DNA of 64,000 nt, from NCBI GenBank assembly GCA_002731275.1, contig PCBK01000106.1, forward strand, positions 37,333 to 101,332, in the 5' to 3' direction. This document shows, in pieces, positions 1 through 64,000 of the stretch (positions are counted from its first letter, which is position 1; each line of letters opens with the position of its first letter). The notes below the pieces were generated by a model. The model was not told where the DNA came from. It was given only the letters and a program-made list of their open reading frames with translations, and searched no databases. The position numbers were made by a program, and so were the translations under genes. This stretch comes from Deltaproteobacteria bacterium. GTDB lineage: Bacteria > Myxococcota_C > UBA6777.

Positions 1-317
1 TCCACGATGAAGTCTTGAAGCGAGGCTCTCTCCCCCTCCGCCTTCTGCAAACATTTGTGAGAAAGTACATCCGACAGACAAAGACCAAGTAGCCCCCAAA
101 GCCCATTTTGCATGGGGTGTATTTGACCCTCTCCACGCCAAATCCAAGTCTCCGCTTACCCACCTGGGTCTGCAAAACCACTCATCATAAAGCACCAACA
201 AATCACCTAATCATTTCATTTTCATAAATAAATCCTTTCGCACTCATACGGCACATCATTTGCTTGGGTCGTTGGATGCAAAAAAGCATGCACGCACTTC
301 AATGAGGAGAGAAAGGG

Positions 318-1256
318 ATGAAAGACATACGAAAGAGATGTATGACAGAGCTGTCAAAGCTAACCACGCAGACCACGATGGAGACATGGCATCCAGAAGA
401 GCTCAACCACATCGCCCGTAAGCTCCTCTTCATGAATGATTTCATCCGTTACAATGTATTCCCTCCAGGCATCGAGCGCCGATTCGCACAGCTCGAAGAA
501 AAAGCTTCAACGCACGAACGAGCATCATTTTACAAAGGTCTGTTGCTCGTCTCGATGCTTGAGTTAACCAAGATACTCAATCAAAGCATCGTCACCTCAG
601 AGATTATGACGCTGTACGAGGGCTGGCTTGATCGCGTCTTGCACGAGTGCGGCAGCGACGAGGAAGAGAGCTACACAAAGAGCAACGACAAGATGCTCAA
701 AGACCTCGCAATCTGCACAGGGAACATGTATCCAGCAGGCGCACAAATCGTCGAGATCACAGGCATCGGAAAGCGCACATTCCTACAAGGGAGTCGCCTC
801 TCCCAGGCCAAGGGGCTGCTGTACCTGACACGCACACTCAAGCTCCAAACCGACTCCTTTTACCAGATCCACACGGATGACCGATACCTCCATGAGTTTA
901 GCGCCGAAGGGTTTTACAGGTGCTACCTGCGCATCGCCGACATGTTATTGCTCCATCCCGAGATCCAAGGAGTGTGGGGGGCGAGTTGGTTTTTTGACCC
1001 ACAGATACAACACATCAGTCCACACCTGGGGTATTTGTACTTACGACCATTCGAGAACGGTGCACACTTCTTCTACCAAGGAACCACAGCATCCGACATC
1101 ACAAATGCCACCTCAACATCGCGTTCTCGTCGAAAAAAAATGGAAGCAGGCGAATACACCCCCACAGGGTATGCAATGATCTGGCATCGACGAGAACTCC
1201 TCCAGTGGGCAGAAGACCAAAGGCGCAAAAACACAGCGGTGTCACAAGCAGTTTAG
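318..1256 (+). CDS. hypothetical protein (312 aa)
   Basis: ATG preceded by a GAGGAGAGAAAGGG Shine-Dalgarno-like stretch. Long ORF with balanced amino-acid composition. No family motif recognised by eye. Confidence 0.5.
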   Translation: MKDIRKRCMTELSKLTTQTTMETWHPEELNHIARKLLFMNDFIRYNVFPPGIERRFAQLEEKASTHERASFYKGLLLVSMLELTKILNQSIVTSEIMTLYEGWLDRVLHECGSDEEESYTKSNDKMLKDLAICTGNMYPAGAQIVEITGIGKRTFLQGSRLSQAKGLLYLTRTLKLQTDSFYQIHTDDRYLHEFSAEGFYRCYLRIADMLLLHPEIQGVWGASWFFDPQIQHISPHLGYLYLRPFENGAHFFYQGTTASDITNATSTSRSRRKKMEAGEYTPTGYAMIWHRRELLQWAEDQRRKNTAVSQAV

Positions 1257-1320
1257 AGCAAATAAATCAAAAAGCGCACCCTTTCAACTCTCTCCAACAC
1301 AGGTTCCTCGGAGGCCGGTT

Positions 1321-2379
1321 ATGATGTCCCTATCCAAACTCAAGCGAATGTCCCTGGACTTTGTCCATCAACAAGGATGGTTACACAAACTACCTTCTCT
1401 CAATGGCCACTCACTTCGAATCCTTTGCTATCATGGCTTCTCTATGATCGATGAACACGAGTGGGAACCCTTCACCTTCATGTCAGAAGATGTCTTCAGA
1501 GGGAGATTGCAGCTCCTCAAAGATGGGGGTTTCAACGTACTCCCACTGTCAGAAGCCCTCGAACGTCTGGCCAACCAAACGCTGCCCCCACTCGCGACAG
1601 TCATCACCATGGACGATGGGTGGTACTCCTCCATGTCAATCGGGCATAAAGTCTTGAAAGAGTATGGATTTCCCTACACTCTTTACGTGAGCAGCTACTA
1701 CTGCGAACACCAAGAGCCTGTGTTTAACATGGCGTTACAGTACCTGCTTTGGAAAAGAACGGTACAACACATCGACTTAGGAAAACTCTCCATCCCGCGC
1801 ACAGGGTTGATTCACCTTCAGGATCGCTTTAACCGTGAGGCTCTCCAGAGTGACTTGCTGCGCCTAGCAGGCTCATGGAGTCCGGAAGAATGCACAGCAT
1901 TTCTTCACGAACTTTCCGACGCATTAAGGATTCCAAGAGAAGATTGGTTTGATAACAGAATGTTCTCATACATGAATCGCGATGAGCTTGAAACGCTCGC
2001 CAAAGAAGGCGTCGATCTGCAGCTTCACACACACCGTCACTGTTTTCCCGATGACAAGGAAAAGATCAAACGCGAAGTGGAGGACAATCGCGCATTCTTG
2101 GAGCCCATCGTGGGAAAATCACTCACACATCTCTGCTATCCGTCAGGAGTGTACCGCGAAGACAAACTCTCCATCCTACGAGAGCTTGGTATCGAGAGTG
2201 GGACGACCTGTACATCGGACTGGAACCAACACACAACGGACCCACTGTTGCTGAACAGGTTTGTGGATGCACACCATTACAGCGACGGTCTGCTCTCAGC
2301 ATACCTGTATGATTTATTAGGGACAGCGCGAAATGCCCGACAAATACTCAATCGCCTCCGTCCACAAACATCATCTTAA
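1321..2379 (+). CDS. polysaccharide deacetylase (NodB-homology) family protein
   Basis: Motifs TMDDGW (the DD metal/catalytic motif), HTHRH and LCYPSG occur in the order expected for carbohydrate esterase family 4 deacetylases. Confidence 0.75.
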   Translation: MMSLSKLKRMSLDFVHQQGWLHKLPSLNGHSLRILCYHGFSMIDEHEWEPFTFMSEDVFRGRLQLLKDGGFNVLPLSEALERLANQTLPPLATVITMDDGWYSSMSIGHKVLKEYGFPYTLYVSSYYCEHQEPVFNMALQYLLWKRTVQHIDLGKLSIPRTGLIHLQDRFNREALQSDLLRLAGSWSPEECTAFLHELSDALRIPREDWFDNRMFSYMNRDELETLAKEGVDLQLHTHRHCFPDDKEKIKREVEDNRAFLEPIVGKSLTHLCYPSGVYREDKLSILRELGIESGTTCTSDWNQHTTDPLLLNRFVDAHHYSDGLLSAYLYDLLGTARNARQILNRLRPQTSS

Positions 2380-2448
2380 CGCTGAACCCAAATCCCCACT
2401 GGTACGTAACACTCACCATCAACATACAAAGATGGAGATGATGACGAT

Positions 2449-2955
2449 ATGCCTTGGACCATTATCAAACGCCGACTGGGTATCGCCGGGGGAAGAAAAC
2501 AACGACACGCGAGACAAAAACAGTGGGATACACGCTATGGCGAATCGCAGTGGGCCATTGGTTACCTGATCGATGGCGATTTCATGCTTCAAGAAGACGC
2601 GATTCAGCACGTCTACAACGCGAGCTACGCCGCTCACTTTGAAAACCACCCCTCTGATCTCGACGAACTGATCAAACTCGCACGCATGCTGCGCAACCCC
2701 CACGCGAGAGCAACAACAGGTGTCGACCTTCAGGTCCCTGCGATTATGGATTATTTGAAAAAGCAGGGGCTTATACTTCGTGGGAGGGAAGTTGTCGACA
2801 TTGGTTCATGGAAAGGACAAGCCTCCCACCCTATCAGCACAAGACTCAACCCCAACCAGATCAAATGTGTGCTCAACCCATCCCTAACACTCGAAGCCTT
2901 TTGGCAAAAAAAGAAGTGCCTCGCGATATGGAAAGATGAAGAGGAGAGTATATGA
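2449..2955 (+). CDS. hypothetical protein (168 aa)
   Basis: ATG with an upstream GGAGA. Composition is protein-like. No motif recognised. Competing antisense ORFs look like low-quality R/H/L-rich frames. Confidence 0.4.
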   Translation: MPWTIIKRRLGIAGGRKQRHARQKQWDTRYGESQWAIGYLIDGDFMLQEDAIQHVYNASYAAHFENHPSDLDELIKLARMLRNPHARATTGVDLQVPAIMDYLKKQGLILRGREVVDIGSWKGQASHPISTRLNPNQIKCVLNPSLTLEAFWQKKKCLAIWKDEEESI

Positions 2956-3099
2956 TAAGAGTGTAGGCACCGTACAAAGCGCTCTTCTTTGCAAGCGCAA
3001 TTGTCTGTGGTATCCTGTTTCCCATTCGAAGCAATGATAAGTGTTCGCTCGTGTTGGTGAGGTTGTGGAGACCTCCAGATTTTCACTTTTGGGAAACAA

Positions 3100-3957
3100 A
3101 TGCAACTCAAAAAACGTTACATCGCGCTGATCATCATTCTCCTTCTTATCGCTCTCCTCGCAGGATCTTGTATCTTCTTGAGTCATCCCAAACCAGACGG
3201 CGTCCCCGGTCCAAAAGCAGACGCCTTGGCCAAACGTATTCAACAACAAATGAATCTCAAAGCGTGGCGTGATACAGGCGCCATCCAGTGGATCTTTTCG
3301 GGCAGAAACAGACACATTTGGGACAAAAAGCGAAACTTCAGCATCGTACGATGGGGAAGTGGTCACAGCGAAGTGAAAGCCGTCTTCTCTATCCCCTCCT
3401 ACAAAAAAGGCGTCGTTTACCAGGGTAACAAGAAAGTGAACGACCCCGAAAAACGGCAAAAACTCCTCAAAAAAGCCTATGCCGCGTGGATCAACGACAG
3501 CTTTTGGTTGAACCCTATCGCAAAATTCTTCGACAAAGGAACAACACGTCGACTCGTCACAAACAAAGACGGCTCCAACAGCCTACTCGTCGAATACAAA
3601 AGCGGTGGGCTGACACCTGGTGACGCGTACCTTTACGAACAAGGAGCTAATGGACTCCCCAAACGCTGGCGCATGTGGGTCTCCAACATCCCGATCAGAG
3701 GACTCGCTGCGACGTTCAGTGGCTGGGAGACCTTGTCCACCGGCGTCAAAATCAGTACGAGCCACGATATCGGCTTTTTTGTCCTAAAGTTGAGCGACGT
3801 GAAAGCCGCAAAAGACATCAGAAACTTGTTGGGAAAAGACCCCTTCACCGAGCTCGTCGCGAAGAAAAATGCTGCGCAACCGACCTCAAAACGCACCCCT
3901 TCCCCCAAACCAACAACCCCCAAACCAACAACCCCCAAACCAACGACCCCCCGATAA
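3100..3957 (+). CDS. membrane-anchored hypothetical protein with Pro/Thr-rich C-terminal tail
   Basis: N-terminal hydrophobic helix YIALIIILLLIALLAGSCIF. C-terminal PKPTT x3 linker-like tail. Confidence 0.6.
   Translation: MQLKKRYIALIIILLLIALLAGSCIFLSHPKPDGVPGPKADALAKRIQQQMNLKAWRDTGAIQWIFSGRNRHIWDKKRNFSIVRWGSGHSEVKAVFSIPSYKKGVVYQGNKKVNDPEKRQKLLKKAYAAWINDSFWLNPIAKFFDKGTTRRLVTNKDGSNSLLVEYKSGGLTPGDAYLYEQGANGLPKRWRMWVSNIPIRGLAATFSGWETLSTGVKISTSHDIGFFVLKLSDVKAAKDIRNLLGKDPFTELVAKKNAAQPTSKRTPSPKPTTPKPTTPKPTTPR
3904..3948 (+). repeat. 15-bp tandem repeat x3 (cccaaaccaacaacc) encoding PKPTT repeats
   Basis: Three consecutive near-identical 15-nt units read directly in the sequence, with one a-to-g change in the third copy. 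Confidence 0.85.
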
Positions 3958-3970
3958 ACGTGGAGCGCGC

Positions 3971-4858
3971 ATGAGAATCTGGACGCTAGCCCTGGCTTTT
4001 TCCCTTTGTGTCCTTTGGGACTGCTCCTCACCCAAACAAGCAGGCGAAGCGTGCGAGAAAGACACACAGTGCGCTTCCCCCCTGATTTGCCAAAATCAGC
4101 AGTGTACACAACCAAAAAACAAAGAGCCTTCACAGGAACCAACAGCGAAGGAAAGCGTTCAGGACGCAGCCCCTCAAGAGCAAACAGGGACGTGCCCAGC
4201 GGCCTGTCTTGTGGATGGTGATTGTGAGGTCTGTGGCGATTACTACTGTGCTGGAGGTGCATGTATTCCCCGCCCAAAAGCCTGCCCCGAAAGTTGCTCA
4301 TCAGATCAAGATTGCCCTGCCAACGCTTGTGGCGCGCGTACAGCTTGTATCGGAAAGCGCTGTAAAGTGGCCTGCCCCTCATCGTGCACAAAGGATGAAG
4401 AGTGTCAGGTCTCCGGTTGCGGTGAGAAAGTCAGATGTGACAACGGCACCTGCTCTCCACCTCCACAAGGAGAGACCTGCCCAACCTCCTGTGTCAAACA
4501 CGAAGATTGCCCTGCGACAAAGTGCGGCGCAAAGAACCAGTGCATCGGAAACGTCTGTAAAGAGCCGCTCGTTGGTTGCCCCGAGGTGTGTTTTACGGAC
4601 GATGATTGTGAGGTGCCTGCGTGCGCAAACAAAGTCATCTGCTCAGCCGGTGCCTGTCGAGCACAAGATGCGCTGACCTGCCCCCAAAGCTGCCAAAGTG
4701 ATCTCGACTGTATGACCATCCCCGATTGTTGCCCACGGACGATGTGTGTCGGCAATGTTTGCAAGGACACAGGGTGTCCTTGCACTTGCAATACAGATGT
4801 AGATTGCCAAATTCAGGGGTGCAAACAAAAAAAATGCACACAAGGTGTGTGTCGCTAA
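3971..4858 (+). CDS. cysteine-rich repeat lipoprotein (about 7 repeats of CPxxCxxDxDC...CxxGxC)
   Basis: The internal ATG at 3971 gives a signal peptide MRIWTLALAFSLCVLWDC with a lipobox-like LWDC. Repeats of 30-33 aa have fixed Cys spacing. The first 34 codons of the tracked ORF overlap the upstream gene and are probably not translated. Confidence 0.75.
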   Translation: MRIWTLALAFSLCVLWDCSSPKQAGEACEKDTQCASPLICQNQQCTQPKNKEPSQEPTAKESVQDAAPQEQTGTCPAACLVDGDCEVCGDYYCAGGACIPRPKACPESCSSDQDCPANACGARTACIGKRCKVACPSSCTKDEECQVSGCGEKVRCDNGTCSPPPQGETCPTSCVKHEDCPATKCGAKNQCIGNVCKEPLVGCPEVCFTDDDCEVPACANKVICSAGACRAQDALTCPQSCQSDLDCMTIPDCCPRTMCVGNVCKDTGCPCTCNTDVDCQIQGCKQKKCTQGVCR

Positions 4859-4894
4859 GGCCTGAATGCTTCTCCAACACGAGATCACCGACAA

Positions 4895-6304
4895 ATGAAA
4901 GAGACAACCTTCCCACGAGTCGCAGCCCTTACACTCGAACAAATGGTGCAACGCTCACATAAAAAAGAGTTGCGAAATGCCTTTTTGCTGCTCTTGCTCA
5001 CAGCAGGTATCGTACATCACTGGTACCAACGCTTCTTTCCACAATACCCGTGGTACGGACTGATCGGATTTGCCATTGCGCTTCTATGGTTGTGGCTACA
5101 ATCCGATCTTCCACAGGGCGTCCCCGTCGATAACGCTCCAAAAGACCAGCTCGGAGAGTACACACCTGAGCAGATCAAGCAACTCGTCGCAGAAGTCTGC
5201 AGAAGTTACAAAGAACACGAAATTCCAAACATTTACATCATCGATACGATGGAGGGACAGGCAGCCGTCGTCAACGTCGATGGGCTCAACTTCATCAAAC
5301 CCTGGAATGCAGTGTATCTGAGTCCATATATCCTCTATAACCTCGATCCAGACGAACTAAAATCTGTTTTGGCGCACGAGATGTGTCACTTCAGCAAACA
5401 CTATACGATCTGGGACCGTTTCTTCTATATCAAAATCCCCATCTTTGCGTTTTGGATCATGGCATTGCTCAATTACCCTATCGACTGGTTCTACAACTGG
5501 GTCCAAGGAGAGACAAGAGGATTTTGGTATTACGTGTGGTGGGTTATCGCGCTCTCCTTTTTCTCTTTTGTCTGGAAAGTCGTGATGTTCTTAGTCAGCA
5601 TCGTCGCGACCCTGATCGTCCGCGGAGACGAACAGGCTATCGAGTCCCTATGTGATTACGAAGCCTCCAAACGCTATGGTGTGTTGCCAACAGTGAACGC
5701 CTTGTTGAAAATCGGTTCGAGACAGGAGATCATCAACGCGGTGGTTGCCCAATTTAGCCCCCATGAGACAAAACCGGAGACCTCACAAACTGAGCTTGAA
5801 GCGTCTCTTCATCCTGCAAAAGAGAGCACAGAGGGAGCTTCGGAGAGCGACCAAGAGGTGAAGATCAAACATGTCGATCACACCAAAAAGGCAGAAGATG
5901 AGGAGGTCTCTCTCGAATTCAACAGGATGGCTGCGATGAGGATCGCTCTTACAGAGCTCGAAAACCTTCTCACACCCAAGTTCATATCCCTCGAAGAGGC
6001 ACAAGACATCATCGAAGCAGCCGTCCAAAAAGGGCTCGAAGAGACGACGGCGCAGCGATACCAGCACAAAAAAAGAAAACTGTTGAGATGGCAGGCGTTT
6101 GACAACATCTTCGTCAACCAAAAGCTCGAAGCCGAAGAGTACACCAATTTCATCGACGCGCTCAAAAGCAACCCCTCCAAACCCCTCTTTTATCTCGCCG
6201 AAGAGATCGACGAGGAGGTCGCAGACGAAGACGTACACCCTCCTCTCAGCAAACGTATTCTCTTCCTCGAATACAACCGCGAACACGGCGCACTATCTCT
6301 TTAA
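4895..6304 (+). CDS. membrane-bound M48-like zinc metallopeptidase
   Basis: HExxH motif (LAHEMCHF) flanked by several hydrophobic helices. Long acidic, helical C-terminal region. Confidence 0.6.
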   Translation: MKETTFPRVAALTLEQMVQRSHKKELRNAFLLLLLTAGIVHHWYQRFFPQYPWYGLIGFAIALLWLWLQSDLPQGVPVDNAPKDQLGEYTPEQIKQLVAEVCRSYKEHEIPNIYIIDTMEGQAAVVNVDGLNFIKPWNAVYLSPYILYNLDPDELKSVLAHEMCHFSKHYTIWDRFFYIKIPIFAFWIMALLNYPIDWFYNWVQGETRGFWYYVWWVIALSFFSFVWKVVMFLVSIVATLIVRGDEQAIESLCDYEASKRYGVLPTVNALLKIGSRQEIINAVVAQFSPHETKPETSQTELEASLHPAKESTEGASESDQEVKIKHVDHTKKAEDEEVSLEFNRMAAMRIALTELENLLTPKFISLEEAQDIIEAAVQKGLEETTAQRYQHKKRKLLRWQAFDNIFVNQKLEAEEYTNFIDALKSNPSKPLFYLAEEIDEEVADEDVHPPLSKRILFLEYNREHGALSL

Positions 6305-6319
6305 ACCCTCCGGCCCAGC

Positions 6320-7255
6320 TCAATACTGAAAGGGACTCGCAGCCCAACGTTTGCGGCTGTTGTAATAGGAACGTTGCGCACCGTAAAACACGGCGACACC
6401 AATCACCCCAACATTTCGGCTGCTTCCTGTCATACGCTTGGCGTAAGAGCGACGAATGCTGCTAAACCGAAACGCAGCGACGTGTGTGTAACTACGACGA
6501 AATCCCTTCAAGCACAATGTCGCGTGGGGGCGAATCAAATACCCTCGCTTCTCCGTCGTTGCGCGCTTTCCATCGATGACATCCAACCCATCGACGGAGA
6601 TCACAGCCTCAATGGTGCGCCCTGTGTGATTGCGAACGCGGATCTGATAACGTCGATTGTGTCGTCCGATCACCAAAGTCCGCCCTCCCCATCTCATCCC
6701 AGAGAAAGCCCGCCCACGTGTGTCGACGAGTTGTACACTGACCCCACCATAGGAAACGTAAGGAACAGGACGACAACAAGTACGATAACGGCGAATTTGT
6801 CGAGCCATCGCACGGACACCACTCGCATCATTGTAATGGATACGGATCGTACGAGAGGGGCGATGGCTCGCTCTTGTAAACGAGACCTCATGGACAGGAG
6901 CGTACAACGACTCACCATAGGAAGTCCCCAAGCCACGCCTTGTACGACGACGACGGTGAGTTCTGCGCCGAGGCATCAGGTCGCTGTTTGTGCGCATTCT
7001 GCGATGGCTCCTGTACGGAAGAGACTTGGCCGAAGGCGCAGCTGATCGTGGCGCTCTCATTCCACCATAGCTCCTGGCGTAGCGCTTCTGTGGCGCACGG
7101 CTGCTTGTCTCAACATCCCCGTCATCCGTAGAAATACGCGACGTCCTGTGTGATTGAACAGACTTTGTCTGCACAGCACAACCTGAACCAACCATAGACA
7201 CAAACAAAATACACGCGATAGACATGCTCGTTTGACGTTGTGATCTGCTCTTCAT
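6320..7255 (-). CDS. arginine-rich putative lipoprotein
   Basis: Signal/lipobox-like SMVGSGC. Strongly basic, with runs such as RRRTHRRRRTRRG. Last gene of the ECF sigma operon on the minus strand. Confidence 0.55.
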   Translation of the reverse strand: MKSRSQRQTSMSIACILFVSMVGSGCAVQTKSVQSHRTSRISTDDGDVETSSRAPQKRYARSYGGMRAPRSAAPSAKSLPYRSHRRMRTNSDLMPRRRTHRRRRTRRGLGTSYGESLYAPVHEVSFTRASHRPSRTIRIHYNDASGVRAMARQIRRYRTCCRPVPYVSYGGVSVQLVDTRGRAFSGMRWGGRTLVIGRHNRRYQIRVRNHTGRTIEAVISVDGLDVIDGKRATTEKRGYLIRPHATLCLKGFRRSYTHVAAFRFSSIRRSYAKRMTGSSRNVGVIGVAVFYGAQRSYYNSRKRWAASPFQY

Positions 7256-7371
7256 CGACTTCTCCTGTTGGTCTTCTATTTGTCATGTGGGGCTTACGTG
7301 ATTCGATCATTTGCAGGTAAAACGTATTGAGGAGGAAGAGCTTACACTTTGCGTAAAAAAAGTGAAAACCT

Positions 7372-7953
7372 TTAGGGTTGGCAGGTTTTGCAGCTATTTT
7401 GGGCGTGGAGACAATCTCGGTTGGCCTTCTTACAGATCATCTGAAAAGTGATCTTCGACGGGAATCGCTTTGCGATCTTACAAATACGCATCGCAGAACG
7501 ACAAATCCCCTTTGCAGCGAGACAAATCGTTTGACACCTTGTTCGCTTGCGTTGTTTCTTGGAGCCCCTTCGAGTGGACGTCGCACTCAACCCACCTCTG
7601 ACACCGGAAAAACGACGCACTTGAGGAGACGATGGTCGCGGAGAGGATGGTGGTGCAGAGTCAACTTGTGGAGTACTCTTTCTGCTGGTTCGACTCTCTA
7701 CCGTGTTGGCATTCTCGTTGGTTCTTTTCCTTCTCACAGCGTCATTGTTTGCGTTGGAAAAATATCGCCGCTTGGTTTGCTCGATAAAGCGGTGAAGGCG
7801 AGCGACTTCTTGCTGCGCGCTGTTCGGGCTGTTGATGGAGTTCATCGTCCGAAATGTCGGTTGCATAGTCTTTTTCTGGGAGCTGCAACCCATCCCAACA
7901 TAGCCCAGAAGAAAGAGCACACCGATCACGCGAAAGAAACGAAGACGATTCAT
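7372..7953 (-). CDS. putative lipoprotein with Cys-rich C-terminus
   Basis: Signal peptide with lipobox (LLGYVGMGCSS). Its start lies 4 nt inside the end of the upstream gene. C-terminal region has 8 Cys. Confidence 0.5.
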   Translation of the reverse strand: MNRLRFFRVIGVLFLLGYVGMGCSSQKKTMQPTFRTMNSINSPNSAQQEVARLHRFIEQTKRRYFSNANNDAVRRKRTNENANTVESRTSRKSTPQVDSAPPSSPRPSSPQVRRFSGVRGGLSATSTRRGSKKQRKRTRCQTICLAAKGICRSAMRICKIAKRFPSKITFQMICKKANRDCLHAQNSCKTCQP

Positions 7954-8558
7954 GGTGCCCTCCTATGGACGCGGGGTCTTTTGTGGGGCACGCCCGTTTG
8001 GATCTTCTTTTTCTTCTTCTCGACGGCGATCACTTTTTTGTTGATCTCAATGGAGCGCTGGTATGCATTGAGAGCTTCTTGTGGTTGCCCTATCTCCTCA
8101 AGAATGCGCCCACGAACGTGGTACAAGTGAGCTGTATAAAAGGAAATATCTGCGGGCGTAAGAGACGCGATCACAGTATCAATTGTCGTGAGCGCCTGCC
8201 GGACCTGCTTGCCCTCCATTTGCATCATCGCCTTGCGCGCCCAAGCATCCCATATCGCCTCTTTTCCTGCTCGAAATGACTTTGGAAAAGAAATCTTGAT
8301 GATCTTGTCCATCTCTTCAATCGCTCGCTCGCGATGACCGAGCTTGAGTGAAATAGCGGCTCTGCGGTGATGACTACGAATCATCGATAATTTCGAGAGC
8401 GTAGCCTCCTCACTGTCTTTGGGTGTCCTGCTCTTCCCCGAACATCCGAACAGCAAGACACACATCAAAGCAACCCACCAAAAGGGAGATGTTTTACATT
8501 TTTGCACGCTTAGAACCTCTGGCCTTGAGTACGTTTCGTAGTGTAGTGATGAACCCAC
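7950..8558 (-). CDS. TPR-like lipoprotein
   Basis: Lipobox LLFGCSG. Helical repeat sequence with TPR-like A/Y/G spacing (for example AHLYHVRGRILEEIGQPQEALNAYQRSIEI). Confidence 0.55.
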   Translation of the reverse strand: MGSSLHYETYSRPEVLSVQKCKTSPFWWVALMCVLLFGCSGKSRTPKDSEEATLSKLSMIRSHHRRAAISLKLGHRERAIEEMDKIIKISFPKSFRAGKEAIWDAWARKAMMQMEGKQVRQALTTIDTVIASLTPADISFYTAHLYHVRGRILEEIGQPQEALNAYQRSIEINKKVIAVEKKKKKIQTGVPHKRPRVHRRAP

Positions 8559-9148
8559 CGCCCTCGCCTTTCACGAAGCATCGAGTCCACAACCTTGCCA
8601 ACTCTCTCCGCTGAAGACCGCGTGGCATGGAAAGGATTTTGTGTTCCTCTCCAAGGACTTTGGTACGTCGACTTCAACGAAAGTGTTTCAGAGCGCTGCT
8701 GTGACACGCGGTACTGCGTGACCCCCACCAAAACCAGCACACACGCCATCGCTCCGGCCAGCACCCACGGGGCTTTAGGACGGAACCACGACAACATGTG
8801 TTCGAGCAGTGTCTGACGCGGTTGTTGCGCAGTATGCTCCGAAAACGCATCCAACACAGCATCCTCAATCGAGGAGAAAGAAGCAGGATCAAGTGTGGGA
8901 GGAGCTTGCGTGTGCCGTAAAAGTTGCAGTGACGTCCACAGCTCCTCCTCTTCGAGAGCGTCCGCCGAGTATTCATCATCGTCAAGCCCAAGCGCAGCAA
9001 GTTCCTGACGAATAAGTGCAATATCTTGTGCTTGGGAGTACGGTGTAGAGGAATCCCCAAGCCAACGATCGACCTGCGCGCCAAGCGCAGAAGATCGTTG
9101 AACTTCCTCCTCCACGTTTTCGTGGTGTGGGGATTTATGTTGTGTCAT
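8510..9148 (-). CDS. putative anti-sigma factor (single-pass membrane protein)
   Basis: The ATG at 9148 overlaps the sigma gene stop in an ATGA arrangement. Central TM helix WVLAGAMACVLVLVGV. The position directly after an ECF sigma gene is typical of anti-sigma factors. Confidence 0.55.
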   Translation of the reverse strand: MTQHKSPHHENVEEEVQRSSALGAQVDRWLGDSSTPYSQAQDIALIRQELAALGLDDDEYSADALEEEELWTSLQLLRHTQAPPTLDPASFSSIEDAVLDAFSEHTAQQPRQTLLEHMLSWFRPKAPWVLAGAMACVLVLVGVTQYRVSQQRSETLSLKSTYQSPWRGTQNPFHATRSSAERVGKVVDSMLRERRGRWVHHYTTKRTQGQRF

Positions 9149-9741
9149 GTCGATGACTCCTTCGATTCCCATTGTTTTCGAAAAGCCCGAAGTGCCCTAT
9201 GAAAGAGCACATCAAACGTTGCGACTTGTACTTGCAATCGACGCGCACATTCGGCGCGTGGAAGCTCCTGAAAAAGACGCAGCTCCAAGGCAAGCTTGTA
9301 TCGTGGATTGAGATCATCCAGACACAACGCGACTTGCTCTTTCAAACGTTGCTTTTCTTCTTCTTCTTCCATGATTTGCTGTGCAGAATGTACGGGTGCC
9401 AGCCCGTCAATCTCTTGTCGGTATGCACCTTTTCCACGATGTTCTCGGCTTGTTCGTCGATGAACATCAAGCGCACGGTTGCGCGCGATCCGCGCCAACC
9501 AAGGGAAAATCCCTTTCGACTCATCCCACTGAAAAGATTGGATTTGTTTGATGCAAGTGATAAATGTCTCTTTGAGAACATCTTCAGCGGCCGCTTGATC
9601 GACCAGCGTGGGAAAAATCACCTGTCGATACAACCGCTCGGCATGCATCTTGTATAATCCAGCGATACCAGCCTGTTGACCTGATTGAGCCTGTCGCACA
9701 TATCGCCATTCACGCTGTAACGGGTCCAGACCAGCCTCCAT
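9145..9741 (-). CDS. ECF-type RNA polymerase sigma-70 family factor
   Basis: Region 2-like FPWLARIARNRALDVHRR. Region 4 HTH LPRAECARRLQVQVATFDVLFHRALRAFRK. Size is about 198 aa. Confidence 0.85.
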   Translation of the reverse strand: MEAGLDPLQREWRYVRQAQSGQQAGIAGLYKMHAERLYRQVIFPTLVDQAAAEDVLKETFITCIKQIQSFQWDESKGIFPWLARIARNRALDVHRRTSREHRGKGAYRQEIDGLAPVHSAQQIMEEEEEKQRLKEQVALCLDDLNPRYKLALELRLFQELPRAECARRLQVQVATFDVLFHRALRAFRKQWESKESST

Positions 9742-9968
9742 TCTCTTGTGCGTCTGTCACCTGTCGGTCACATCTACTTATCCAACGTCTTTCGTCGCTA
9801 CACCTTACACTCCAAAAGAAAAAAATTCAAAATACTCGAAAAAGAGCCATATATCAGAACATTGGCAAGTTCCATCGTTTGTGATATGCATCTCCCACCG
9901 GCACCTACGCAGCCCTCTCCATACAATACGTATCACTGTCACCATCAACAAAGCAACAAAAGGCGGCT

Positions 9969-10739
9969 ATGTCACAACATCCCTTTACCATTCCTGATCT
10001 TTACGACCTGCTTCACTGTGGTACCCCCGGTGACACTGCATTCTACCGCTCACAGTGTGACGGAAAACAAACCATCCTGGAGCTGGCATGTGGTACAGGT
10101 CGTCATCTCGTCTCGCTGAGCGACGTCACAGACCAAGTATATGGTCTTGAACTATCTGATGAAATGCTGGCACGCGCCCAACAAATCCTGGCTCAACAAC
10201 CTCACACTGTCCAAGAAAAGATAACACTTCTTCAGGGTGACATGCGTTCATTTGCTATAGAAGCTCCTTGCGACGCAATCTTGATCCCATACAATAGTCT
10301 GTATTGTCTGCTCACAGAGGAAGAAGTGTTGCAATGTTTTCACCACGCAAACAAACAACTCCGGGATGGAGGCGAGTTACTTTTTGATGTGTATGCGGTG
10401 GACCCGGCCTGGGAGTCTTTTGAGCAAACGGAGCCCGAGTTGGTCGCGGTGATCGAGGAAAATGGTTACCAAATCGAGATATACGAAGACCGCCATTGGC
10501 TCCCTACAGAACAGCGACTTGACGCGACGTACCGACACATCATTCACGATGGACAACACTCTTGGAGCAGTGAGTATACCATCCCACAGCGTTACTTATT
10601 TCGCGAACAGATCGAGCAAATGCTAGACGCAACAGGATTCCAAGTGCGATCATGTTGGGGAGATTTCGACGACCCAACGTGGGATCAGGAGAGTCCACAC
10701 ATGATCATCAACGCCAACAAGCTCAGGAGGAGACCTTGA
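9969..10739 (+). CDS. class I SAM-dependent methyltransferase
   Basis: Motif I LELACGTGRH, followed by the acidic loop GLELSDEM and post-I/II elements typical of the Rossmann methyltransferase fold. Confidence 0.8.
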   Translation: MSQHPFTIPDLYDLLHCGTPGDTAFYRSQCDGKQTILELACGTGRHLVSLSDVTDQVYGLELSDEMLARAQQILAQQPHTVQEKITLLQGDMRSFAIEAPCDAILIPYNSLYCLLTEEEVLQCFHHANKQLRDGGELLFDVYAVDPAWESFEQTEPELVAVIEENGYQIEIYEDRHWLPTEQRLDATYRHIIHDGQHSWSSEYTIPQRYLFREQIEQMLDATGFQVRSCWGDFDDPTWDQESPHMIINANKLRRRP

Positions 10740-11767
10740 AAGAAGCCGTGGATCGAACCATCGAACGTTGCTTGCTTCCCCTCGACATCCTTCGCTGGTG
10801 GACGTTTAAGCTCTCGGGACGATGGATACATCCATTTTTAAGAAGGCGAGAATTACGCGTCGCAGTCGGTGGTTCATTCATGCTGTTGGTGCTGTTGGGG
10901 TTGGTCTTGACGGTGCCCTTTTGGATGTTAGCGATAGGTCCGATCTTGTGGGGTGTACCTCATGTGCTCTCAGACGTGCGCTATCTCGTCGTCCGTCCAG
11001 GACACCATAAGGACCTATTGCTGCTCGTGGCGGGTGGCGTCCCTTTGCTGCTGGTAGCCACAGGAACGATCGGTGTTTTAGGTGGACTCACGGCAGCAGC
11101 AGGTGTCCTGATCGTCGGAGAAGGCTCATCTTTTCGTCGGTATACAGGCTTACTCTGTGTCGGAGTCCTGGCCTATTTTGCTTGGCACCTTGGATACACG
11201 GCGAGCATCATCTTCGCTCATGCTCACAACTTCATCGCGGTCGCGCTCTGGTGGTCGTGGAGAAAGCGAACCCCCATCCATCTCTGGCCGTTGCTCCTCT
11301 TTTTGTTGATCTCGGCAGGTTTGGCGCTTGGTTGGTTTGATGTGCTCTTACAAGCGTCAACAGCGTTTGTTTGGATTCCCAGCAGCCTTCCGGCACAAGA
11401 TCATCTCGCCGTCCTCGCGCCTGGACTTCCAACACACATAGGGCTCAGATTGGTGCTGCTCTTTGCGTTCGCACAAGGTGTTCATTATCTGATGTGGGTG
11501 AGATTGATTCCAGAAGATGATCGTCCTCGTCCAACACCACGAACGTACGCAGCCAGTTATCGAGCGTTACGCGACGAGATGGGGACGTGGATTATGCTGC
11601 TTGTCACTTGCCTCGCCCTCTTTTTTGGCGCTTGGGCGCTCTTTGACCTAGCCGCGGCGAGGCTGAACTACCTGAGGATGGCGATCTTCCACGGTCACCT
11701 TGAATTGGCGGCGGCCGCGCTGCTCTGGCTAAAAGGTCGCGATGGTTTCCTCACACCTCCCTCCTGA
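10736..11767 (+). CDS. polytopic membrane protein, His-rich, unknown family
   Basis: About 8 hydrophobic helices. I prefer the TTG at 10736, which is preceded by AGGAGG with a 5-nt spacer and overlaps the methyltransferase stop as TTGA. The tracked ORF begins at 10652 inside the upstream gene. Confidence 0.6.
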   Translation: MKEAVDRTIERCLLPLDILRWWTFKLSGRWIHPFLRRRELRVAVGGSFMLLVLLGLVLTVPFWMLAIGPILWGVPHVLSDVRYLVVRPGHHKDLLLLVAGGVPLLLVATGTIGVLGGLTAAAGVLIVGEGSSFRRYTGLLCVGVLAYFAWHLGYTASIIFAHAHNFIAVALWWSWRKRTPIHLWPLLLFLLISAGLALGWFDVLLQASTAFVWIPSSLPAQDHLAVLAPGLPTHIGLRLVLLFAFAQGVHYLMWVRLIPEDDRPRPTPRTYAASYRALRDEMGTWIMLLVTCLALFFGAWALFDLAAARLNYLRMAIFHGHLELAAAALLWLKGRDGFLTPPS

Positions 11768-11792
11768 TCGAACAATCCAACACTTTTGACAC

Positions 11793-12176
11793 GTGGAGCT
11801 GCACGACATGCTCGAATTGAGTCCGTACTATATACACTTATGGATACAAGCCTTTGCGTTTACACAAGCCATTGAGATCCCCGTGTACACCCTCTTCCTT
11901 CGGATGCGTACAAAGCTGTCATGGTGGGAGTGTGTGCTCTTTGCCTTTGGCGCAAGTGCGCTGACGCATCCACTTGTGTGGTTTGCGATCCCCTGGAAAC
12001 ACTACCCTTTTGAGTTCATGTACATCGCCGCAGAATTGTTCGCGTTTGGAACAGAGGCGATCTATCTCAAGCTGTTGGGGATATCGTGGAAAAGAGCGCT
12101 CATGTGGTCTTTTTTGGCGAATCTTGCGAGCGCAGGGTTAGGTGAGGCGAGTCGATACTTTTTGGGGTGGCCTTGA
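11793..12176 (+). CDS. small membrane protein (about 4 TM)
   Basis: Hydrophobic helices throughout. It follows the previous membrane protein by 25 nt. The exact start (GTG versus the internal ATG) is uncertain. Confidence 0.5.
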   Translation: MELHDMLELSPYYIHLWIQAFAFTQAIEIPVYTLFLRMRTKLSWWECVLFAFGASALTHPLVWFAIPWKHYPFEFMYIAAELFAFGTEAIYLKLLGISWKRALMWSFLANLASAGLGEASRYFLGWP

Positions 12177-12181
12177 GGGGT

Positions 12182-15115
12182 CTACTTCACACAGCGACCT
12201 GGACCAAAGTACTGGTTGCCGTTGTAGCACGACCCATTTCGACTGGTCATGTTGGGCGGGCATGAACACTTGTAGCCAGTGGTACATTCGGCATTCGAAC
12301 GGCACGGAATAGCGCAGGTGTTGTTGTGCAGTTGGCAGATCGAGTCAGAATACGACTGTGTTCCAAGTGGTATGGGACCGTGTCCACATGTCGTTCCGTA
12401 CGTGCTGGTCTTTGTACAAGACTGCCCAATTGTCAACAACGCCCGACAGGTTTGGTATCGCGCGTACCCTTCTGAGGTCGAACCTCCAATACGATATCCA
12501 GGCCAACAGTATCCGCCACGAGCGGGATATGTACGACTTGAACATGTGGAGTTTGAAGGAGAACAACAAGTGTATCCAGTGCTACACCCGCTGGTTGCTT
12601 GGCAAGGCTTAAGGCACACACTCACCTGGACGTTGTTGGAAGTCGGTCCGATATACGTCTTGATACACTTGAGTCCCGTGCTACAATCCGTGTCAGTTGT
12701 ACATGGGTAACACTCCGCTCGCGAAGCCTTGGGAACGCAGATCTGAGCATTTTTGTCACATGTCTCCGTCGACTTGCAGTTTGCATCTGTCAAACATCCA
12801 ACACATCGGTTATTCGTCGTATCACAGACCATTCCAGTGCTACAATCGCTGTTGCTCAGGCAACCATTTGTACACTTGTTGGATTTGTTGCAGATGAAAC
12901 CTCTTCGACAGTCGGTGTGTTGTTTACACTCCGAGCATGTGTAGGTCGTCGCGTCACAAGTTGAGCTGACAGCTCCTGGACTCGCCTTGCAATCCGTGGC
13001 CAAACGACACTCTGTGCAGGTGTACTTTGTGGGATGACACCGTGGTGTTCTCGAGTTACATCCTTGATCATATGTGCTCGTAGCGCTGAGGGGAACGGGC
13101 AAACACGCCTTACATGTACGTGTTGTCCCATCACAGTATCGAGCCTGCCCTGACGTCTCGCGGTAGCAACCGGAGTCATACCGATTCGGTTGTGTGCAGC
13201 GATAATCACATGTATTTGTGCTCTTATTACAAACACTTGAGCCTGAGCAATCTGTATCACTGACGCACTCCACACATTTTTTCAAGGTCGTATCACAGGT
13301 GGGTTTGGTCGCAGGGCAATCTCGCTTGTCAGCACAACCTTCCGTGCAACTCCCGTTCGTACAAAGATAACCAAGCTGACAGTCACGCGAAGCCTGACAC
13401 CCAACACAGACGTTTTTCACACAAGCAGCAGCGACCACGGAGTTGGGATCTTTCTTGCAGTCAGACGCACCCAAACAGGCAACACAACTTTTACTCGTGG
13501 TGTTGCACACAGGCAATGAAGGATCTTTGCAATCGGCGTTGGTTGTACAAGAAGGTTTGAGCTTACAGGTGTATGTCGAAGCATCACAAACCTCAGTCGC
13601 CTTACAATGTGAATCTTTGCTACACACAACGCACTTTTTGCTCACCAGCTCACAGTACTTGTTGGTGGCTTCAGGTGCACAGTCTTGATCAGAGCGACAA
13701 CCAGTGTAGGCACACGCCCCACCAACACAGGAGTTGAGGCGAGGACAGTCGGAGTTTGAACGACAGGAGACACAAGCATTGGCGAGACAATATGGCGTCT
13801 TGGGAGTCCCCTTGCAATCGGTATCAGCGACACAAGCGCCAGGTCTCAAGACACAAGCCCACGTCGTTGTGTTACAGACTTGGTAAGAAGCACAGTGCTT
13901 GTCGACGAGGCAAGCACGACATGCACCTGAGCTAAAATCACAGTACGGCGTGGCTTTGTTGCTTGCGCAGTCGGTATCCGACTTACAACCAGCCTTGGGA
14001 GCACAAACCCCCTTCACACATAAAGGTTTGTTTGCATCAGTACAGTCACTGTCCGCAGCACATTCGGGTTTACACACCCCATTGGTACACACACCTTTTC
14101 CAGCGGCAGCACAGTCGGCGTTAGAAGAACACTCAGGTGCACAAACACCATTTTTACAAAGTGGCGTGCTTGGGGTCGTACAATCCGTGTCAACAGTACA
14201 CTCTGGCGCACACTTGTAGTCCTTGCATTTGGGAAGGGAAGGATCTTTGCAGTCAGTATCAGCGTTACACTCTCCAGGCACACAGATCCCGGCCAAACAT
14301 ACAGGCGTTGGTGCCTTACAATCGTTGTTATCCGTACATCCAGGCGTACTCTCAGCGACACACTTTCCAGCATCACACTTGGGCTTGGTTGGATCTTTAC
14401 AGTCTGCGCTGGTGACGCACTCGACTGTATTCGCGACACACTTTCCAGCATCGCACTTAGGCTTGGCTGGATCTTTACAGTCTGTATCTGCGTTACACTC
14501 AACCTGTGTTTTGACACACGTACCGGACTGACAGACAGGAGCGTCAACAGGACAGTCAGCATCCGTTCTACAGACAGGACTCGCGGCGACACATGTCCCT
14601 GCGTCACACTTGGGCTTGGCTGAATCTTTACAATCCGCATCCGTGGTACATTCGGGTTGACTTGGTGTACACACACCGCTCAAACAAACAGGTTTGGAAG
14701 CATCGTTGCAATCGGAATCCACCTGACACTCAGGTGGAGGCTCAACACAGCGGCCATTGTCACACTTGCTCTTCTTTGCATCCCGGCAATGGACATCAAG
14801 TGAACATTCAGGTTTGCACACCCCCTGTACACACAAAGGCTTCGAAGCATCAGTACAATCAGAATCCACAGAACACGTTCCCGGAATGGTACGGTCGACG
14901 ACGGAAGTGTTGTCGGTTTTTTTGGTGTCGGTCACACCTGCATCGCCAGTGGTTTTTCCATCGGTGGTTGTTGAACCATCGGTGGTTTTTGGTGGGGTAG
15001 AACAAGCGGCAGAGAGCAAAGACACTGCCGTGATGAAAAAGACAATAAAGACATAGCTCTTATTCAAGCGATCGGTGCGCATTCTTCTTCCCTCGCAAGG
15101 ATGAAAAGAGGACAA
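12182..15115 (-). CDS. giant cysteine-rich repeat lipoprotein (977 aa)
   Basis: Signal/lipobox LLSAACS. It has dozens of about 26-aa units of the form CxxDxDCxDxxKPxCxxGxC, and a C-terminal region with different Cys spacing. Confidence 0.8.
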   Translation of the reverse strand: MSSFHPCEGRRMRTDRLNKSYVFIVFFITAVSLLSAACSTPPKTTDGSTTTDGKTTGDAGVTDTKKTDNTSVVDRTIPGTCSVDSDCTDASKPLCVQGVCKPECSLDVHCRDAKKSKCDNGRCVEPPPECQVDSDCNDASKPVCLSGVCTPSQPECTTDADCKDSAKPKCDAGTCVAASPVCRTDADCPVDAPVCQSGTCVKTQVECNADTDCKDPAKPKCDAGKCVANTVECVTSADCKDPTKPKCDAGKCVAESTPGCTDNNDCKAPTPVCLAGICVPGECNADTDCKDPSLPKCKDYKCAPECTVDTDCTTPSTPLCKNGVCAPECSSNADCAAAGKGVCTNGVCKPECAADSDCTDANKPLCVKGVCAPKAGCKSDTDCASNKATPYCDFSSGACRACLVDKHCASYQVCNTTTWACVLRPGACVADTDCKGTPKTPYCLANACVSCRSNSDCPRLNSCVGGACAYTGCRSDQDCAPEATNKYCELVSKKCVVCSKDSHCKATEVCDASTYTCKLKPSCTTNADCKDPSLPVCNTTSKSCVACLGASDCKKDPNSVVAAACVKNVCVGCQASRDCQLGYLCTNGSCTEGCADKRDCPATKPTCDTTLKKCVECVSDTDCSGSSVCNKSTNTCDYRCTQPNRYDSGCYRETSGQARYCDGTTRTCKACLPVPLSATSTYDQGCNSRTPRCHPTKYTCTECRLATDCKASPGAVSSTCDATTYTCSECKQHTDCRRGFICNKSNKCTNGCLSNSDCSTGMVCDTTNNRCVGCLTDANCKSTETCDKNAQICVPKASRAECYPCTTDTDCSTGLKCIKTYIGPTSNNVQVSVCLKPCQATSGCSTGYTCCSPSNSTCSSRTYPARGGYCWPGYRIGGSTSEGYARYQTCRALLTIGQSCTKTSTYGTTCGHGPIPLGTQSYSDSICQLHNNTCAIPCRSNAECTTGYKCSCPPNMTSRNGSCYNGNQYFGPGRCVK
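14355..14484 (-). repeat. intragenic 78-bp tandem repeat (two copies whose 52-nt cores differ at 3 positions; a third, diverged copy lies near 14586)
   Basis: gcgacacactttccagcatc[a/g]cactt[g/a]ggcttgg[t/c]tggatctttacagtctg is read at 14355 and again at 14433. The 78-nt period equals one 26-aa Cys repeat. Confidence 0.8.
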
Positions 15116-15278
15116 AAAAACATAAAGAAAAACAAATTATTGCAGACTTTCCGCTCCAAAGTCAAATCCTTCCCACGTGTATGTCGTGGAGAGGCAAAAT
15201 GGAATGGGACGGTCCTACAAGAGAAAAACACAGGGGAGGTGGGAAAAGTTGCGAAAAAGAGGAAAGAAGTCGGGGGGT

Positions 15279-16583
15279 TTAAGAATCACGCTCTTCGAGA
15301 AATGGGCGAAGCTTGTTTGCACGGGAGGAATGACGAAGTTTGCGGAGGGCTTTGGCTTCAATTTGCCTGATACGCTCACGAGAGAGCTTAAAGGCTTTCC
15401 CGATTTCTTCGAGCGTATGAGTGTTGTTTTCGCCAATTCCGAAGCGTCTCTCAAGCACCTCTTCCTCTGCAGGTGTCAGCGTCGAGAGGACGTCTCTGAT
15501 GCACTCCACAAGCTCCTGACTGTCGAGGACATCAAGTGGAGAGATGGTATCAGTCGCCTCGATGAAGTCACCGAGATGGGCGCCATCATCTTTACCCGTT
15601 GGAGTCTCAAGTGAGAGTGGCTTTTGTGCCATTTTCAGGAGATCATCAACGCGTTGAGGGGGCATGTCCATCTTGTGAGCGAGCTGCTCAATCGTAGGCT
15701 CGACCCCGTGAGTTTGGACCCATGAACGTACAATTCGATTCAGCTTGTTGATCGATTCGACGACGTGGACAGGAATACGAATGGTTCGAGTTTGTTCAGC
15801 GATGGCACGGGTAATCGCTTGCCTGATCCACCATGTTGCGTACGTCGAGAACTTGTATCCACGGTGATAGTCGAAGCGCTCGACGGCTTTCATCAGACCG
15901 ATGTTTCCCTCTTGCACGAGGTCGTGCAGAGGAAGCCCACGTTTGGCGTACTTTTTCGCAATGGACAGGACGAGACGCAAATTGGCCTCGATCAGTTCGT
16001 TGCGGGCTTTTGCGGCAAAACGCTCAGCGGAGCTGATTTCCTGGCATGAGGAGAGCAGTTCATCGTGGACAAAACCATCTTTGTGGCCATCTTGGACCAG
16101 TTTTTTGTATCGCTCACGCAAGTCATCGACGAGCAGGTCAAGTTGGGGTTTGGGGAAACGAATTTGCCAAACGTAGGTGGAGACCTTTTTCAAGACTTTG
16201 ACGCGCTTTGCTGGATCCCAGACGCCTTTTCCTGTGCCATCGGGACCTTGCCAGAGACGACGATTACGTCGGTACAAGGATTGTATGCTCTTAAAGAGTT
16301 TCAGCACACGCTGAATTTGTTCATCGCGTGTCAACGTGACATCTTCGGCATCTTCGCTTGTCGCGCGACTGACATCTTCAAAACGAATGTTCCCCTCACG
16401 AAGAAGCGGCTCCAATGTGAGGATATTTTCGATCCCCATGGGCGTACGGATCAATGCATTGTGGATCCTTTGCTCCGCTTCTTCGATCCGCTGGGCAACT
16501 TCCTGTTCGCCTTCCCGGGTCAATACAGTCGTTGCATGTATTGATCTTGGATAGATGTCTCGATCGCTAGAAAAATTTGCCAT
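15279..16583 (-). CDS. rpoD: RNA polymerase sigma factor, RpoD family (group 1/2 sigma-70)
   Basis: Near-canonical regions 2-4: [75 protein letters not shown] and [19 protein letters not shown]. Confidence 0.9.
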
Positions 16584-17033
16584 CCCTTCTCCCTAATGAT
16601 GATCGCTGCATGGTGGACAAAAGGCTATGATTTGGATTTCCATTGGTTCAATGCAACCAAAAGAGTCCGTGTCCGCTCCTTGGACGAGCCTTCTACGACA
16701 CGTCATATTGTTGCTAGCTATGAAGATGTTTGTTAACTATACGGAAAGATTCATTCAATCGTTCACAATTTATCGTGGTTGTGTGGGAGGGTCTCAGTAT
16801 GACCTGCATCACGTGACAGTTTCATACGCCAACCTCTGTCAATTCCCAATAAGCGTCGCGTGGAAATTGGCAGTGGAGACTGACAACTCCTGCACAAAGT
16901 TGAGAAAAAAAAAATCAACCAGCAGTGACCTACCGTGACTTTTCATGCCAACGACCTTTGTGCATTTCCCAAACACAATCCACTCCGCACAAAAATTGAT
17001 GCGGTATCGGACAAAAAGATTCGCAGAAAGTGA

Positions 17034-17612
17034 TCACTTTTTGATCTTAAACATCCACACAGAAGACGCGGTGAACGCTACGACCTTTTGAGGACCTTTG
17101 ATCTTTTTGGCGGCCTCTTTATCACCTGCATCAAGTGCATAGTGTCGAGCCATCCGTGCTGAGAGCACAGACTTGCGGCCATACCCGCGGACCGTCACAC
17201 CATAACCAATGCTGTTTTTGGGGACAAAAAACTTGTAACCCTTGAAACGCACACGCATCAAGTGTGTCCCGTCTGTCAACATCATCCAACAACCTTTGAC
17301 ACGACAAACGTCTTTGACGACACCAGAGACCTCAATAAACTTTCCTTTGTACGCGTCGGTGTTCTTCATTAATTCGGACAAAGTCACCTTTTGTGCATAC
17401 TTCTTGTCCACTGTCCCGTACAGACCTGAGCAATCTTCCCGTGGGGACCAGGGTCGTGCGTACTTTTTCTTGACGACCTTTTTCACCTTACCTGAAGGAC
17501 GACTTGTCGGAACCTTGCTCATAGGAGCATGATTGTGCCCCTCATGAGCCCCAACCACCGAAATCAACAACCCAACACATGCCATCACTGCAAAAAACAT
17601 AAACTGTCTCAT
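17034..17612 (-). CDS. secreted DUF4920-like protein
   Basis: Signal peptide, an HEGHNH stretch, and a core VSGVVKDVCRVKGCWMML that I recall as characteristic of DUF4920. The family assignment is from memory. Confidence 0.55.
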   Translation of the reverse strand: MRQFMFFAVMACVGLLISVVGAHEGHNHAPMSKVPTSRPSGKVKKVVKKKYARPWSPREDCSGLYGTVDKKYAQKVTLSELMKNTDAYKGKFIEVSGVVKDVCRVKGCWMMLTDGTHLMRVRFKGYKFFVPKNSIGYGVTVRGYGRKSVLSARMARHYALDAGDKEAAKKIKGPQKVVAFTASSVWMFKIKK

Positions 17613-18041
17613 TCAGACCTATCTCCATTTTCATCGTTCCCACGTGTCAACATGAGAATTTATACAACAAAAGCAAATAAATATACGAGATTCCCAATTG
17701 CACAATGTGCAAAATGTTGGCGTAGTATACAGACAGCGCACCCCCAACTCAAGGCTCTCCACTCCCATCTATGGGACAACACGCTGTGACAAATTCTTTA
17801 CAATCCACACAAAACCACTCAACCCACGCGTAATTTATGCTTCAGAAGCAAGGTGATACACAAAAAACAAGCTCCCATTCTCACCTTGCCTATGAACCCA
17901 GTTCACATTGGTACTTGACAAAATCAGTTTTCCATTGAAATTAGTAGGTGAGAAAAAATGAATACTGATTCATCTTTTCCTGCCAAGTGAGATGTGATCG
18001 GTAATTGTGGAGATATAGCGCCTTACCAAAAGAGGAATCGA

Positions 18042-19802
18042 ATGCAAATTTACAAAGCCCCCCTCAATGAAATGAGATTTGTGTTGGAAGCCATGGGTTA
18101 CGACGAAGTTCAAAAACTCGAAGGCTATGAAGACTTCGATATGGACGTCGCGATGTCCATCCTTGAAGAGCAGGGAAAATTTTGTGCAAACGAAATGCTC
18201 CCCCTCAACCAAACAGGTGATCAGGAAGGCATTCACTACGACCCACAAGAACAAACCATCACCATGCCCAAAGGGTTCATTGAACTTTACAACAAGTACA
18301 AAGAAGCCGGCATCTCAGGACTTGTTCACCCCCCCCAATATGGAGGTTCAGGTGCCCCCTCAATGCTCGGTGTCATGGTCGCAGAGATGCCAACCGCGAC
18401 CAACAAAAGTTTCTCGATGTGCCCTGGCCTGACCAACGGCTTGATCGACGCCATGCTCCACCACGCAAATGACGAGTTGAAAGATGCCTATCTTCCCAAA
18501 CTCGTCAGCGGAGAATGGGCAGGGACCATGTGTCTCACTGAACCTCACTGTGGGACAGACCTCGGCTTGTTGAAAACAAAAGCTGAGCCCCAAGACGATC
18601 ACTATCTCATCACAGGAACAAAGATCTGGATCACATTTGGTGAACACGATCTGACCGACAATATCATCCACCTCGTCCTCGCAAGACTTCCCGACGCTCC
18701 CGAAGGAATCAAAGGGATCAGCCTCTTCCTCGTCCCCAAAGTCACCCTCGACGGTGAAAGAAACCCCATCTACTGTGGTGGCGTAGAGCACAAAATGGGA
18801 ATCCACGCCTCCCCCACTTGCGTGATGAACCTTGAGAACGCAAAAGGTTGGTTGGTCGGTGAACCCCACAAAGGAATGCGTGCGATGTTCGTCATGATGA
18901 ACCACGCGCGCCTCAATGTCGGTATCGAAGGCATCTCACTCGCAGAGATCTCCTACCAAACAGCCGTCCAATTTGCGAAAGACCGACGTCAAAGTCGCTC
19001 TCTTGATCCTGAAAAACGTGATCCAAACGCACCTGCAGACACCATTCTCGTCCACCCAGACGTACGCAGAATGCTCCTCAACGCACGTGCCGGTGTGGAA
19101 GGTATGCGTGCGCTCGCCTCATACGTCGGAAAACACCTCGATATCTCCAAAAAATCAACAGACGAAGAAGCACGTGCATACTCCTCCGACATCGTCGCTC
19201 TGCTCACACCGATCATCAAAAGTTTCTTCACCGAAAAAGGCTGTCGCTACATCGACGACGCGATGCAATCACTCGGTGGCTCTGGCTACACAACAGACTG
19301 GTGCATCGAACAATACTACCGTGATGCCCGTATCGCGATGATCTATGAAGGAACCAACCATATCCAGGCTCTCGACCTCGTCGGACGTAAACTCACCATC
19401 GAGAACGGACGCCTCTTTAGACGCTTCAACGAAGAGATCACCACGTTGATCAAAGAGTCCAAAGAAGACGAGCGCATGGCTGAGTTCATCAACCCACTGA
19501 AGAAAGCCTCCAAAGCCCTCGCAGAGGTCACCATGGGGCTCGCGATGAAAGGTATGCAAGACCCCGAAGAAATCGGCGCAGTCGCATCGGCTTACCTCAA
19601 CCTGTTTGGTTTCACTGCGCTTGCATTTATTTACTGCAAGAAAGCCCAATACGCGCTGAAAAAAGATGACGCGCACTCCAAAACCAAACTCAAAACAGCT
19701 CGCTTCTACATGAACAACATGCTCCCCGAGATCTACGGATTGATCCCCCAAATCGAAGCCGGAAAAGCATCGATGATGGACTTCGACATGGATGAATTCT
19801 AA
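18042..19802 (+). CDS. long acyl-CoA dehydrogenase
   Basis: ATG at 18042 with an AGAGGA SD. Motifs TEPHCGTDLG and YEGTNHIQALDLVGRK. An extended C-terminal domain is typical of the roughly 590-aa ACAD class. Confidence 0.85.
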   Translation: MQIYKAPLNEMRFVLEAMGYDEVQKLEGYEDFDMDVAMSILEEQGKFCANEMLPLNQTGDQEGIHYDPQEQTITMPKGFIELYNKYKEAGISGLVHPPQYGGSGAPSMLGVMVAEMPTATNKSFSMCPGLTNGLIDAMLHHANDELKDAYLPKLVSGEWAGTMCLTEPHCGTDLGLLKTKAEPQDDHYLITGTKIWITFGEHDLTDNIIHLVLARLPDAPEGIKGISLFLVPKVTLDGERNPIYCGGVEHKMGIHASPTCVMNLENAKGWLVGEPHKGMRAMFVMMNHARLNVGIEGISLAEISYQTAVQFAKDRRQSRSLDPEKRDPNAPADTILVHPDVRRMLLNARAGVEGMRALASYVGKHLDISKKSTDEEARAYSSDIVALLTPIIKSFFTEKGCRYIDDAMQSLGGSGYTTDWCIEQYYRDARIAMIYEGTNHIQALDLVGRKLTIENGRLFRRFNEEITTLIKESKEDERMAEFINPLKKASKALAEVTMGLAMKGMQDPEEIGAVASAYLNLFGFTALAFIYCKKAQYALKKDDAHSKTKLKTARFYMNNMLPEIYGLIPQIEAGKASMMDFDMDEF

Positions 19803-19955
19803 AAGAACTCCCCTCCCACTCCCTCCCTCCTACCGCCCCAACACCCCCTAAAACAGCTTATTCGACGAAAGGCTCGACGAATGCATCGACGAGTAGATGA
19901 ACCCTCACAGCCAGAAGTCACACCTGAAGTCATCCAAGTGTTAAGGAGAGAGGAT

Positions 19956-20825
19956 TTACTCAGCCCGTAAACCAAGAATCTTTCGAGCTTCTTGAGGTGA
20001 AGCGATCTCTCGACCGACCTCTCTTGCGAGTGTGGCCATCGCCTCGATCAACGCGCCGTTGGACGAAGCCCTCTCACCAGAGGGTAGATAAAATGTATCT
20101 TCCAAACCAGTGCGCAAATTCCCCCCCAACTCTGCCGCCTTTCGATGAAGCTCCCAAACCTCCTGACGCCCAATACCGATAACTTGCCATGTCGCCCCTT
20201 CAGGGATCTCATCGACAAGCAAAGGCAACCACGCAGGCTTGGCAGGCATCCCGCTCGCAACACCCATGACCAGAGAAAGATCAACGTGGTGCTTTAACAT
20301 ACCAACCTTTTTGAATAAACCAACAGACCGAACGATTCCAGTATCAAAGCACTCACATTCAGGGAGAATCTCATGTTTGTGCATGACCTCAATAAACTGT
20401 TCGATCTTGGAGACAGGGTTGTCAAACAGCATGGGTGGCCAAGCCCAAGTGCCATTGGAGCGTGCACGAAGGTAATTGAGGGAACCTGCATTGAGCGCGG
20501 CCATTTCAGGCTTCACTCTCTCCAAGCATGCAACAGGACCGCTGATATCATCACCAATCACGCCAGTGGTCATGTTGAGGATCACCCCAGGACATGCAGC
20601 ACGAATGGCATCGCAAACAGCTTCGGCATCATCGGCATCCCAGGAGGGAAACCGCCCCATCCCTTCCTCCTGATTGCGAACATGGATGTGCATGATGGCA
20701 GCCCCAGCGTCGAAAGCCTCTTTCGCACTTTGGGCCATTTGCCCGGGTGTCACAGGGACAGGAAACTTATCGGGATCGGTAAGAACGCCCGTCAATGCGC
20801 AACTAATCACTGCTTTTTCAGCCAT
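19956..20825 (-). CDS. 3-keto-5-aminohexanoate cleavage enzyme (BKACE/DUF849) family protein
   Basis: N-terminal VISCALTGVLTDP, HIHVRN and a TIM-barrel-like pattern matching what I remember of BKACE proteins. About 289 aa. Confidence 0.65.
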   Translation of the reverse strand: MAEKAVISCALTGVLTDPDKFPVPVTPGQMAQSAKEAFDAGAAIMHIHVRNQEEGMGRFPSWDADDAEAVCDAIRAACPGVILNMTTGVIGDDISGPVACLERVKPEMAALNAGSLNYLRARSNGTWAWPPMLFDNPVSKIEQFIEVMHKHEILPECECFDTGIVRSVGLFKKVGMLKHHVDLSLVMGVASGMPAKPAWLPLLVDEIPEGATWQVIGIGRQEVWELHRKAAELGGNLRTGLEDTFYLPSGERASSNGALIEAMATLAREVGREIASPQEARKILGLRAE

Positions 20826-21271
20826 TTATGACCTCCGTGGGTTCGTCCTCAAGTTCAGCTTGGAGACGTGTGTTTCATCAATGTGCAGGAACCAAATATA
20901 CCCATCTTTGTACCACAAGTCCTGCCCCAACACATTCTCAATTCCATTTTTTTGCTTTTTTCCGAATCATTTGTACCATGCGAATAAGTACACCGAATAA
21001 GAAAAAAGAGCACCACCTCTTTCGTGGATGTTTTCCAACCTTCAATGGTCAAAGGAAAAAGTCCCATAAAGCACACGCTCTCATTCACGGCCTCAGAGGA
21101 TAAGAGCACAAATGAGAAAAAAACAATCTTTAAGGTTGACAGTTGCATGCCTTCCATGCAATGTGAAGCCTTGATCGAAATCACGTAACATCGACAAACG
21201 ATGATGTCCATTTGCACGGGGCTAGTCCAGTGCGAACAGCAGAACGCAAATGTGAAAAAACAGGAGTGAAC

Positions 21272-21736
21272 ATGAAGAAACGAACGGCATTTCGATTTGG
21301 TACAGCTGGATTCCTTTTCCTGCTCGCTGCCGTTTTCTGGGGATTAGGCTGTGCTCCCAAGTGCACCAACCTGAAAACTTGCACCGCAGATGGAAGTAAA
21401 GCATACACACACAGCTGCCCAAATGGCTCTTGCGCATTCCCTTGCAACGGCGGAAACGCAGAACTCGATTGTAAAGGCGGAAAATGTGTCGCTGAGGCAA
21501 ACTCATCTGAGACAGTCAAGCTCAAATGCTCTGGTGGTGGTTGTAAATTCCTCGCAAACGGCTCTGGGACTCGAGTCCTCGACTGTCCAGGAAACAACTG
21601 TGAGATGATCTGTACAGGCAGCGCAAAATGCCAACTGACAGGTTGTACCAGCGGATGCAAGCTCGCGTGCAATGGCACAGGCGCCTGTAGCCAGACTTGC
21701 AAGGACGCCTCCTGCACAACAACAAAACCCCAGTAA
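21272..21736 (+). CDS. small Cys/Gly-rich repeat lipoprotein
   Basis: ATG at 21272 after a CAGGAG SD. Lipobox FWGLGC. Four consecutive 19-aa repeats of the form xxLxCxGGxCxxxxNGSGx. Confidence 0.6.
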   Translation: MKKRTAFRFGTAGFLFLLAAVFWGLGCAPKCTNLKTCTADGSKAYTHSCPNGSCAFPCNGGNAELDCKGGKCVAEANSSETVKLKCSGGGCKFLANGSGTRVLDCPGNNCEMICTGSAKCQLTGCTSGCKLACNGTGACSQTCKDASCTTTKPQ

Positions 21737-21842
21737 TCTACTTTCCTCCACCAGCTTCCGGCCAAACCCCATCAATCCCCGACACCATCTACACTTGCCC
21801 GATACAAGATAGATGTATCCATCCAACACAAAAGGAGCCGGC

Positions 21843-23621
21843 ATGGCTGCCAAGAAAAAGAAAAACAAGAAAAAAAAGTCCCTGGCACCCTCCAAAGCGC
21901 CAAAAGTCATGACACCCAAATTCAAGCCCATCCAAATCAAAGCGGTCGCTCCACCACGGTACGAGTGCTATAAGAAATGGGATGAAGCCCTCAAAGAGAA
22001 TCACTTTGACGCAGCGTTAGAAGTCCTCGAGGAGATCGACCAACAAGGCTTTGAAGAAGATAGCCTCGTCGGTGCACTCAAAGAATGTATCGATATGGTC
22101 CAAGCCGACGAATGGCTTGAGGCTCTCCACTGGCTTGAGCTGCACAAGGAAAATAGTGACTCTTATCTTCAAGAGAGCTTCGCGATGTACTTGGGTGAGC
22201 ACTTCGAAACAGAAGGTTTGCTGACGTACGCGATCAACGCATTCATGATGGCCGAGACTGGGCAAAAGAAGGTCTCCGCGCTCTTCGATGAGATAGAAGG
22301 CACAGCTGACGAGCTGCGCACAGAGTTCCTCCAAGAAGCACACGATCTGTACCAAGCGCAGGCAAAACGCACCCCCAATGACGCTGAAACATGGCTCGCT
22401 CTCGGCACATTCCAAGTCCACATGTTGTCCGAGCAGGCATTCGAGAGCTTCCAACGTGCGGTTGAATGTGACCCAACCCTCGTGCAAGCTGACGAAGCTG
22501 CATTGATGTTCTTCTTCCTCCTCGAAGACGGTGAACAACACGCGCTGAGATGGCTTGAGGAGCGCTGTGAGCAAAACCCAGACGAAGCCACACTGTGGCG
22601 TTACCTCGGAAAAATCTACCTGCACACCGACCAACAAGACAAAGCCCACGAGGCCTTCGATAAAGCCCAAAAACTCGACAGCACAGACGTCATGGGATGG
22701 CTCCAGTGGCTCGACACAACAGAGCCTACAGAAGAGAACCTCTTGCACGCGCTCAAAAAAATGCACAAAGGGACGCTCCAACACCCCAAACCTTACAAAC
22801 AAAAGGTCAACGCATTTTACACCATCAACATCATCGAACAGTCCGGTGCTCCCTTCAAAAACAAAGATCTCAATCAACTCGTACAGTGGACTGAAGAGCT
22901 CGTCAACGAAGCGCAGTGGTACACCGAAAGACTCAACAAGAACCCATCCAACACAAGAGCCTATAAATCTCTCTTACAAGTGCTCGAAGACATGGGTGAG
23001 GTGCAAGCGCTACTTGAGATCCAGTTGATGCACTTCCACCAACTCGAAGAAGCAGCGGAGCTTCACTACTCTCTCGATAAATTGTTACAGCAAGCCAATA
23101 TCCACGAAGCGATGTTGCCCTGGCACGTACTCAAAGAACACATCGAGAAAAAACTCGTCGACGCAGAAGCCCCCGAAGATGTCATCATGTACATCCAAGA
23201 TTTGATCAAAATCTACGATATGGCTTCGCGTGCTGAGGATGAAGAAGAAGTCGAAGGATTTCCACGCTCAAAAGAATACGGTATCTGGGATCCCATCATC
23301 AACGAAATCGTCAGACGTGGCCTTACCACCGATGATGACGATCTCAAAGAGGCTTACCAACAACTCTTGCTGATGGTTTTTGTCGGCCATCTAGAGTTCG
23401 CCCCCTCACACGCCCAAAGTATTGTCCAAGACAAAATCCCTATTGAAGGCGAAGCGCCCGACCCCAGCGATGAGAATGACCTGAGCTCCTACCTGGACAG
23501 ACAAAACCGTCCTGTAGGCTCGACGACAAGCGATTCGGGAATTGGTAAAACGTTTATGCAAATCGGTATCGTCGCGTTGATCTTGATCGCAATCACTGTC
23601 GCCCTCATGCAGCTGCGATAA
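21843..23621 (+). CDS. TPR/helical-repeat protein with C-terminal membrane anchor
   Basis: ATG at 21843 follows AAGGAG with a 5-nt spacer. Lys-rich N-terminus, TPR-like repeats, and a terminal TM helix IGIVALILIAITVALM. Confidence 0.6.
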   Translation: MAAKKKKNKKKKSLAPSKAPKVMTPKFKPIQIKAVAPPRYECYKKWDEALKENHFDAALEVLEEIDQQGFEEDSLVGALKECIDMVQADEWLEALHWLELHKENSDSYLQESFAMYLGEHFETEGLLTYAINAFMMAETGQKKVSALFDEIEGTADELRTEFLQEAHDLYQAQAKRTPNDAETWLALGTFQVHMLSEQAFESFQRAVECDPTLVQADEAALMFFFLLEDGEQHALRWLEERCEQNPDEATLWRYLGKIYLHTDQQDKAHEAFDKAQKLDSTDVMGWLQWLDTTEPTEENLLHALKKMHKGTLQHPKPYKQKVNAFYTINIIEQSGAPFKNKDLNQLVQWTEELVNEAQWYTERLNKNPSNTRAYKSLLQVLEDMGEVQALLEIQLMHFHQLEEAAELHYSLDKLLQQANIHEAMLPWHVLKEHIEKKLVDAEAPEDVIMYIQDLIKIYDMASRAEDEEEVEGFPRSKEYGIWDPIINEIVRRGLTTDDDDLKEAYQQLLLMVFVGHLEFAPSHAQSIVQDKIPIEGEAPDPSDENDLSSYLDRQNRPVGSTTSDSGIGKTFMQIGIVALILIAITVALMQLR

Positions 23622-23663
23622 GGCTGTCGCAAGGAAAAAGCGCTCACAGCGCGTTGGTTGCCT

Positions 23664-25769
23664 TTACCCTCCCAAGATCTCCAACCACTCCTCCATCTTC
23701 TTGGCCAGTCCGCCTTCCAACTCCAGCGGAGGTTGCGGACGAGACAAAAAGTACCCTTGCCCAGCATCACACCCCAACTCTTTCAAAATGGAGAGGTGTT
23801 CGCGCTTCTCGATCCCCTCCGCGATCACCTTCACACCGAGCTTTTTCGCCAAAAGTAAGATCAACTCGACGATGTCGGCTTGTTGTCGATAATTTTCCAT
23901 TTGTTGCACAAAGGAGCGGTCAATTTTCAACGCATCGATGGGAAACTTCTGCAAATAACTGAGCGAAGAATACCCGGTGCCAAAGTCATCCATAAACACC
24001 TGTACACCCATACCACGCAACTCCGCCAATACAGTTCGTGCACGCGTAACATCGGAGATCAAGACACTCTCTGTGACCTCGATCTTCAGGTGCTCAGGCT
24101 TTACGCCTGCGTCATCAAGTGCCTTATCTATGAAGGTCACCACGTCGGGCATCATAAAATGTCGGGAGGAGAGATTGACGCTGATGTAAAAATCGCGGTT
24201 CTCACAACGCTCCAACCATAATGTCGACTGGCGTAAAGCCTCACACAGGACCCAGCGATCAAGCTGCACGATCAACTCAGACTCTTCAGCAACCGGAATA
24301 AACTTGCCAGGAGACACCATCCCTCTCTTCGGGTGTTCCCATCGCACAAGGGTCTCAAACCCAATGAGTTGGCCTGTGGTGAGTGAAACGATAGGTTGGT
24401 AATGTGCCCGTAGTTCGCCGCGTTGTATGCCCATGCGCAGCTCACTTTCGAGTGAGAAGCGGCTGAGTACGTCGAGGTGCATGTGTTTTTGGAAGAGCGT
24501 TGAACGTCCGCGTCCCCCCTCCTTCGAGCGATACATTGCGGCATCTGCGTCTCGTAGAAGATCACCAGGCTCGTGGTAATCGCCATCGCAATGTGTAATC
24601 CCGATGCTCGCGCTGATAAACACCTCGCGCCCCATCAACGTAAAAGGTTGTTCAATCTCCGAAAGCAACCTTTGTGCGATGTTGTGGACATCCTCTTTTG
24701 ATTGAATACTGTCGAGGACGACTGCGAATTCGTCACCTCCCAGCCGCGCGACCAGATCATTTTCACGCAGTGTCTTTACGAGCCGTTCTCCCAACACAAC
24801 CAACAACTCATCTCCGGCTGTATGGCCGAGACTGTCGTTGACATTTTTGAACCTGTCCAGATCCAAAAACAACACCGCGAAGAGATAGTTATCGTGTCGA
24901 TGGTGCCGTGCGATTGCATTTTTAAGGGTCTGCATCAACATCGCGCGGTTCGGTAGTTTTGTGAGGGAATCGTACAATGCGAAGTGACGTAACTTCTCCT
25001 CTGACTCCTTGCGCTCCGTGATATCCTCCATCACGAGGATGAGCTCCTCTTCATGGTGTGTGTCATCGGATAGCGAGATCATCAAAAGAGCCCAAAACTC
25101 AGTGCCATTCGAATGGTGTAGCTGTACCTCTAAACGTACATCGTCGATGTCTTTCTCTTCAGCATTCTCCAACTCTTGTTGAAGAACAGAAAAGGTCTGT
25201 TCACCGATAAGACTGGCGAGTTTTTCATGAATGAGCTCACACGCTTCGAGCTGTACGAGCTCACAGACTTTGCGATTGACATCGAGAATGGTGAAATCTC
25301 GACTGAGCTGAAGGATCCCAACCCCCGCCATCTCAAACGTTCGGCGAAATCGGTTCTTGGTCTTCTCAATTTCGCGCAATAATGTTTTTCTTTGCTTGGC
25401 GTGGGCGATCGCACGAAAGAGGAGCTTTGGGCTGAGATCGGACTTGTTCAGATAGTCTTGTGCACCGCGTCGAACAGCCTCTAAAGAGATCTCTTCGTTG
25501 TCTTTCCCTGTCAACACAAGGATGGGACAATCTGTCGCCAATGTCACCATCTGATCGAGCGTTTCAAGTCCGCTACTGTCGGGCAGAGAGAGATCCAACA
25601 GGACAAGATCAAATCGCCCTTCTTCGAACATATCTAGTGCACTGGAGAGGTTCAAGGCATTGTCAAACGTGTATTGTGAGGGCTTGTACCGACGAAACAT
25701 CTCCCGCAGCAGGAACACAAAATCCACGTCATCTTCGACGATAAGAAGATGTTCACTGCGCCTATTCAT
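23664..25769 (-). CDS. response regulator with PAS, GGDEF and EAL domains (c-di-GMP turnover)
   Basis: REC domain (LLIVEDD ... LVLLDLSLPD). GGDEF (RLGGDEFAVVL). EAL-type motifs (ETLVRW, DDFGTGYSSL, LKIDRSF). The ATG at 25769 is preceded by AAGGAG. Confidence 0.9.
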   Translation of the reverse strand: MNRRSEHLLIVEDDVDFVFLLREMFRRYKPSQYTFDNALNLSSALDMFEEGRFDLVLLDLSLPDSSGLETLDQMVTLATDCPILVLTGKDNEEISLEAVRRGAQDYLNKSDLSPKLLFRAIAHAKQRKTLLREIEKTKNRFRRTFEMAGVGILQLSRDFTILDVNRKVCELVQLEACELIHEKLASLIGEQTFSVLQQELENAEEKDIDDVRLEVQLHHSNGTEFWALLMISLSDDTHHEEELILVMEDITERKESEEKLRHFALYDSLTKLPNRAMLMQTLKNAIARHHRHDNYLFAVLFLDLDRFKNVNDSLGHTAGDELLVVLGERLVKTLRENDLVARLGGDEFAVVLDSIQSKEDVHNIAQRLLSEIEQPFTLMGREVFISASIGITHCDGDYHEPGDLLRDADAAMYRSKEGGRGRSTLFQKHMHLDVLSRFSLESELRMGIQRGELRAHYQPIVSLTTGQLIGFETLVRWEHPKRGMVSPGKFIPVAEESELIVQLDRWVLCEALRQSTLWLERCENRDFYISVNLSSRHFMMPDVVTFIDKALDDAGVKPEHLKIEVTESVLISDVTRARTVLAELRGMGVQVFMDDFGTGYSSLSYLQKFPIDALKIDRSFVQQMENYRQQADIVELILLLAKKLGVKVIAEGIEKREHLSILKELGCDAGQGYFLSRPQPPLELEGGLAKKMEEWLEILGG

Positions 25770-25873
25770 GTGAACTCCTTTGGGTAGACATCGCAAGCTC
25801 CAAAAATGCTATTCGATGAGAGCACAAAAAAATACCACAGATCATGTACAAAGTCCAAGTTCACTGATACCAC

Positions 25874-27415
25874 TCATAAAGTGGTGATAGACTTGTACTT
25901 TGTGGAGGAGAGCTTTTGGGATTGCAGAACAGCTTCAGTATCTTTGGGCCAAAACACACAAAACTCAGCGCCCTCGCCTTCTTGAGAGACAAGCTCGCAA
26001 CGCCCCCCAAATAACGATAACGTCTTCTTCACGATCGCCAATCCAACCCCACTTCCCTCACGCGAAACATCTAGCTTGCGAAAGATTCCAAACATCTGAT
26101 CCCGAAAAGACCTGGGAATCCCTGGCCCGTTATCCGCGATGCGAAACACGAGCTCTGTCTCAAGCTCACGCACCTCAATCGAGACACGACAAACATCTTT
26201 ATCGTTGTGTTTCAAGGTGTTATCGATCACACTTCGCAAGACGATTTCGAGGGGAACTTTGTGTGTCTGGAGACAGGGTACTTGTGCCTTGATCTCGACA
26301 ACGCTGTTGCTTGGGAAGGATAAGAAGTTGCAGATATCGTGCAGTAGATGAGGGACATCGACGCGTTCTACACTATACGAATGTCGACCAATCCGAGAAA
26401 ACAACAACAAATCGTCTAGCAGAACCCGCATCCTTATCACGCGCTTATGGAGCATTTCGAGATGTTCTTTCGACGCCTCAGGGAGCATGTGCAAGATATC
26501 TTCACACAACCAGTCTGAGAGTTGAAAAATCGCAGTCAACGGGCTTCTCAAATCATGGCTTGCGACGTAGACAAAATCATCAAGTTCTTTGTTCATCCTG
26601 TCGAGTTCCATGATATACTTCTCGACCTCGTGGGAGCTTTGCTTCGTTTCGGAGATATCTTCGATACTCACAGCTACAACTTTTGGGCCTTTCGTGAACG
26701 GGTTGTCCACCATCCCCCACGACATAAACCCCCAAAATTCCTCACCATCGGACCTGCGGCACAAAATCTCCGAGCTCGCCCGACGTCCACCGCTCAACGA
26801 GGCAAAAAAATCCGTGAACGACCCTCCCCAGAAGGTATCATCCTCAGCAAAAATCCGCCCCATGTGAATCCCTTGCGCTGGGTCGAGATCAAGTTCCATG
26901 TATTCGTTGAATTTTCGATTACAACCAAGCATCCAACCATCAAGCGAGAAAAAGGCCCCTCCAAACCCAACTTGATCGAACGCGACAGCGAGCAGTTCGG
27001 GCGAAAGATGCTTTAGAGAGCGCCCCCCTTCATCAGGCAAGTGAGCTAACGACTCCAAAACGAGTCCCACAAATCCCCGACCAAGCCCAAACACCCTGAA
27101 AGTATATCCCTTGTTAGAACGGGCAAAAGGAATCGGTCCTACCACGTGGGTCGTCGTTCCCGTCATTGCCACCTCGTTGATCGTTTGCAACACTGTGATC
27201 TCTCCACCAACAGGTTCTCTTTGACGAGAAGTTTCCTGTAAATGAGAGAAATCAACGAGATGTTCGAGTTCTTTATTTCCAAAGACAGGGACCGTATCCT
27301 CAAGCTTGGATGAAGTACACTCCCACACCATCGCAGCAGCACCAAACCCTTGGAAGAACTGGAACATCACATCATTAGACGCGTCGGAATCAGATTGCAT
27401 ACACCCAACTCGCAC
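25874..27415 (-). CDS. sensor histidine kinase (PAS-like N-terminal region, HisKA, HATPase_c)
   Basis: H-box ASHDLRSPLTAI, G1 DNGPGIP, G2 GSGVGLAIVKK. No obvious TM segments, so it is probably cytoplasmic. Start is uncertain (27415 or 27400). Confidence 0.85.
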   Translation of the reverse strand: MRVGCMQSDSDASNDVMFQFFQGFGAAAMVWECTSSKLEDTVPVFGNKELEHLVDFSHLQETSRQREPVGGEITVLQTINEVAMTGTTTHVVGPIPFARSNKGYTFRVFGLGRGFVGLVLESLAHLPDEGGRSLKHLSPELLAVAFDQVGFGGAFFSLDGWMLGCNRKFNEYMELDLDPAQGIHMGRIFAEDDTFWGGSFTDFFASLSGGRRASSEILCRRSDGEEFWGFMSWGMVDNPFTKGPKVVAVSIEDISETKQSSHEVEKYIMELDRMNKELDDFVYVASHDLRSPLTAIFQLSDWLCEDILHMLPEASKEHLEMLHKRVIRMRVLLDDLLLFSRIGRHSYSVERVDVPHLLHDICNFLSFPSNSVVEIKAQVPCLQTHKVPLEIVLRSVIDNTLKHNDKDVCRVSIEVRELETELVFRIADNGPGIPRSFRDQMFGIFRKLDVSREGSGVGLAIVKKTLSLFGGRCELVSQEGEGAEFCVFWPKDTEAVLQSQKLSSTKYKSITTL

Positions 27416-27603
27416 AAGACATTTTCTAAAAAATGCGTGAGAACTCTACGAGCCTCTCACCACAAAGTTCCGATGAAAGATAAAAGAAAGTTTCACATCT
27501 GGTATGATAAAAGAACTATAAAGCAAACACAAGCGAAGATCCACGAAACCTATCATGTGTGACACACTCCCTTACATAAAGCGCCGAAGAGTCCACGCCT
27601 CCA

Positions 27604-29013
27604 TCACCTAGAATGCAAATTGATAATTCGTTGGACACGTTGCAGGAAAGCACGTCCCTTCTCAGGGTCAACCATATGAACAAAGTTGGCGTACCCTTGG
27701 ATGGATGCGAACAGATCCCCACCATTTCCCCAAGTTTTTCCCTCAGGGCCGTCTTTCTCGATTTGGAATAGCGTCGCGCGAAAGCGGCGCAAAGTCTTGC
27801 GAGAGACGCTAAGCTTCTCGTTCACAACAATCCCAGTCACCTCACGACGTCGACCTCTCCTGTAGACAGCCGTTTTGTTCGGGTGGATCTTCAACCCTTC
27901 TTGGTGTAGCACAGATCGTAGCGACGCAAGAAGTTTCCCAACATCGACGTTATCGTTACCTGAGAAGGTCATATCATCGGCATAGCGAGAGTATGTAAAC
28001 TCGTGGACGCGAGCAAGCCCAGCGAGGCGCTTATCAAGTCGACGACAAAGGATATTCGTGAGAGTCGGACTGGTCGGCGCGCCTTGTGGAAGGGCTCTTG
28101 ACCCCTGCTGAACGAACCACAGCTCACCATCAAGCTCGATCTCCAAGATCTCAGGCTCCGTACAGAGCAACGTCATACAAGTCGAGACCGCCGGAGAATA
28201 CCCGAGCGCACGAAAACATCCCCAAACGCGAGGATAGTGGAATGTCGGGAAAAAATTCTCAATATCGATGTTGACAACGACATGAGCGCCAACATGCGCT
28301 TCTGCGTTGGTGACAATGGAGTGCTCCTTGCGAAAACCGTGTGCGCTTGGATGGATGGCGACTTGCTCAAGAACGTGCTCTAACAGCCAATGCTGCGCAG
28401 ATTTGAGGCGCTGCATGGGCGCAGAGATCAACCGTTTTCCGCCTGACTTTTTGGGCAGATAAAAACGTTGATAGTGGGACGTTTTGGACACCTTTCTTGA
28501 AAAGCAAAGAAAACGCAACGCGCCGATAGAGAGTCCCATCGCCAAAGCGAGATCTTCCGGCGTGTGGAAAATCGGTAGGTGATGAGCTGCAAGTCTCTCT
28601 TCATCGGAGACTTGCGAGGAGAGCGTCCCAGAGTGCCCCTCCCCCAAGTACAAGATCTCGTGCTGTTTGCGCTCTTTCCATGCCGCCGCGCGTTCCTCTC
28701 GCTCGCGGATTCGTCGCAATCGATTCTCTTTTTGCCGCTCTCGCGATTCGAGCATCCGTTTACGACGCGCAGCTTTGATTAACTTCTCCATGTCGTGAAG
28801 CTTTTCGAGTTCGCTTCGCAGCTTCCCGAGCTCACGCACAAGCTCCCCTTCCCGCTTGATGTCTTCTGCAGGGTCTTCGGGGATTTCGCCTTCTTTGGGC
28901 CAATAGCCGTAACGGACCATCTCTTCAAGGATGACCTCTTGCAGAGAGGACGCACGAACACGATCGTAGAGTTCTTGTCTCGTCGCGGGCTGTGTGTTGA
29001 TGATGTGACTCAT
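27604..29013 (-). CDS. retron-type reverse transcriptase with about 145-aa charged coiled-coil N-terminal extension
   Basis: RT motifs in order: YLPKKSGGKRLISAP, GFRKEHSIVTNAEAH (NAxxH), VNIDIENFFPT, LPQGAPTSPTLTN, YSRYADDMTFSG (YADD), HPNKT and EVTGIVVN (VTG). GGGAG SD lies 7 nt upstream of the ATG. The upstream gene's stop is 10 nt away. Confidence 0.9.
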   Translation of the reverse strand: MSHIINTQPATRQELYDRVRASSLQEVILEEMVRYGYWPKEGEIPEDPAEDIKREGELVRELGKLRSELEKLHDMEKLIKAARRKRMLESRERQKENRLRRIREREERAAAWKERKQHEILYLGEGHSGTLSSQVSDEERLAAHHLPIFHTPEDLALAMGLSIGALRFLCFSRKVSKTSHYQRFYLPKKSGGKRLISAPMQRLKSAQHWLLEHVLEQVAIHPSAHGFRKEHSIVTNAEAHVGAHVVVNIDIENFFPTFHYPRVWGCFRALGYSPAVSTCMTLLCTEPEILEIELDGELWFVQQGSRALPQGAPTSPTLTNILCRRLDKRLAGLARVHEFTYSRYADDMTFSGNDNVDVGKLLASLRSVLHQEGLKIHPNKTAVYRRGRRREVTGIVVNEKLSVSRKTLRRFRATLFQIEKDGPEGKTWGNGGDLFASIQGYANFVHMVDPEKGRAFLQRVQRIINLHSR

Positions 29014-29023
29014 GATAAACTCC

Positions 29024-30658
29024 CTACCCTTTCGCGTGGATCATGCGAATCGCGAGCATATGCTCACAAGGTCCCTTGAGCATTCGATTGTGCCGAAAGA
29101 ATCCACAAGTACACGTTGCATTAAACAGCCGATCATCCGCGTCGATAAACAACTCAATGTCATGGCGGTTGTCATTATGAGAAACTTTCCCTCGCACAAG
29201 TGTATGCTTCTCTGTCGTTTGCACATTCGTCACCTTCGCCGCCTTAGCGTCGACAAAGCGTGTGGCTTTCTCTTCACGCTCATTCGCAAAGCGCAGCTTC
29301 GACATGGGCAAAGGATCACGACTCAGCTCCCTCGCTCTATACACGTGTTTGTCGAGGTCATAGATCACTCTCCCCGCCTGTGTGTACGCCCCCAACGCCC
29401 CTAGCACAACATCCCTGTTCAGCCCCAACTTCCCAGCGAGCGCATCGGGAGTTGCCAACCATTCAGCTTTCAGCGCCTCGAACACTCGGACTTTTGTCTC
29501 ATCATCCACGTCCGCTCGCGGTGCCATTAAGTCGAAGTTCCCCGCAGTTGACCAATCATTGGAGGACCACCCAGAGAGACCCAATGTAAAGTTCATATCA
29601 CCGAGATCTGCGACGTAAAAAGAAGGCAACCCACGACCGAGCAGGTGGACGGTGAAGCGCTTTGCGATGGGAATCAGACGCTCAAGGATGTGAATCCGAC
29701 GACGTCCCCACACCCGAATCTCCTCCTCTTGGGGTCCGTGGTAGATCGAGCGTGAACAAACGATCTCCGTCCCCCAAGGATCAAAGACCACACGTACGGG
29801 TTCGCCTGGCGTCAGACGATACCGCATGGAGCGGGGCCCCTTCTTCTCCTTAAAGCGTCTCAATTGCATACAAAAGTTATAGATGTCCATTGGATGCAGA
29901 TCAAACGAGCGCGCAGGCAACGTCATCGCTGAGCTGACCTGCAAAAAACCTCGCACCCACGTATCGGGCAGGTCGATCTTGACTTCTCTGTAATCATCCT
30001 CCCCTTGCGTCTTTACATCAAACCCCGAAGGATCGACTGTCAGCGAAGTGGTCTTGTACGTTCTGATCTTTTGGAACTCATTGTACAGCGCTTGTGAGTA
30101 ATCGATGTTGGTCGTCCCACATGAAAACTCATCGATACGCCCAAAGACCTCGTAATTGCAACCAAGCTTCCCATAGCTCGACTCATCTTGACTAAAACAT
30201 TCGAAGAAGATTTCATCCGGATGGACTGTGATGACAGGGTCCAACACCCACCAGGCATCGAGATTGACCTTGTAGAGGTAGTTGAAATACTTTTGCTTGG
30301 CCTTCTCGAAGGCAGCGCGACGTTGTCGTGACCGGCGTCTCAACTCACCAAGCTCTTCGGAGAGCGCATCGATTTGGTCTTTGACACCTTTCCGATCGAG
30401 AGCAATCCCTTCCCAATCGAGAAACTCTTGCTGTGCAGCCCACTCTTTGTATTCAGAGCGGTCTTTTGGCTGATAACGCATATCCGAAATCACGACATCA
30501 TGCAGCGCACTGATCGCCTCTCGAAAGGCGATCTTTTTGTGCAGCTCACCGATAAAATAAGTCGGAGGACGGCTCGCATCAGGCACGAATGACATCGCAG
30601 TCTCATTCGCCCCCCCCTGTACAGAAGAGTTGCCTAGATAACGGTAATCAAACTGCAT
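29024..30658 (-). CDS. SWIM zinc-finger protein (about 544 aa)
   Basis: C-terminal CxCx(n)CxH signature: C-T-C-GFFRHNRMLKGP-C-E-H. The ATG at 30658 has a GGAGG 8 nt upstream and overlaps the upstream gene end by 11 nt. The tracked GTG at 30676 is the alternative start. Confidence 0.8.
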   Translation of the reverse strand: MQFDYRYLGNSSVQGGANETAMSFVPDASRPPTYFIGELHKKIAFREAISALHDVVISDMRYQPKDRSEYKEWAAQQEFLDWEGIALDRKGVKDQIDALSEELGELRRRSRQRRAAFEKAKQKYFNYLYKVNLDAWWVLDPVITVHPDEIFFECFSQDESSYGKLGCNYEVFGRIDEFSCGTTNIDYSQALYNEFQKIRTYKTTSLTVDPSGFDVKTQGEDDYREVKIDLPDTWVRGFLQVSSAMTLPARSFDLHPMDIYNFCMQLRRFKEKKGPRSMRYRLTPGEPVRVVFDPWGTEIVCSRSIYHGPQEEEIRVWGRRRIHILERLIPIAKRFTVHLLGRGLPSFYVADLGDMNFTLGLSGWSSNDWSTAGNFDLMAPRADVDDETKVRVFEALKAEWLATPDALAGKLGLNRDVVLGALGAYTQAGRVIYDLDKHVYRARELSRDPLPMSKLRFANEREEKATRFVDAKAAKVTNVQTTEKHTLVRGKVSHNDNRHDIELFIDADDRLFNATCTCGFFRHNRMLKGPCEHMLAIRMIHAKG

Positions 30659-33600
30659 GCTTTTGCCCTCCACCACGGACCTCTATCGGTCGGGTTCGAA
30701 TGGAAACATCGAGGTCTGGATACGAACGCTGAATGTCCACCAACGCTGCGATGTAGGTCGCCTTGTCACCGACAGATTGTGTCATGGACAGCCAGCCAAA
30801 GAGGTCCGCGACAAAGCTCGCGACTTGTTCGCTCTGGGCCGCTTCTCTTTGTAGGAACGCGAGCACGCGCTCCTTTGCGTCACGTCCTTGTTTGACGCGA
30901 CAGAGTACCCGCTTAAAGTAAGGTTCGAGCATCTTAATGGTTCCAGGTTGACCAGATGCAAAGCGTTCGAGATAGTTTGTCACAAAAAACTCCACATTGG
31001 GAGCGGGGTGTTGAGACAATTTTTCGAGATATTCAGGTCCATCCTCTGGACCAAAGAAGCGCGTGATCAACTCCCGACCAAAGCGCTGCACATCATCACG
31101 GACGCTGTCACAGATACCAACAAGAATGGACGCTGTAAGACTGGTTTCGTCGAATTGTTCGCGGTAAAAGTCAAACGCAAAGGAGCGAGAGTCTTCCCAA
31201 TCGACATCCAAGATCCGCAAACCTGAGAGCATATCCATCTTCAAGTCATCGAGACGCTCACGGTACATCCGCCAGCTCACCTCCCTCACAGCACGCAGCT
31301 CATGCCCCGCGAATGTCGCGAGCTGCTTGAGCGAGTAAGTATCGGCAGCAAGAGGTTGCAGCAAAGCCGCGCCAAGATCCTTCGCGTCGTCAGTGAAGGC
31401 AAACAACAATCGCCATATCATCTGCTTGTCGACGTGGGCCTCGGGCGCTTCATACTCATCCCAAAACATCTGACACAGACGCGCATGTTCTCCCTCGAAC
31501 AACTCCCGTCGCAATAACTCACCAATGTGACCATAAACGATGCTTGGCAACGCGTCGGGGCGGGAGAGGATCAACGCCCGAAACAGTTCAAGACCACAAT
31601 CTGCGATGCTTACACGATGATGTGCGCAGCTCCTCAACAAAAAGGACGGACTGTCGAGATGGCTCTCTCTTGGGATACGTTCGAGTAACACGTCGACAAA
31701 GACGGACTCGCCTGGATCGTGGACGCTCTCCTCCTCCAAGGAGACTTTGCGAATCAACCGGGCTCCTAGCAAAACAGCCTGTGCAGGTTGTTCAACACAC
31801 AGCTGTTCGAGCGCAGGCTTGATCACAGCCCGCACATTTTCCTGCACATGTGTCAGCGCTTTTTCAAAGATGTCGAGTTGCTGAAACAGCAATGTACTTG
31901 GTGTTTGCGAAAGTAACGGAGTGAGCAGTGATGAGAAATCCCCATCCTCATTCAAGAGACGTAAACAAAGCGCAACACCCATGTCAGGCTCTTTCGCGAG
32001 TAACCTCTCTGTGATGGGATGCAGAGCATCTTGTACTTCCCGATTGGGATCGACATACAACGAAAAGAGCAAATCTTTTCGTGCAAGCAGCGCGTCATGA
32101 GACAGACCAGACAACATCTCGATCCCAATACGACGGACGCTTGCGTATGGTGATCGAAACAAACCTTCGAACACATCTTCAGGCAAAGAAGAAGGCGCCA
32201 CCTCCTGCAACAAGAGCAGCTCTGCAGCGGCAATCTGAACGGGCTCCAAAGAGTGTGTCAACAGCGTCACGATAGAGCTAAAGGGGAGTCGCTTACATTG
32301 CTCCTCAAAGACCCACAGTAACGTCTGGACGATATCAATTTGGCGCTCGTTCTCTGCAGCGGAATGCTCCCCTTCTCTGATCCCCACGTTGTCACCACCA
32401 GGGAAATGAGCCGCATCTCCAATCGTCACAAGATCAGTACGAAATGGACCCGCTGAACCAGCCGGGTAGCCATGATGTCCAAAGAAATCGCGGACGCGCC
32501 CTTCTACACCTGTAGAGGTATCCAGCGCTGCTCCACAGGCCATCAAACGACTGCAATACGGAACACTCTCCGAGGTCTCGACTGCTCCGTACCGAAATTC
32601 GATATGATGATCACTCTCAAACAAGCAAACCTGGAAGGTGACGATGATATAACTCGATTCATTCGCATAACCAGAGGTCGTACAACGCCATTCGACGACA
32701 CGCACGCGCTCGTCGTTGTGTTTGATCAACTGCGTTCGAACATAACCGTCATGGGCCGTATGGAGATCTGCCCACCAAGGAAACAACCCGACAGCGTTGT
32801 TTTGGCTATACGCATGATAGTTTGAGTAAGTGCTCCCCCAATGTCCAGCAAATGACAACCAACCATTCGAATCTGCGGAAAACTTAGAGTATGATTTGCC
32901 ACCAAAGCGAAAAGAGAACCCGATATTCCACTTGGAGCTGGTCCGATCATCGACATTTGGACCGATCAAACGCTCGGGTTTGTCGAGTGGCAATAAACCA
33001 CCGTCGTTATCAGGCAGACCTTGTCTTCGTCTCTCCAGCTTGTAGCTGTCCAGACTGTGCTTGTCGCCTTCTGCTGTCGGATGAAAGTGGATATTGTATG
33101 CCCCGCCACCAAACGCAGGATCAGTGAGAGAGTTGATGATCAACTGTGAAAACTGCTTTGCAAATCCCTGATACCCCTCCGCGAGACGCTTGAGCAAGTG
33201 ACGTGATGAGAGACGAACCTCTCGGTCCTGATGTGAACACAACAGGTACAACAGGTCTTGCTCTTTGATCAGCAGCGACTCATCGACCTGCTCCAGGACT
33301 TTGAGACCGAGCAAACGCAACGCCCGTTGATTTCTGCTGAGCAAGGCCCTCGCATCTTTAGCGTCTGCGTGTTCAACAGCCAATCGGAGTGCATTCTCCA
33401 AGACACTCTGAATTTCACCCGGTAGCCTCGAATCTTCTGAGAGCTCTTTGCCCAACAACCCCAGCAAAGACGCAAACAAAGCTTTTTGCTCATCGACCTC
33501 AAAGGACGCCGAGTTGAGAAACCCTACGACAAACTGTCGTACATCCTGAAAGTCCGACAGAAGCAAGCCAATGACAAACTCTTTCTTTTTGAGATAGCCT

Positions 33601-35291
33601 TCTCGATGAAGCTCAAGCCAACGCAAACCAAGCTGCCGGTCCGATGGAACAGGACTCGCGAGCAAAGACGGCACCTGCTTGGAGATGGCCTCTTTGTCAT
33701 CCTCAGGGAGCCCTGAAACATCGGACTGTAAGAGTTTCTCAAGCGCAAACGACCGCGTTTGTGTGTAGGGAGCTTTGAAGAGAATGGAGAGCGCATCGGA
33801 TGGAATCTCGTCGCAAAACAATGGATTCTCTTGAAGAACCCGCAAGGCAAAGGCGTGGACCTGCTCGGAGGCACTTTTTTGTAAAAGCCGAAGCGCATAC
33901 TCAGGATGGGAAACCCACAAATCAGGAAACGCCTCTTTCGTCTCAACATCGTCGAGTGCACGAGCCGCACGAACAGCCTCTTGCCAACGATATGAGCCGG
34001 GCCTCGCCGCCTTCAACGCTCTGTCATAGAGAATATGGTTAAACACAACCGCGTCATCGGCGATCGTGTACGCTCGCTCACCACCCTCGACTGAAAATGC
34101 ACGAGGAAACATCCCGCCTTTCAAAGACATATTCAGCTTGATCGTGTATTTCGCATCTCCCCAATAGGACTCATTCTTGACGGCGATACTGTACTGAATG
34201 TCTTTGTACATCATCACTTCCAGACGACGACTTCGATACCCCGACCGACAAGAACCAACAGACTCACCGCTGTGATCCTCGACAGTGAGCGAGGGACAAT
34301 GACCATAGCTGCTGTTTTCAGCCGTCAGGATGTATTTCGCGGTCTGGAAAGGTGTGAATGTGTAGTACTTGGTTTTGCTACTGGCGACAGTCAGCTCATG
34401 ACGCTTGCCAACATCCAAGGGATACGGGGAGCCTTTCTTGCCGTTGGCGGGCCTATTTTGTAGCAAAACCCCACCACTTGAGACCTGCACAGCGCCCTCT
34501 TTGTTGATCGAGACCTTCCGACCATCGAGAACATAGTGAGGCGCACTCGCGAGCAGCTCATCGTCATAGGCAAGCAGCGTGTGTGTCGCCATCTCAAGAT
34601 AGGCATGAGGGTCCGTCGCTGCGAGGCGCCTCAAACTGTGCCAAAGATGACGACGAAGGTGTGTCCGTGTACCAATCGAATAAGCTCTCTCATCGAGATC
34701 AGAGGATTGTGGATCACCCACTGCGAAGGTCTCGTCAAGGCGACGAGAGAGTAAACCAAATACCTCCGCATCGGCCCGATAGATAGAAGCCTTCAGGATC
34801 GAACGAATGGATTGAAAATTCGCCCCCTCCAAAGGAATCGAATCCAACACACGACACAGACCTTTGCGCATATAGGGCGCATCGATCACGTAACAAGTAT
34901 ACAAGTCCAGGTGAGGGTCATTGTTGTTCGACAGTCGACGGATAGCTTTATCAAACTCACTGATCTTCTGAGCGGACTTAAGGGCAGCAGGGAGTCTATC
35001 TCGAAACCCTTGTAGAAAAGTCTCATGGGCTTTTTGATCAGGCTTTGTCAGCGCTCGCAGCGCTTCAGTGACCATATTGGACAAGGCCGCTGGTAACCTG
35101 ACACGTTGTTGTACTTTCTCCAGCGCAGGGATCGCGCTTCCATCTCCGCATCGACCAAGAGCCCAGCAAAGCGCATACGTTTGTGCCTCGGACTCAGCGT
35201 GTTCGAGCAGGGAAAGAAGTCGCCCCACAGCTTTCTTTTGCCGGCGTTTTCCAGCGTTCCAGATCCATGTTGCGTGAGAAAAAGAACTCAT
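30648..35291 (-). CDS. 1547-aa HEAT/ARM-like helical repeat protein with two beta-rich inserts
   Basis: PBS-lyase/HEAT-like signature ALGRCGDGSAIPALEKV near the N-terminus. There are many D/E-x-VR helical repeats. Beta-rich segments lie at about aa 255-390 and aa 725-965. No TM segment or signal peptide. Confidence 0.75.
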   Translation of the reverse strand: MSSFSHATWIWNAGKRRQKKAVGRLLSLLEHAESEAQTYALCWALGRCGDGSAIPALEKVQQRVRLPAALSNMVTEALRALTKPDQKAHETFLQGFRDRLPAALKSAQKISEFDKAIRRLSNNNDPHLDLYTCYVIDAPYMRKGLCRVLDSIPLEGANFQSIRSILKASIYRADAEVFGLLSRRLDETFAVGDPQSSDLDERAYSIGTRTHLRRHLWHSLRRLAATDPHAYLEMATHTLLAYDDELLASAPHYVLDGRKVSINKEGAVQVSSGGVLLQNRPANGKKGSPYPLDVGKRHELTVASSKTKYYTFTPFQTAKYILTAENSSYGHCPSLTVEDHSGESVGSCRSGYRSRRLEVMMYKDIQYSIAVKNESYWGDAKYTIKLNMSLKGGMFPRAFSVEGGERAYTIADDAVVFNHILYDRALKAARPGSYRWQEAVRAARALDDVETKEAFPDLWVSHPEYALRLLQKSASEQVHAFALRVLQENPLFCDEIPSDALSILFKAPYTQTRSFALEKLLQSDVSGLPEDDKEAISKQVPSLLASPVPSDRQLGLRWLELHREGYLKKKEFVIGLLLSDFQDVRQFVVGFLNSASFEVDEQKALFASLLGLLGKELSEDSRLPGEIQSVLENALRLAVEHADAKDARALLSRNQRALRLLGLKVLEQVDESLLIKEQDLLYLLCSHQDREVRLSSRHLLKRLAEGYQGFAKQFSQLIINSLTDPAFGGGAYNIHFHPTAEGDKHSLDSYKLERRRQGLPDNDGGLLPLDKPERLIGPNVDDRTSSKWNIGFSFRFGGKSYSKFSADSNGWLSFAGHWGSTYSNYHAYSQNNAVGLFPWWADLHTAHDGYVRTQLIKHNDERVRVVEWRCTTSGYANESSYIIVTFQVCLFESDHHIEFRYGAVETSESVPYCSRLMACGAALDTSTGVEGRVRDFFGHHGYPAGSAGPFRTDLVTIGDAAHFPGGDNVGIREGEHSAAENERQIDIVQTLLWVFEEQCKRLPFSSIVTLLTHSLEPVQIAAAELLLLQEVAPSSLPEDVFEGLFRSPYASVRRIGIEMLSGLSHDALLARKDLLFSLYVDPNREVQDALHPITERLLAKEPDMGVALCLRLLNEDGDFSSLLTPLLSQTPSTLLFQQLDIFEKALTHVQENVRAVIKPALEQLCVEQPAQAVLLGARLIRKVSLEEESVHDPGESVFVDVLLERIPRESHLDSPSFLLRSCAHHRVSIADCGLELFRALILSRPDALPSIVYGHIGELLRRELFEGEHARLCQMFWDEYEAPEAHVDKQMIWRLLFAFTDDAKDLGAALLQPLAADTYSLKQLATFAGHELRAVREVSWRMYRERLDDLKMDMLSGLRILDVDWEDSRSFAFDFYREQFDETSLTASILVGICDSVRDDVQRFGRELITRFFGPEDGPEYLEKLSQHPAPNVEFFVTNYLERFASGQPGTIKMLEPYFKRVLCRVKQGRDAKERVLAFLQREAAQSEQVASFVADLFGWLSMTQSVGDKATYIAALVDIQRSYPDLDVSIRTRPIEVRGGGQKHAV

Positions 35292-35303
35292 GTGTCAAAG
35301 CCT

Positions 35304-37469
35304 CTAGGAAGTAATGTGCATGATCAAATTGGCAGCAAAATGAGCATGTTGATGGGGAGAAGAGAGGGCTCGTTGGAGGAGCTTGCGGACCTCAAGCTTG
35401 ATCGCTGTATGTGTCGACGTATGTGCGATCTTCACGAGCAACTCTTGTCTCTCAGCGATCGAACTGTCGGACCACTGACGTAGAAGGCGCAAAAACACTT
35501 CTAACGCCTCCTCTTCTTGCAAACCTGCAGCATGTATCCACACTTCATCGGTGATTGAGGAGGGCACACGTCCTTCGAGCATCTTCATGCCAAGTATCTG
35601 TTTGTGTAGATGTTTGTGTTGCAACAAAGCCAACACCAGCTCCAAAGAGAGCACGCGCAATGTACGAGAGAAATGCTTCACCATCATCTCAATGCAAGCG
35701 ATCTCTGCCCCTTTCTTGCCACTGCTGCGTGCAAGCAACGCACCGATCAACATGCGACACAAGGACCGCTCCTTTGTCGGCCCCAACACCGCGACACCAA
35801 AGAAGACATCACCCAAAGCCCGAACTTTCGCGCTCTTGTGAAGCATGAACGCGCCGAGTAAGGCTTGGGAACGAACGAATTTCATGATCTGACGATCGGG
35901 AAGCTCCTTGAGCGACTTCACATTCTCAAGGAGCCAATCGGAGACAAACTCTTGAGCATTCTCGTCCGGTGAAGTCGCGATGATCCCCATAATGGATGCA
36001 TCCCCTGCGCGTTCTTTTGCCATCGAAAAGCCAAGCTCTCGAGGCGCGTCGTAGATGGAGGAGAGCATACACTGCAAATGTTGGTAAGAATAAGCATCAG
36101 GAGACTGCTTCAAAAATCCAACGGCTTCGAGACGTTCATAAGCCATCTTACGGACCAGCTCACTTTGCGCGTCTGTCCAAAGCATCAACACATCTTCTTG
36201 AGAACACGCTTGCCATAGTGATGACATCGACGTCTCTGTCACCAAACGGGACAAACTCCCACCTGCTGCGTCCTGGAAAGCTTCATCAGTCGCCATCGAC
36301 AACATCGACAACACAACACGTTCCCCATCGTGCTCTTCTCTTTCTCGTGCCAATTGCTTCCACAAGTGCTTGCGAAACGTTTTCACGCCCCTTGTGCTAT
36401 ATGGAATATCATCTTTGGTATCGAATAGGCCGAACAAGCAAGCGATACTATCAACATCTCCAAGCAACCACGCCGCGTCGTAGATCTCGCGGAGACACTG
36501 CATCGAGTGTCCCTGGAGCTTGTACTGCTTCATACTCCGACAGAGTGCCCCTCTCAACTCTTTTCCTGCGGTCAAAAACAAAACAAACACAGAGGGTGTC
36601 GTCTCCTCCTCCTCAAGGAGCTGATGAGCGCACTGAACACCCCCCTCAAGATCTCCATTGTTCACGAGCTCTCGCAATGTGGAAGGGAGCTGTTGATTGC
36701 GCTGTACGGTCCACTCATCGAACGCTACAGGTTGGGCTTGCAAGAGGTGAGAGAGTCCGGCATACGCGACACGTGCAAGAGACGTTTTGAGAGGCATCGA
36801 GGCCAAACGTCGAAGTGCTTCAATGGCCTGTTCACCACCACAACGGGACAACGCCCACGCGACATCGTATTGTACGCGGAATCGACTCTGTAGAAGCCGA
36901 CACAGCTTGGGCGTCGCGTCGGCGATGCGCAGTTGTCCAGCACGTCTGATCACACTTGAAAGAGACCACTTTCCGCGCTCTCCAGGCTGGGCTGTCAGAT
37001 AAAAGTCCAACCACTGCAACACAGCCTCCTCGCGACTTGAAGCGCCACGACCTGGGTGCACAACGCGCTCAGAAACGTCCGCATTCTCTTCGCTTGGGGG
37101 AGTCTGTAGCGAAGGAGGTACGACTTCATCGACAGAGACAACTTCATCAGCGACGGGCTCCTCTGAGACGACCTCTTCAGGGGTCGCTTCGCGCCCTAAG
37201 AGGGTGGCATAATCTGTTTCGAGATATTCGGTTGTCTCGACGTACCCTTTGCGAATCTTTTCCTGCACGAGTTTGTCAAATGCTGCCTGTCCCTTGTCAA
37301 GCTCGACAGGTGCTTTGGTTCTTGTCCCATCACGGAGACGATGACCACGTCGTCCATATCGAAAGTTGACAACATATTGTTGCGTGTTCACTTCGCAAAG
37401 TTCGATCTCGTAGACTTTATCGGACTTTCCTTGTTGAAAAGACAAACATTTTTGATGGAGGAGTCTCAT
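35304..37469 (-). CDS. WGR-domain protein with HEAT-like repeat body (721 aa)
   Basis: N-terminal WGR pattern: GKSDKVYEIELCE...YVVNFRYGRRGHRLRDGTRTK...AAFDKLVQEKIRKGY. An acidic linker follows, then the HEAT-like WALSRCGGEQAIEALRRL. First gene of the operon. Confidence 0.8.
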   Translation of the reverse strand: MRLLHQKCLSFQQGKSDKVYEIELCEVNTQQYVVNFRYGRRGHRLRDGTRTKAPVELDKGQAAFDKLVQEKIRKGYVETTEYLETDYATLLGREATPEEVVSEEPVADEVVSVDEVVPPSLQTPPSEENADVSERVVHPGRGASSREEAVLQWLDFYLTAQPGERGKWSLSSVIRRAGQLRIADATPKLCRLLQSRFRVQYDVAWALSRCGGEQAIEALRRLASMPLKTSLARVAYAGLSHLLQAQPVAFDEWTVQRNQQLPSTLRELVNNGDLEGGVQCAHQLLEEEETTPSVFVLFLTAGKELRGALCRSMKQYKLQGHSMQCLREIYDAAWLLGDVDSIACLFGLFDTKDDIPYSTRGVKTFRKHLWKQLAREREEHDGERVVLSMLSMATDEAFQDAAGGSLSRLVTETSMSSLWQACSQEDVLMLWTDAQSELVRKMAYERLEAVGFLKQSPDAYSYQHLQCMLSSIYDAPRELGFSMAKERAGDASIMGIIATSPDENAQEFVSDWLLENVKSLKELPDRQIMKFVRSQALLGAFMLHKSAKVRALGDVFFGVAVLGPTKERSLCRMLIGALLARSSGKKGAEIACIEMMVKHFSRTLRVLSLELVLALLQHKHLHKQILGMKMLEGRVPSSITDEVWIHAAGLQEEEALEVFLRLLRQWSDSSIAERQELLVKIAHTSTHTAIKLEVRKLLQRALSSPHQHAHFAANLIMHITS

Positions 37470-37598
37470 AAAACGACCTATGTGACAAAGATATCAACCA
37501 AACGACAAACACTTAGCTGCTTGTGGTTTTTGTGGAGTTGACAATGGTGTGCAAGCTCACGACCTGGCGCATCGAGAAGGCACGTTCAATCTAGGGCA

Positions 37599-37685
37599 GT
37601 GAGAAGACTTACTCTACTGGAGTCCCAGTCGCAGAGTCAAGTCTTTCACCGCTCTTTTCACTCCGAGACGAAGGAGTATAGAGCG
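37599..37685 (-). ncRNA. candidate structured RNA: two adjacent hairpins in the leader of the WGR-to-RT operon
   Basis: Hairpin 1 (37599-37649) has 21 Watson-Crick pairs in four segments (4+7+5+5) with a 4-nt loop (agtc). Hairpin 2 (37650-37685) has 6+5 bp and an 8-nt loop. No U-tract follows on the minus strand. Strand and function are not established. Confidence 0.3.
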
Positions 37686-37775
37686 AGTCAGTCTGACGAC
37701 GAACTGGTAAAGGTGCAGGAAGATGCAGAAAGGAAGGAAGAGAACGAAGGGTCGGACGATTAAACAGGGAGCGTC

Positions 37776-38864
37776 TTAGGAGAAGATGTCGACGTTTTTG
37801 AGATCTTCACAGGCTTTGGTGAGGCGAGCGACAAAAGCGTCTTCACCGAAACGCAACCATTTGCGTGGATCGTAGTATTTTTTATTGGGTTTGTCGTCAC
37901 CTTCAGGGTTTCCGAGCTGGGCCTGGAGGTAATCTTTGTTGTCTTTGTAGTACCCGTGCACACCATCCCAAAATGCCCACTGCAAGTCCGTGTCGATGTT
38001 CATTTTGATGACACCGTAGTTGATGGCTTCGCGGATCTCTTCGAGGGTCGAACCAGAACCACCGTGGAACACGAAGTGGATGGGCTTCTCACCTGTCTTG
38101 AAGGTCTCTTGGATGTGTTTTTGTGTGTTGTCGAGGATAATGGGTCTGAGTTCGACGTTTCCGGGCTTATACACACCGTGAACGTTCCCAAAAGCCGCAG
38201 CGACAGTGAACTTGTCGCTGACCTTCATCAACTCTTCATAGGCATAAGCGACTTCTTGGGGTTGTGTGTAAAGGCGGGCGCTGTCGACGTCAGTGTTATC
38301 GACACCATCTTCTTCCCCACCGGTCACACCCAGCTCGATCTCAAGTGTCATGCCCATCTTGGACATTCTTTCGAGATAGCGCTTGCTGATCTCGATGTTT
38401 TCTTCGAGTGTTTCTTCGGACAGGTCGAGCATGTGTGAACTGTAAAGAGGCTTACCGTGCACTTTGTAAAACTCTTCGCCAGCGTCGAGGAGACCGTCAA
38501 TCCAGGGCAACAACTTCTTGGCAGCGTGGTCGGTGTGCAAGACAACACGTGCGCCATACAATTCAGCCATTTGGTGGACGTGATGCGCGCCAGAGACTGC
38601 ACCTGCAATGGCGGAACGGTGATCTGTATTTTTCAACCCTTTTCCGGCGAAAAATTGTGCACCACCATTTGAAAACTGGATAATGATAGGCGAATTGACA
38701 GCTACGGCTGTTTCGAGGACGCTGTTGACAGAGCTTGTGTTTACGACATTGGCTGCTGGCATAGCGAATTGTTTGGTCTTTGCGTAGTTGAGAAGCTCGG
38801 TGAGGTCGTCACCCACGATCACACCAGCTGGAAAACGTTCCTTCAGTGAAGTCTGTTCGGACAT
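37776..38864 (-). CDS. fbaA: class II fructose-bisphosphate aldolase
   Basis: Motifs IIQFSNGGA, HTDHAAK, LEIELGVTGGEEDG and FVFHGGSGS. The ATG at 38864 follows an AGAGGAAAG SD. The 33 upstream codons of the tracked ORF are unlikely to be translated. Confidence 0.9.
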   Translation of the reverse strand: MSEQTSLKERFPAGVIVGDDLTELLNYAKTKQFAMPAANVVNTSSVNSVLETAVAVNSPIIIQFSNGGAQFFAGKGLKNTDHRSAIAGAVSGAHHVHQMAELYGARVVLHTDHAAKKLLPWIDGLLDAGEEFYKVHGKPLYSSHMLDLSEETLEENIEISKRYLERMSKMGMTLEIELGVTGGEEDGVDNTDVDSARLYTQPQEVAYAYEELMKVSDKFTVAAAFGNVHGVYKPGNVELRPIILDNTQKHIQETFKTGEKPIHFVFHGGSGSTLEEIREAINYGVIKMNIDTDLQWAFWDGVHGYYKDNKDYLQAQLGNPEGDDKPNKKYYDPRKWLRFGEDAFVARLTKACEDLKNVDIFS

Positions 38865-39121
38865 CTTCTTTCCTCTGTCGATTGAATGGTTAAAAAAGTA
38901 CCCAACTTCTTGAGAAAGATGGGTAGGATCAATTCGAAACAGAGCGTAACCAAAAAGCCTCAAAGGTCAAGTGAAAACAAAAACAATTGTAAGAAAACAG
39001 CAACATCACTTGCGTTCGTGATGAGATGCGATACCCTATCCTCACATACCACCATCACAAAGCCCTGACGCTCACCTCGCGTTTTGATGAGACAGGTCTT
39101 TGCACACAATAGGAATCTGGA

Positions 39122-40567
39122 ATGTGGAAGTTGTTAGCAGAATCAAGCTTATGGATAGCCGCCATCGTCGGCTTTATCATATCAATAGGCTCCGCCATCC
39201 ACGTCATTTTGTACAAACGAGACGTGCGCGCAGCGTTCGGCTGGGCTGGTTTTTGTATGGCTGTCCCGTATGTCGGTCCATTTTTGTACCTTTGCTTTGG
39301 GATCAACAGGGTCCAACGCAAAGCGATCAAGCTGCGTCGCTCAAGAGTCCGACTACAAGCCCCCCTTGAGATCTCCAATGCGACAGAAGACTTGCCGAGC
39401 TTTTCGGACATCTCCACCACCCTCGACTCACTCTCCTTGCTCGTCGATGGACTCGTTGAACGCCCCCTCCTGTCAGGAAACAAATTTACATTGCTGACAA
39501 ACGGCGACGAAGCGTACCCGGAGATCTGCAAAGCCATTCGCGAAGCCAAACACAGTGTCACCCTCCTGACGTACATCTTCGACAACGATCAGGCAGGAAA
39601 AATGTTTGTCGACGCCCTCAAAGAGGCGCACGACAGAGGAGTACAGGTCCGCGTTTTAATCGATGATATGGGACGTCGCTACTCTTGGGTTCCCATCGAT
39701 CGAGTCTTACGTGAGGCTGGTATCCCAACGGATCTGTTTATGAAAACAGAGATTCCTTGGAGCATGCAGTTCGTCAACTTGAGAAACCACAGAAAGATCA
39801 TCGTCATCGATGGAAAGGTCGGCTACACAGGTGGGCTCAACATCAGAGATGGACACATGCACTCCCTCAACCCCAAGCACAAAATCCAGGACATTCATTT
39901 TCGCGTAGAGGGCCCGGTCGTGACGCACTTACAAGAAGCCTTCGCGGAAGATTGGGTCTACACAACAGGAGAGCTACTCGAAGGTGAACCCTGGTTTGTC
40001 CCACTACAACACGAAGGAAAGACGCTCGCACGGGGTATTCCTGATGGGCCTGATGGTGACTTTGAATCCATCCGATGGACGATCCTCGGTGCGCTGTCAT
40101 GTGCGCGCTCATCGATCAGGATCATCACCCCCTATTTTCTCCCAGATCAGACCTTGATCACATCGCTCAATCTCGCGGCGATGAGAGGCGTAGATGTCGA
40201 AATTCTACTACCAGAGAGAGGTAACCTCCCGACAGTACAGTGGGCATCGACCGCGACCCTTCATCAAGTGATGGAGCGGGGATGTAAGGTCTACTACACG
40301 CCCCCACCTTTTGATCACAGCAAGCTGATGGTTGTAGATAAAACGTGGGTGTTGCTCGGCTCTGCCAACTGGGACCCTCGAAGTTTACGCTTGAATTTCG
40401 AGTTTAACGTGGAGTGTTACGATGCTGAGCTTGGGAAAGATGTGCACGAGCGACTCGGCGCGATCAAGCAGCAGTCCAAACTCGTCACGCCAGACCACTT
40501 GAGCAATCGCTCCTTCCCTGCCAAAGTACGCGATGGATTCGCCCGCCTCTTCTCCCCGTACATGTAG
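39122..40567 (+). CDS. cls: cardiolipin synthase (phospholipase D superfamily)
   Basis: Two N-terminal TM helices. Two HKD motifs: NHRKIIVIDGKVGYTGGLN and DHSKLMVVDKTWVLLGSAN. Confidence 0.85.
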   Translation: MWKLLAESSLWIAAIVGFIISIGSAIHVILYKRDVRAAFGWAGFCMAVPYVGPFLYLCFGINRVQRKAIKLRRSRVRLQAPLEISNATEDLPSFSDISTTLDSLSLLVDGLVERPLLSGNKFTLLTNGDEAYPEICKAIREAKHSVTLLTYIFDNDQAGKMFVDALKEAHDRGVQVRVLIDDMGRRYSWVPIDRVLREAGIPTDLFMKTEIPWSMQFVNLRNHRKIIVIDGKVGYTGGLNIRDGHMHSLNPKHKIQDIHFRVEGPVVTHLQEAFAEDWVYTTGELLEGEPWFVPLQHEGKTLARGIPDGPDGDFESIRWTILGALSCARSSIRIITPYFLPDQTLITSLNLAAMRGVDVEILLPERGNLPTVQWASTATLHQVMERGCKVYYTPPPFDHSKLMVVDKTWVLLGSANWDPRSLRLNFEFNVECYDAELGKDVHERLGAIKQQSKLVTPDHLSNRSFPAKVRDGFARLFSPYM

Positions 40568-40580
40568 TTCTTCAGGTCCT

Positions 40581-42443
40581 CTACTTCACACAATAATCAG
40601 GCCGCACAGAGTCGTTTTTTCCAACAGGGACGAGTTTTACGCGGATCTTCCTTTGTCGCTTTACGTTGAAAAAACACGTCTCATACCCCTTGCGCTCGAT
40701 GTTCACCATCCCCGCACGAGCGTAAACACAAAACCCTCTTGAGAGACGAATGGTCCGACGTTTTCCGCGCGTCACCATCAAGGTCACGCCCCGCGTGGAG
40801 GGTGAAATCCTCAAATATGTCAGTCCTCGTCCACACCTCGCCTTTTTCGCCCTTCGTCTGACAAGGATGGAACGTCTCTTGACGACAGACCTTCTCTTAC
40901 GAACGACAGGTCTTGGACGCCACTTCTTAGAGCGAACAGGCGGTTTGATTGCGCCTTTTGTGTCCTCTGTGCGCCTCGGTGATGGCGCGATTTTTGTGCG
41001 GGTGGGGGGAGTCCGCTTTGGCTCGATCTCCACGCTCGCATCACTCGACAATGAGAGGTCGAGGGGTGCAGGTTTGTGAGTTCCGAACTTGGAGATGGAG
41101 ACGATCAGTACAAGCACGATGAGCACGATCATCACGGAGACGAGTCCAACAACGAGGAACGTATCCTTGGACATGCCAGCTTGCTCTTCCTCATCATCAT
41201 GTGTGACATACATCGTCGGAGCCATAGGCAATCCAGGCGATGGCTTAGGTCGCTCAGGTTGTTTCACAAGTGGCTCAACATACCCTCTTGTGTGCGCAAA
41301 CGCTTCGGAGGAAGGCAGTGGGGAGAGCTTTCCAGACGGCACAGCACGTGGAGAAGGCGGCTCAATATTGGTCTCTTCGCCCTGTTCGGATTGCTTGTGC
41401 AACAACATCGCTGAGGGCTTCATCGGCCGCACGTGACCTGTCTCGACTCGCTTGAGCGACAGTACAAAGGGCTCCAGCTCACGCCACATCTCCTCCACTG
41501 AAGAGAAACGTTCGGTGGGATGAAGCGCAAGTGCTCTCGCGAGAATCGCATCAAATGCCTTGGGAATTTGCCTTTCAAGACGCTGTTCACTGACGTTTGG
41601 GACCGTTTTGCTGTTGACTTTACGCGAGATCAAGTCGTAGACCGTGATGGTTTGCATCTCTTCGAAGCTGACGTTTGGAAATCCGCCAGTGAGCATCTCA
41701 TACAGGATGACGCCCATCGCATAAATGTCGGTCCGATGGTCGACTTGTTTATTCAGAGCTTGTTCAGGGGCGAGATAAAAAGGAGAGCCGAGGATACCTT
41801 GTGTGAGATGTTTCGCTTCGATATCAGCGTGCCCGAGGGGTTTGGCGATACCAAAATCGAGGACCTTGAGAAAGAAGGGATTTTTTCTTCTCTCTGTGAG
41901 GAGGATGTTTTCGGGTTTGAGATCTCTGTGGATGATACCGGCTTCGTGTGCAGCCCCCATCGCATCACAGAGCTGCTCGAAGATCTCAAGACACCACGAG
42001 ACCGGCGGTAAATGGTCTGGAAATTCGAGGTAATCGGAGAGAGGAGCGCCTTTCAGGTACTCCATCACATAGAAGTAACCAAAAGGATCAGCCTTTCCGA
42101 AATCATCAAAGACGCGGACGATGTGCTCATTGCGTTGGGAGAGCGCTGAGGTCAACTGCACCTCACGCAGAAATCGCTCTTTCATCCCAGGCATATCGAT
42201 CACTTCGGGCTTCGTGATCTTGACAACGCGTTCGGGGTCCATGGACATCAACAGGTGCTTGGCATGGTACACAGTACCAAACCCACCTTTCCCAAGAATC
42301 CCAAGGAGTCTGTACTTGTTTGCAATGACCACCAAAGGAAGATTGCACTTCAAGCAAAAGTCGAGTCCATCTCCAACGTCCATATAAGGTCGGAGATCTG
42401 CGTCACATTGGGGACAATGTGTCAGTGTTTCGTCGATCAACAT
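40581..42443 (-). CDS. Ser/Thr protein kinase with N-terminal zinc ribbon, TM helix and basic C-terminal domain
   Basis: CPQC...CLKC zinc ribbon. Kinase motifs GKGGFGTVYHAKH, HRDLKPENIL, DFGIAK and APE. TM helix LVVGLVSVMIVLIVLVLIV. Confidence 0.85.
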   Translation of the reverse strand: MLIDETLTHCPQCDADLRPYMDVGDGLDFCLKCNLPLVVIANKYRLLGILGKGGFGTVYHAKHLLMSMDPERVVKITKPEVIDMPGMKERFLREVQLTSALSQRNEHIVRVFDDFGKADPFGYFYVMEYLKGAPLSDYLEFPDHLPPVSWCLEIFEQLCDAMGAAHEAGIIHRDLKPENILLTERRKNPFFLKVLDFGIAKPLGHADIEAKHLTQGILGSPFYLAPEQALNKQVDHRTDIYAMGVILYEMLTGGFPNVSFEEMQTITVYDLISRKVNSKTVPNVSEQRLERQIPKAFDAILARALALHPTERFSSVEEMWRELEPFVLSLKRVETGHVRPMKPSAMLLHKQSEQGEETNIEPPSPRAVPSGKLSPLPSSEAFAHTRGYVEPLVKQPERPKPSPGLPMAPTMYVTHDDEEEQAGMSKDTFLVVGLVSVMIVLIVLVLIVSISKFGTHKPAPLDLSLSSDASVEIEPKRTPPTRTKIAPSPRRTEDTKGAIKPPVRSKKWRPRPVVRKRRSVVKRRSILVRRRAKKARCGRGLTYLRISPSTRGVTLMVTRGKRRTIRLSRGFCVYARAGMVNIERKGYETCFFNVKRQRKIRVKLVPVGKNDSVRPDYCVK

Positions 42444-42535
42444 CTGGTGTATCCGCTTGTCATTTCAACTGTTCCGCGCGTCGTCACGTCCATCCTGTAG
42501 AGACATCAAGCCCTGACATGGTGTGAAAACAACCG

Positions 42536-42718
42536 CTAGGGCTGCGACTGCGAAGAGGACTCCTCATCGGCTTGTTGTTCTTCTTCGGCTTTTTGGAGCA
42601 TCTCTTCGACTTCTTCGAGATGGGAGGGTTCGATCGTCGTACGCATCTCACCGAGCGCACGCCGAGCCTCTCCTAAAGTCATTTTATCCTTCAAAAAATC
42701 AACACAGATCATACACAT
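42536..42718 (-). CDS. small acidic protein (60 aa) with N-terminal CxxC
   Basis: Strong SD (GAGGTG, 5-nt spacer) before the ATG. MCMIC start and a highly acidic tail. No family recognised. Confidence 0.45.
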   Translation of the reverse strand: MCMICVDFLKDKMTLGEARRALGEMRTTIEPSHLEEVEEMLQKAEEEQQADEESSSQSQP

Positions 42719-42800
42719 AGAATCACCTCATGGTTGGCGTGAGACGAACGTTTGTTCAAAAAAAGCATTCAGCTTACAACAAGATATGTACCACAAACGC

Positions 42801-43865
42801 TCAGTTCAAGAAAGAATCCCGCTTCTGTTCCTGACTATGGTGCTCCGAAAAAGGTGTCAACTCCCCTCTCAGATTGATTTGTGTCCACTTTTTGATCTCT
42901 TCGGAGGTCAAACCACAGCTAAATAGATAGAAGAGTTTTGTCAGCGCCGCTTCAACGGTCATATCCATGCCACTGATCACACCGACATCCGCGAGCGCAG
43001 AGCCCGTCTCATAGCCCGTAAGATCCACACCACCTCGAAAGCATTGTGTGCAATTGACCATCACAACACCTCGCTCGTTGGCCTTACGCAACACGTCCAA
43101 AAATGCCTTGTTTCGGACAGGTCCATTCCCCACACCGTATGCCTCAAGCACAAGCCCCCGGAGCGGTGGTCGGAGTACATTTTCGATGAACTCACTTGAG
43201 ATACCGGGATAAAGTCTACACACCCCCACCCGAAGCTCACTCAGCTCGCGCACTTTCAAGTTCTGTGTATCACCCTTCGATGAGCGCACTGATCGCCAGT
43301 TGATGTTGATATCAATGCCAACATTCCCGAGGACAGGAAAGTTTGGCGAAGAGAAAGCCTCAAAACTCGTGGCGCTCTCCTTTACAGACCGACACCCTCT
43401 CAACAGCTTGCCACCAAACAGCAAACACACCTCAGGAATCGGATACTGTGAGGCGATCAACATCGCAGTGATCAGATTTTCATGCGCATCATTGCGCACC
43501 TCACATAGAGGAATCTGAGAGCCTGTAATGATCACTGGTTTACTCAACGGCTTGAGCATGAAAGGTAACGCGGACGCCGTATAGGCCATTGTATCCGTTC
43601 CATGAATCACGACAAATCCATCGTACTCATCGTAATGAGCAGCGATATCATTTGCGATTTTAAACCAATCCGCCGGACTCATATTGGCGGAGTCGAGCAA
43701 AGGTTCGTACTCGTTGATCGTATACTCCGGCAGCATAGGATCTTTAAGCTCAGGCATCATCGCCATCCGTGCAGCCAAATAACCAGGCGAAGGTGCATAA
43801 CCAGATGCCCCCTTGATCATTCCGATTGTACCACCAGTATAGACAACGTAGACTCTCTTCCTCAC
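42801..43865 (-). CDS. ansA: type I L-asparaginase
   Basis: Catalytic motifs VVYTGGTIGM and HGTDTMAYTA. About 354 aa with no signal peptide, which suggests the cytoplasmic type. Confidence 0.85.
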   Translation of the reverse strand: MRKRVYVVYTGGTIGMIKGASGYAPSPGYLAARMAMMPELKDPMLPEYTINEYEPLLDSANMSPADWFKIANDIAAHYDEYDGFVVIHGTDTMAYTASALPFMLKPLSKPVIITGSQIPLCEVRNDAHENLITAMLIASQYPIPEVCLLFGGKLLRGCRSVKESATSFEAFSSPNFPVLGNVGIDININWRSVRSSKGDTQNLKVRELSELRVGVCRLYPGISSEFIENVLRPPLRGLVLEAYGVGNGPVRNKAFLDVLRKANERGVVMVNCTQCFRGGVDLTGYETGSALADVGVISGMDMTVEAALTKLFYLFSCGLTSEEIKKWTQINLRGELTPFSEHHSQEQKRDSFLN

Positions 43866-44190
43866 ATAACACTCCTACATACAAAGCGCCCTACAAAATC
43901 CACGAGTACATACCACAACTCCGTACTCATATGCGAACAGAATCTTTGCAAACATCCCCCTCCTCATTCACGATGAAAATGGCTTGACATTTTGGAGCAA
44001 ATTGACCACTGTGTGCATGTTGTGGTTCATTTGACCACTTCATTTGAATATCCAAAAGGACGCTATGCTCCTAAAAAATGCTATGTTTTTAGGAACGTAC
44101 CTTCCTTTTTTAAATCATGATTCTGACATCACCATACTCTCATCGGTCGTGGATGCGTCCTCTTGTATCGATGATGAAAGGATAGTTCAC

Positions 44191-44895
44191 ATGAGCTTGG
44201 GACACCTGCTTTCCCAGGGTGGATGGGCGATGTGGCCCATCTACATCTGCTCGGTCGTTGCGCTCGCTGTCTTTTGCCAACGATTTGTCGTGTATCTCTC
44301 TATCAGACACAAACAACTCCCATGGTTGCGACCCCTCCTGATGGATACCCAACAAGGGAAACTCGCACAAGTTCAAAAAGATCTCGAAGACATCCCTCAT
44401 CCCATCGCCCGCGTACTTCTCGCCGCAACCAAAGTGTCGCGACACCGACGAGACCGCGTCGAAGCAGAGGCCAAGCGCGTTGGAACGCTTGAATTGCAGC
44501 GCTATGAGAGCTTTCTCCCCCTGCTCGGCTTTATCACACAAGTCGCGCCGCTGCTTGGCCTACTCGGAACGGTCCTTGGTATGGTCAAGATGTTCTTTGG
44601 CTTACAAACAGCAGGCATGTCAAATGTCGATGTATCTGCTCTTTCAACCGGTATTTGGCAAGCGCTGCTGACGACAGCAGCAGGATTGATCGTCGCGGCC
44701 CCTTCCCTCGCCGCCCACACGTACTTGCTGAGTAGAGTGGACACCTTCCGTTTGCAAATGAGCAACGCCATCGAGCAATTTTTGACCGCGTTGCCAACAG
44801 AAGAACAACACGATGATGACGAGGTCGCGATATTGACCCCGTCGATCCGTGGCGCTTCTCCATCGACACCTCCCTTGGGACACAACGATGTTTGA
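44191..44895 (+). CDS. exbB: MotA/TolQ/ExbB proton-channel family protein
   Basis: ATG at 44191 after a GAAAGGA SD. Three TM helices. Conserved LGLLGTVLGMVKMF segment. Confidence 0.8.
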   Translation: MSLGHLLSQGGWAMWPIYICSVVALAVFCQRFVVYLSIRHKQLPWLRPLLMDTQQGKLAQVQKDLEDIPHPIARVLLAATKVSRHRRDRVEAEAKRVGTLELQRYESFLPLLGFITQVAPLLGLLGTVLGMVKMFFGLQTAGMSNVDVSALSTGIWQALLTTAAGLIVAAPSLAAHTYLLSRVDTFRLQMSNAIEQFLTALPTEEQHDDDEVAILTPSIRGASPSTPPLGHNDV

Positions 44896-45283
44896 AAAAC
44901 CAAGACGAGAAGCCCCTTCGATTGGGCTCACTCCACTGATCGACATCGTGTTTATCTTGCTGATCTTTGTCGTCTTGGCGGCCAACTTTGACAGAGTCAA
45001 AGGTCTAAAAGTCGCGCTCCCACAAGCGAGCAACACACAAGCGCCAGAGAAAAAGATCCTCGCCATCACGGTGACAAAAGAAGGCAAGCTCATGTACGAA
45101 GACAAAACGCTGAGTAAGTCACAGTTGTTGCCCAAACTCAAAGAGTTACGTAAAAAGCACAGCATCTTGTTGCTCCGAGCTGACAACAAAGTCGCACTGC
45201 AACACGCTGTGTACGTGCTGGATCAGGCATCTTCTGCAGGATTTGAATCTGTCTCCATCGCAGCAAACAGGCCATCAAAATGA
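44888..45283 (+). CDS. exbD: ExbD/TolR biopolymer transport protein
   Basis: The ATG at 44888 overlaps the exbB stop. Characteristic LTPLIDIVFILLIFVVL helix followed by a periplasmic domain. Confidence 0.8.
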   Translation: MFEKPRREAPSIGLTPLIDIVFILLIFVVLAANFDRVKGLKVALPQASNTQAPEKKILAITVTKEGKLMYEDKTLSKSQLLPKLKELRKKHSILLLRADNKVALQHAVYVLDQASSAGFESVSIAANRPSK

Positions 45284-46089
45284 GTCGATTTTCTCCAACT
45301 TTTGACACACAACCTCCTATGTTTTCGAGTTGGTTTGCGCTCTTCGCCAACCAATGGATCGCGCCCGTCTTCGTCGCTACGATCTTGCACGTCGCGGCGT
45401 GGTGGCTCCCTGTACAGCTCCCCAAAAACGATCAAAAGAAACCTCTGACCATCAAATTGAGCATGGTCAAACCACGCCCCACACCCAAACCTGTCCAGCG
45501 CCCTCCCGTACGGACCCAGCCAAAAAAGAAGATCAAGCCCAAAAGACGACGCAGACGCAGAAGACGACGCAGACGTAGACGTAGAAGACGACGCAAGCTC
45601 CCGATCAAACGAAGACTCCCCAAAAAGGTGATCAAGCGGGCCATCCCTGTCCCGCCAAGGACACCTCCACCCAAAAGAATCGAAAAGATCGAGCCAAAAC
45701 CACTGCCTCAGCAGCCCAAACTACCACCCGTACGCACACAACCTGCGCCTGTGCGCACAAAACCAGCGCCCGTACAAAAGGTCGTACAAAAACCCGTTGA
45801 CTTGGGGCCGTACAAACAATCCCTCAACGAAGCCATTCAACAACATAAACGCTACCCCCGAATGGCCTACCGCATGGGATTTGAAGGGATGGTGGTCGTC
45901 AGCATCAAGTTGACCAAAGCTGGAAAGCTCCTCGGACGCCCCCGGATCGTCCGTTCAAGTGGTCACCGCATGCTCGACAAAGAAGCGATCCGTATGATCC
46001 TCGCAGCCGCCCCCCTCCCCAATATGCCCAGCGCCTTCCAAAAACATCACGCGGAATTCCGTATCCCCGTCAACTTCACAATCCAGTAA
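45280..46089 (+). CDS. tonB: TonB-family energy transducer
   Basis: ATGA overlap with exbD. N-terminal TM helix, a Pro/Lys/Arg-rich spacer, and a C-terminal TonB domain (YPRMAYRMGFEGMVVVSIKL...SSGHRMLDKEAIRMI). Confidence 0.75.
   Translation: MSRFSPTFDTQPPMFSSWFALFANQWIAPVFVATILHVAAWWLPVQLPKNDQKKPLTIKLSMVKPRPTPKPVQRPPVRTQPKKKIKPKRRRRRRRRRRRRRRRRRKLPIKRRLPKKVIKRAIPVPPRTPPPKRIEKIEPKPLPQQPKLPPVRTQPAPVRTKPAPVQKVVQKPVDLGPYKQSLNEAIQQHKRYPRMAYRMGFEGMVVVSIKLTKAGKLLGRPRIVRSSGHRMLDKEAIRMILAAAPLPNMPSAFQKHHAEFRIPVNFTIQ
45544..45594 (+). repeat. low-complexity run of 17 consecutive Arg codons (AGA/CGA/CGC/CGT) within tonB
   Basis: I counted codon by codon from 45544 to 45594. The unit agacgacgcagacg recurs. 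Confidence 0.85.
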
Positions 46090-46106
46090 CACAAAGAGTG
46101 TTACAT

Positions 46107-47144
46107 TTACACAGAGCGAACACGTTGAAGTTGTCCATCCACGCTTACCCCAACACGCTCTCCTTCAGCCCAGGACAACGCGTTGTCTACGCGGACGTAA
46201 AGAATCAGCGCTCCAAGCTCCACATGTGCGAATGAAAAGTGTCCCCGGTACTCCACAAAGCGGATCACACCTTCAACACCTGTATTGGTATCCTTCGAGA
46301 GGGTCAAAGACTCAGGTCGAACAGAGAGCATCACCTCCCCATGAAAAGGAGCGGAGAGAGGATGTCGCCCGAGTGAACACGACACGACATCACCTTCAGC
46401 GTCTCCCTCCAAGAGATTGGTCCGACCGAGGAATTGAGCGACAAACGCAGTCTCAGGCTTTGTGTACAACTCTTGGGGAGTACCGACCTGTAACAACTGC
46501 CCCTCGTTCATGATGCCAATCCTATCGCCGAGCATCATGGCCTCTTCCTGGTTGTGGGTCACGAGCATCGCCGCGATATTCTGTGACTTGAGCAACGCAC
46601 GGACCTCAAAACACATTTGCTCTCGCCGCTTCTTATCGAGATTGGAGAAGGGTTCATCGAGCAGCAACATCTTCGGTGAAACAGCGAGGGAGCGCGCAAG
46701 CGCGACCCGCTGCTGTTCACCACCAGAGAGCTGCTCCGGCCAACGCTCTCCAAACCCCGCCAATCCGACAAGAGTCAACACCTCGTCGACTTTGTTTGAG
46801 CGGGCATCAGCGCTCATTCCTCGCAACCCAAAGGATACATTTTGTGCCACTGTGAGGTGAGGGAACAGCGCATAATCCTGGAACACAAAACCGATATCCC
46901 GCTTGTCAGGTGCGACATGGAGCGTCTGTCCAGAGAGCTGTTTGCCTTCCAACCAGATCTCTCCAGCAGAAGGAGTCTCAAATCCCCCAATCATACGAAG
47001 GGTCGTTGTCTTGCCACACCCAGAAGGCCCCAGCAACACAAACATCTCACCAGCTTCCATCGAAAATTCGACACCATCGACAACAGGTGTCGCAGAGAAG
47101 GCCTTGGAGACATCCTTTACGTGTAAAAAAGTAGAAGTGGTCAT
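46107..47144 (-). CDS. ABC transporter ATP-binding protein, Fe(III)/polyamine importer type with C-terminal TOBE-like domain
   Basis: Walker A GPSGCGKTT, signature LSGGEQQRVALAR, Walker B LLLDEPFSNLD. About 100 aa of C-terminal extension. Confidence 0.85.
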   Translation of the reverse strand: MTTSTFLHVKDVSKAFSATPVVDGVEFSMEAGEMFVLLGPSGCGKTTTLRMIGGFETPSAGEIWLEGKQLSGQTLHVAPDKRDIGFVFQDYALFPHLTVAQNVSFGLRGMSADARSNKVDEVLTLVGLAGFGERWPEQLSGGEQQRVALARSLAVSPKMLLLDEPFSNLDKKRREQMCFEVRALLKSQNIAAMLVTHNQEEAMMLGDRIGIMNEGQLLQVGTPQELYTKPETAFVAQFLGRTNLLEGDAEGDVVSCSLGRHPLSAPFHGEVMLSVRPESLTLSKDTNTGVEGVIRFVEYRGHFSFAHVELGALILYVRVDNALSWAEGERVGVSVDGQLQRVRSV

Positions 47145-48736
47145 GTGTGTTTCTCATCGTAGAAAAAGAGCAAGCAGACGACAAATGAAAGGGAGAAGAA
47201 CAAGATACACAGCGCGTAGGGCGAAGCCTCAGCGTACTGCGCGTTCTCGACGTTATCCCAAACCTCCATCGCCAACGAGCTGTAACCAGTCGGTGAGATG
47301 ATCAAGTTGAGTGATAACTCTTTGAGAGAAGATAAAAACACGAGCACCGCCCCTGAGAACATCCCACTATATACGTTGGGCAAGATCACCCGCCAAAAGG
47401 TCGACCAGTGGCCATGTCCAAGGGCAAAGGAAGACTCCTCAAGTCGAGGAGACAGGCGGTGCAACGCACTCCGTACGGGTCCAAGCGCCTCAGCGAGGAA
47501 GCGCAGGACGAGAGCGACCACAAGCAATGTAAGGCTTAAATGTAAAAAGTACGCCCACTTGAGGGAGAAAAAGACCAGCCCCAGCGCCAGCGTGACAGGC
47601 GGGATAGAGTATCCAAAGTAACTGATCCGCTCTAGCATCCGCGTCATCCACGTCGAATAACGAGAGGACAAGTACACAAGCGGCACGCCAAACAGCATCG
47701 CGATGAGCGCAGCAGGCCCGCTACTCTGAAGCGAACAGACCGCAGCGTCGATGATCCCTGACCACTCCTTCGACCATATGGAGACACCAGAAGCGTCAAA
47801 GGACCAATACAGGACCACTCCAACGGGCAATATCACAGCAAAGAAGCCGTACACTGCAAGAAACACATACGACACCCATCGCCAGGGACCAAGGGCGAGG
47901 GTCCGCTGCTGCCGCTGCGTTCCTCGTCCGGCTCTCGCCACACGAAAGGAACGAAGGTAGCCAGCTTCGACCCACAAGATCACAACTGTCAGCCCGAGTA
48001 AAATCAGCGAAAGCCAAGCACTATAAGGTCGATCAAGCAACCTGTACTGAAAGAGTTCCCAGCTCAGCGTCTTGTAACGCATCAAGCTGACCGCCTCGAA
48101 GTTACCGAGCACGTGAAGACTGACCAACAGCCCACCGGCCCATATTGCCGGCCAACACTGAGGCAAAATCACCAGCCGAAAGATCTGCCAATGGGTATAA
48201 CCAAGCGCTTGTGCAGACTCTTCGAGCGATGGATCGGTGTTGGAGAAGGCAGTACGCAAATTCAAGTACAGGTAGGGGATGTTACACAGTGTCAACACCC
48301 ACAACGCGCCCCAATACCCATGAATCCGCTGCATGGAGATGCCCAGTATGGACTTGAGAAAACCCATATCACCCCCCATCGAGAGATAGGCGTAGGACAT
48401 CATGTACGTAGGCAGCGCGAGCGGCAACACACCAAAGAGGACGCCGACAGCACGCCCCTTCATATCCGTTCGTGTTGTGAGCCAGGCGAGTGGGACGGCG
48501 ATGAGCAAGCTACACAACAACACCGAGGCGAGTAGCAACACGGAGCGAAGGACAAGATAGCCCATTCGAGCGCGAAAGAGCAGTCCGACAAGATGGGAAA
48601 AAGAAGGGACTTCTGAGGCTTGGATGAAGGTATAGAGGGTGGGAAAGAAGACGCCGAGTGCGACGCCCCAGGCACAAAGCCAAAGCCACCAGGGGGCTCT
48701 CCCGCCGAGGGAGAGCCGACCTCGTGTGTCATTCAT
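47141..48736 (-). CDS. ABC transporter permease, duplicated two-module type (FbpB-like)
   Basis: 531 aa with about 12 TM helices. Two EAA-like loops: EESAQALGYTHWQIFRLVILP and EESSFALGHGHWSTFWRVILP. Overlapping start/stop with both neighbouring genes. Confidence 0.8.
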   Translation of the reverse strand: MNDTRGRLSLGGRAPWWLWLCAWGVALGVFFPTLYTFIQASEVPSFSHLVGLLFRARMGYLVLRSVLLLASVLLCSLLIAVPLAWLTTRTDMKGRAVGVLFGVLPLALPTYMMSYAYLSMGGDMGFLKSILGISMQRIHGYWGALWVLTLCNIPYLYLNLRTAFSNTDPSLEESAQALGYTHWQIFRLVILPQCWPAIWAGGLLVSLHVLGNFEAVSLMRYKTLSWELFQYRLLDRPYSAWLSLILLGLTVVILWVEAGYLRSFRVARAGRGTQRQQRTLALGPWRWVSYVFLAVYGFFAVILPVGVVLYWSFDASGVSIWSKEWSGIIDAAVCSLQSSGPAALIAMLFGVPLVYLSSRYSTWMTRMLERISYFGYSIPPVTLALGLVFFSLKWAYFLHLSLTLLVVALVLRFLAEALGPVRSALHRLSPRLEESSFALGHGHWSTFWRVILPNVYSGMFSGAVLVFLSSLKELSLNLIISPTGYSSLAMEVWDNVENAQYAEASPYALCILFFSLSFVVCLLFFYDEKHT

Positions 48737-49791
48737 GGCAGACCAACAGACGTCAACAATTTCAGTGTACCTTTCAGATCGCGAAGTTTGTTGAGCTCAA
48801 CAGTTGGTGCTGTGTTCAACAGGTCTTTCAGTGGAAGCAAGAGTTTGTTTGCCTTAACTTCTTCGATCATGGGATACTCAAAGGCTTTCTGCGTAACGTA
48901 CTCTTGGGCCTTTTTGCTGAGGAGATAGGTCAAAAAGGTCTTGGCGTTTGCGGCATTCTTGCCACCCTTCAACAGACCAGCGCCCGCGATGTTCACGAGG
49001 TTACCAATATCGCGCTTTGCAAAGAATGTTTGCGCGACGGGATAGTTGGCGTCCTTGGTTTTAAACCGAAGCAGGTAGTAGTGGTTGGGCAGACCGTAGA
49101 CAACTTCGCCAGCCGCGATGGCTTTGACAATCGCGGTGTTTTTGGGGTAGCTCTTCGCTCCGTTCTTTTTCATGCCTTCGAGCCACGCTTTGGTTTTGGC
49201 TTCGCCGGCAGAGACGCGCATGGCGGTCACAAAAGCCTGGAAGGATGCATTTGTCGGCGCCCAGCCGACCTTCCCTTTGTACTTGGGTTTGGTCAGATCA
49301 AAGACGCTCTTGGGGATATCGTCTTTCTTCACCTTTTTGGGAGCGTACGCGATCACGCGAGCGCGACCACTTGTCGCCACCCAAAGCCCCGACTTGTTTT
49401 GCAAAAAGGAGGGTGTTTTTTTGATCAATTTGTCATCGATTTTGGCAAACGCCCCAGCTTGCTCAAGCAATCCAAGGGCGCCTGCGTCCTGAGACCAAAA
49501 GAGGTCCGCGCTGACCTTCTTTTGTTTGATCTCTTCGTTCAACAACAACGCAAGTTGTGCGGTCTTTCCGAATTTGACCTTTACCTTGATACCAGTGTCT
49601 TTGGTGAACATCTCGATGATCGGCTTAACCAGCTTCTTGCTGCGACCTGAGTAGATGACGAGCGTTTTGCTCTTTGTCACTGTTCTTTTTGTGGTTTTTT
49701 GATTTTGCTTCTTTTTGGAAGGTTTGGGACAACCTGCCATGCCCAACGCGAGCATACAGACAGACAATCCCACGACAAATCTCTTCATCAT
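48733..49791 (-). CDS. ABC transporter substrate-binding lipoprotein (Fe(III)-type by context)
   Basis: Lipobox LALGMAGC. Size and Lys-rich periplasmic-binding-protein composition fit. First gene of the three-gene importer operon. Confidence 0.75.
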   Translation of the reverse strand: MMKRFVVGLSVCMLALGMAGCPKPSKKKQNQKTTKRTVTKSKTLVIYSGRSKKLVKPIIEMFTKDTGIKVKVKFGKTAQLALLLNEEIKQKKVSADLFWSQDAGALGLLEQAGAFAKIDDKLIKKTPSFLQNKSGLWVATSGRARVIAYAPKKVKKDDIPKSVFDLTKPKYKGKVGWAPTNASFQAFVTAMRVSAGEAKTKAWLEGMKKNGAKSYPKNTAIVKAIAAGEVVYGLPNHYYLLRFKTKDANYPVAQTFFAKRDIGNLVNIAGAGLLKGGKNAANAKTFLTYLLSKKAQEYVTQKAFEYPMIEEVKANKLLLPLKDLLNTAPTVELNKLRDLKGTLKLLTSVGLP

Positions 49792-49865
49792 GGATCATTC
49801 CTCTTATATCATGTGTAGGATGGCAGGTATCATTGCGAATACATACCATCACCGTCAATTGCGAG

Positions 49866-49920
49866 AAGAGCATGCTGTGTACCTCTTCTCTCGTGTAGAA
49901 GAGGTACACAGCATGTTCTC
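49866..49920 (-). terminator. strong hairpin (19 perfect bp plus a 4-bp extension, 7-nt loop) between the MFS gene end and the ABC operon start
   Basis: catgctgtgtacctcttct (49871-49889) pairs perfectly with agaagaggtacacagcatg (49897-49915). It lies 88 nt downstream of the MFS stop and 75 nt upstream of the binding-protein start. No clear U-tract. Confidence 0.45.
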
Positions 49921-50007
49921 AATGTTCGAGAGGGGATGTAACAGCAAGCATTTGAAAAGTCAAGTTGGCCTCTCACAACCCCTACAATACGTTATCCAAT
50001 CCAACTT

Positions 50008-51288
50008 TCAGGAGTGGAAAGGTCCATGAGGCTCATCATCGTCAAAATCCAACATCATCTGGGAATCGAGTCGTGGGTCCAATTCGTTGGCAGCGAGTGT
50101 GACAGGCAACGCGACGGGCATAAATGGTTCTTGCTCCTCGACAGGCAGAGAAGGTCGATTTGCAGTGACGATGATCGACCAGATGGCGAGACTTCCAGTC
50201 GCCCCACCCAACCACGACAACAGCCCTACAGGCCCAAATGCGCGCAGCAAGTATGAGCCAACAAAAGGACCGAGCACCGCCCCCACACCAAAGACGATCA
50301 AAAAAGTCCCCGTGGCAGACGTGATCTTCTCTTGCTCAACGACGTCGTGTGTCAACGCGAGCGCGACGGGATAAATCGCCAATCCTAACGCCCCCATCAA
50401 CCCACCAACAGCGAGCAACACATACCAGGAAGAGAGTGGAAGCACGACCCCTGCGACCGCGACAAATGAAAAGAGCGAACAGATCATCAACAATGACCAC
50501 TCACGCCCCAATCGATCAGACAACAATCCAATCGGCCATTGCGCGATCAACCCACCCAACAACATCGCGGTCATGAAATATGAGATCTCCGTCGCGCTGC
50601 GACCCACATTCGCCGCAAACAACGGCAACACGCTCAACAACGACCCCTGCACAATCCCCGAGACAAAACACCCATATCCTCCGAGAGGTGTACTCTTCCA
50701 AAAAGAACGCAAGCCCATACGCACGTCTTCACTCATCGTCGGCTGTAGATTGTTGGTAAAGACAATCGGCACCAACGAAAAAGCGAACATCGCAGCCATG
50801 AAGGCGAACAATTCAAGGCTCCCCATCGAATAGCCGGTCAAGACCATCTGACCAGCCGCGAGGCTTCCTTGTGAGATCAATGTGTACAAAGACAGGAGCA
50901 CCCCACGCCCCCCAAATGTCGCGAGCTCACTGAGCCAACTCTCGATCACCACAAACAAACCAGCGATCGCAAAACCAACCGCCACCCGCAACAAAAACCA
51001 CCCCAATGGATGACGCACAACAAACATCAACAACGTCACATTGACCAACAAAGCGGCCATCCCAGCGTACACCCGGATGTGTCCGTACTTCTTAACCAAG
51101 CCTCCTTGAAACCACGCCCCCAACGCAAGGCCGACGTTATACGCAGCCAACACAAACGCCATCGAAGAGGTCGAATACCCCTGCTGCTTAATCACCAAAC
51201 TGACCGTTGTCATCAACATTCCGTGCGCCAACACCAAGACAGCTGTGCTGGTCAATAAAGGTCCGCTGGAGACCACCAACTTCAACAT
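50008..51288 (-). CDS. MFS transporter
   Basis: About 12 TM helices. MFS motif A-like GLLSDRLGRE lies between TM helices. Confidence 0.8.
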   Translation of the reverse strand: MLKLVVSSGPLLTSTAVLVLAHGMLMTTVSLVIKQQGYSTSSMAFVLAAYNVGLALGAWFQGGLVKKYGHIRVYAGMAALLVNVTLLMFVVRHPLGWFLLRVAVGFAIAGLFVVIESWLSELATFGGRGVLLSLYTLISQGSLAAGQMVLTGYSMGSLELFAFMAAMFAFSLVPIVFTNNLQPTMSEDVRMGLRSFWKSTPLGGYGCFVSGIVQGSLLSVLPLFAANVGRSATEISYFMTAMLLGGLIAQWPIGLLSDRLGREWSLLMICSLFSFVAVAGVVLPLSSWYVLLAVGGLMGALGLAIYPVALALTHDVVEQEKITSATGTFLIVFGVGAVLGPFVGSYLLRAFGPVGLLSWLGGATGSLAIWSIIVTANRPSLPVEEQEPFMPVALPVTLAANELDPRLDSQMMLDFDDDEPHGPFHS

Positions 51289-51656
51289 CTCTTTTACTTC
51301 CCTACATCACATGATCCCAACAAAGCCGTTGGAGGCATATGCGCGAACCACACGCGCTGTTCTCCCACTGATAGGATCGAAAAAAAAAGTCAAGCGGGGC
51401 ACAAAAGAAAACCATCAAACACAAAAACACCACAGCCAAAACGCCATACAAATCAAAAATCTTAACACTGAAAACAAGAAAAAAAGCGCAAACCTTTGAC
51501 ACATCGTCACAGCGCACACATACTCAACATACACAAAAAGACAAAGAAAAACATAGCCTTGCCCTAAGAAAAACAAGAGACATTCTTCAGACTGTAGGCG
51601 ACATCGAGAGTCCAGAGAGGCGAGCTCGCGAGTGAAAAGTATCCGAGCAAAACAGC

Positions 51657-52622
51657 TCACACAGGTCCAGACTTTTTGCGCCATGCCCCAGGAGAGAGAT
51701 GAAAATAACGTTTGAACGCCCGACTAAACGAGACGACAGAATCATAGCCGACGCTGCGTGCGACTTGATCCAGGCTGAGCCCCTGTTGCTTTTGAAGCAT
51801 GCTCGCGGCCGTTCTCATCCGCCACTGTGTCACATATTTTAACGGCGCCTCACCGACCAGCGCTTGAAAGCGTGCAGAAAAACCAGAGCGAGACATCCCG
51901 ACAGTTCGTCCCAATGATTCCACAGTCCAAGGATGTTCTGGTTTGTCATGTATCAACTGTATCGCATGGCCAATGTGTTTATCGCTTAGTGCACCGAGCC
52001 ATCCGCCCTCTCCTTCAGGCTGACGAGCGAGCCAGGTCCTTATAATTTGGAGAAAAAGAAGATCTGCCAAGCGAGAAATCGCAGTGTCCACTCCTTGGAG
52101 CTGCTCGCTCGATTCGTATGACATGTACCGTATGATCGTTTCCAACCAGGGTGCTGTTTTGTGATCTTCGTGTTTGATGTGCACAAGCGGCGGGATCACA
52201 GACAGCAATGGATGCTCATTGCCCCCTTCAAATAGAAAGCTTCCACAATACAAGGTTGTAGGTGGTCCTTCTCCATCCAACTCAAGAAGGGAGCAATGTT
52301 CCCCACAAACCTGTCCACCGTGTTTGCTTTGGTAGGTCTCCATCCCACGCTCCCTGAACTCATCAAAAGACAGAGGTACAGTCTCCAAAGAATCAGCGAT
52401 TACGTGTTCAGAAGCACAAGACACCATCACAAGCTCCCCCGCCGAGAATGTGATGGGTTCCTCTCCCTTGACAGCGAGAACCCCACCGCCGCTATCGCAA
52501 ATATGAAACATCAAACTATCAGAAGGTGCTACACGAACCCCCCAAGAGCCTCTCACCTCCGCCCTCGCAAAGATAGTCCCTTCAACGCGCAATGATTGAA
52601 GCACATGCGTCAGAACATCCAT
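51657..52622 (-). CDS. AraC-family transcriptional regulator with N-terminal cupin-like domain
   Basis: C-terminal double HTH: MSRSGFSARFQALVGEAPLKYVTQWRM ... VGYDSVVSFSRAFKRYFHLSPGAWR. Confidence 0.85.
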   Translation of the reverse strand: MDVLTHVLQSLRVEGTIFARAEVRGSWGVRVAPSDSLMFHICDSGGGVLAVKGEEPITFSAGELVMVSCASEHVIADSLETVPLSFDEFRERGMETYQSKHGGQVCGEHCSLLELDGEGPPTTLYCGSFLFEGGNEHPLLSVIPPLVHIKHEDHKTAPWLETIIRYMSYESSEQLQGVDTAISRLADLLFLQIIRTWLARQPEGEGGWLGALSDKHIGHAIQLIHDKPEHPWTVESLGRTVGMSRSGFSARFQALVGEAPLKYVTQWRMRTAASMLQKQQGLSLDQVARSVGYDSVVSFSRAFKRYFHLSPGAWRKKSGPV

Positions 52623-52829
52623 TCTTCTTCCTTTTTTGGCTACTTACAACAACCAAGACGAATTGTATAAAATTGTGGATGAAATGATATTGTTCATCCA
52701 CAATTTTGTACTTATCATAGGTCTCGTCAAGGGAGAGACAAGACTCTAAAGACAATCTCTTCAAAAATGAATAAAAACATCTTACAAAAGTGCAAGACAT
52801 TTGCGCCTTCATGATGCAAGGAGAACAAA

Positions 52830-53561
52830 ATGGGACAATTTAACAACAAAGTTGCGATCGTAACGGGCGGTGGAACAGGTATCGGAAAACAAATGACTGA
52901 ATCTTTGGTCGCAGAAGGCGCAAAGGTTGTCATCACAGGACGCCGAAGAGGACCACTTGAGGCACTTTCGCAAAAACACCCCGAACAAATCTATTTTGTT
53001 CAGGCAGACGTCTCGAAACCCAACGACCCCAAAAGAGTTGTTGAGTATACAATCGAAACACTTGGGCAATTGGACATCTTGATCAACAACGCCGGAACAT
53101 TCGCAAGTGCTCCTTTGGTAGAGACCTCTGATGAAGACATCACCCGAGTGCTCAACGTGAACATCTTAGGCGTCCTCGCCTTCAGCCGCGAAGCGATCCC
53201 ATACCTGAGCAAAACAAACGGAAACATCGTAAACACATCATCTGTTGTCGCAACCGGCGTGATGCCGGGGATCTCTGTCTACGCAGCGAGCAAAGCCGCT
53301 GTCGATCATATCACACGCACACTTGCCGCAGAGCTCGGACCCCAAGGTATCCGGGTGAATGCAGTCTCACCGGGAATGACCAGAACGGATATGGCCGCAC
53401 CGATGCTTGAACAAATGGAAGAATCTTTTGCACAACAGACACCACTTGCGCGCATAGGAAATCCCATCGACATCGCAAACGTCGCGCTCTTCTTGGCCTC
53501 AAACAAAGCCGGGTGGGTCACAGGACAGGTATTGGCCTCAAGCGGTGGCTTGATGCTCTAA
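52830..53561 (+). CDS. short-chain dehydrogenase/reductase (SDR)
   Basis: Motifs TGGGTGIGK, NNAG and the YAASKAA catalytic YxxxK. It is divergent from the AraC gene. Confidence 0.9.
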   Translation: MGQFNNKVAIVTGGGTGIGKQMTESLVAEGAKVVITGRRRGPLEALSQKHPEQIYFVQADVSKPNDPKRVVEYTIETLGQLDILINNAGTFASAPLVETSDEDITRVLNVNILGVLAFSREAIPYLSKTNGNIVNTSSVVATGVMPGISVYAASKAAVDHITRTLAAELGPQGIRVNAVSPGMTRTDMAAPMLEQMEESFAQQTPLARIGNPIDIANVALFLASNKAGWVTGQVLASSGGLML

Positions 53562-53841
53562 TCTGCGAACTTCCAAACCCCCTCCTTCACTCCCACCTCT
53601 ACCTTATGTCTTCCCCACATAGGTTTACATAACAATTCAGACGTTGACTCATTTCTCGCCGAGGCGAACAACTCTCCACACATTTCAAATTGCATTGGGT
53701 TGTTGACTTTTCACCGGTCTATCTGGACGATGTCACCACTCAAGTTTCCGTTTGCTCTCTTTTGCCAAGAGACGACCTGTCCACGACACCCCATAGAGAG
53801 CGTATACGAAGGCTTTGGCAACTACTTCCAGGAGAGCGTAG

Positions 53842-55107
53842 ATGAGTCCGTCAAAACCGCCCGAAGAGACCCCTCAACAGCAAGACATGTCGAAAAAGAA
53901 GACCTCTCCCAACACGGTCATTCCGGAACTTGAAATGGATGCAGTGCCAGAGAGTAAAGACTCACCACTCCATACAGAAGAAGACCTCTCGGCTGCACCA
54001 CCGTCCTCTCAAGAGGTGACAGCATCAGAGCAAATCGCCATTATCGACGCCGATGACATCGCCCTCGCCTCGCTCCCAGAAACACATCCACCTTCACAAA
54101 CGCCTCCTTCCCCAAGGCCAAAGATACGACATTTCCTTCAGAATATCTTCGAAGTCTCCGCGCTGTACGATTTAGAGGAGTGGCCCAACGTATCACACGA
54201 GTTGTATCTCAAAGCCCGAGAAGAATTACGAATCCGCGTGGATACAGTGTACAACTTCATGAAGCACAAGGGATTTAACTGGGAAAAACGTAGTTCATTC
54301 CGCATCTTTGGCGAAACCTTGTTACAACTGTTGTGGATCGACTGGTCTGACCCTGAGGCGAAACACACAGCGACCCACGAGGTCCTCTCACAACTTTCCA
54401 AACGACCACAAGCCATCCTCGACTACGATCAACTCTACTGCACACCGGACAGCGCAGAACGTCGACGTGATCTTGTCCTGACACACCACGCGCTCGCCGA
54501 CAAAAAGGTGCTCTTCATCGGAGATGATGATCTCGGCTCCGTCGTCCTCGCTCCTCACTTCCCAGGCGAAATCCACATGCTCGACCTCGATCAACGGCTG
54601 CTGCAATTCGTCCAAGAGGAAGCTCCAAATGTCCATCGACACGAGATCAACTTGATCTTGAGTGGCATTCCAGCGCCCCTCCACAAGTACTTCGACGCAG
54701 TGTTTCTCGATCCACATTGGGAATACAGTGGCGCGTGGATGTTCCTCAACAAAGCCATCTATGCCCTCAGTGAACATCCAGACGCGCGGATTTATCTATC
54801 TTTTTGCCCAGTCCATCTCGAATACCAACCTGGACAGATGACACGTTTTTGGAAACGACTCGCCAGTCTGGGTATGATGTGCGAGCAAGTGATCCCTGCG
54901 TTCAACTTGTACAGCCTCGATGAAGCTGATATCCCTGAGTTTCGCGCGCTGATCGATGAGTATCTGCCGCAGCTCGAATCGTCATTCGCGAACGCTCTTA
55001 GAGAGATTCCATTTGCCTTCTCGAATATGTATGTGCTCAAAAGAATACCAGGGCATCGCCCTCACAAGATACGTTCGTTTTTCTTCAACTGGTGGCACTC
55101 CGCCTAA
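53842..55107 (+). CDS. protein with disordered N-terminus and bis-aminopropyl spermidine synthase (BpsA/DUF43)-like C-terminal domain
   Basis: The segment KKVLFIGDDDLGSVVLAP ... IHMLDLDQRLLQFV ... FDAVFLDPHW resembles the GDDDL and DPP-type motifs I recall for DUF43/BpsA. Assignment is tentative. Confidence 0.45.
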   Translation: MSPSKPPEETPQQQDMSKKKTSPNTVIPELEMDAVPESKDSPLHTEEDLSAAPPSSQEVTASEQIAIIDADDIALASLPETHPPSQTPPSPRPKIRHFLQNIFEVSALYDLEEWPNVSHELYLKAREELRIRVDTVYNFMKHKGFNWEKRSSFRIFGETLLQLLWIDWSDPEAKHTATHEVLSQLSKRPQAILDYDQLYCTPDSAERRRDLVLTHHALADKKVLFIGDDDLGSVVLAPHFPGEIHMLDLDQRLLQFVQEEAPNVHRHEINLILSGIPAPLHKYFDAVFLDPHWEYSGAWMFLNKAIYALSEHPDARIYLSFCPVHLEYQPGQMTRFWKRLASLGMMCEQVIPAFNLYSLDEADIPEFRALIDEYLPQLESSFANALREIPFAFSNMYVLKRIPGHRPHKIRSFFFNWWHSA

Positions 55108-55116
55108 GCCGAAGGA

Positions 55117-56574
55117 TTGATCTGCATGCGCTTTTTTCACCCCGAACATGACAGCCAACTCGAACTCTCACTTGAAGACGTGTTCATCGTCCCTGACTAC
55201 TACGACGGTGGTTCGAGGTTGGACGTCGACCTGACTCCGATGGACTTTCCAGGTGGCGCCCACCCGATCGTGTCTGCCAACATGAACGGCGTGACAGGAA
55301 AACGTATGGCTGAGACGATGGCCCGCTATGGCGGCTTTGGCGTACTTCCACAGGATATGGAGCTTGACACCGTCGAACGGATCGTCAAACACATCAAATC
55401 CGCAGATCCACAATTTGACACCCCCCTCGTCGTCACACCAGAAGCGACGTTGCGGGATGTACAGGGGATCATCAGGAAACGAGCACACGATATGGTCGTC
55501 GTCGTGGACAAAGAAAACCGCCCCCTTGGCGTCGTGACACAGGCGGATTTACGGGACAGAGACCAATATACAAAGGTCGGTAGATTGATGTCCAAAGAGA
55601 TGGTGAAGTTGCGTCGCGGGATGAGCAACCAAGAGGCCTTCACCTTGATGCACCAGAATCGCGTCAAAGCAGCTCCAGTCCTCGACGATGACGATAAATT
55701 ATGTGGATTGCTCACCCGAGACGATGCTGTGCGCTTGGAATTGCTCAAGCCAGCGGTCAACACGAGAGGTGAGTTGATGGTCGCGGTCGCCGTTGGGATT
55801 TCTCAGGGCGCCGCGGACACAGCGACCGCGTTGGTCGAGATGGGGGTCGATGTGATCGTGCTTGACACCGCCCACGGCTACCAAAAGCGAATGCTTGAGA
55901 CCATACAAAATGTACGCAAGGCTATCGGTTCCTCCGTCCCTATCGTCGCAGGAAATGTTTGCACGGCGGAAGGCACAAAGGCATTGATCGACGCAGGCGC
56001 CGATATCATCAAGGTCAACGTTGGACCAGGCGCGATGTGCACAACACGTATGCAGACAGGAGTCGGGCGACCGAGCTTTTCATCCGTCCTCGCCTGCGCC
56101 AACGAAGCCAAGCAACACGGTTGTCACGTGTGGGCTGATGGCGGTGTCCGACACCCAAGAGATGTCGCGCTCTATCTCGCTGCAGGGGCTTCTCGCGTCA
56201 TGATCGGCACGATGCTCTGTGGAACCTACGAAAGTCCTGGAGACATCAAAGAAGATCCCGAAGGCTTCCTGTACAAAGAAAACTACGGCATGGCCAGCGC
56301 CAGAGCCGTACTAGAGCGAAACACTGCCTTGACCGCCTTTGAAAAGGCCAAAAAAGGCTTCTTTCGAGAAGGTATCAGCAGCTCACGCATCTACCTACAA
56401 GAACACAGAGAGAGTGTCGGGGAGATCATGATCGAGATCATCACTGGCGTTCAATCTTCCTTCACTTACGTCGGCACGACAGACATCCCCTCCTTCCAAG
56501 AGAAAGTGATCGTAGGCGTCCAAACACAAGCCGGCTTTGGCGAAGGAACAGCCCACGGACGCATCCGCAAATAA
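55117..56574 (+). CDS. IMP dehydrogenase/GMP reductase family protein with CBS pair (GuaB1-like)
   Basis: GVLPQ, a CBS-pair region, the catalytic loop [13 protein letters not shown], and [11 protein letters not shown]. The start could be the ATG at 55126. Confidence 0.8.
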
Positions 56575-56765
56575 CCCCCTTCTCCACCACCCGAAAACCT
56601 TTTTGCCAGCCACTGCGTCTATACCAACACGCACCTGGAAGGATGAGTATCCTCCACACAGGTACGAAAAACTTGCAAATGCAGCCAAAATCCAACACAT
56701 TCACAATAGAATGACATGTTCACGTGTGGAAACGTTCACGTTCCACCAAACACAATGGTACAGAG

Positions 56766-58886
56766 ATGATACAGAATGAAGGCACGACCTGCCCGGAGTG
56801 TGGAACTTCCATCCTCAACATTCCCGAAGGCGGTCGATTTTGTGCAAAGTGCAGATTCCCGCTCATGCACGTCGCCAACAAGTATAGATTGATCAAAACC
56901 CTCGCAGAAGGTGGTTTTGGTACTGTGTTTCTGGCAAAACACATCCGGCTCCAAGAAGACGCGATGCGCGTGATCAAGGTCATGAAGCCCGAAGTCATGA
57001 AGATCGCAGGGATGGAGACGCGTTTTTACAGAGAGGTCCGGATCACCTCCTCACTGTCCCAGAAAAATGAACACATCGTTCGGATCTACGATGACTTTGG
57101 TGAAGAAGAAGGCCTCGGCTTTTACTACGTCATGGAACACCTCCACGGTCGCCCACTCAGCCATCGCCTCCAAGAAGGCCACCTCACCCCTGTCGAGATC
57201 CAAAATGTCTTTGAGCAGATGACCAAAGGCATCGCAGAAGCCCACCGCGCAGGCATCATTCACCGAGATCTCAAACCAGACAACATCATGTTGGTAGAAA
57301 AAGGCCACCAAACGCAACTCGTCAAGTTGCTCGACTTTGGAATCGCCAAACCACTCGGTGATAACAGCCAACCGAACCTCACACAAGGCATGCTCGGCAC
57401 GCCCGCCTACATGTCTCCAGAACAATGCCTGGGACAAGAGATCGGCAGAGAGGCCGACATTTACGCGGTTGGGATCATACTCTACGAACTCTTCACAGGA
57501 CGCCCTCCCTTTGGTGGCAATACAGATCAGGCACAAAGCAGCAATGGGTTCATGGCAGTACTCCACGCACATATCACACAACAGGTCCCTTCACTGCGTG
57601 AAAAACTTCCACAGATGCCCCAAGGGATCGAAGCAGCGATCCTCAAGTCATTGGCCAAAAAGCCCGAAAATCGCTTCGGTAGTATGGAAGAGCTCTATCA
57701 AGACATCGCCCCCAAATTGGCGAGTTGGACGGGTATTCCATTACAAGCCCCAGAGCTGCTGGACGCTCCGACACCACGTATCACCCGTTCCTCTTACTCC
57801 CAACCCTCAGGGGAACTCATTCCCGCGGCACAGAGTTACGCTCCAGCGCCCCCTACACAGATCCCACATAGCTCTCCATTGTCCAAAGGGCTCATCCTTG
57901 GGATGCTCGTCTTTATGGTCTTGTTAACAGCAGGATTGGGCTACACCATTTACTTGTTGAAGCAAGAAAAGCAACCGACCCCACGTACAAACATCCGAAC
58001 AGTTGTGCGAAAGCGACCAACAAAACGTCTCCATCCTCCAAAGCGTCCCCGTCCTCACCCTCCGGAAGCACGCACCCAAAAGACCATCAAAAAAGCCCCA
58101 CAACCGACAAAAAGAGCGGTGCAGCCTCCCCCTCGTCGACCAAAGAAACGTACCCTGAGAAAAGTCACGATCGCCCGAAAGCGATTCAGAAGACGCTATA
58201 AAAGAAGACGTATCAAGAGTCGGAGAGTCCGGAGAGCAGTACCTATCGCACGTGTAGATATCGATCGATTGATCAAAGACGCCAATCTCACGAGCGACGC
58301 CGAAGCAACAACACGTAGATTCTTTGTAGAGGGAAAAAAACTCGAACGCAGTATCCGTAATGGTATGACAGCGAGGACGTACTTACTCGCACGACGTGTC
58401 CATCGAATCCACAAAGACTTGCTGATGTACAAGTTACCAAGTGCGCTCTACAAACAATTAGGGAAATACGAAGCAATGGGAGTATACGCGCTCATCCAAG
58501 TGCGTAGAAAGAGATTTGCCAAATTCCAGTACCAAGGCCAATCAAATGCCGAGTTGGGTCGGGAATACACCAAACACGTAAATGCTCTTGGAAGCTACAT
58601 CGCTCTGATCTCGAAACTCTTTCGCTTCAGATCGTCGAATTACTACCCATGTGGAAGCTACTACTTCGCAGAAGCCTATCTCATTACAGCAGATGCGATG
58701 GCAAATTCTCCGCAGCCTGCGCAGGGTGAGGAGAACACCTACTATAAACTGCTCAAAAACTCAGCTTCAAGGTACAGAACGATGGCCATGGAACAACTGC
58801 GTCCTGGTCTCCAACACGCATCCAACTACAAAGCTCCAAAATGCCATAAGAAAATGGTTCGTATGTACAAGCGACTCCGACAGTAA
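56766..58886 (+). CDS. Ser/Thr protein kinase with N-terminal zinc ribbon, TM helix and helical C-terminal domain
   Basis: CPEC...CAKC zinc ribbon. Kinase motifs AEGGFGTVFLAKH, HRDLKPDNIM, DFGIAK and SPE. It is a paralogue of the 40581-42443 kinase. The start at 56766 was chosen by alignment with that paralogue. Confidence 0.85.
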   Translation: MIQNEGTTCPECGTSILNIPEGGRFCAKCRFPLMHVANKYRLIKTLAEGGFGTVFLAKHIRLQEDAMRVIKVMKPEVMKIAGMETRFYREVRITSSLSQKNEHIVRIYDDFGEEEGLGFYYVMEHLHGRPLSHRLQEGHLTPVEIQNVFEQMTKGIAEAHRAGIIHRDLKPDNIMLVEKGHQTQLVKLLDFGIAKPLGDNSQPNLTQGMLGTPAYMSPEQCLGQEIGREADIYAVGIILYELFTGRPPFGGNTDQAQSSNGFMAVLHAHITQQVPSLREKLPQMPQGIEAAILKSLAKKPENRFGSMEELYQDIAPKLASWTGIPLQAPELLDAPTPRITRSSYSQPSGELIPAAQSYAPAPPTQIPHSSPLSKGLILGMLVFMVLLTAGLGYTIYLLKQEKQPTPRTNIRTVVRKRPTKRLHPPKRPRPHPPEARTQKTIKKAPQPTKRAVQPPPRRPKKRTLRKVTIARKRFRRRYKRRRIKSRRVRRAVPIARVDIDRLIKDANLTSDAEATTRRFFVEGKKLERSIRNGMTARTYLLARRVHRIHKDLLMYKLPSALYKQLGKYEAMGVYALIQVRRKRFAKFQYQGQSNAELGREYTKHVNALGSYIALISKLFRFRSSNYYPCGSYYFAEAYLITADAMANSPQPAQGEENTYYKLLKNSASRYRTMAMEQLRPGLQHASNYKAPKCHKKMVRMYKRLRQ

Positions 58887-58933
58887 GTGACCTTCAGCCC
58901 ACTATCCTCCACCCCTCACATAAGGAGGCCCCA

Positions 58934-60049
58934 TTGTTCTCCCGGACTTTTGCCCTCTACACATTACTCTTCATCTTTTGTTCACCTGCACGTGCACAGA
59001 GTCCTGGAAAACATGCCCTCAAAAAGACAGACGCCTCAAAACAACGCGAACTCATCATCGCGACCAAGTCCTCGCCCCCCTTTGCGATGAAACGCTCTGA
59101 TGGGAAATGGACAGGGATCAGTATCGAACTATGGCAAGTGCTCGCCAAAGAGCTCGGGCTGCGCTATCGCTTCAAAGAGTTGGGTCTGCAACAAATGCTC
59201 GACCAGGTGAAGCGTGGGAAAGTCGATGCAGCAGTCGCTTCGCTTACAATTACACCAAGTCGCGAAGCATACCTCGACTTCACACACCCCTTCCACACAA
59301 CAGGCCTCGCGATCGGCATCCACAGCGCGCGAAAGAACACCATTCTTCGAGCCTTCCGAAAAATCTTTACCCTGGAATTACTTGAACTTGTAGGTGGGCT
59401 TTTCTTACTCTTGGTGTTTATGGGGATGCTCGTTTGGTGGTTTGAACATCAACACAACCACGAAGAATTTGGCGGCAGCGCGATTCACGGAATCGGCGCG
59501 GGCTTTTGGTGGTCTGTGGTCACAATGACCACTGTTGGATATGGTGATAAATCCCCAAGGACTTTGGGTGGGCGAGTTGTTGCGATGCTTTGGATCTTTT
59601 TGAGCTTGGTGTTGGTCTCAAGCTTCACAGCAGCGTTAACCTCACTTCACACAGTGAATGTTTTGGAGTCGCACATCAAAAGCCCCAACGATCTGCACAG
59701 ATTAAAAGTTGCGACTGTTCCCAACTCAACAAGCGCAAGATTCTTGGAAAACAGACACATCCAAACAGTCATGTACAAGGATATTCTCAGCGCGTCAAAA
59801 GCAGTCGCCAACAAACAAGCCGGCGCGATTGTCTACGATGCCCCACTACTGCGCTATCTCTCACAACACCGACTTCATGGCAAAATGACAGTTCTCCCAG
59901 GACATTTCAAACGCCAAGACTACGGCATCGCGTTGCCTCCAGGCAGCGACATGAGAAAACCGCTGAACAAGGCTATCCTGAAAATGATTTACAGCGACAG
60001 GTGGCAAATGTTGCTCAAGAAATACCTCGGCCCCAACGCAACCCAATAA
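58934..60049 (+). CDS. GluR0-like ligand-gated potassium channel (substrate-binding domain interrupted by a K+ pore)
   Basis: TTG start after an AAGGAGG SD. Signal peptide, binding-protein lobe 1, TM helix, pore helix with selectivity filter TTVGYGD, TM helix, then lobe 2. Confidence 0.75.
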   Translation: MFSRTFALYTLLFIFCSPARAQSPGKHALKKTDASKQRELIIATKSSPPFAMKRSDGKWTGISIELWQVLAKELGLRYRFKELGLQQMLDQVKRGKVDAAVASLTITPSREAYLDFTHPFHTTGLAIGIHSARKNTILRAFRKIFTLELLELVGGLFLLLVFMGMLVWWFEHQHNHEEFGGSAIHGIGAGFWWSVVTMTTVGYGDKSPRTLGGRVVAMLWIFLSLVLVSSFTAALTSLHTVNVLESHIKSPNDLHRLKVATVPNSTSARFLENRHIQTVMYKDILSASKAVANKQAGAIVYDAPLLRYLSQHRLHGKMTVLPGHFKRQDYGIALPPGSDMRKPLNKAILKMIYSDRWQMLLKKYLGPNATQ

Positions 60050-60784
60050 TCAATCTCGCCCTACGTGTTGTCTGTATGAATGAAGCATAGAGAGCGCACC
60101 CTCAATCAACTCACCGTGAAGACCCCATCCAATCCCCAACGTACGCATGGACACGTGAAACAATGTCTGCGCATGCAACGCTTCTGGTAGAATACGGTCT
60201 CGCTTGCGAAAATGATCGAGACCATGAACCGTTGCCCATAAAATAAACGACTTTTGTTTACATAAGATATCTTCTCTATCAAGTTGTAGCAGTTCGCCCA
60301 GCGACTCTTCTATCGGCTCCAGAATCTTCCCGATGATCTTTGCCGCGTCCAGCGCGTCTTCATCCGGTAAAAGAGGCTGTGGAGACGACATAATAGCATC
60401 AATCAACCGATGTCGCGAAGGCTCCTTCACCGCATCCAAAAAGTACACCTCTCCCGCCAAAAACACCCTCGCGAGCGCTCTCGACTCGACCTCGCTGCCT
60501 TCTAGCCCCTCAAAATACACACCAGCACGCGCAAGCTCTTCGTATAGAGAGACTTGAAACTCCTCTAACGCCCTCTTTTGCAACGCAACTATCAGATCAT
60601 CTTTGCTCGGAAAATACCGGTACAAAGCACCAACTGCCGCATCCAGCGACTTCGCGATCTTCGCAATCGTCAACCCATCAAGACCCTCTTGTGCAACAAT
60701 ATGCATCGCACTCTCAAGCATCTGCTCCCGCCTCGCAAGACGCCTCTTCTCACGACGACCAAGTTTCTTGACCTCTTCATTCAT
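60050..60784 (-). CDS. TetR-family transcriptional regulator
   Basis: The ATG at 60784 follows GGAGG. N-terminal HTH LDGLTIAKIAKSLDAAVGALYRYFPSKDDL. The 157 upstream codons of the tracked ORF look non-coding (Cys/Phe-rich). Confidence 0.8.
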   Translation of the reverse strand: MNEEVKKLGRREKRRLARREQMLESAMHIVAQEGLDGLTIAKIAKSLDAAVGALYRYFPSKDDLIVALQKRALEEFQVSLYEELARAGVYFEGLEGSEVESRALARVFLAGEVYFLDAVKEPSRHRLIDAIMSSPQPLLPDEDALDAAKIIGKILEPIEESLGELLQLDREDILCKQKSFILWATVHGLDHFRKRDRILPEALHAQTLFHVSMRTLGIGWGLHGELIEGALSMLHSYRQHVGRD

Positions 60785-61205
60785 CTCGCCTCCAGATACC
60801 CATCTTTGTGTATAGTCAAATATACAGCATGAGAAGTTTTCTTTGTACTCCACCACGTAAACGCACTCTCTTCCAACAAACAATGCGCATATGCCGACGA
60901 TTGAATCGTACAAACCTATGGCATGGATATCGCATACAGGCACACCAAAGTCAAATGGAAGACATCCTCGTGAATCAGTTCCATTGGTTTTCAATTGCGA
61001 TGTGGATGTATCATTTTGTGTATCGGCAACGCCCGGAAAGGTAAAGCGGCAAAGACGCAACTCAACAAACCCCCTCAACGACCACAATACCTTCCAGCGT
61101 TGTCTTTTTTGATAGCACTCAAAAGAAAACCTTTTTGGACAAACGTTCGTATACTCACTTTTGGCATCACCCACTTCCAGACCGAATGCACAAAAGGAGC
61201 CCACA

Positions 61206-62186
61206 TTGACCACGCTCAGATTCGCCCAACCATCGGATGCAGAAGAACTTTCCAATATTTACAAGCGCTATGTCATCGATTCATTTGTCTCCTTCGAAAC
61301 GACCCCCCCTACAGTCGATCAATTCGCCGAGCGTATCGAACACATACAACAGCAGTTCCCTTGGCTCGTCATAGAAGATAATGAGCGCTGTCTTGGGTAT
61401 GCCTACGCATCTCCACATCGCTCTCGCGCAGCCTACCAATGGTCCACAGAGGTCTCAGTCTACCTCGACGACGACATCCACCGCCAAGGGGTCGGAACCC
61501 GCCTCTACAACGAACTCTTCCGCCTTTTACAGATACAGGGATACGTCAACGCATACGCAGGGATCACCATTCCCAACCCGAAAAGTCTCGGATTTCACAA
61601 CAAGTTGGGTTTCGAAGAAGTAGGTATTTACAAGCAAGTTGGGTACAAAGCAGGTCGATGGTGTGATGTCGTCTGGCTCAGTCGGTCCTTGCAAGCGCCT
61701 CCCACGCCGCCATCATCCCCTATACCACTGCCGTCTCTGCTCGCGTGTATGCCCCACCAACATGTCCAAGACATCGTAGATGACGACACTTTTTTGCATC
61801 GATTTGAACGCCAGGAGATCTCACTGACGTGTTGGGATCACCGCGCACACGTCAGAGTCGCATGGAAGTATATTCAACAAGAAGCGTCACTCGAACGAGC
61901 GTATACACGTATGAGAGATGGAATATACGCGCTACTCGATCACAACGGTATCTCGCAGGACAAATACAACGAGACCGTGACCAGGGGCTATCTCATCCTC
62001 ATCGCGAAGGCCGTTGGAGAAAAAACACAATCTTGGTGTAGATTTTACAAGGACAACCCGTCTCTCTTTGATAGGACGTCGCCACCCCTGCTCGCGTACT
62101 ACACAAAAGAAGAGCTCTTGTCAGATGAGGCAAGGCAAAGTTGGATACAGCCTTCCAAGCGAGACTTTGGTGATATCGATTGGTAG
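61206..62186 (+). CDS. GNAT N-acetyltransferase (phosphinothricin-acetyltransferase-like) fused to a C-terminal domain of unknown function
   Basis: The TTG at 61206 follows AAGGAG with a 6-nt spacer. GNAT motif A HRQGVGTRLYNELFRLL. About 160 aa of extra C-terminal sequence. Confidence 0.7.
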   Translation: MTTLRFAQPSDAEELSNIYKRYVIDSFVSFETTPPTVDQFAERIEHIQQQFPWLVIEDNERCLGYAYASPHRSRAAYQWSTEVSVYLDDDIHRQGVGTRLYNELFRLLQIQGYVNAYAGITIPNPKSLGFHNKLGFEEVGIYKQVGYKAGRWCDVVWLSRSLQAPPTPPSSPIPLPSLLACMPHQHVQDIVDDDTFLHRFERQEISLTCWDHRAHVRVAWKYIQQEASLERAYTRMRDGIYALLDHNGISQDKYNETVTRGYLILIAKAVGEKTQSWCRFYKDNPSLFDRTSPPLLAYYTKEELLSDEARQSWIQPSKRDFGDIDW

Positions 62187-62216
62187 CGGCTTGGCCTTGT
62201 TGTTTCTCGCAAAGGT

Positions 62217-62876
62217 CTACAGCGCCAGCTCCAGCTCCATAAACAGGTGAGGATGCTTTTCGTACTTTTCTTGCATCAAACGGATCGTGTCCACGCGTAC
62301 TTCGTGCTTATAGGACTCCAACAAGACCTCCCCCTCTTTGGGGAACGCCAAAAACCGTTCTTTGTCGATCAACAGAATACGAGGCTTAAATTGATGCATC
62401 AGCTCAGAATGTTCATATGTGAGACAAAAGACATACCACCGCTTTTGCACCTCTCCACCCATATCATCCCGCATCGTCCCTGCAGCAAATTGTTCGGCGA
62501 TTTGGTTGAGAATGGTGTTCAAAATGTACCAGGAATCCTCCTCAGGAAAAGAGAGCACAGGACCTTCGGCTTTTGCTCGCTCCATCGCCGCCCGAACCTC
62601 AGACTGCATCGCCGTATTTCTCATCACATGCCGAAGGTCTCGTTCAAACAGAGTACGCAACTTCAAAGACGCGACAGCTTTGTCCTCACGTGGCTCAGTG
62701 AAGGGCTCGATGATATTGAGGCTGAGCAAGATGGAGTTGTTAAACTCACGCTTTTTCCAGGCAGAACCGGCCTGCCATTGCCCCCACATCCAACCTGCAA
62801 AGACACCAAGAACGGCCCCCAAAATCTTTGGGATAAAATCGAGCACAGCAGCCAACACATCAACGCCAAAAAACAT
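62217..62876 (-). CDS. hypothetical membrane-anchored protein (219 aa)
   Basis: N-terminal hydrophobic helix and balanced composition. I prefer it over the R/H/L-rich antisense ORF 62247..63155. Confidence 0.5.
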   Translation of the reverse strand: MFFGVDVLAAVLDFIPKILGAVLGVFAGWMWGQWQAGSAWKKREFNNSILLSLNIIEPFTEPREDKAVASLKLRTLFERDLRHVMRNTAMQSEVRAAMERAKAEGPVLSFPEEDSWYILNTILNQIAEQFAAGTMRDDMGGEVQKRWYVFCLTYEHSELMHQFKPRILLIDKERFLAFPKEGEVLLESYKHEVRVDTIRLMQEKYEKHPHLFMELELAL

Positions 62877-63151
62877 CGGACACTCCTTTTTACTAGCTTG
62901 AAGATCTCACGTCGAACGAAAGCGAATCCAGATCGACGAGATTGTATGATACCTCTTCGCAAAATTGCAATAAGACCAACAGCATCCAAATGCCACATGG
63001 GTATCGTGGACGATGAATTTGAAACTTCATTGAAAAATTGGTATGCTAGACGCGTTTTTCCAACGATACGATGTGAAGAACACTTCACTCTCTTCAAACA
63101 CTTAATGAATACGATAGGATGTGCTCGTTCCTATCTGAATATGATAGACAC

Positions 63152-64000
63152 ATGACAACAAAAGACACGCTAGGGTCCTATCAGCTCCTTGAGGAGGTTG
63201 GCTCAGGTGGTATGGGTGTCATCTACCGCGCCGTCCACAAAAAAAGTGACGATTTTCAAAAAACCGTCGCGATCAAAAAGCTACATCCTCACCTCGCACA
63301 AGAGCCGGGACTCATACAGAGCTTTGTCAACGAAGCTCACATAGCCTCCTCATTCCAACACCCAAATGTTATCTCCACATTTGATTTGGGACACGAGGAG
63401 GAGACCTACTTCATCGCCATGGAGTATGTAAAGGGATACCCTCTTAACCGATTGTTTGACTACTTTCGTCCACTCCCTCTGGACACCCTTATCCACAGTA
63501 TCATGCAGTCGTTGCTCGGTCTTGACTACCTCCACCACCTCAAAGACTCGGAAGGAAACCCCCTCGACCTCGTTCACCGAGACATTTGCCCTGGCAATAT
63601 CCTCGTCTCAGAGCAAGGTGTGGTCAAGCTTATCGACTTTGGATTGTTGCACTCCAACCAAAACACGAACACAACACAGCCCGGAACAAAGAAAGGTACT
63701 TTTGCCTATATGTCCCCGGAGCAGGCGGCTGGAAGCAATGTAGACGCGCGCTCGGACTTGTTCTCGCTGGGGTTGATCCTTTATGAAGGTTTGACCAACC
63801 AGCCACTCTACGAGAGAGACGATCCACTCCAAACTGTGAAGCTCGCAGCCGAGGCCAACATCCCTCTGCTACATACAGTTCTCCCAGAGATCGCTCCAAA
63901 ACTCGAAGAGATCGTGCACAAAGCGCTCGCAAAAGATCCAGATGACCGCTTCCAAGACGCCCTCTCTTTTTATGACGCGCTTGGCGAATACATCGCCCCC
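63152..64000 (+). CDS. Ser/Thr protein kinase (5' partial; runs off the window end)
   Basis: I translated from the ATG at 63152: MTTKDTLGSYQLLEEVGSGGMGVIYRAVHKK, VAIKKL, HRDICPGNILV, DFGL, YMSPE. The frame stays open to 64000. Confidence 0.85.
   Translation, partial: MTTKDTLGSYQLLEEVGSGGMGVIYRAVHKKSDDFQKTVAIKKLHPHLAQEPGLIQSFVNEAHIASSFQHPNVISTFDLGHEEETYFIAMEYVKGYPLNRLFDYFRPLPLDTLIHSIMQSLLGLDYLHHLKDSEGNPLDLVHRDICPGNILVSEQGVVKLIDFGLLHSNQNTNTTQPGTKKGTFAYMSPEQAAGSNVDARSDLFSLGLILYEGLTNQPLYERDDPLQTVKLAAEANIPLLHTVLPEIAPKLEEIVHKALAKDPDDRFQDALSFYDALGEYIAP

What the first reader, a model, noticed from the sequence alone, without database searches (positions are those of the whole stretch)
27604..37469. 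Four-gene operon WGR/HEAT, giant HEAT protein, SWIM zinc finger, retron-type reverse transcriptase: candidate undescribed RT-based system
**Seen in sequence.** Four minus-strand genes are packed with a 12-nt gap, an 11-nt overlap and a 10-nt gap. That spacing implies co-transcription and translational coupling.

- The last gene is an RT with intact catalytic residues (NIDIENFF, YADD) and the retron-associated NAxxH and VTG motifs.
- The first gene opens with a clear WGR domain.
- The third gene ends in a canonical SWIM CxCx(n)CxH finger.
- The second gene is a 1547-aa helical-repeat protein.

**Established knowledge.** WGR (as in PARP) and SWIM are nucleic-acid-associated modules. Retron, DRT and Abi RTs act in anti-phage defence together with accessory effector genes. 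From memory, WGR/DUF4132 and SWIM genes co-occur with MoxR ATPase and VWA genes in a poorly characterised cluster around E. coli molR/yehI/yehLMPQ.

**Inference.**

- The MoxR/VWA pair is absent here and an RT is present instead.
- I do not recognise this combination among the published retron types or DRT classes.
- I could see no nuclease, TIR, protease, ATPase or membrane effector, so the output mechanism is unknown.
- No integrase or transposase flanks the locus (fbaA on one side, a two-component pair on the other). It may therefore be a lineage-resident system rather than a mobile island.
Basis: partly seen in the sequence, partly recalled or inferred. Interest (0 to 1): 0.9.

Follow-up and report, generated by a model that had tools for sequence, protein, structure and literature searches.

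The report
Retron type XIII operon, unusual variant
The four genes are real and co-packed, but they are a retron type XIII system, a kind already classified in 2020, here in a rare form with an enlarged scaffold protein and no retron RNA gene nearby.

Summary
Four minus-strand genes (WGR/HEAT 721 aa, HEAT 1547 aa, SWIM 544 aa, retron RT 469 aa) are separated by a 12-nt gap, an 11-nt overlap and a 10-nt gap, and every quoted motif is present.

The claim that the system is undescribed does not hold. All four proteins match the PADLOC-DB models for retron type XIII: RT_XIII 3e-182, SWIM_XIII 3e-238, WGR_XIII 5e-124 and 2e-230. Mestre et al. 2020 define type XIII as a clade-10 RT (the Mx162/Mx65 family) with a SWIM CxCx12CxH protein and WGR-HEAT/ARM proteins.

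Three things are unusual here:
- The usual single WGR-HEAT gene of about 1,060 aa is replaced by two genes totalling 2,268 aa. Only about 5 of at least 447 protein clusters share this giant form.
- SWIM and RT abut. In 59 related loci they are 246-8,038 nt apart, a space that usually holds the msr-msd RNA gene.
- No type XIII msr-msd RNA was detected in the 64-kb window or in about 10 kb beyond each end. The same model finds it in 67 of 80 related loci.

The RNA is most likely encoded elsewhere in the genome. A predicted model of the SWIM protein core resembles PCNA-type sliding clamps. The function of type XIII remains untested.

The parts
35304..37469 (-). Gene 1: WGR domain plus HEAT/ARM repeats, 721 aa. 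It corresponds to the N-terminal third of the usual fused type XIII WGR-HEAT protein, plus an extra C-terminal region.
   Evidence: Pfam WGR at residues 12-80 and HEAT_2. PADLOC WGR_XIII 5e-124, covering profile positions 1-348 of 973. Among the homologues found, only P0122 (712 aa) shares this length and full coverage; the rest are about 1000-1100 aa.
30648..35291 (-). Gene 2: giant HEAT/ARM scaffold, 1547 aa, with two inserts that do not read like helical repeats (about residues 245-445 and 725-985).
   Evidence: PADLOC WGR_XIII 2e-230 (best stretch on profile positions 637-972) and HEAT-ARM_XIII models. tblastn shows the canonical proteins align only to residues about 10-245, 415-725 and 1270-1541. 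RemA 8gl6_D matches residues 778-903. Only about 5 clusters at 50% identity share the giant form.
29024..30658 (-). Gene 3: type XIII SWIM protein, 544 aa. Predicted layout: a long helix, a PCNA-like double domain carrying the invariant acidic D140/D148/E153/D186/E225 motif, a helical domain that Mestre et al. called a winged helix, and the C-terminal SWIM finger CxCx12CxH.
   Evidence: PADLOC SWIM_XIII 3e-238 and Pfam SWIM. Homologues from other phyla are 64-71% identical, and the acidic residues are invariant. AF2 models and Foldseek return only PCNA chains as top matches.
27604..29013 (-). Gene 4: retron RT of the type XIII clade, 469 aa, with the clade's conserved N-terminal extension of about 170 aa.
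   Evidence: PADLOC RT_XIII 3e-182 (605 bits; the next model scores 301 bits). Pfam RVT_1. The closest solved structure is the Ec86 RT, 6e-45. The RT keeps all columns that are invariant among 34 clade members.
37470..37775 (-). 306-nt leader upstream of gene 1. It contains a promoter-like site (TTGACT-18-TAGAGT, 37640-37611) and stable hairpins. It is probably the promoter and 5' UTR, not a recognisable msr-msd.
   Evidence: Fold z-score -2.8. Promoter-like site. No match to the type XIII RNA model. No similarity to the equivalent regions of L087 and L088.
27428..27460 (-). Tentative intrinsic terminator after the RT gene: an 11-bp stem (GTGAGAGGCTC / GAGTTCTCAC), a 3-nt loop, then GCATTTTTT.
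   Evidence: Read by eye. The scan did not list it, because the T-run starts 3 nt after the stem. The next gene, a histidine kinase, starts about 27400.

Best explanation
The locus is the protein module of a retron type XIII system. This is the clade-10 RT family that includes the classic Mx162, Mx65, Sa163 and Ne144 retrons. It sits in the chromosome of an uncultured marine bacterium and is transcribed as one operon: WGR-HEAT, giant HEAT, SWIM, RT.

It belongs to a rare 'giant-HEAT' sub-lineage. There the usual fused WGR-HEAT protein of about 1,060 aa is replaced by a much larger HEAT protein. In the window and in L087 a separate WGR-HEAT gene precedes it. The msr-msd RNA gene, normally between SWIM and RT, sits in different places in this sub-lineage.

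Proposed working, all of it inferred:
1. The RT copies a type XIII msr-msd RNA encoded elsewhere in the genome into msDNA, primed from the 2'-OH of a branching G.
2. The SWIM protein and the WGR/HEAT scaffolds assemble on the RT-msDNA particle. WGR domains sense DNA ends and nicks in PARPs; HEAT repeats act as a protein-binding platform.
3. As in characterised retrons, tampering with the msDNA or the complex during phage infection releases an effector activity. The only candidate is the invariant acidic motif of the SWIM protein acting on DNA.

Shown here: gene content, family assignment, tight operon packing, and absence of the RNA gene in cis. How likely each part is: type XIII identity about 0.95, RNA supplied in trans about 0.55, a defence role about 0.5.
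For: - All four proteins hit the PADLOC type XIII models, and the partner list matches Table 1 and the text of Mestre et al. 2020.
- RT relatives at 50-62% identity are linked to SWIM and WGR-HEAT genes in most of 80 loci from Myxococcota, Cyanobacteria, Acidobacteriota, Planctomycetota and Bacteroidota.
- The canonical RNA is strongly conserved: 52 predicted pairs, 37 of them with compensatory changes. It is found in 67 of 80 loci.
- Sub-lineage relatives show the RNA gene moves. In L083 it lies between SWIM and RT. In L081 there are two copies downstream of an RT that overlaps SWIM by 4 nt. In L088 none is found in 21.7 kb.
- In several cyanobacterial loci the RNA stays next to SWIM while the RT is 2-8 kb away. 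Some RTs have neither the RNA nor a SWIM gene within 10 kb. Supply in trans is therefore plausible.
- The RT and SWIM proteins of the window and of L088 keep every column that is invariant in the clade, so there is no sign of decay.
Against: - No type XIII RNA was detected in 64 kb, with nhmmer --max, with the covariance model at default filters, or with filters off across the locus. None was detected in about 10 kb beyond each end either. msDNA production therefore rests on an unseen gene.
- I found no paper in the held library that tests a type XIII accessory gene or shows phage defence by this type.
- Very high cross-phylum conservation (SWIM 64-71%), the 16S-correlated inheritance reported by Mestre et al., and housekeeping neighbours are all atypical of fast-evolving defence islands.
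- The predicted clamp-like fold fits poorly with a nuclease or transposase effector.
Confidence: 0.7

Rival explanations
1. RNA-less derivative. This sub-lineage has lost its msr-msd, and the RT-SWIM-HEAT-WGR complex works without msDNA. It might copy other templates, or the RT might serve only as a structural or sensing subunit.
For: No RNA gene in about 84 kb here, nor in 21.7 kb around the independent relative L088. In both loci SWIM and RT abut or overlap, leaving no space for it.
Against: The RT keeps YADD, NAxxH, VTG and all clade-invariant residues, including the N-terminal extension. Two other members of the same sub-lineage (L083, L081) do have canonical RNAs. RNA and RT are unlinked in other lineages. 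Only a small fraction of the genome could be searched.
Confidence: 0.2
2. A strongly diverged msr-msd lies hidden in the 306-nt leader upstream of the WGR gene (37470-37775, minus strand).
For: The region is unusually structured (MFE -87.8 kcal/mol, z -2.8). It is the only long non-coding stretch in the operon.
Against: No match to the RNA model or HMM even with filters off. No flanking a1/a2 inverted repeat. Its longest hairpin is about 45 nt, against msd stems of 100 nt or more in relatives. It contains a promoter-like site. It shares nothing with the equivalent regions of L087 or L088.
Confidence: 0.07
3. Domesticated housekeeping role. Type XIII, including this locus, is a vertically inherited nucleic-acid-handling machine, for example in DNA repair or a stress or developmental response, rather than an anti-phage system.
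For: Mestre et al. report a moderate correlation with 16S (0.78) and suggest domestication. SWIM is 64-71% and RT 50-62% identical across phyla. Neighbours are fbaA, cardiolipin synthase and two-component genes, with no mobile-element genes or tRNA. The SWIM core is predicted to be PCNA-like and the WGR domain is a DNA-break sensor in PARPs, which resembles a repair toolkit.
Against: Every retron type tested so far acts in phage defence (papers listed). Type XIII is curated in PADLOC-DB as a defence-system candidate. Tandem RNA copies with diversified msd in relatives look like diversifying selection.
Confidence: 0.3
4. One reading: a previously undescribed RT-based system, distinct from all retron and DRT classes.
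For: The exact gene architecture (split WGR, giant HEAT, SWIM abutting RT, no RNA in cis) is rare.
Against: All four proteins are unambiguous members of the type XIII families, and the combination is described in PMC7736814.
Confidence: 0.03

Closest known systems
Retron type XIII (Mestre et al. 2020; RT clade 10; Retron-Mxa1/Mx162, Mxa2/Mx65, Sau1/Sa163, Nex2/Ne144)
   Same: The RT clade; the SWIM protein with CxCx12CxH and the invariant acidic D-D-E-D-E motif; the WGR-like plus HEAT/ARM accessory proteins; the gene order accessory genes, SWIM, RT; the chromosomal, apparently vertically inherited context.
   Different: WGR-HEAT is split and expanded (721 + 1547 aa against about 1,060 aa), with two extra inserts that do not read like helical repeats. 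SWIM and RT are 10 nt apart instead of at least 246 nt. No msr-msd RNA was found in cis.
Giant-HEAT relatives found here: L087+L083, L081/L082 and L088/L089 (marine and other metagenome contigs)
   Same: HEAT proteins of 1,356 aa or more that share the insert region; SWIM 66-71% and RT 58-61% identical; in L081 and L088 the SWIM and RT genes overlap by 4 nt.
   Different: L083 keeps the RNA between SWIM and RT. L081 has two RNA copies downstream of the RT. L088 has no WGR gene next to the HEAT gene. Only L087 shares the separate WGR protein of about 715 aa.
Retron Ec86/Eco1 (type II-A), the closest RT with a solved structure
   Same: Retron RT core (E 6e-45 over residues 140-419) with the NAxxH and VTG motifs. 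The likely logic is the same: RT plus msDNA holds an effector in check.
   Different: The effector is an N-glycosidase forming filaments with RT-msDNA. It has no WGR, HEAT or SWIM partners and no N-terminal RT extension of about 170 aa.
PCNA / sliding-clamp fold
   Same: Residues about 135-365 of the SWIM protein are predicted as two clamp-type domains. Foldseek returns only PCNA chains among the 50 matches listed in each of two searches (E about 5e-7, probability 1.0, about 250 aligned columns).
   Different: Sequence identity is 7-16% and TM only 0.36-0.53, with large rmsd. The first domain is modelled at low confidence. Ring formation and DNA encirclement were not tested. The protein also carries extra helical, winged-helix and SWIM modules.
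   Same: Co-occurrence of a WGR protein with a helical C-terminal region and a SWIM protein. This is a recollection only and was not tested against those proteins.
   Different: No DUF4132 (PF13569) signal in the full-length proteins or the fragments scanned. No MoxR or VWA family among the neighbouring proteins I scanned. An RT is present.

Membership tests
Retron type XIII | RT belongs to retron RT clade 10 (the type XIII RT family) | tested here: met
   PADLOC RT_XIII 3.2e-182, 604.7 bits, against 301.5 bits for the next model. Relatives include Myxococcaceae, Archangium and Hyalangium loci with an msr-msd RNA between SWIM and RT. No formal tree was built.
Retron type XIII | [quoted passage not shown] | tested here: met
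   PADLOC SWIM_XIII 3.4e-238 and Pfam SWIM. The sequence shows C-T-C-x12-C-E-H, and D140-x7-D148-x4-E153-x32-D186-x38-E225. All five acidic residues are invariant in 46 homologues. The last spacer is one residue longer than published.
Retron type XIII | Accessory WGR-like plus HEAT/ARM protein(s) upstream of the SWIM gene (clusters 216, 259, 1688, 3262) | tested here: met
   PADLOC WGR_XIII 5e-124 and 2e-230, plus HEAT-ARM_XIII models. Here the protein is split into two genes and enlarged, whereas 40 of 44 related loci have one ORF, 39 of them 1013-1125 aa and one 1362 aa.
Retron type XIII | Type XIII msr-msd ncRNA gene contiguous with the RT | tested here: not met
   A covariance model and an HMM were built from 26 related loci. 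They detect the RNA in 67 of 80 loci and in sub-lineage relatives at 63-115 bits. They find nothing in the window or in about 10 kb beyond each end.
Retron (general) | RT with the retron-specific NAxxH and VTG motifs and an intact YxDD catalytic site | tested here: met
   NAEAH at 236-240, YADD at 344-347, VTG at 392-394. The best solved homologues are all retron RTs.
Retron (general) | Produces msDNA (branched RNA-DNA) from its ncRNA | not testable with these tools
   This needs small-DNA extraction or sequencing from the organism or from a heterologous host.
DRT / UG / Abi reverse transcriptases | RT is best matched by DRT, UG or Abi RT families rather than by retron RTs | tested here: not met
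   All 25 top PADLOC families are retron RT models.
YehI/MolR-type WGR-DUF4132 proteins | DUF4132 (PF13569) domain | tested here: not met
   No PF13569 hit for the full-length proteins at E <= 0.01, nor at E <= 10 for three sub-fragments: HEAT residues about 998-1547 and WGR residues about 401-721.
Sliding clamps (PCNA / beta-clamp) | Two clamp domains per subunit that assemble into a closed ring around DNA | tested here: inconclusive
   Fold resemblance only: Foldseek E 4e-7 to 5e-7, TM 0.36-0.53 (normalised by target) among the 50 matches listed in each search, model pLDDT 65-68, with the first domain at low confidence. Oligomeric state was not modelled.

The most novel reading that the evidence does not exclude
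The giant-HEAT sub-lineage could be a distinct sub-type of type XIII. In this reading the RT-SWIM pair is translationally coupled and the msr-msd template is uncoupled from the operon, either supplied in trans or lost. The scaffold has gained two inserts of unknown role, possibly sensing or binding. The 'SWIM effector' is then a PCNA-like DNA clamp rather than a transposase-derived nuclease, which would imply an output mechanism unlike that of any characterised retron.
Probability: 0.25. Interest if true: 0.6.

Novelty: new variant of a known kind. Interest (0 to 1): 0.35.

Why it matters
Type XIII is the family of the first retrons ever found (Mx162, Mx65) and one of the most widespread types: 11% of candidates in a 2026 metagenome survey, with the broadest phylum range. 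Even so, I found no experimental work on its WGR/HEAT and SWIM partners.

This locus adds no new system. It does show that the type's parts can be rearranged. The RNA gene can be detached from the RT, and the scaffold can double in size.

The clamp-like prediction for the SWIM protein gives a concrete hypothesis to test about how the most conserved partner binds DNA. The tandem, msd-diversified RNA copies seen in relatives suggest that one RT may serve several msDNAs.

Tried and rejected
- Rfam found nothing, at gathering thresholds over the whole window or at E <= 5 over the locus.
- Searches for the type XIII RNA found nothing: nhmmer --max, the covariance model with default filters and with filters off, a motif search and an inverted-repeat scan. 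The best 'hits' were noise: 2.4 bits at 12976-12996 inside a coding region, and 9.6 bits or less with most of the model deleted.
- The leader at 37470-37775 and the RT-downstream spacer share nothing with the equivalent regions of L087, L088 or L081.
- DUF4132 was not detected in the sequences scanned.
- Pfam gave nothing for the two HEAT inserts or for the first 486 residues of the SWIM ORF as read from the upstream GTG.
- A PDB sequence search found no solved homologue of the SWIM or WGR proteins.
- Naming the organism from 90%-identity clusters failed because names are masked. Only the source is known: Tara and other marine metagenomes, and MAG GCA_002720785.1. A Planctomycetota origin is a guess, from the PF07638-type ECF sigma factor and the many Ser/Thr kinases.
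- P0372 (2366 aa) was tested as a possible fusion of genes 1 and 2. It shares only the HEAT insert and C-terminus, not the WGR protein.
- One edge look-up failed because I first chose a shadow ORF.
Full report
**Observation.** The region holds four minus-strand ORFs: 35304-37469 (721 aa), 30648-35291 (1547 aa), 29024-30676 and 27604-29013 (469 aa). For the third gene, gene callers on identical contigs and all homologues start at the ATG at 30658, giving 544 aa.

Pfam confirms WGR (residues 12-80) and HEAT in protein 1, HEAT in protein 2, SWIM (512-542) in protein 3 and RVT_1 in protein 4. The translation shows NAEAH, NIDIENFF, YADD and VTG in the RT, and CxC-x12-CxH in the SWIM protein. GC content of the locus (0.51-0.54) is close to that of its surroundings. 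The window has no tRNA.

The neighbours are housekeeping genes: class II fructose-bisphosphate aldolase, cardiolipin synthase, a histidine kinase and a response regulator with GGDEF/EAL, and an RpoD-like sigma factor. No integrase or transposase is present.

**Identity.** Against PADLOC-DB the four proteins hit the models named for retron type XIII:

| Protein | Model | E-value | Note |
|---|---|---|---|
| RT | RT_XIII | 3e-182 | 605 bits; next model 301 bits |
| SWIM | SWIM_XIII | 3e-238 | |
| WGR protein (gene 1) | WGR_XIII | 5e-124 | profile positions 1-348 of 973 |
| Giant HEAT (gene 2) | WGR_XIII | 2e-230 | best stretch 637-972; also hits HEAT-ARM_XIII models |

Mestre et al. 2020 define type XIII as follows (PMC7736814). 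The RT is in clade 10. The ncRNA structure is distinct (forms named Firmicutes, Mx162, Mx65, Ne144). A linked cluster 114_1 protein carries a DEDE motif, a winged helix and a C-terminal SWIM CxCx12CxH. It is usually preceded by a WGR-like plus HEAT/ARM protein (cluster 216) or by other HEAT/ARM proteins.

The validated members are Mx162, Mx65, Sa163 and Ne144. The acidic motif is present and invariant here: D140, D148, E153, D186 and E225 in 544-aa numbering.

A 2026 survey found type XIII to be the third most abundant retron group (143 candidates, 11.1%) with the broadest phylum range.

**Comparative context.** RT relatives at 50-62% identity are abundant: 4,303 proteins at E <= 1e-20 among those scored. 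At least 584 stretches in one-genome-per-species contigs encode a relative.

In 80 fetched loci the usual layout is one WGR-HEAT gene, then SWIM, then a spacer, then RT. WGR and the HEAT C-terminus lie in a single ORF in 40 of 44 loci; 39 of these ORFs are 1013-1125 aa and one is 1362 aa. In all 59 loci with SWIM upstream of RT, the SWIM-RT spacer is 246-8,038 nt.

In most of these loci the spacer holds a strikingly conserved RNA. An alignment of 26 spacers gives flanking a1/a2 repeats, a conserved msr hairpin and a long msd stem. There are 52 predicted pairs, 37 of them with compensatory changes. An HMM of this RNA finds it in 67 of 80 loci.

**What is unusual in the window.**
- *No room for the RNA, and none found.* SWIM and RT are 10 nt apart. 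The HMM with all filters off finds nothing in the 64 kb: its best match is 2.4 bits at 12976-12996, inside a coding region. The covariance model finds nothing with default filters. With filters off across 26500-39500 it returns only noise of 9.6 bits or less, with most of the model deleted. Contigs of the same organism extend the negative result by about 10 kb on each side.
- *A split and enlarged scaffold.* It is 721 + 1547 aa. Canonical proteins align only to HEAT residues about 10-245, 415-725 and 1270-1541. Segments about 245-445 and 725-985 are therefore insertions. The second resembles the N-terminal region of RemA.
- *Rarity.* Among homologues of gene 1, only P0122 (712 aa) has the same architecture. 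In a scan of 1.84 billion cluster representatives, 447 proteins match the C-terminal half of the giant HEAT at E <= 1e-30. Only about five (1547-2366 aa) also share the insert; the other matches listed align only to the C-terminal block and are mostly about 1000-1100 aa.

**The sub-lineage.** Four lineages share the giant HEAT.

| Lineage | Genes | RNA gene |
|---|---|---|
| Window | WGR721, HEAT1547, SWIM544, RT (10-nt gap) | none in about 84 kb |
| L087 + L083 (same sample, equal coverage, so probably one locus) | WGR712, giant HEAT, SWIM546, RT | canonical, long msd, between SWIM and RT (115 bits) |
| L081/L082 | HEAT of at least 1356 aa, SWIM549, RT overlapping SWIM by 4 nt | two canonical copies downstream of the RT (77 and 63 bits) |
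| L088/L089 | unrelated 152-aa gene, HEAT1652, SWIM556, RT overlapping SWIM by 4 nt | none in 21.7 kb |

So the position of the RNA gene is fluid in this branch. Elsewhere the RNA can sit next to SWIM while the RT is 2-8 kb away (L002, L009, L035, L058, L077). Some RTs have neither the RNA nor a SWIM gene within 10 kb. That makes supply in trans plausible.

The RT and SWIM proteins of the window and of L088 retain every clade-invariant residue, which argues against decay.

The 306-nt leader (37470-37775) is structured (z -2.8). However, it contains a promoter-like site, lacks a1/a2 repeats, and shares nothing with the leaders of L087 or L088. I read it as promoter plus 5' UTR.

**Mechanistic clues.** No solved structure of a type XIII partner exists by sequence search. 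The nearest solved RT is Ec86.

An AlphaFold2 model of the SWIM protein, built with 46 sequences, has pLDDT 68 and pTM 0.67. It is confident for residues about 240-544 and weak for 1-240. Foldseek against the PDB gives 350 matches at E <= 0.001. All 50 matches listed are PCNA sliding clamps aligned over their whole length (E 4e-7, probability 1.0, TM 0.40-0.53 per target).

A second model, of residues 130-380 alone, again returns only PCNA among the 50 matches listed. The resemblance is at fold level. The first domain, which carries the acidic motif, is modelled at low confidence. I therefore treat it as a lead.

It suggests the most conserved partner (64-71% identical across phyla) is a clamp-like DNA-binding module, with winged-helix and SWIM add-ons, rather than the transposase-derived nuclease suggested in 2020. 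I found no paper linking retrons to clamp-like folds.

**Most likely working.** One transcript from about 37600 to a hairpin at about 27430 yields the four proteins. The RT makes msDNA from a type XIII msr-msd RNA encoded elsewhere. The SWIM protein and the WGR/HEAT scaffolds assemble on the RT-msDNA particle. Disturbance of that particle, by analogy with characterised retrons, switches on an activity of the SWIM protein on DNA.

Only gene content, family assignment and packing are shown; the rest is inferred. My estimates are: type XIII identity 0.95, RNA in trans 0.55, RNA lost 0.2, diverged RNA in the leader 0.07. A defence role (0.5) competes with a domesticated housekeeping role (0.3). 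The latter fits the vertical inheritance, extreme conservation and housekeeping neighbourhood.

**Novelty and score.** The system is not new. It would be labelled retron type XIII by existing tools. The specific architecture is a rare variant: split and enlarged scaffold, abutting SWIM and RT genes, and no RNA in cis. Because the contiguous msr-msd was tested and not found, I file it as a variant of the type rather than a plain member. Interest is moderate to low (0.35). It comes from the missing RNA, the clamp-like prediction, and the lack of any experimental work on this widespread type that I could find in the held library.

Noticed in passing
L016:8933-9905; L006:9067-9804; L078:7369-8045; L081:7117-8104; 12 further loci: In 15 of 67 related type XIII loci the msr-msd RNA gene occurs as 2-4 tandem copies. 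L081, outside that set, also has two. Within a locus the msr and stem-base parts are mostly about 80-100% identical, but the variable msd stem is mostly only about 45-65% identical. One RT may therefore make several different msDNAs.
   Followed up: partly
L002, L009, L035, L058, L074, L077 (RNA next to SWIM, RT 1-8 kb away); L003, L025, L033, L040, L059, L062, L079 (RT alone): In cyanobacterial and some other genomes the type XIII parts are dispersed. The RNA stays just after the SWIM stop codon while the RT lies kilobases downstream. Some RTs have neither SWIM nor the RNA within the 6-10 kb available upstream.
   Followed up: partly
window 32325-33110 (-), residues about 725-985 of the 1547-aa protein: An inserted domain inside the HEAT scaffold, beta-rich by my reading of the sequence, with sequence similarity to the N-terminal region of the gliding adhesin RemA (8gl6_D residues 50-171, E 3e-10). 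It has no Pfam family. It is shared with the other giant-HEAT proteins, including a 2366-aa one.
   Followed up: partly
window 12182-15115 (-): A 977-aa ORF with no Pfam or NCBIfam match at the thresholds used, next to an RpoD-like sigma factor gene.
   Followed up: no
window 49867-49919: A near-perfect 23-bp inverted repeat with a 7-nt loop, in the intergenic space between two minus-strand genes. It is probably a terminator or an operator.
   Followed up: no
L088:13078-13140: Four tandem copies of a unit of about 15 nt (GTCTCTGCAGCTGAT-like), directly downstream of the RT stop codon in the RNA-less relative.
   Followed up: no
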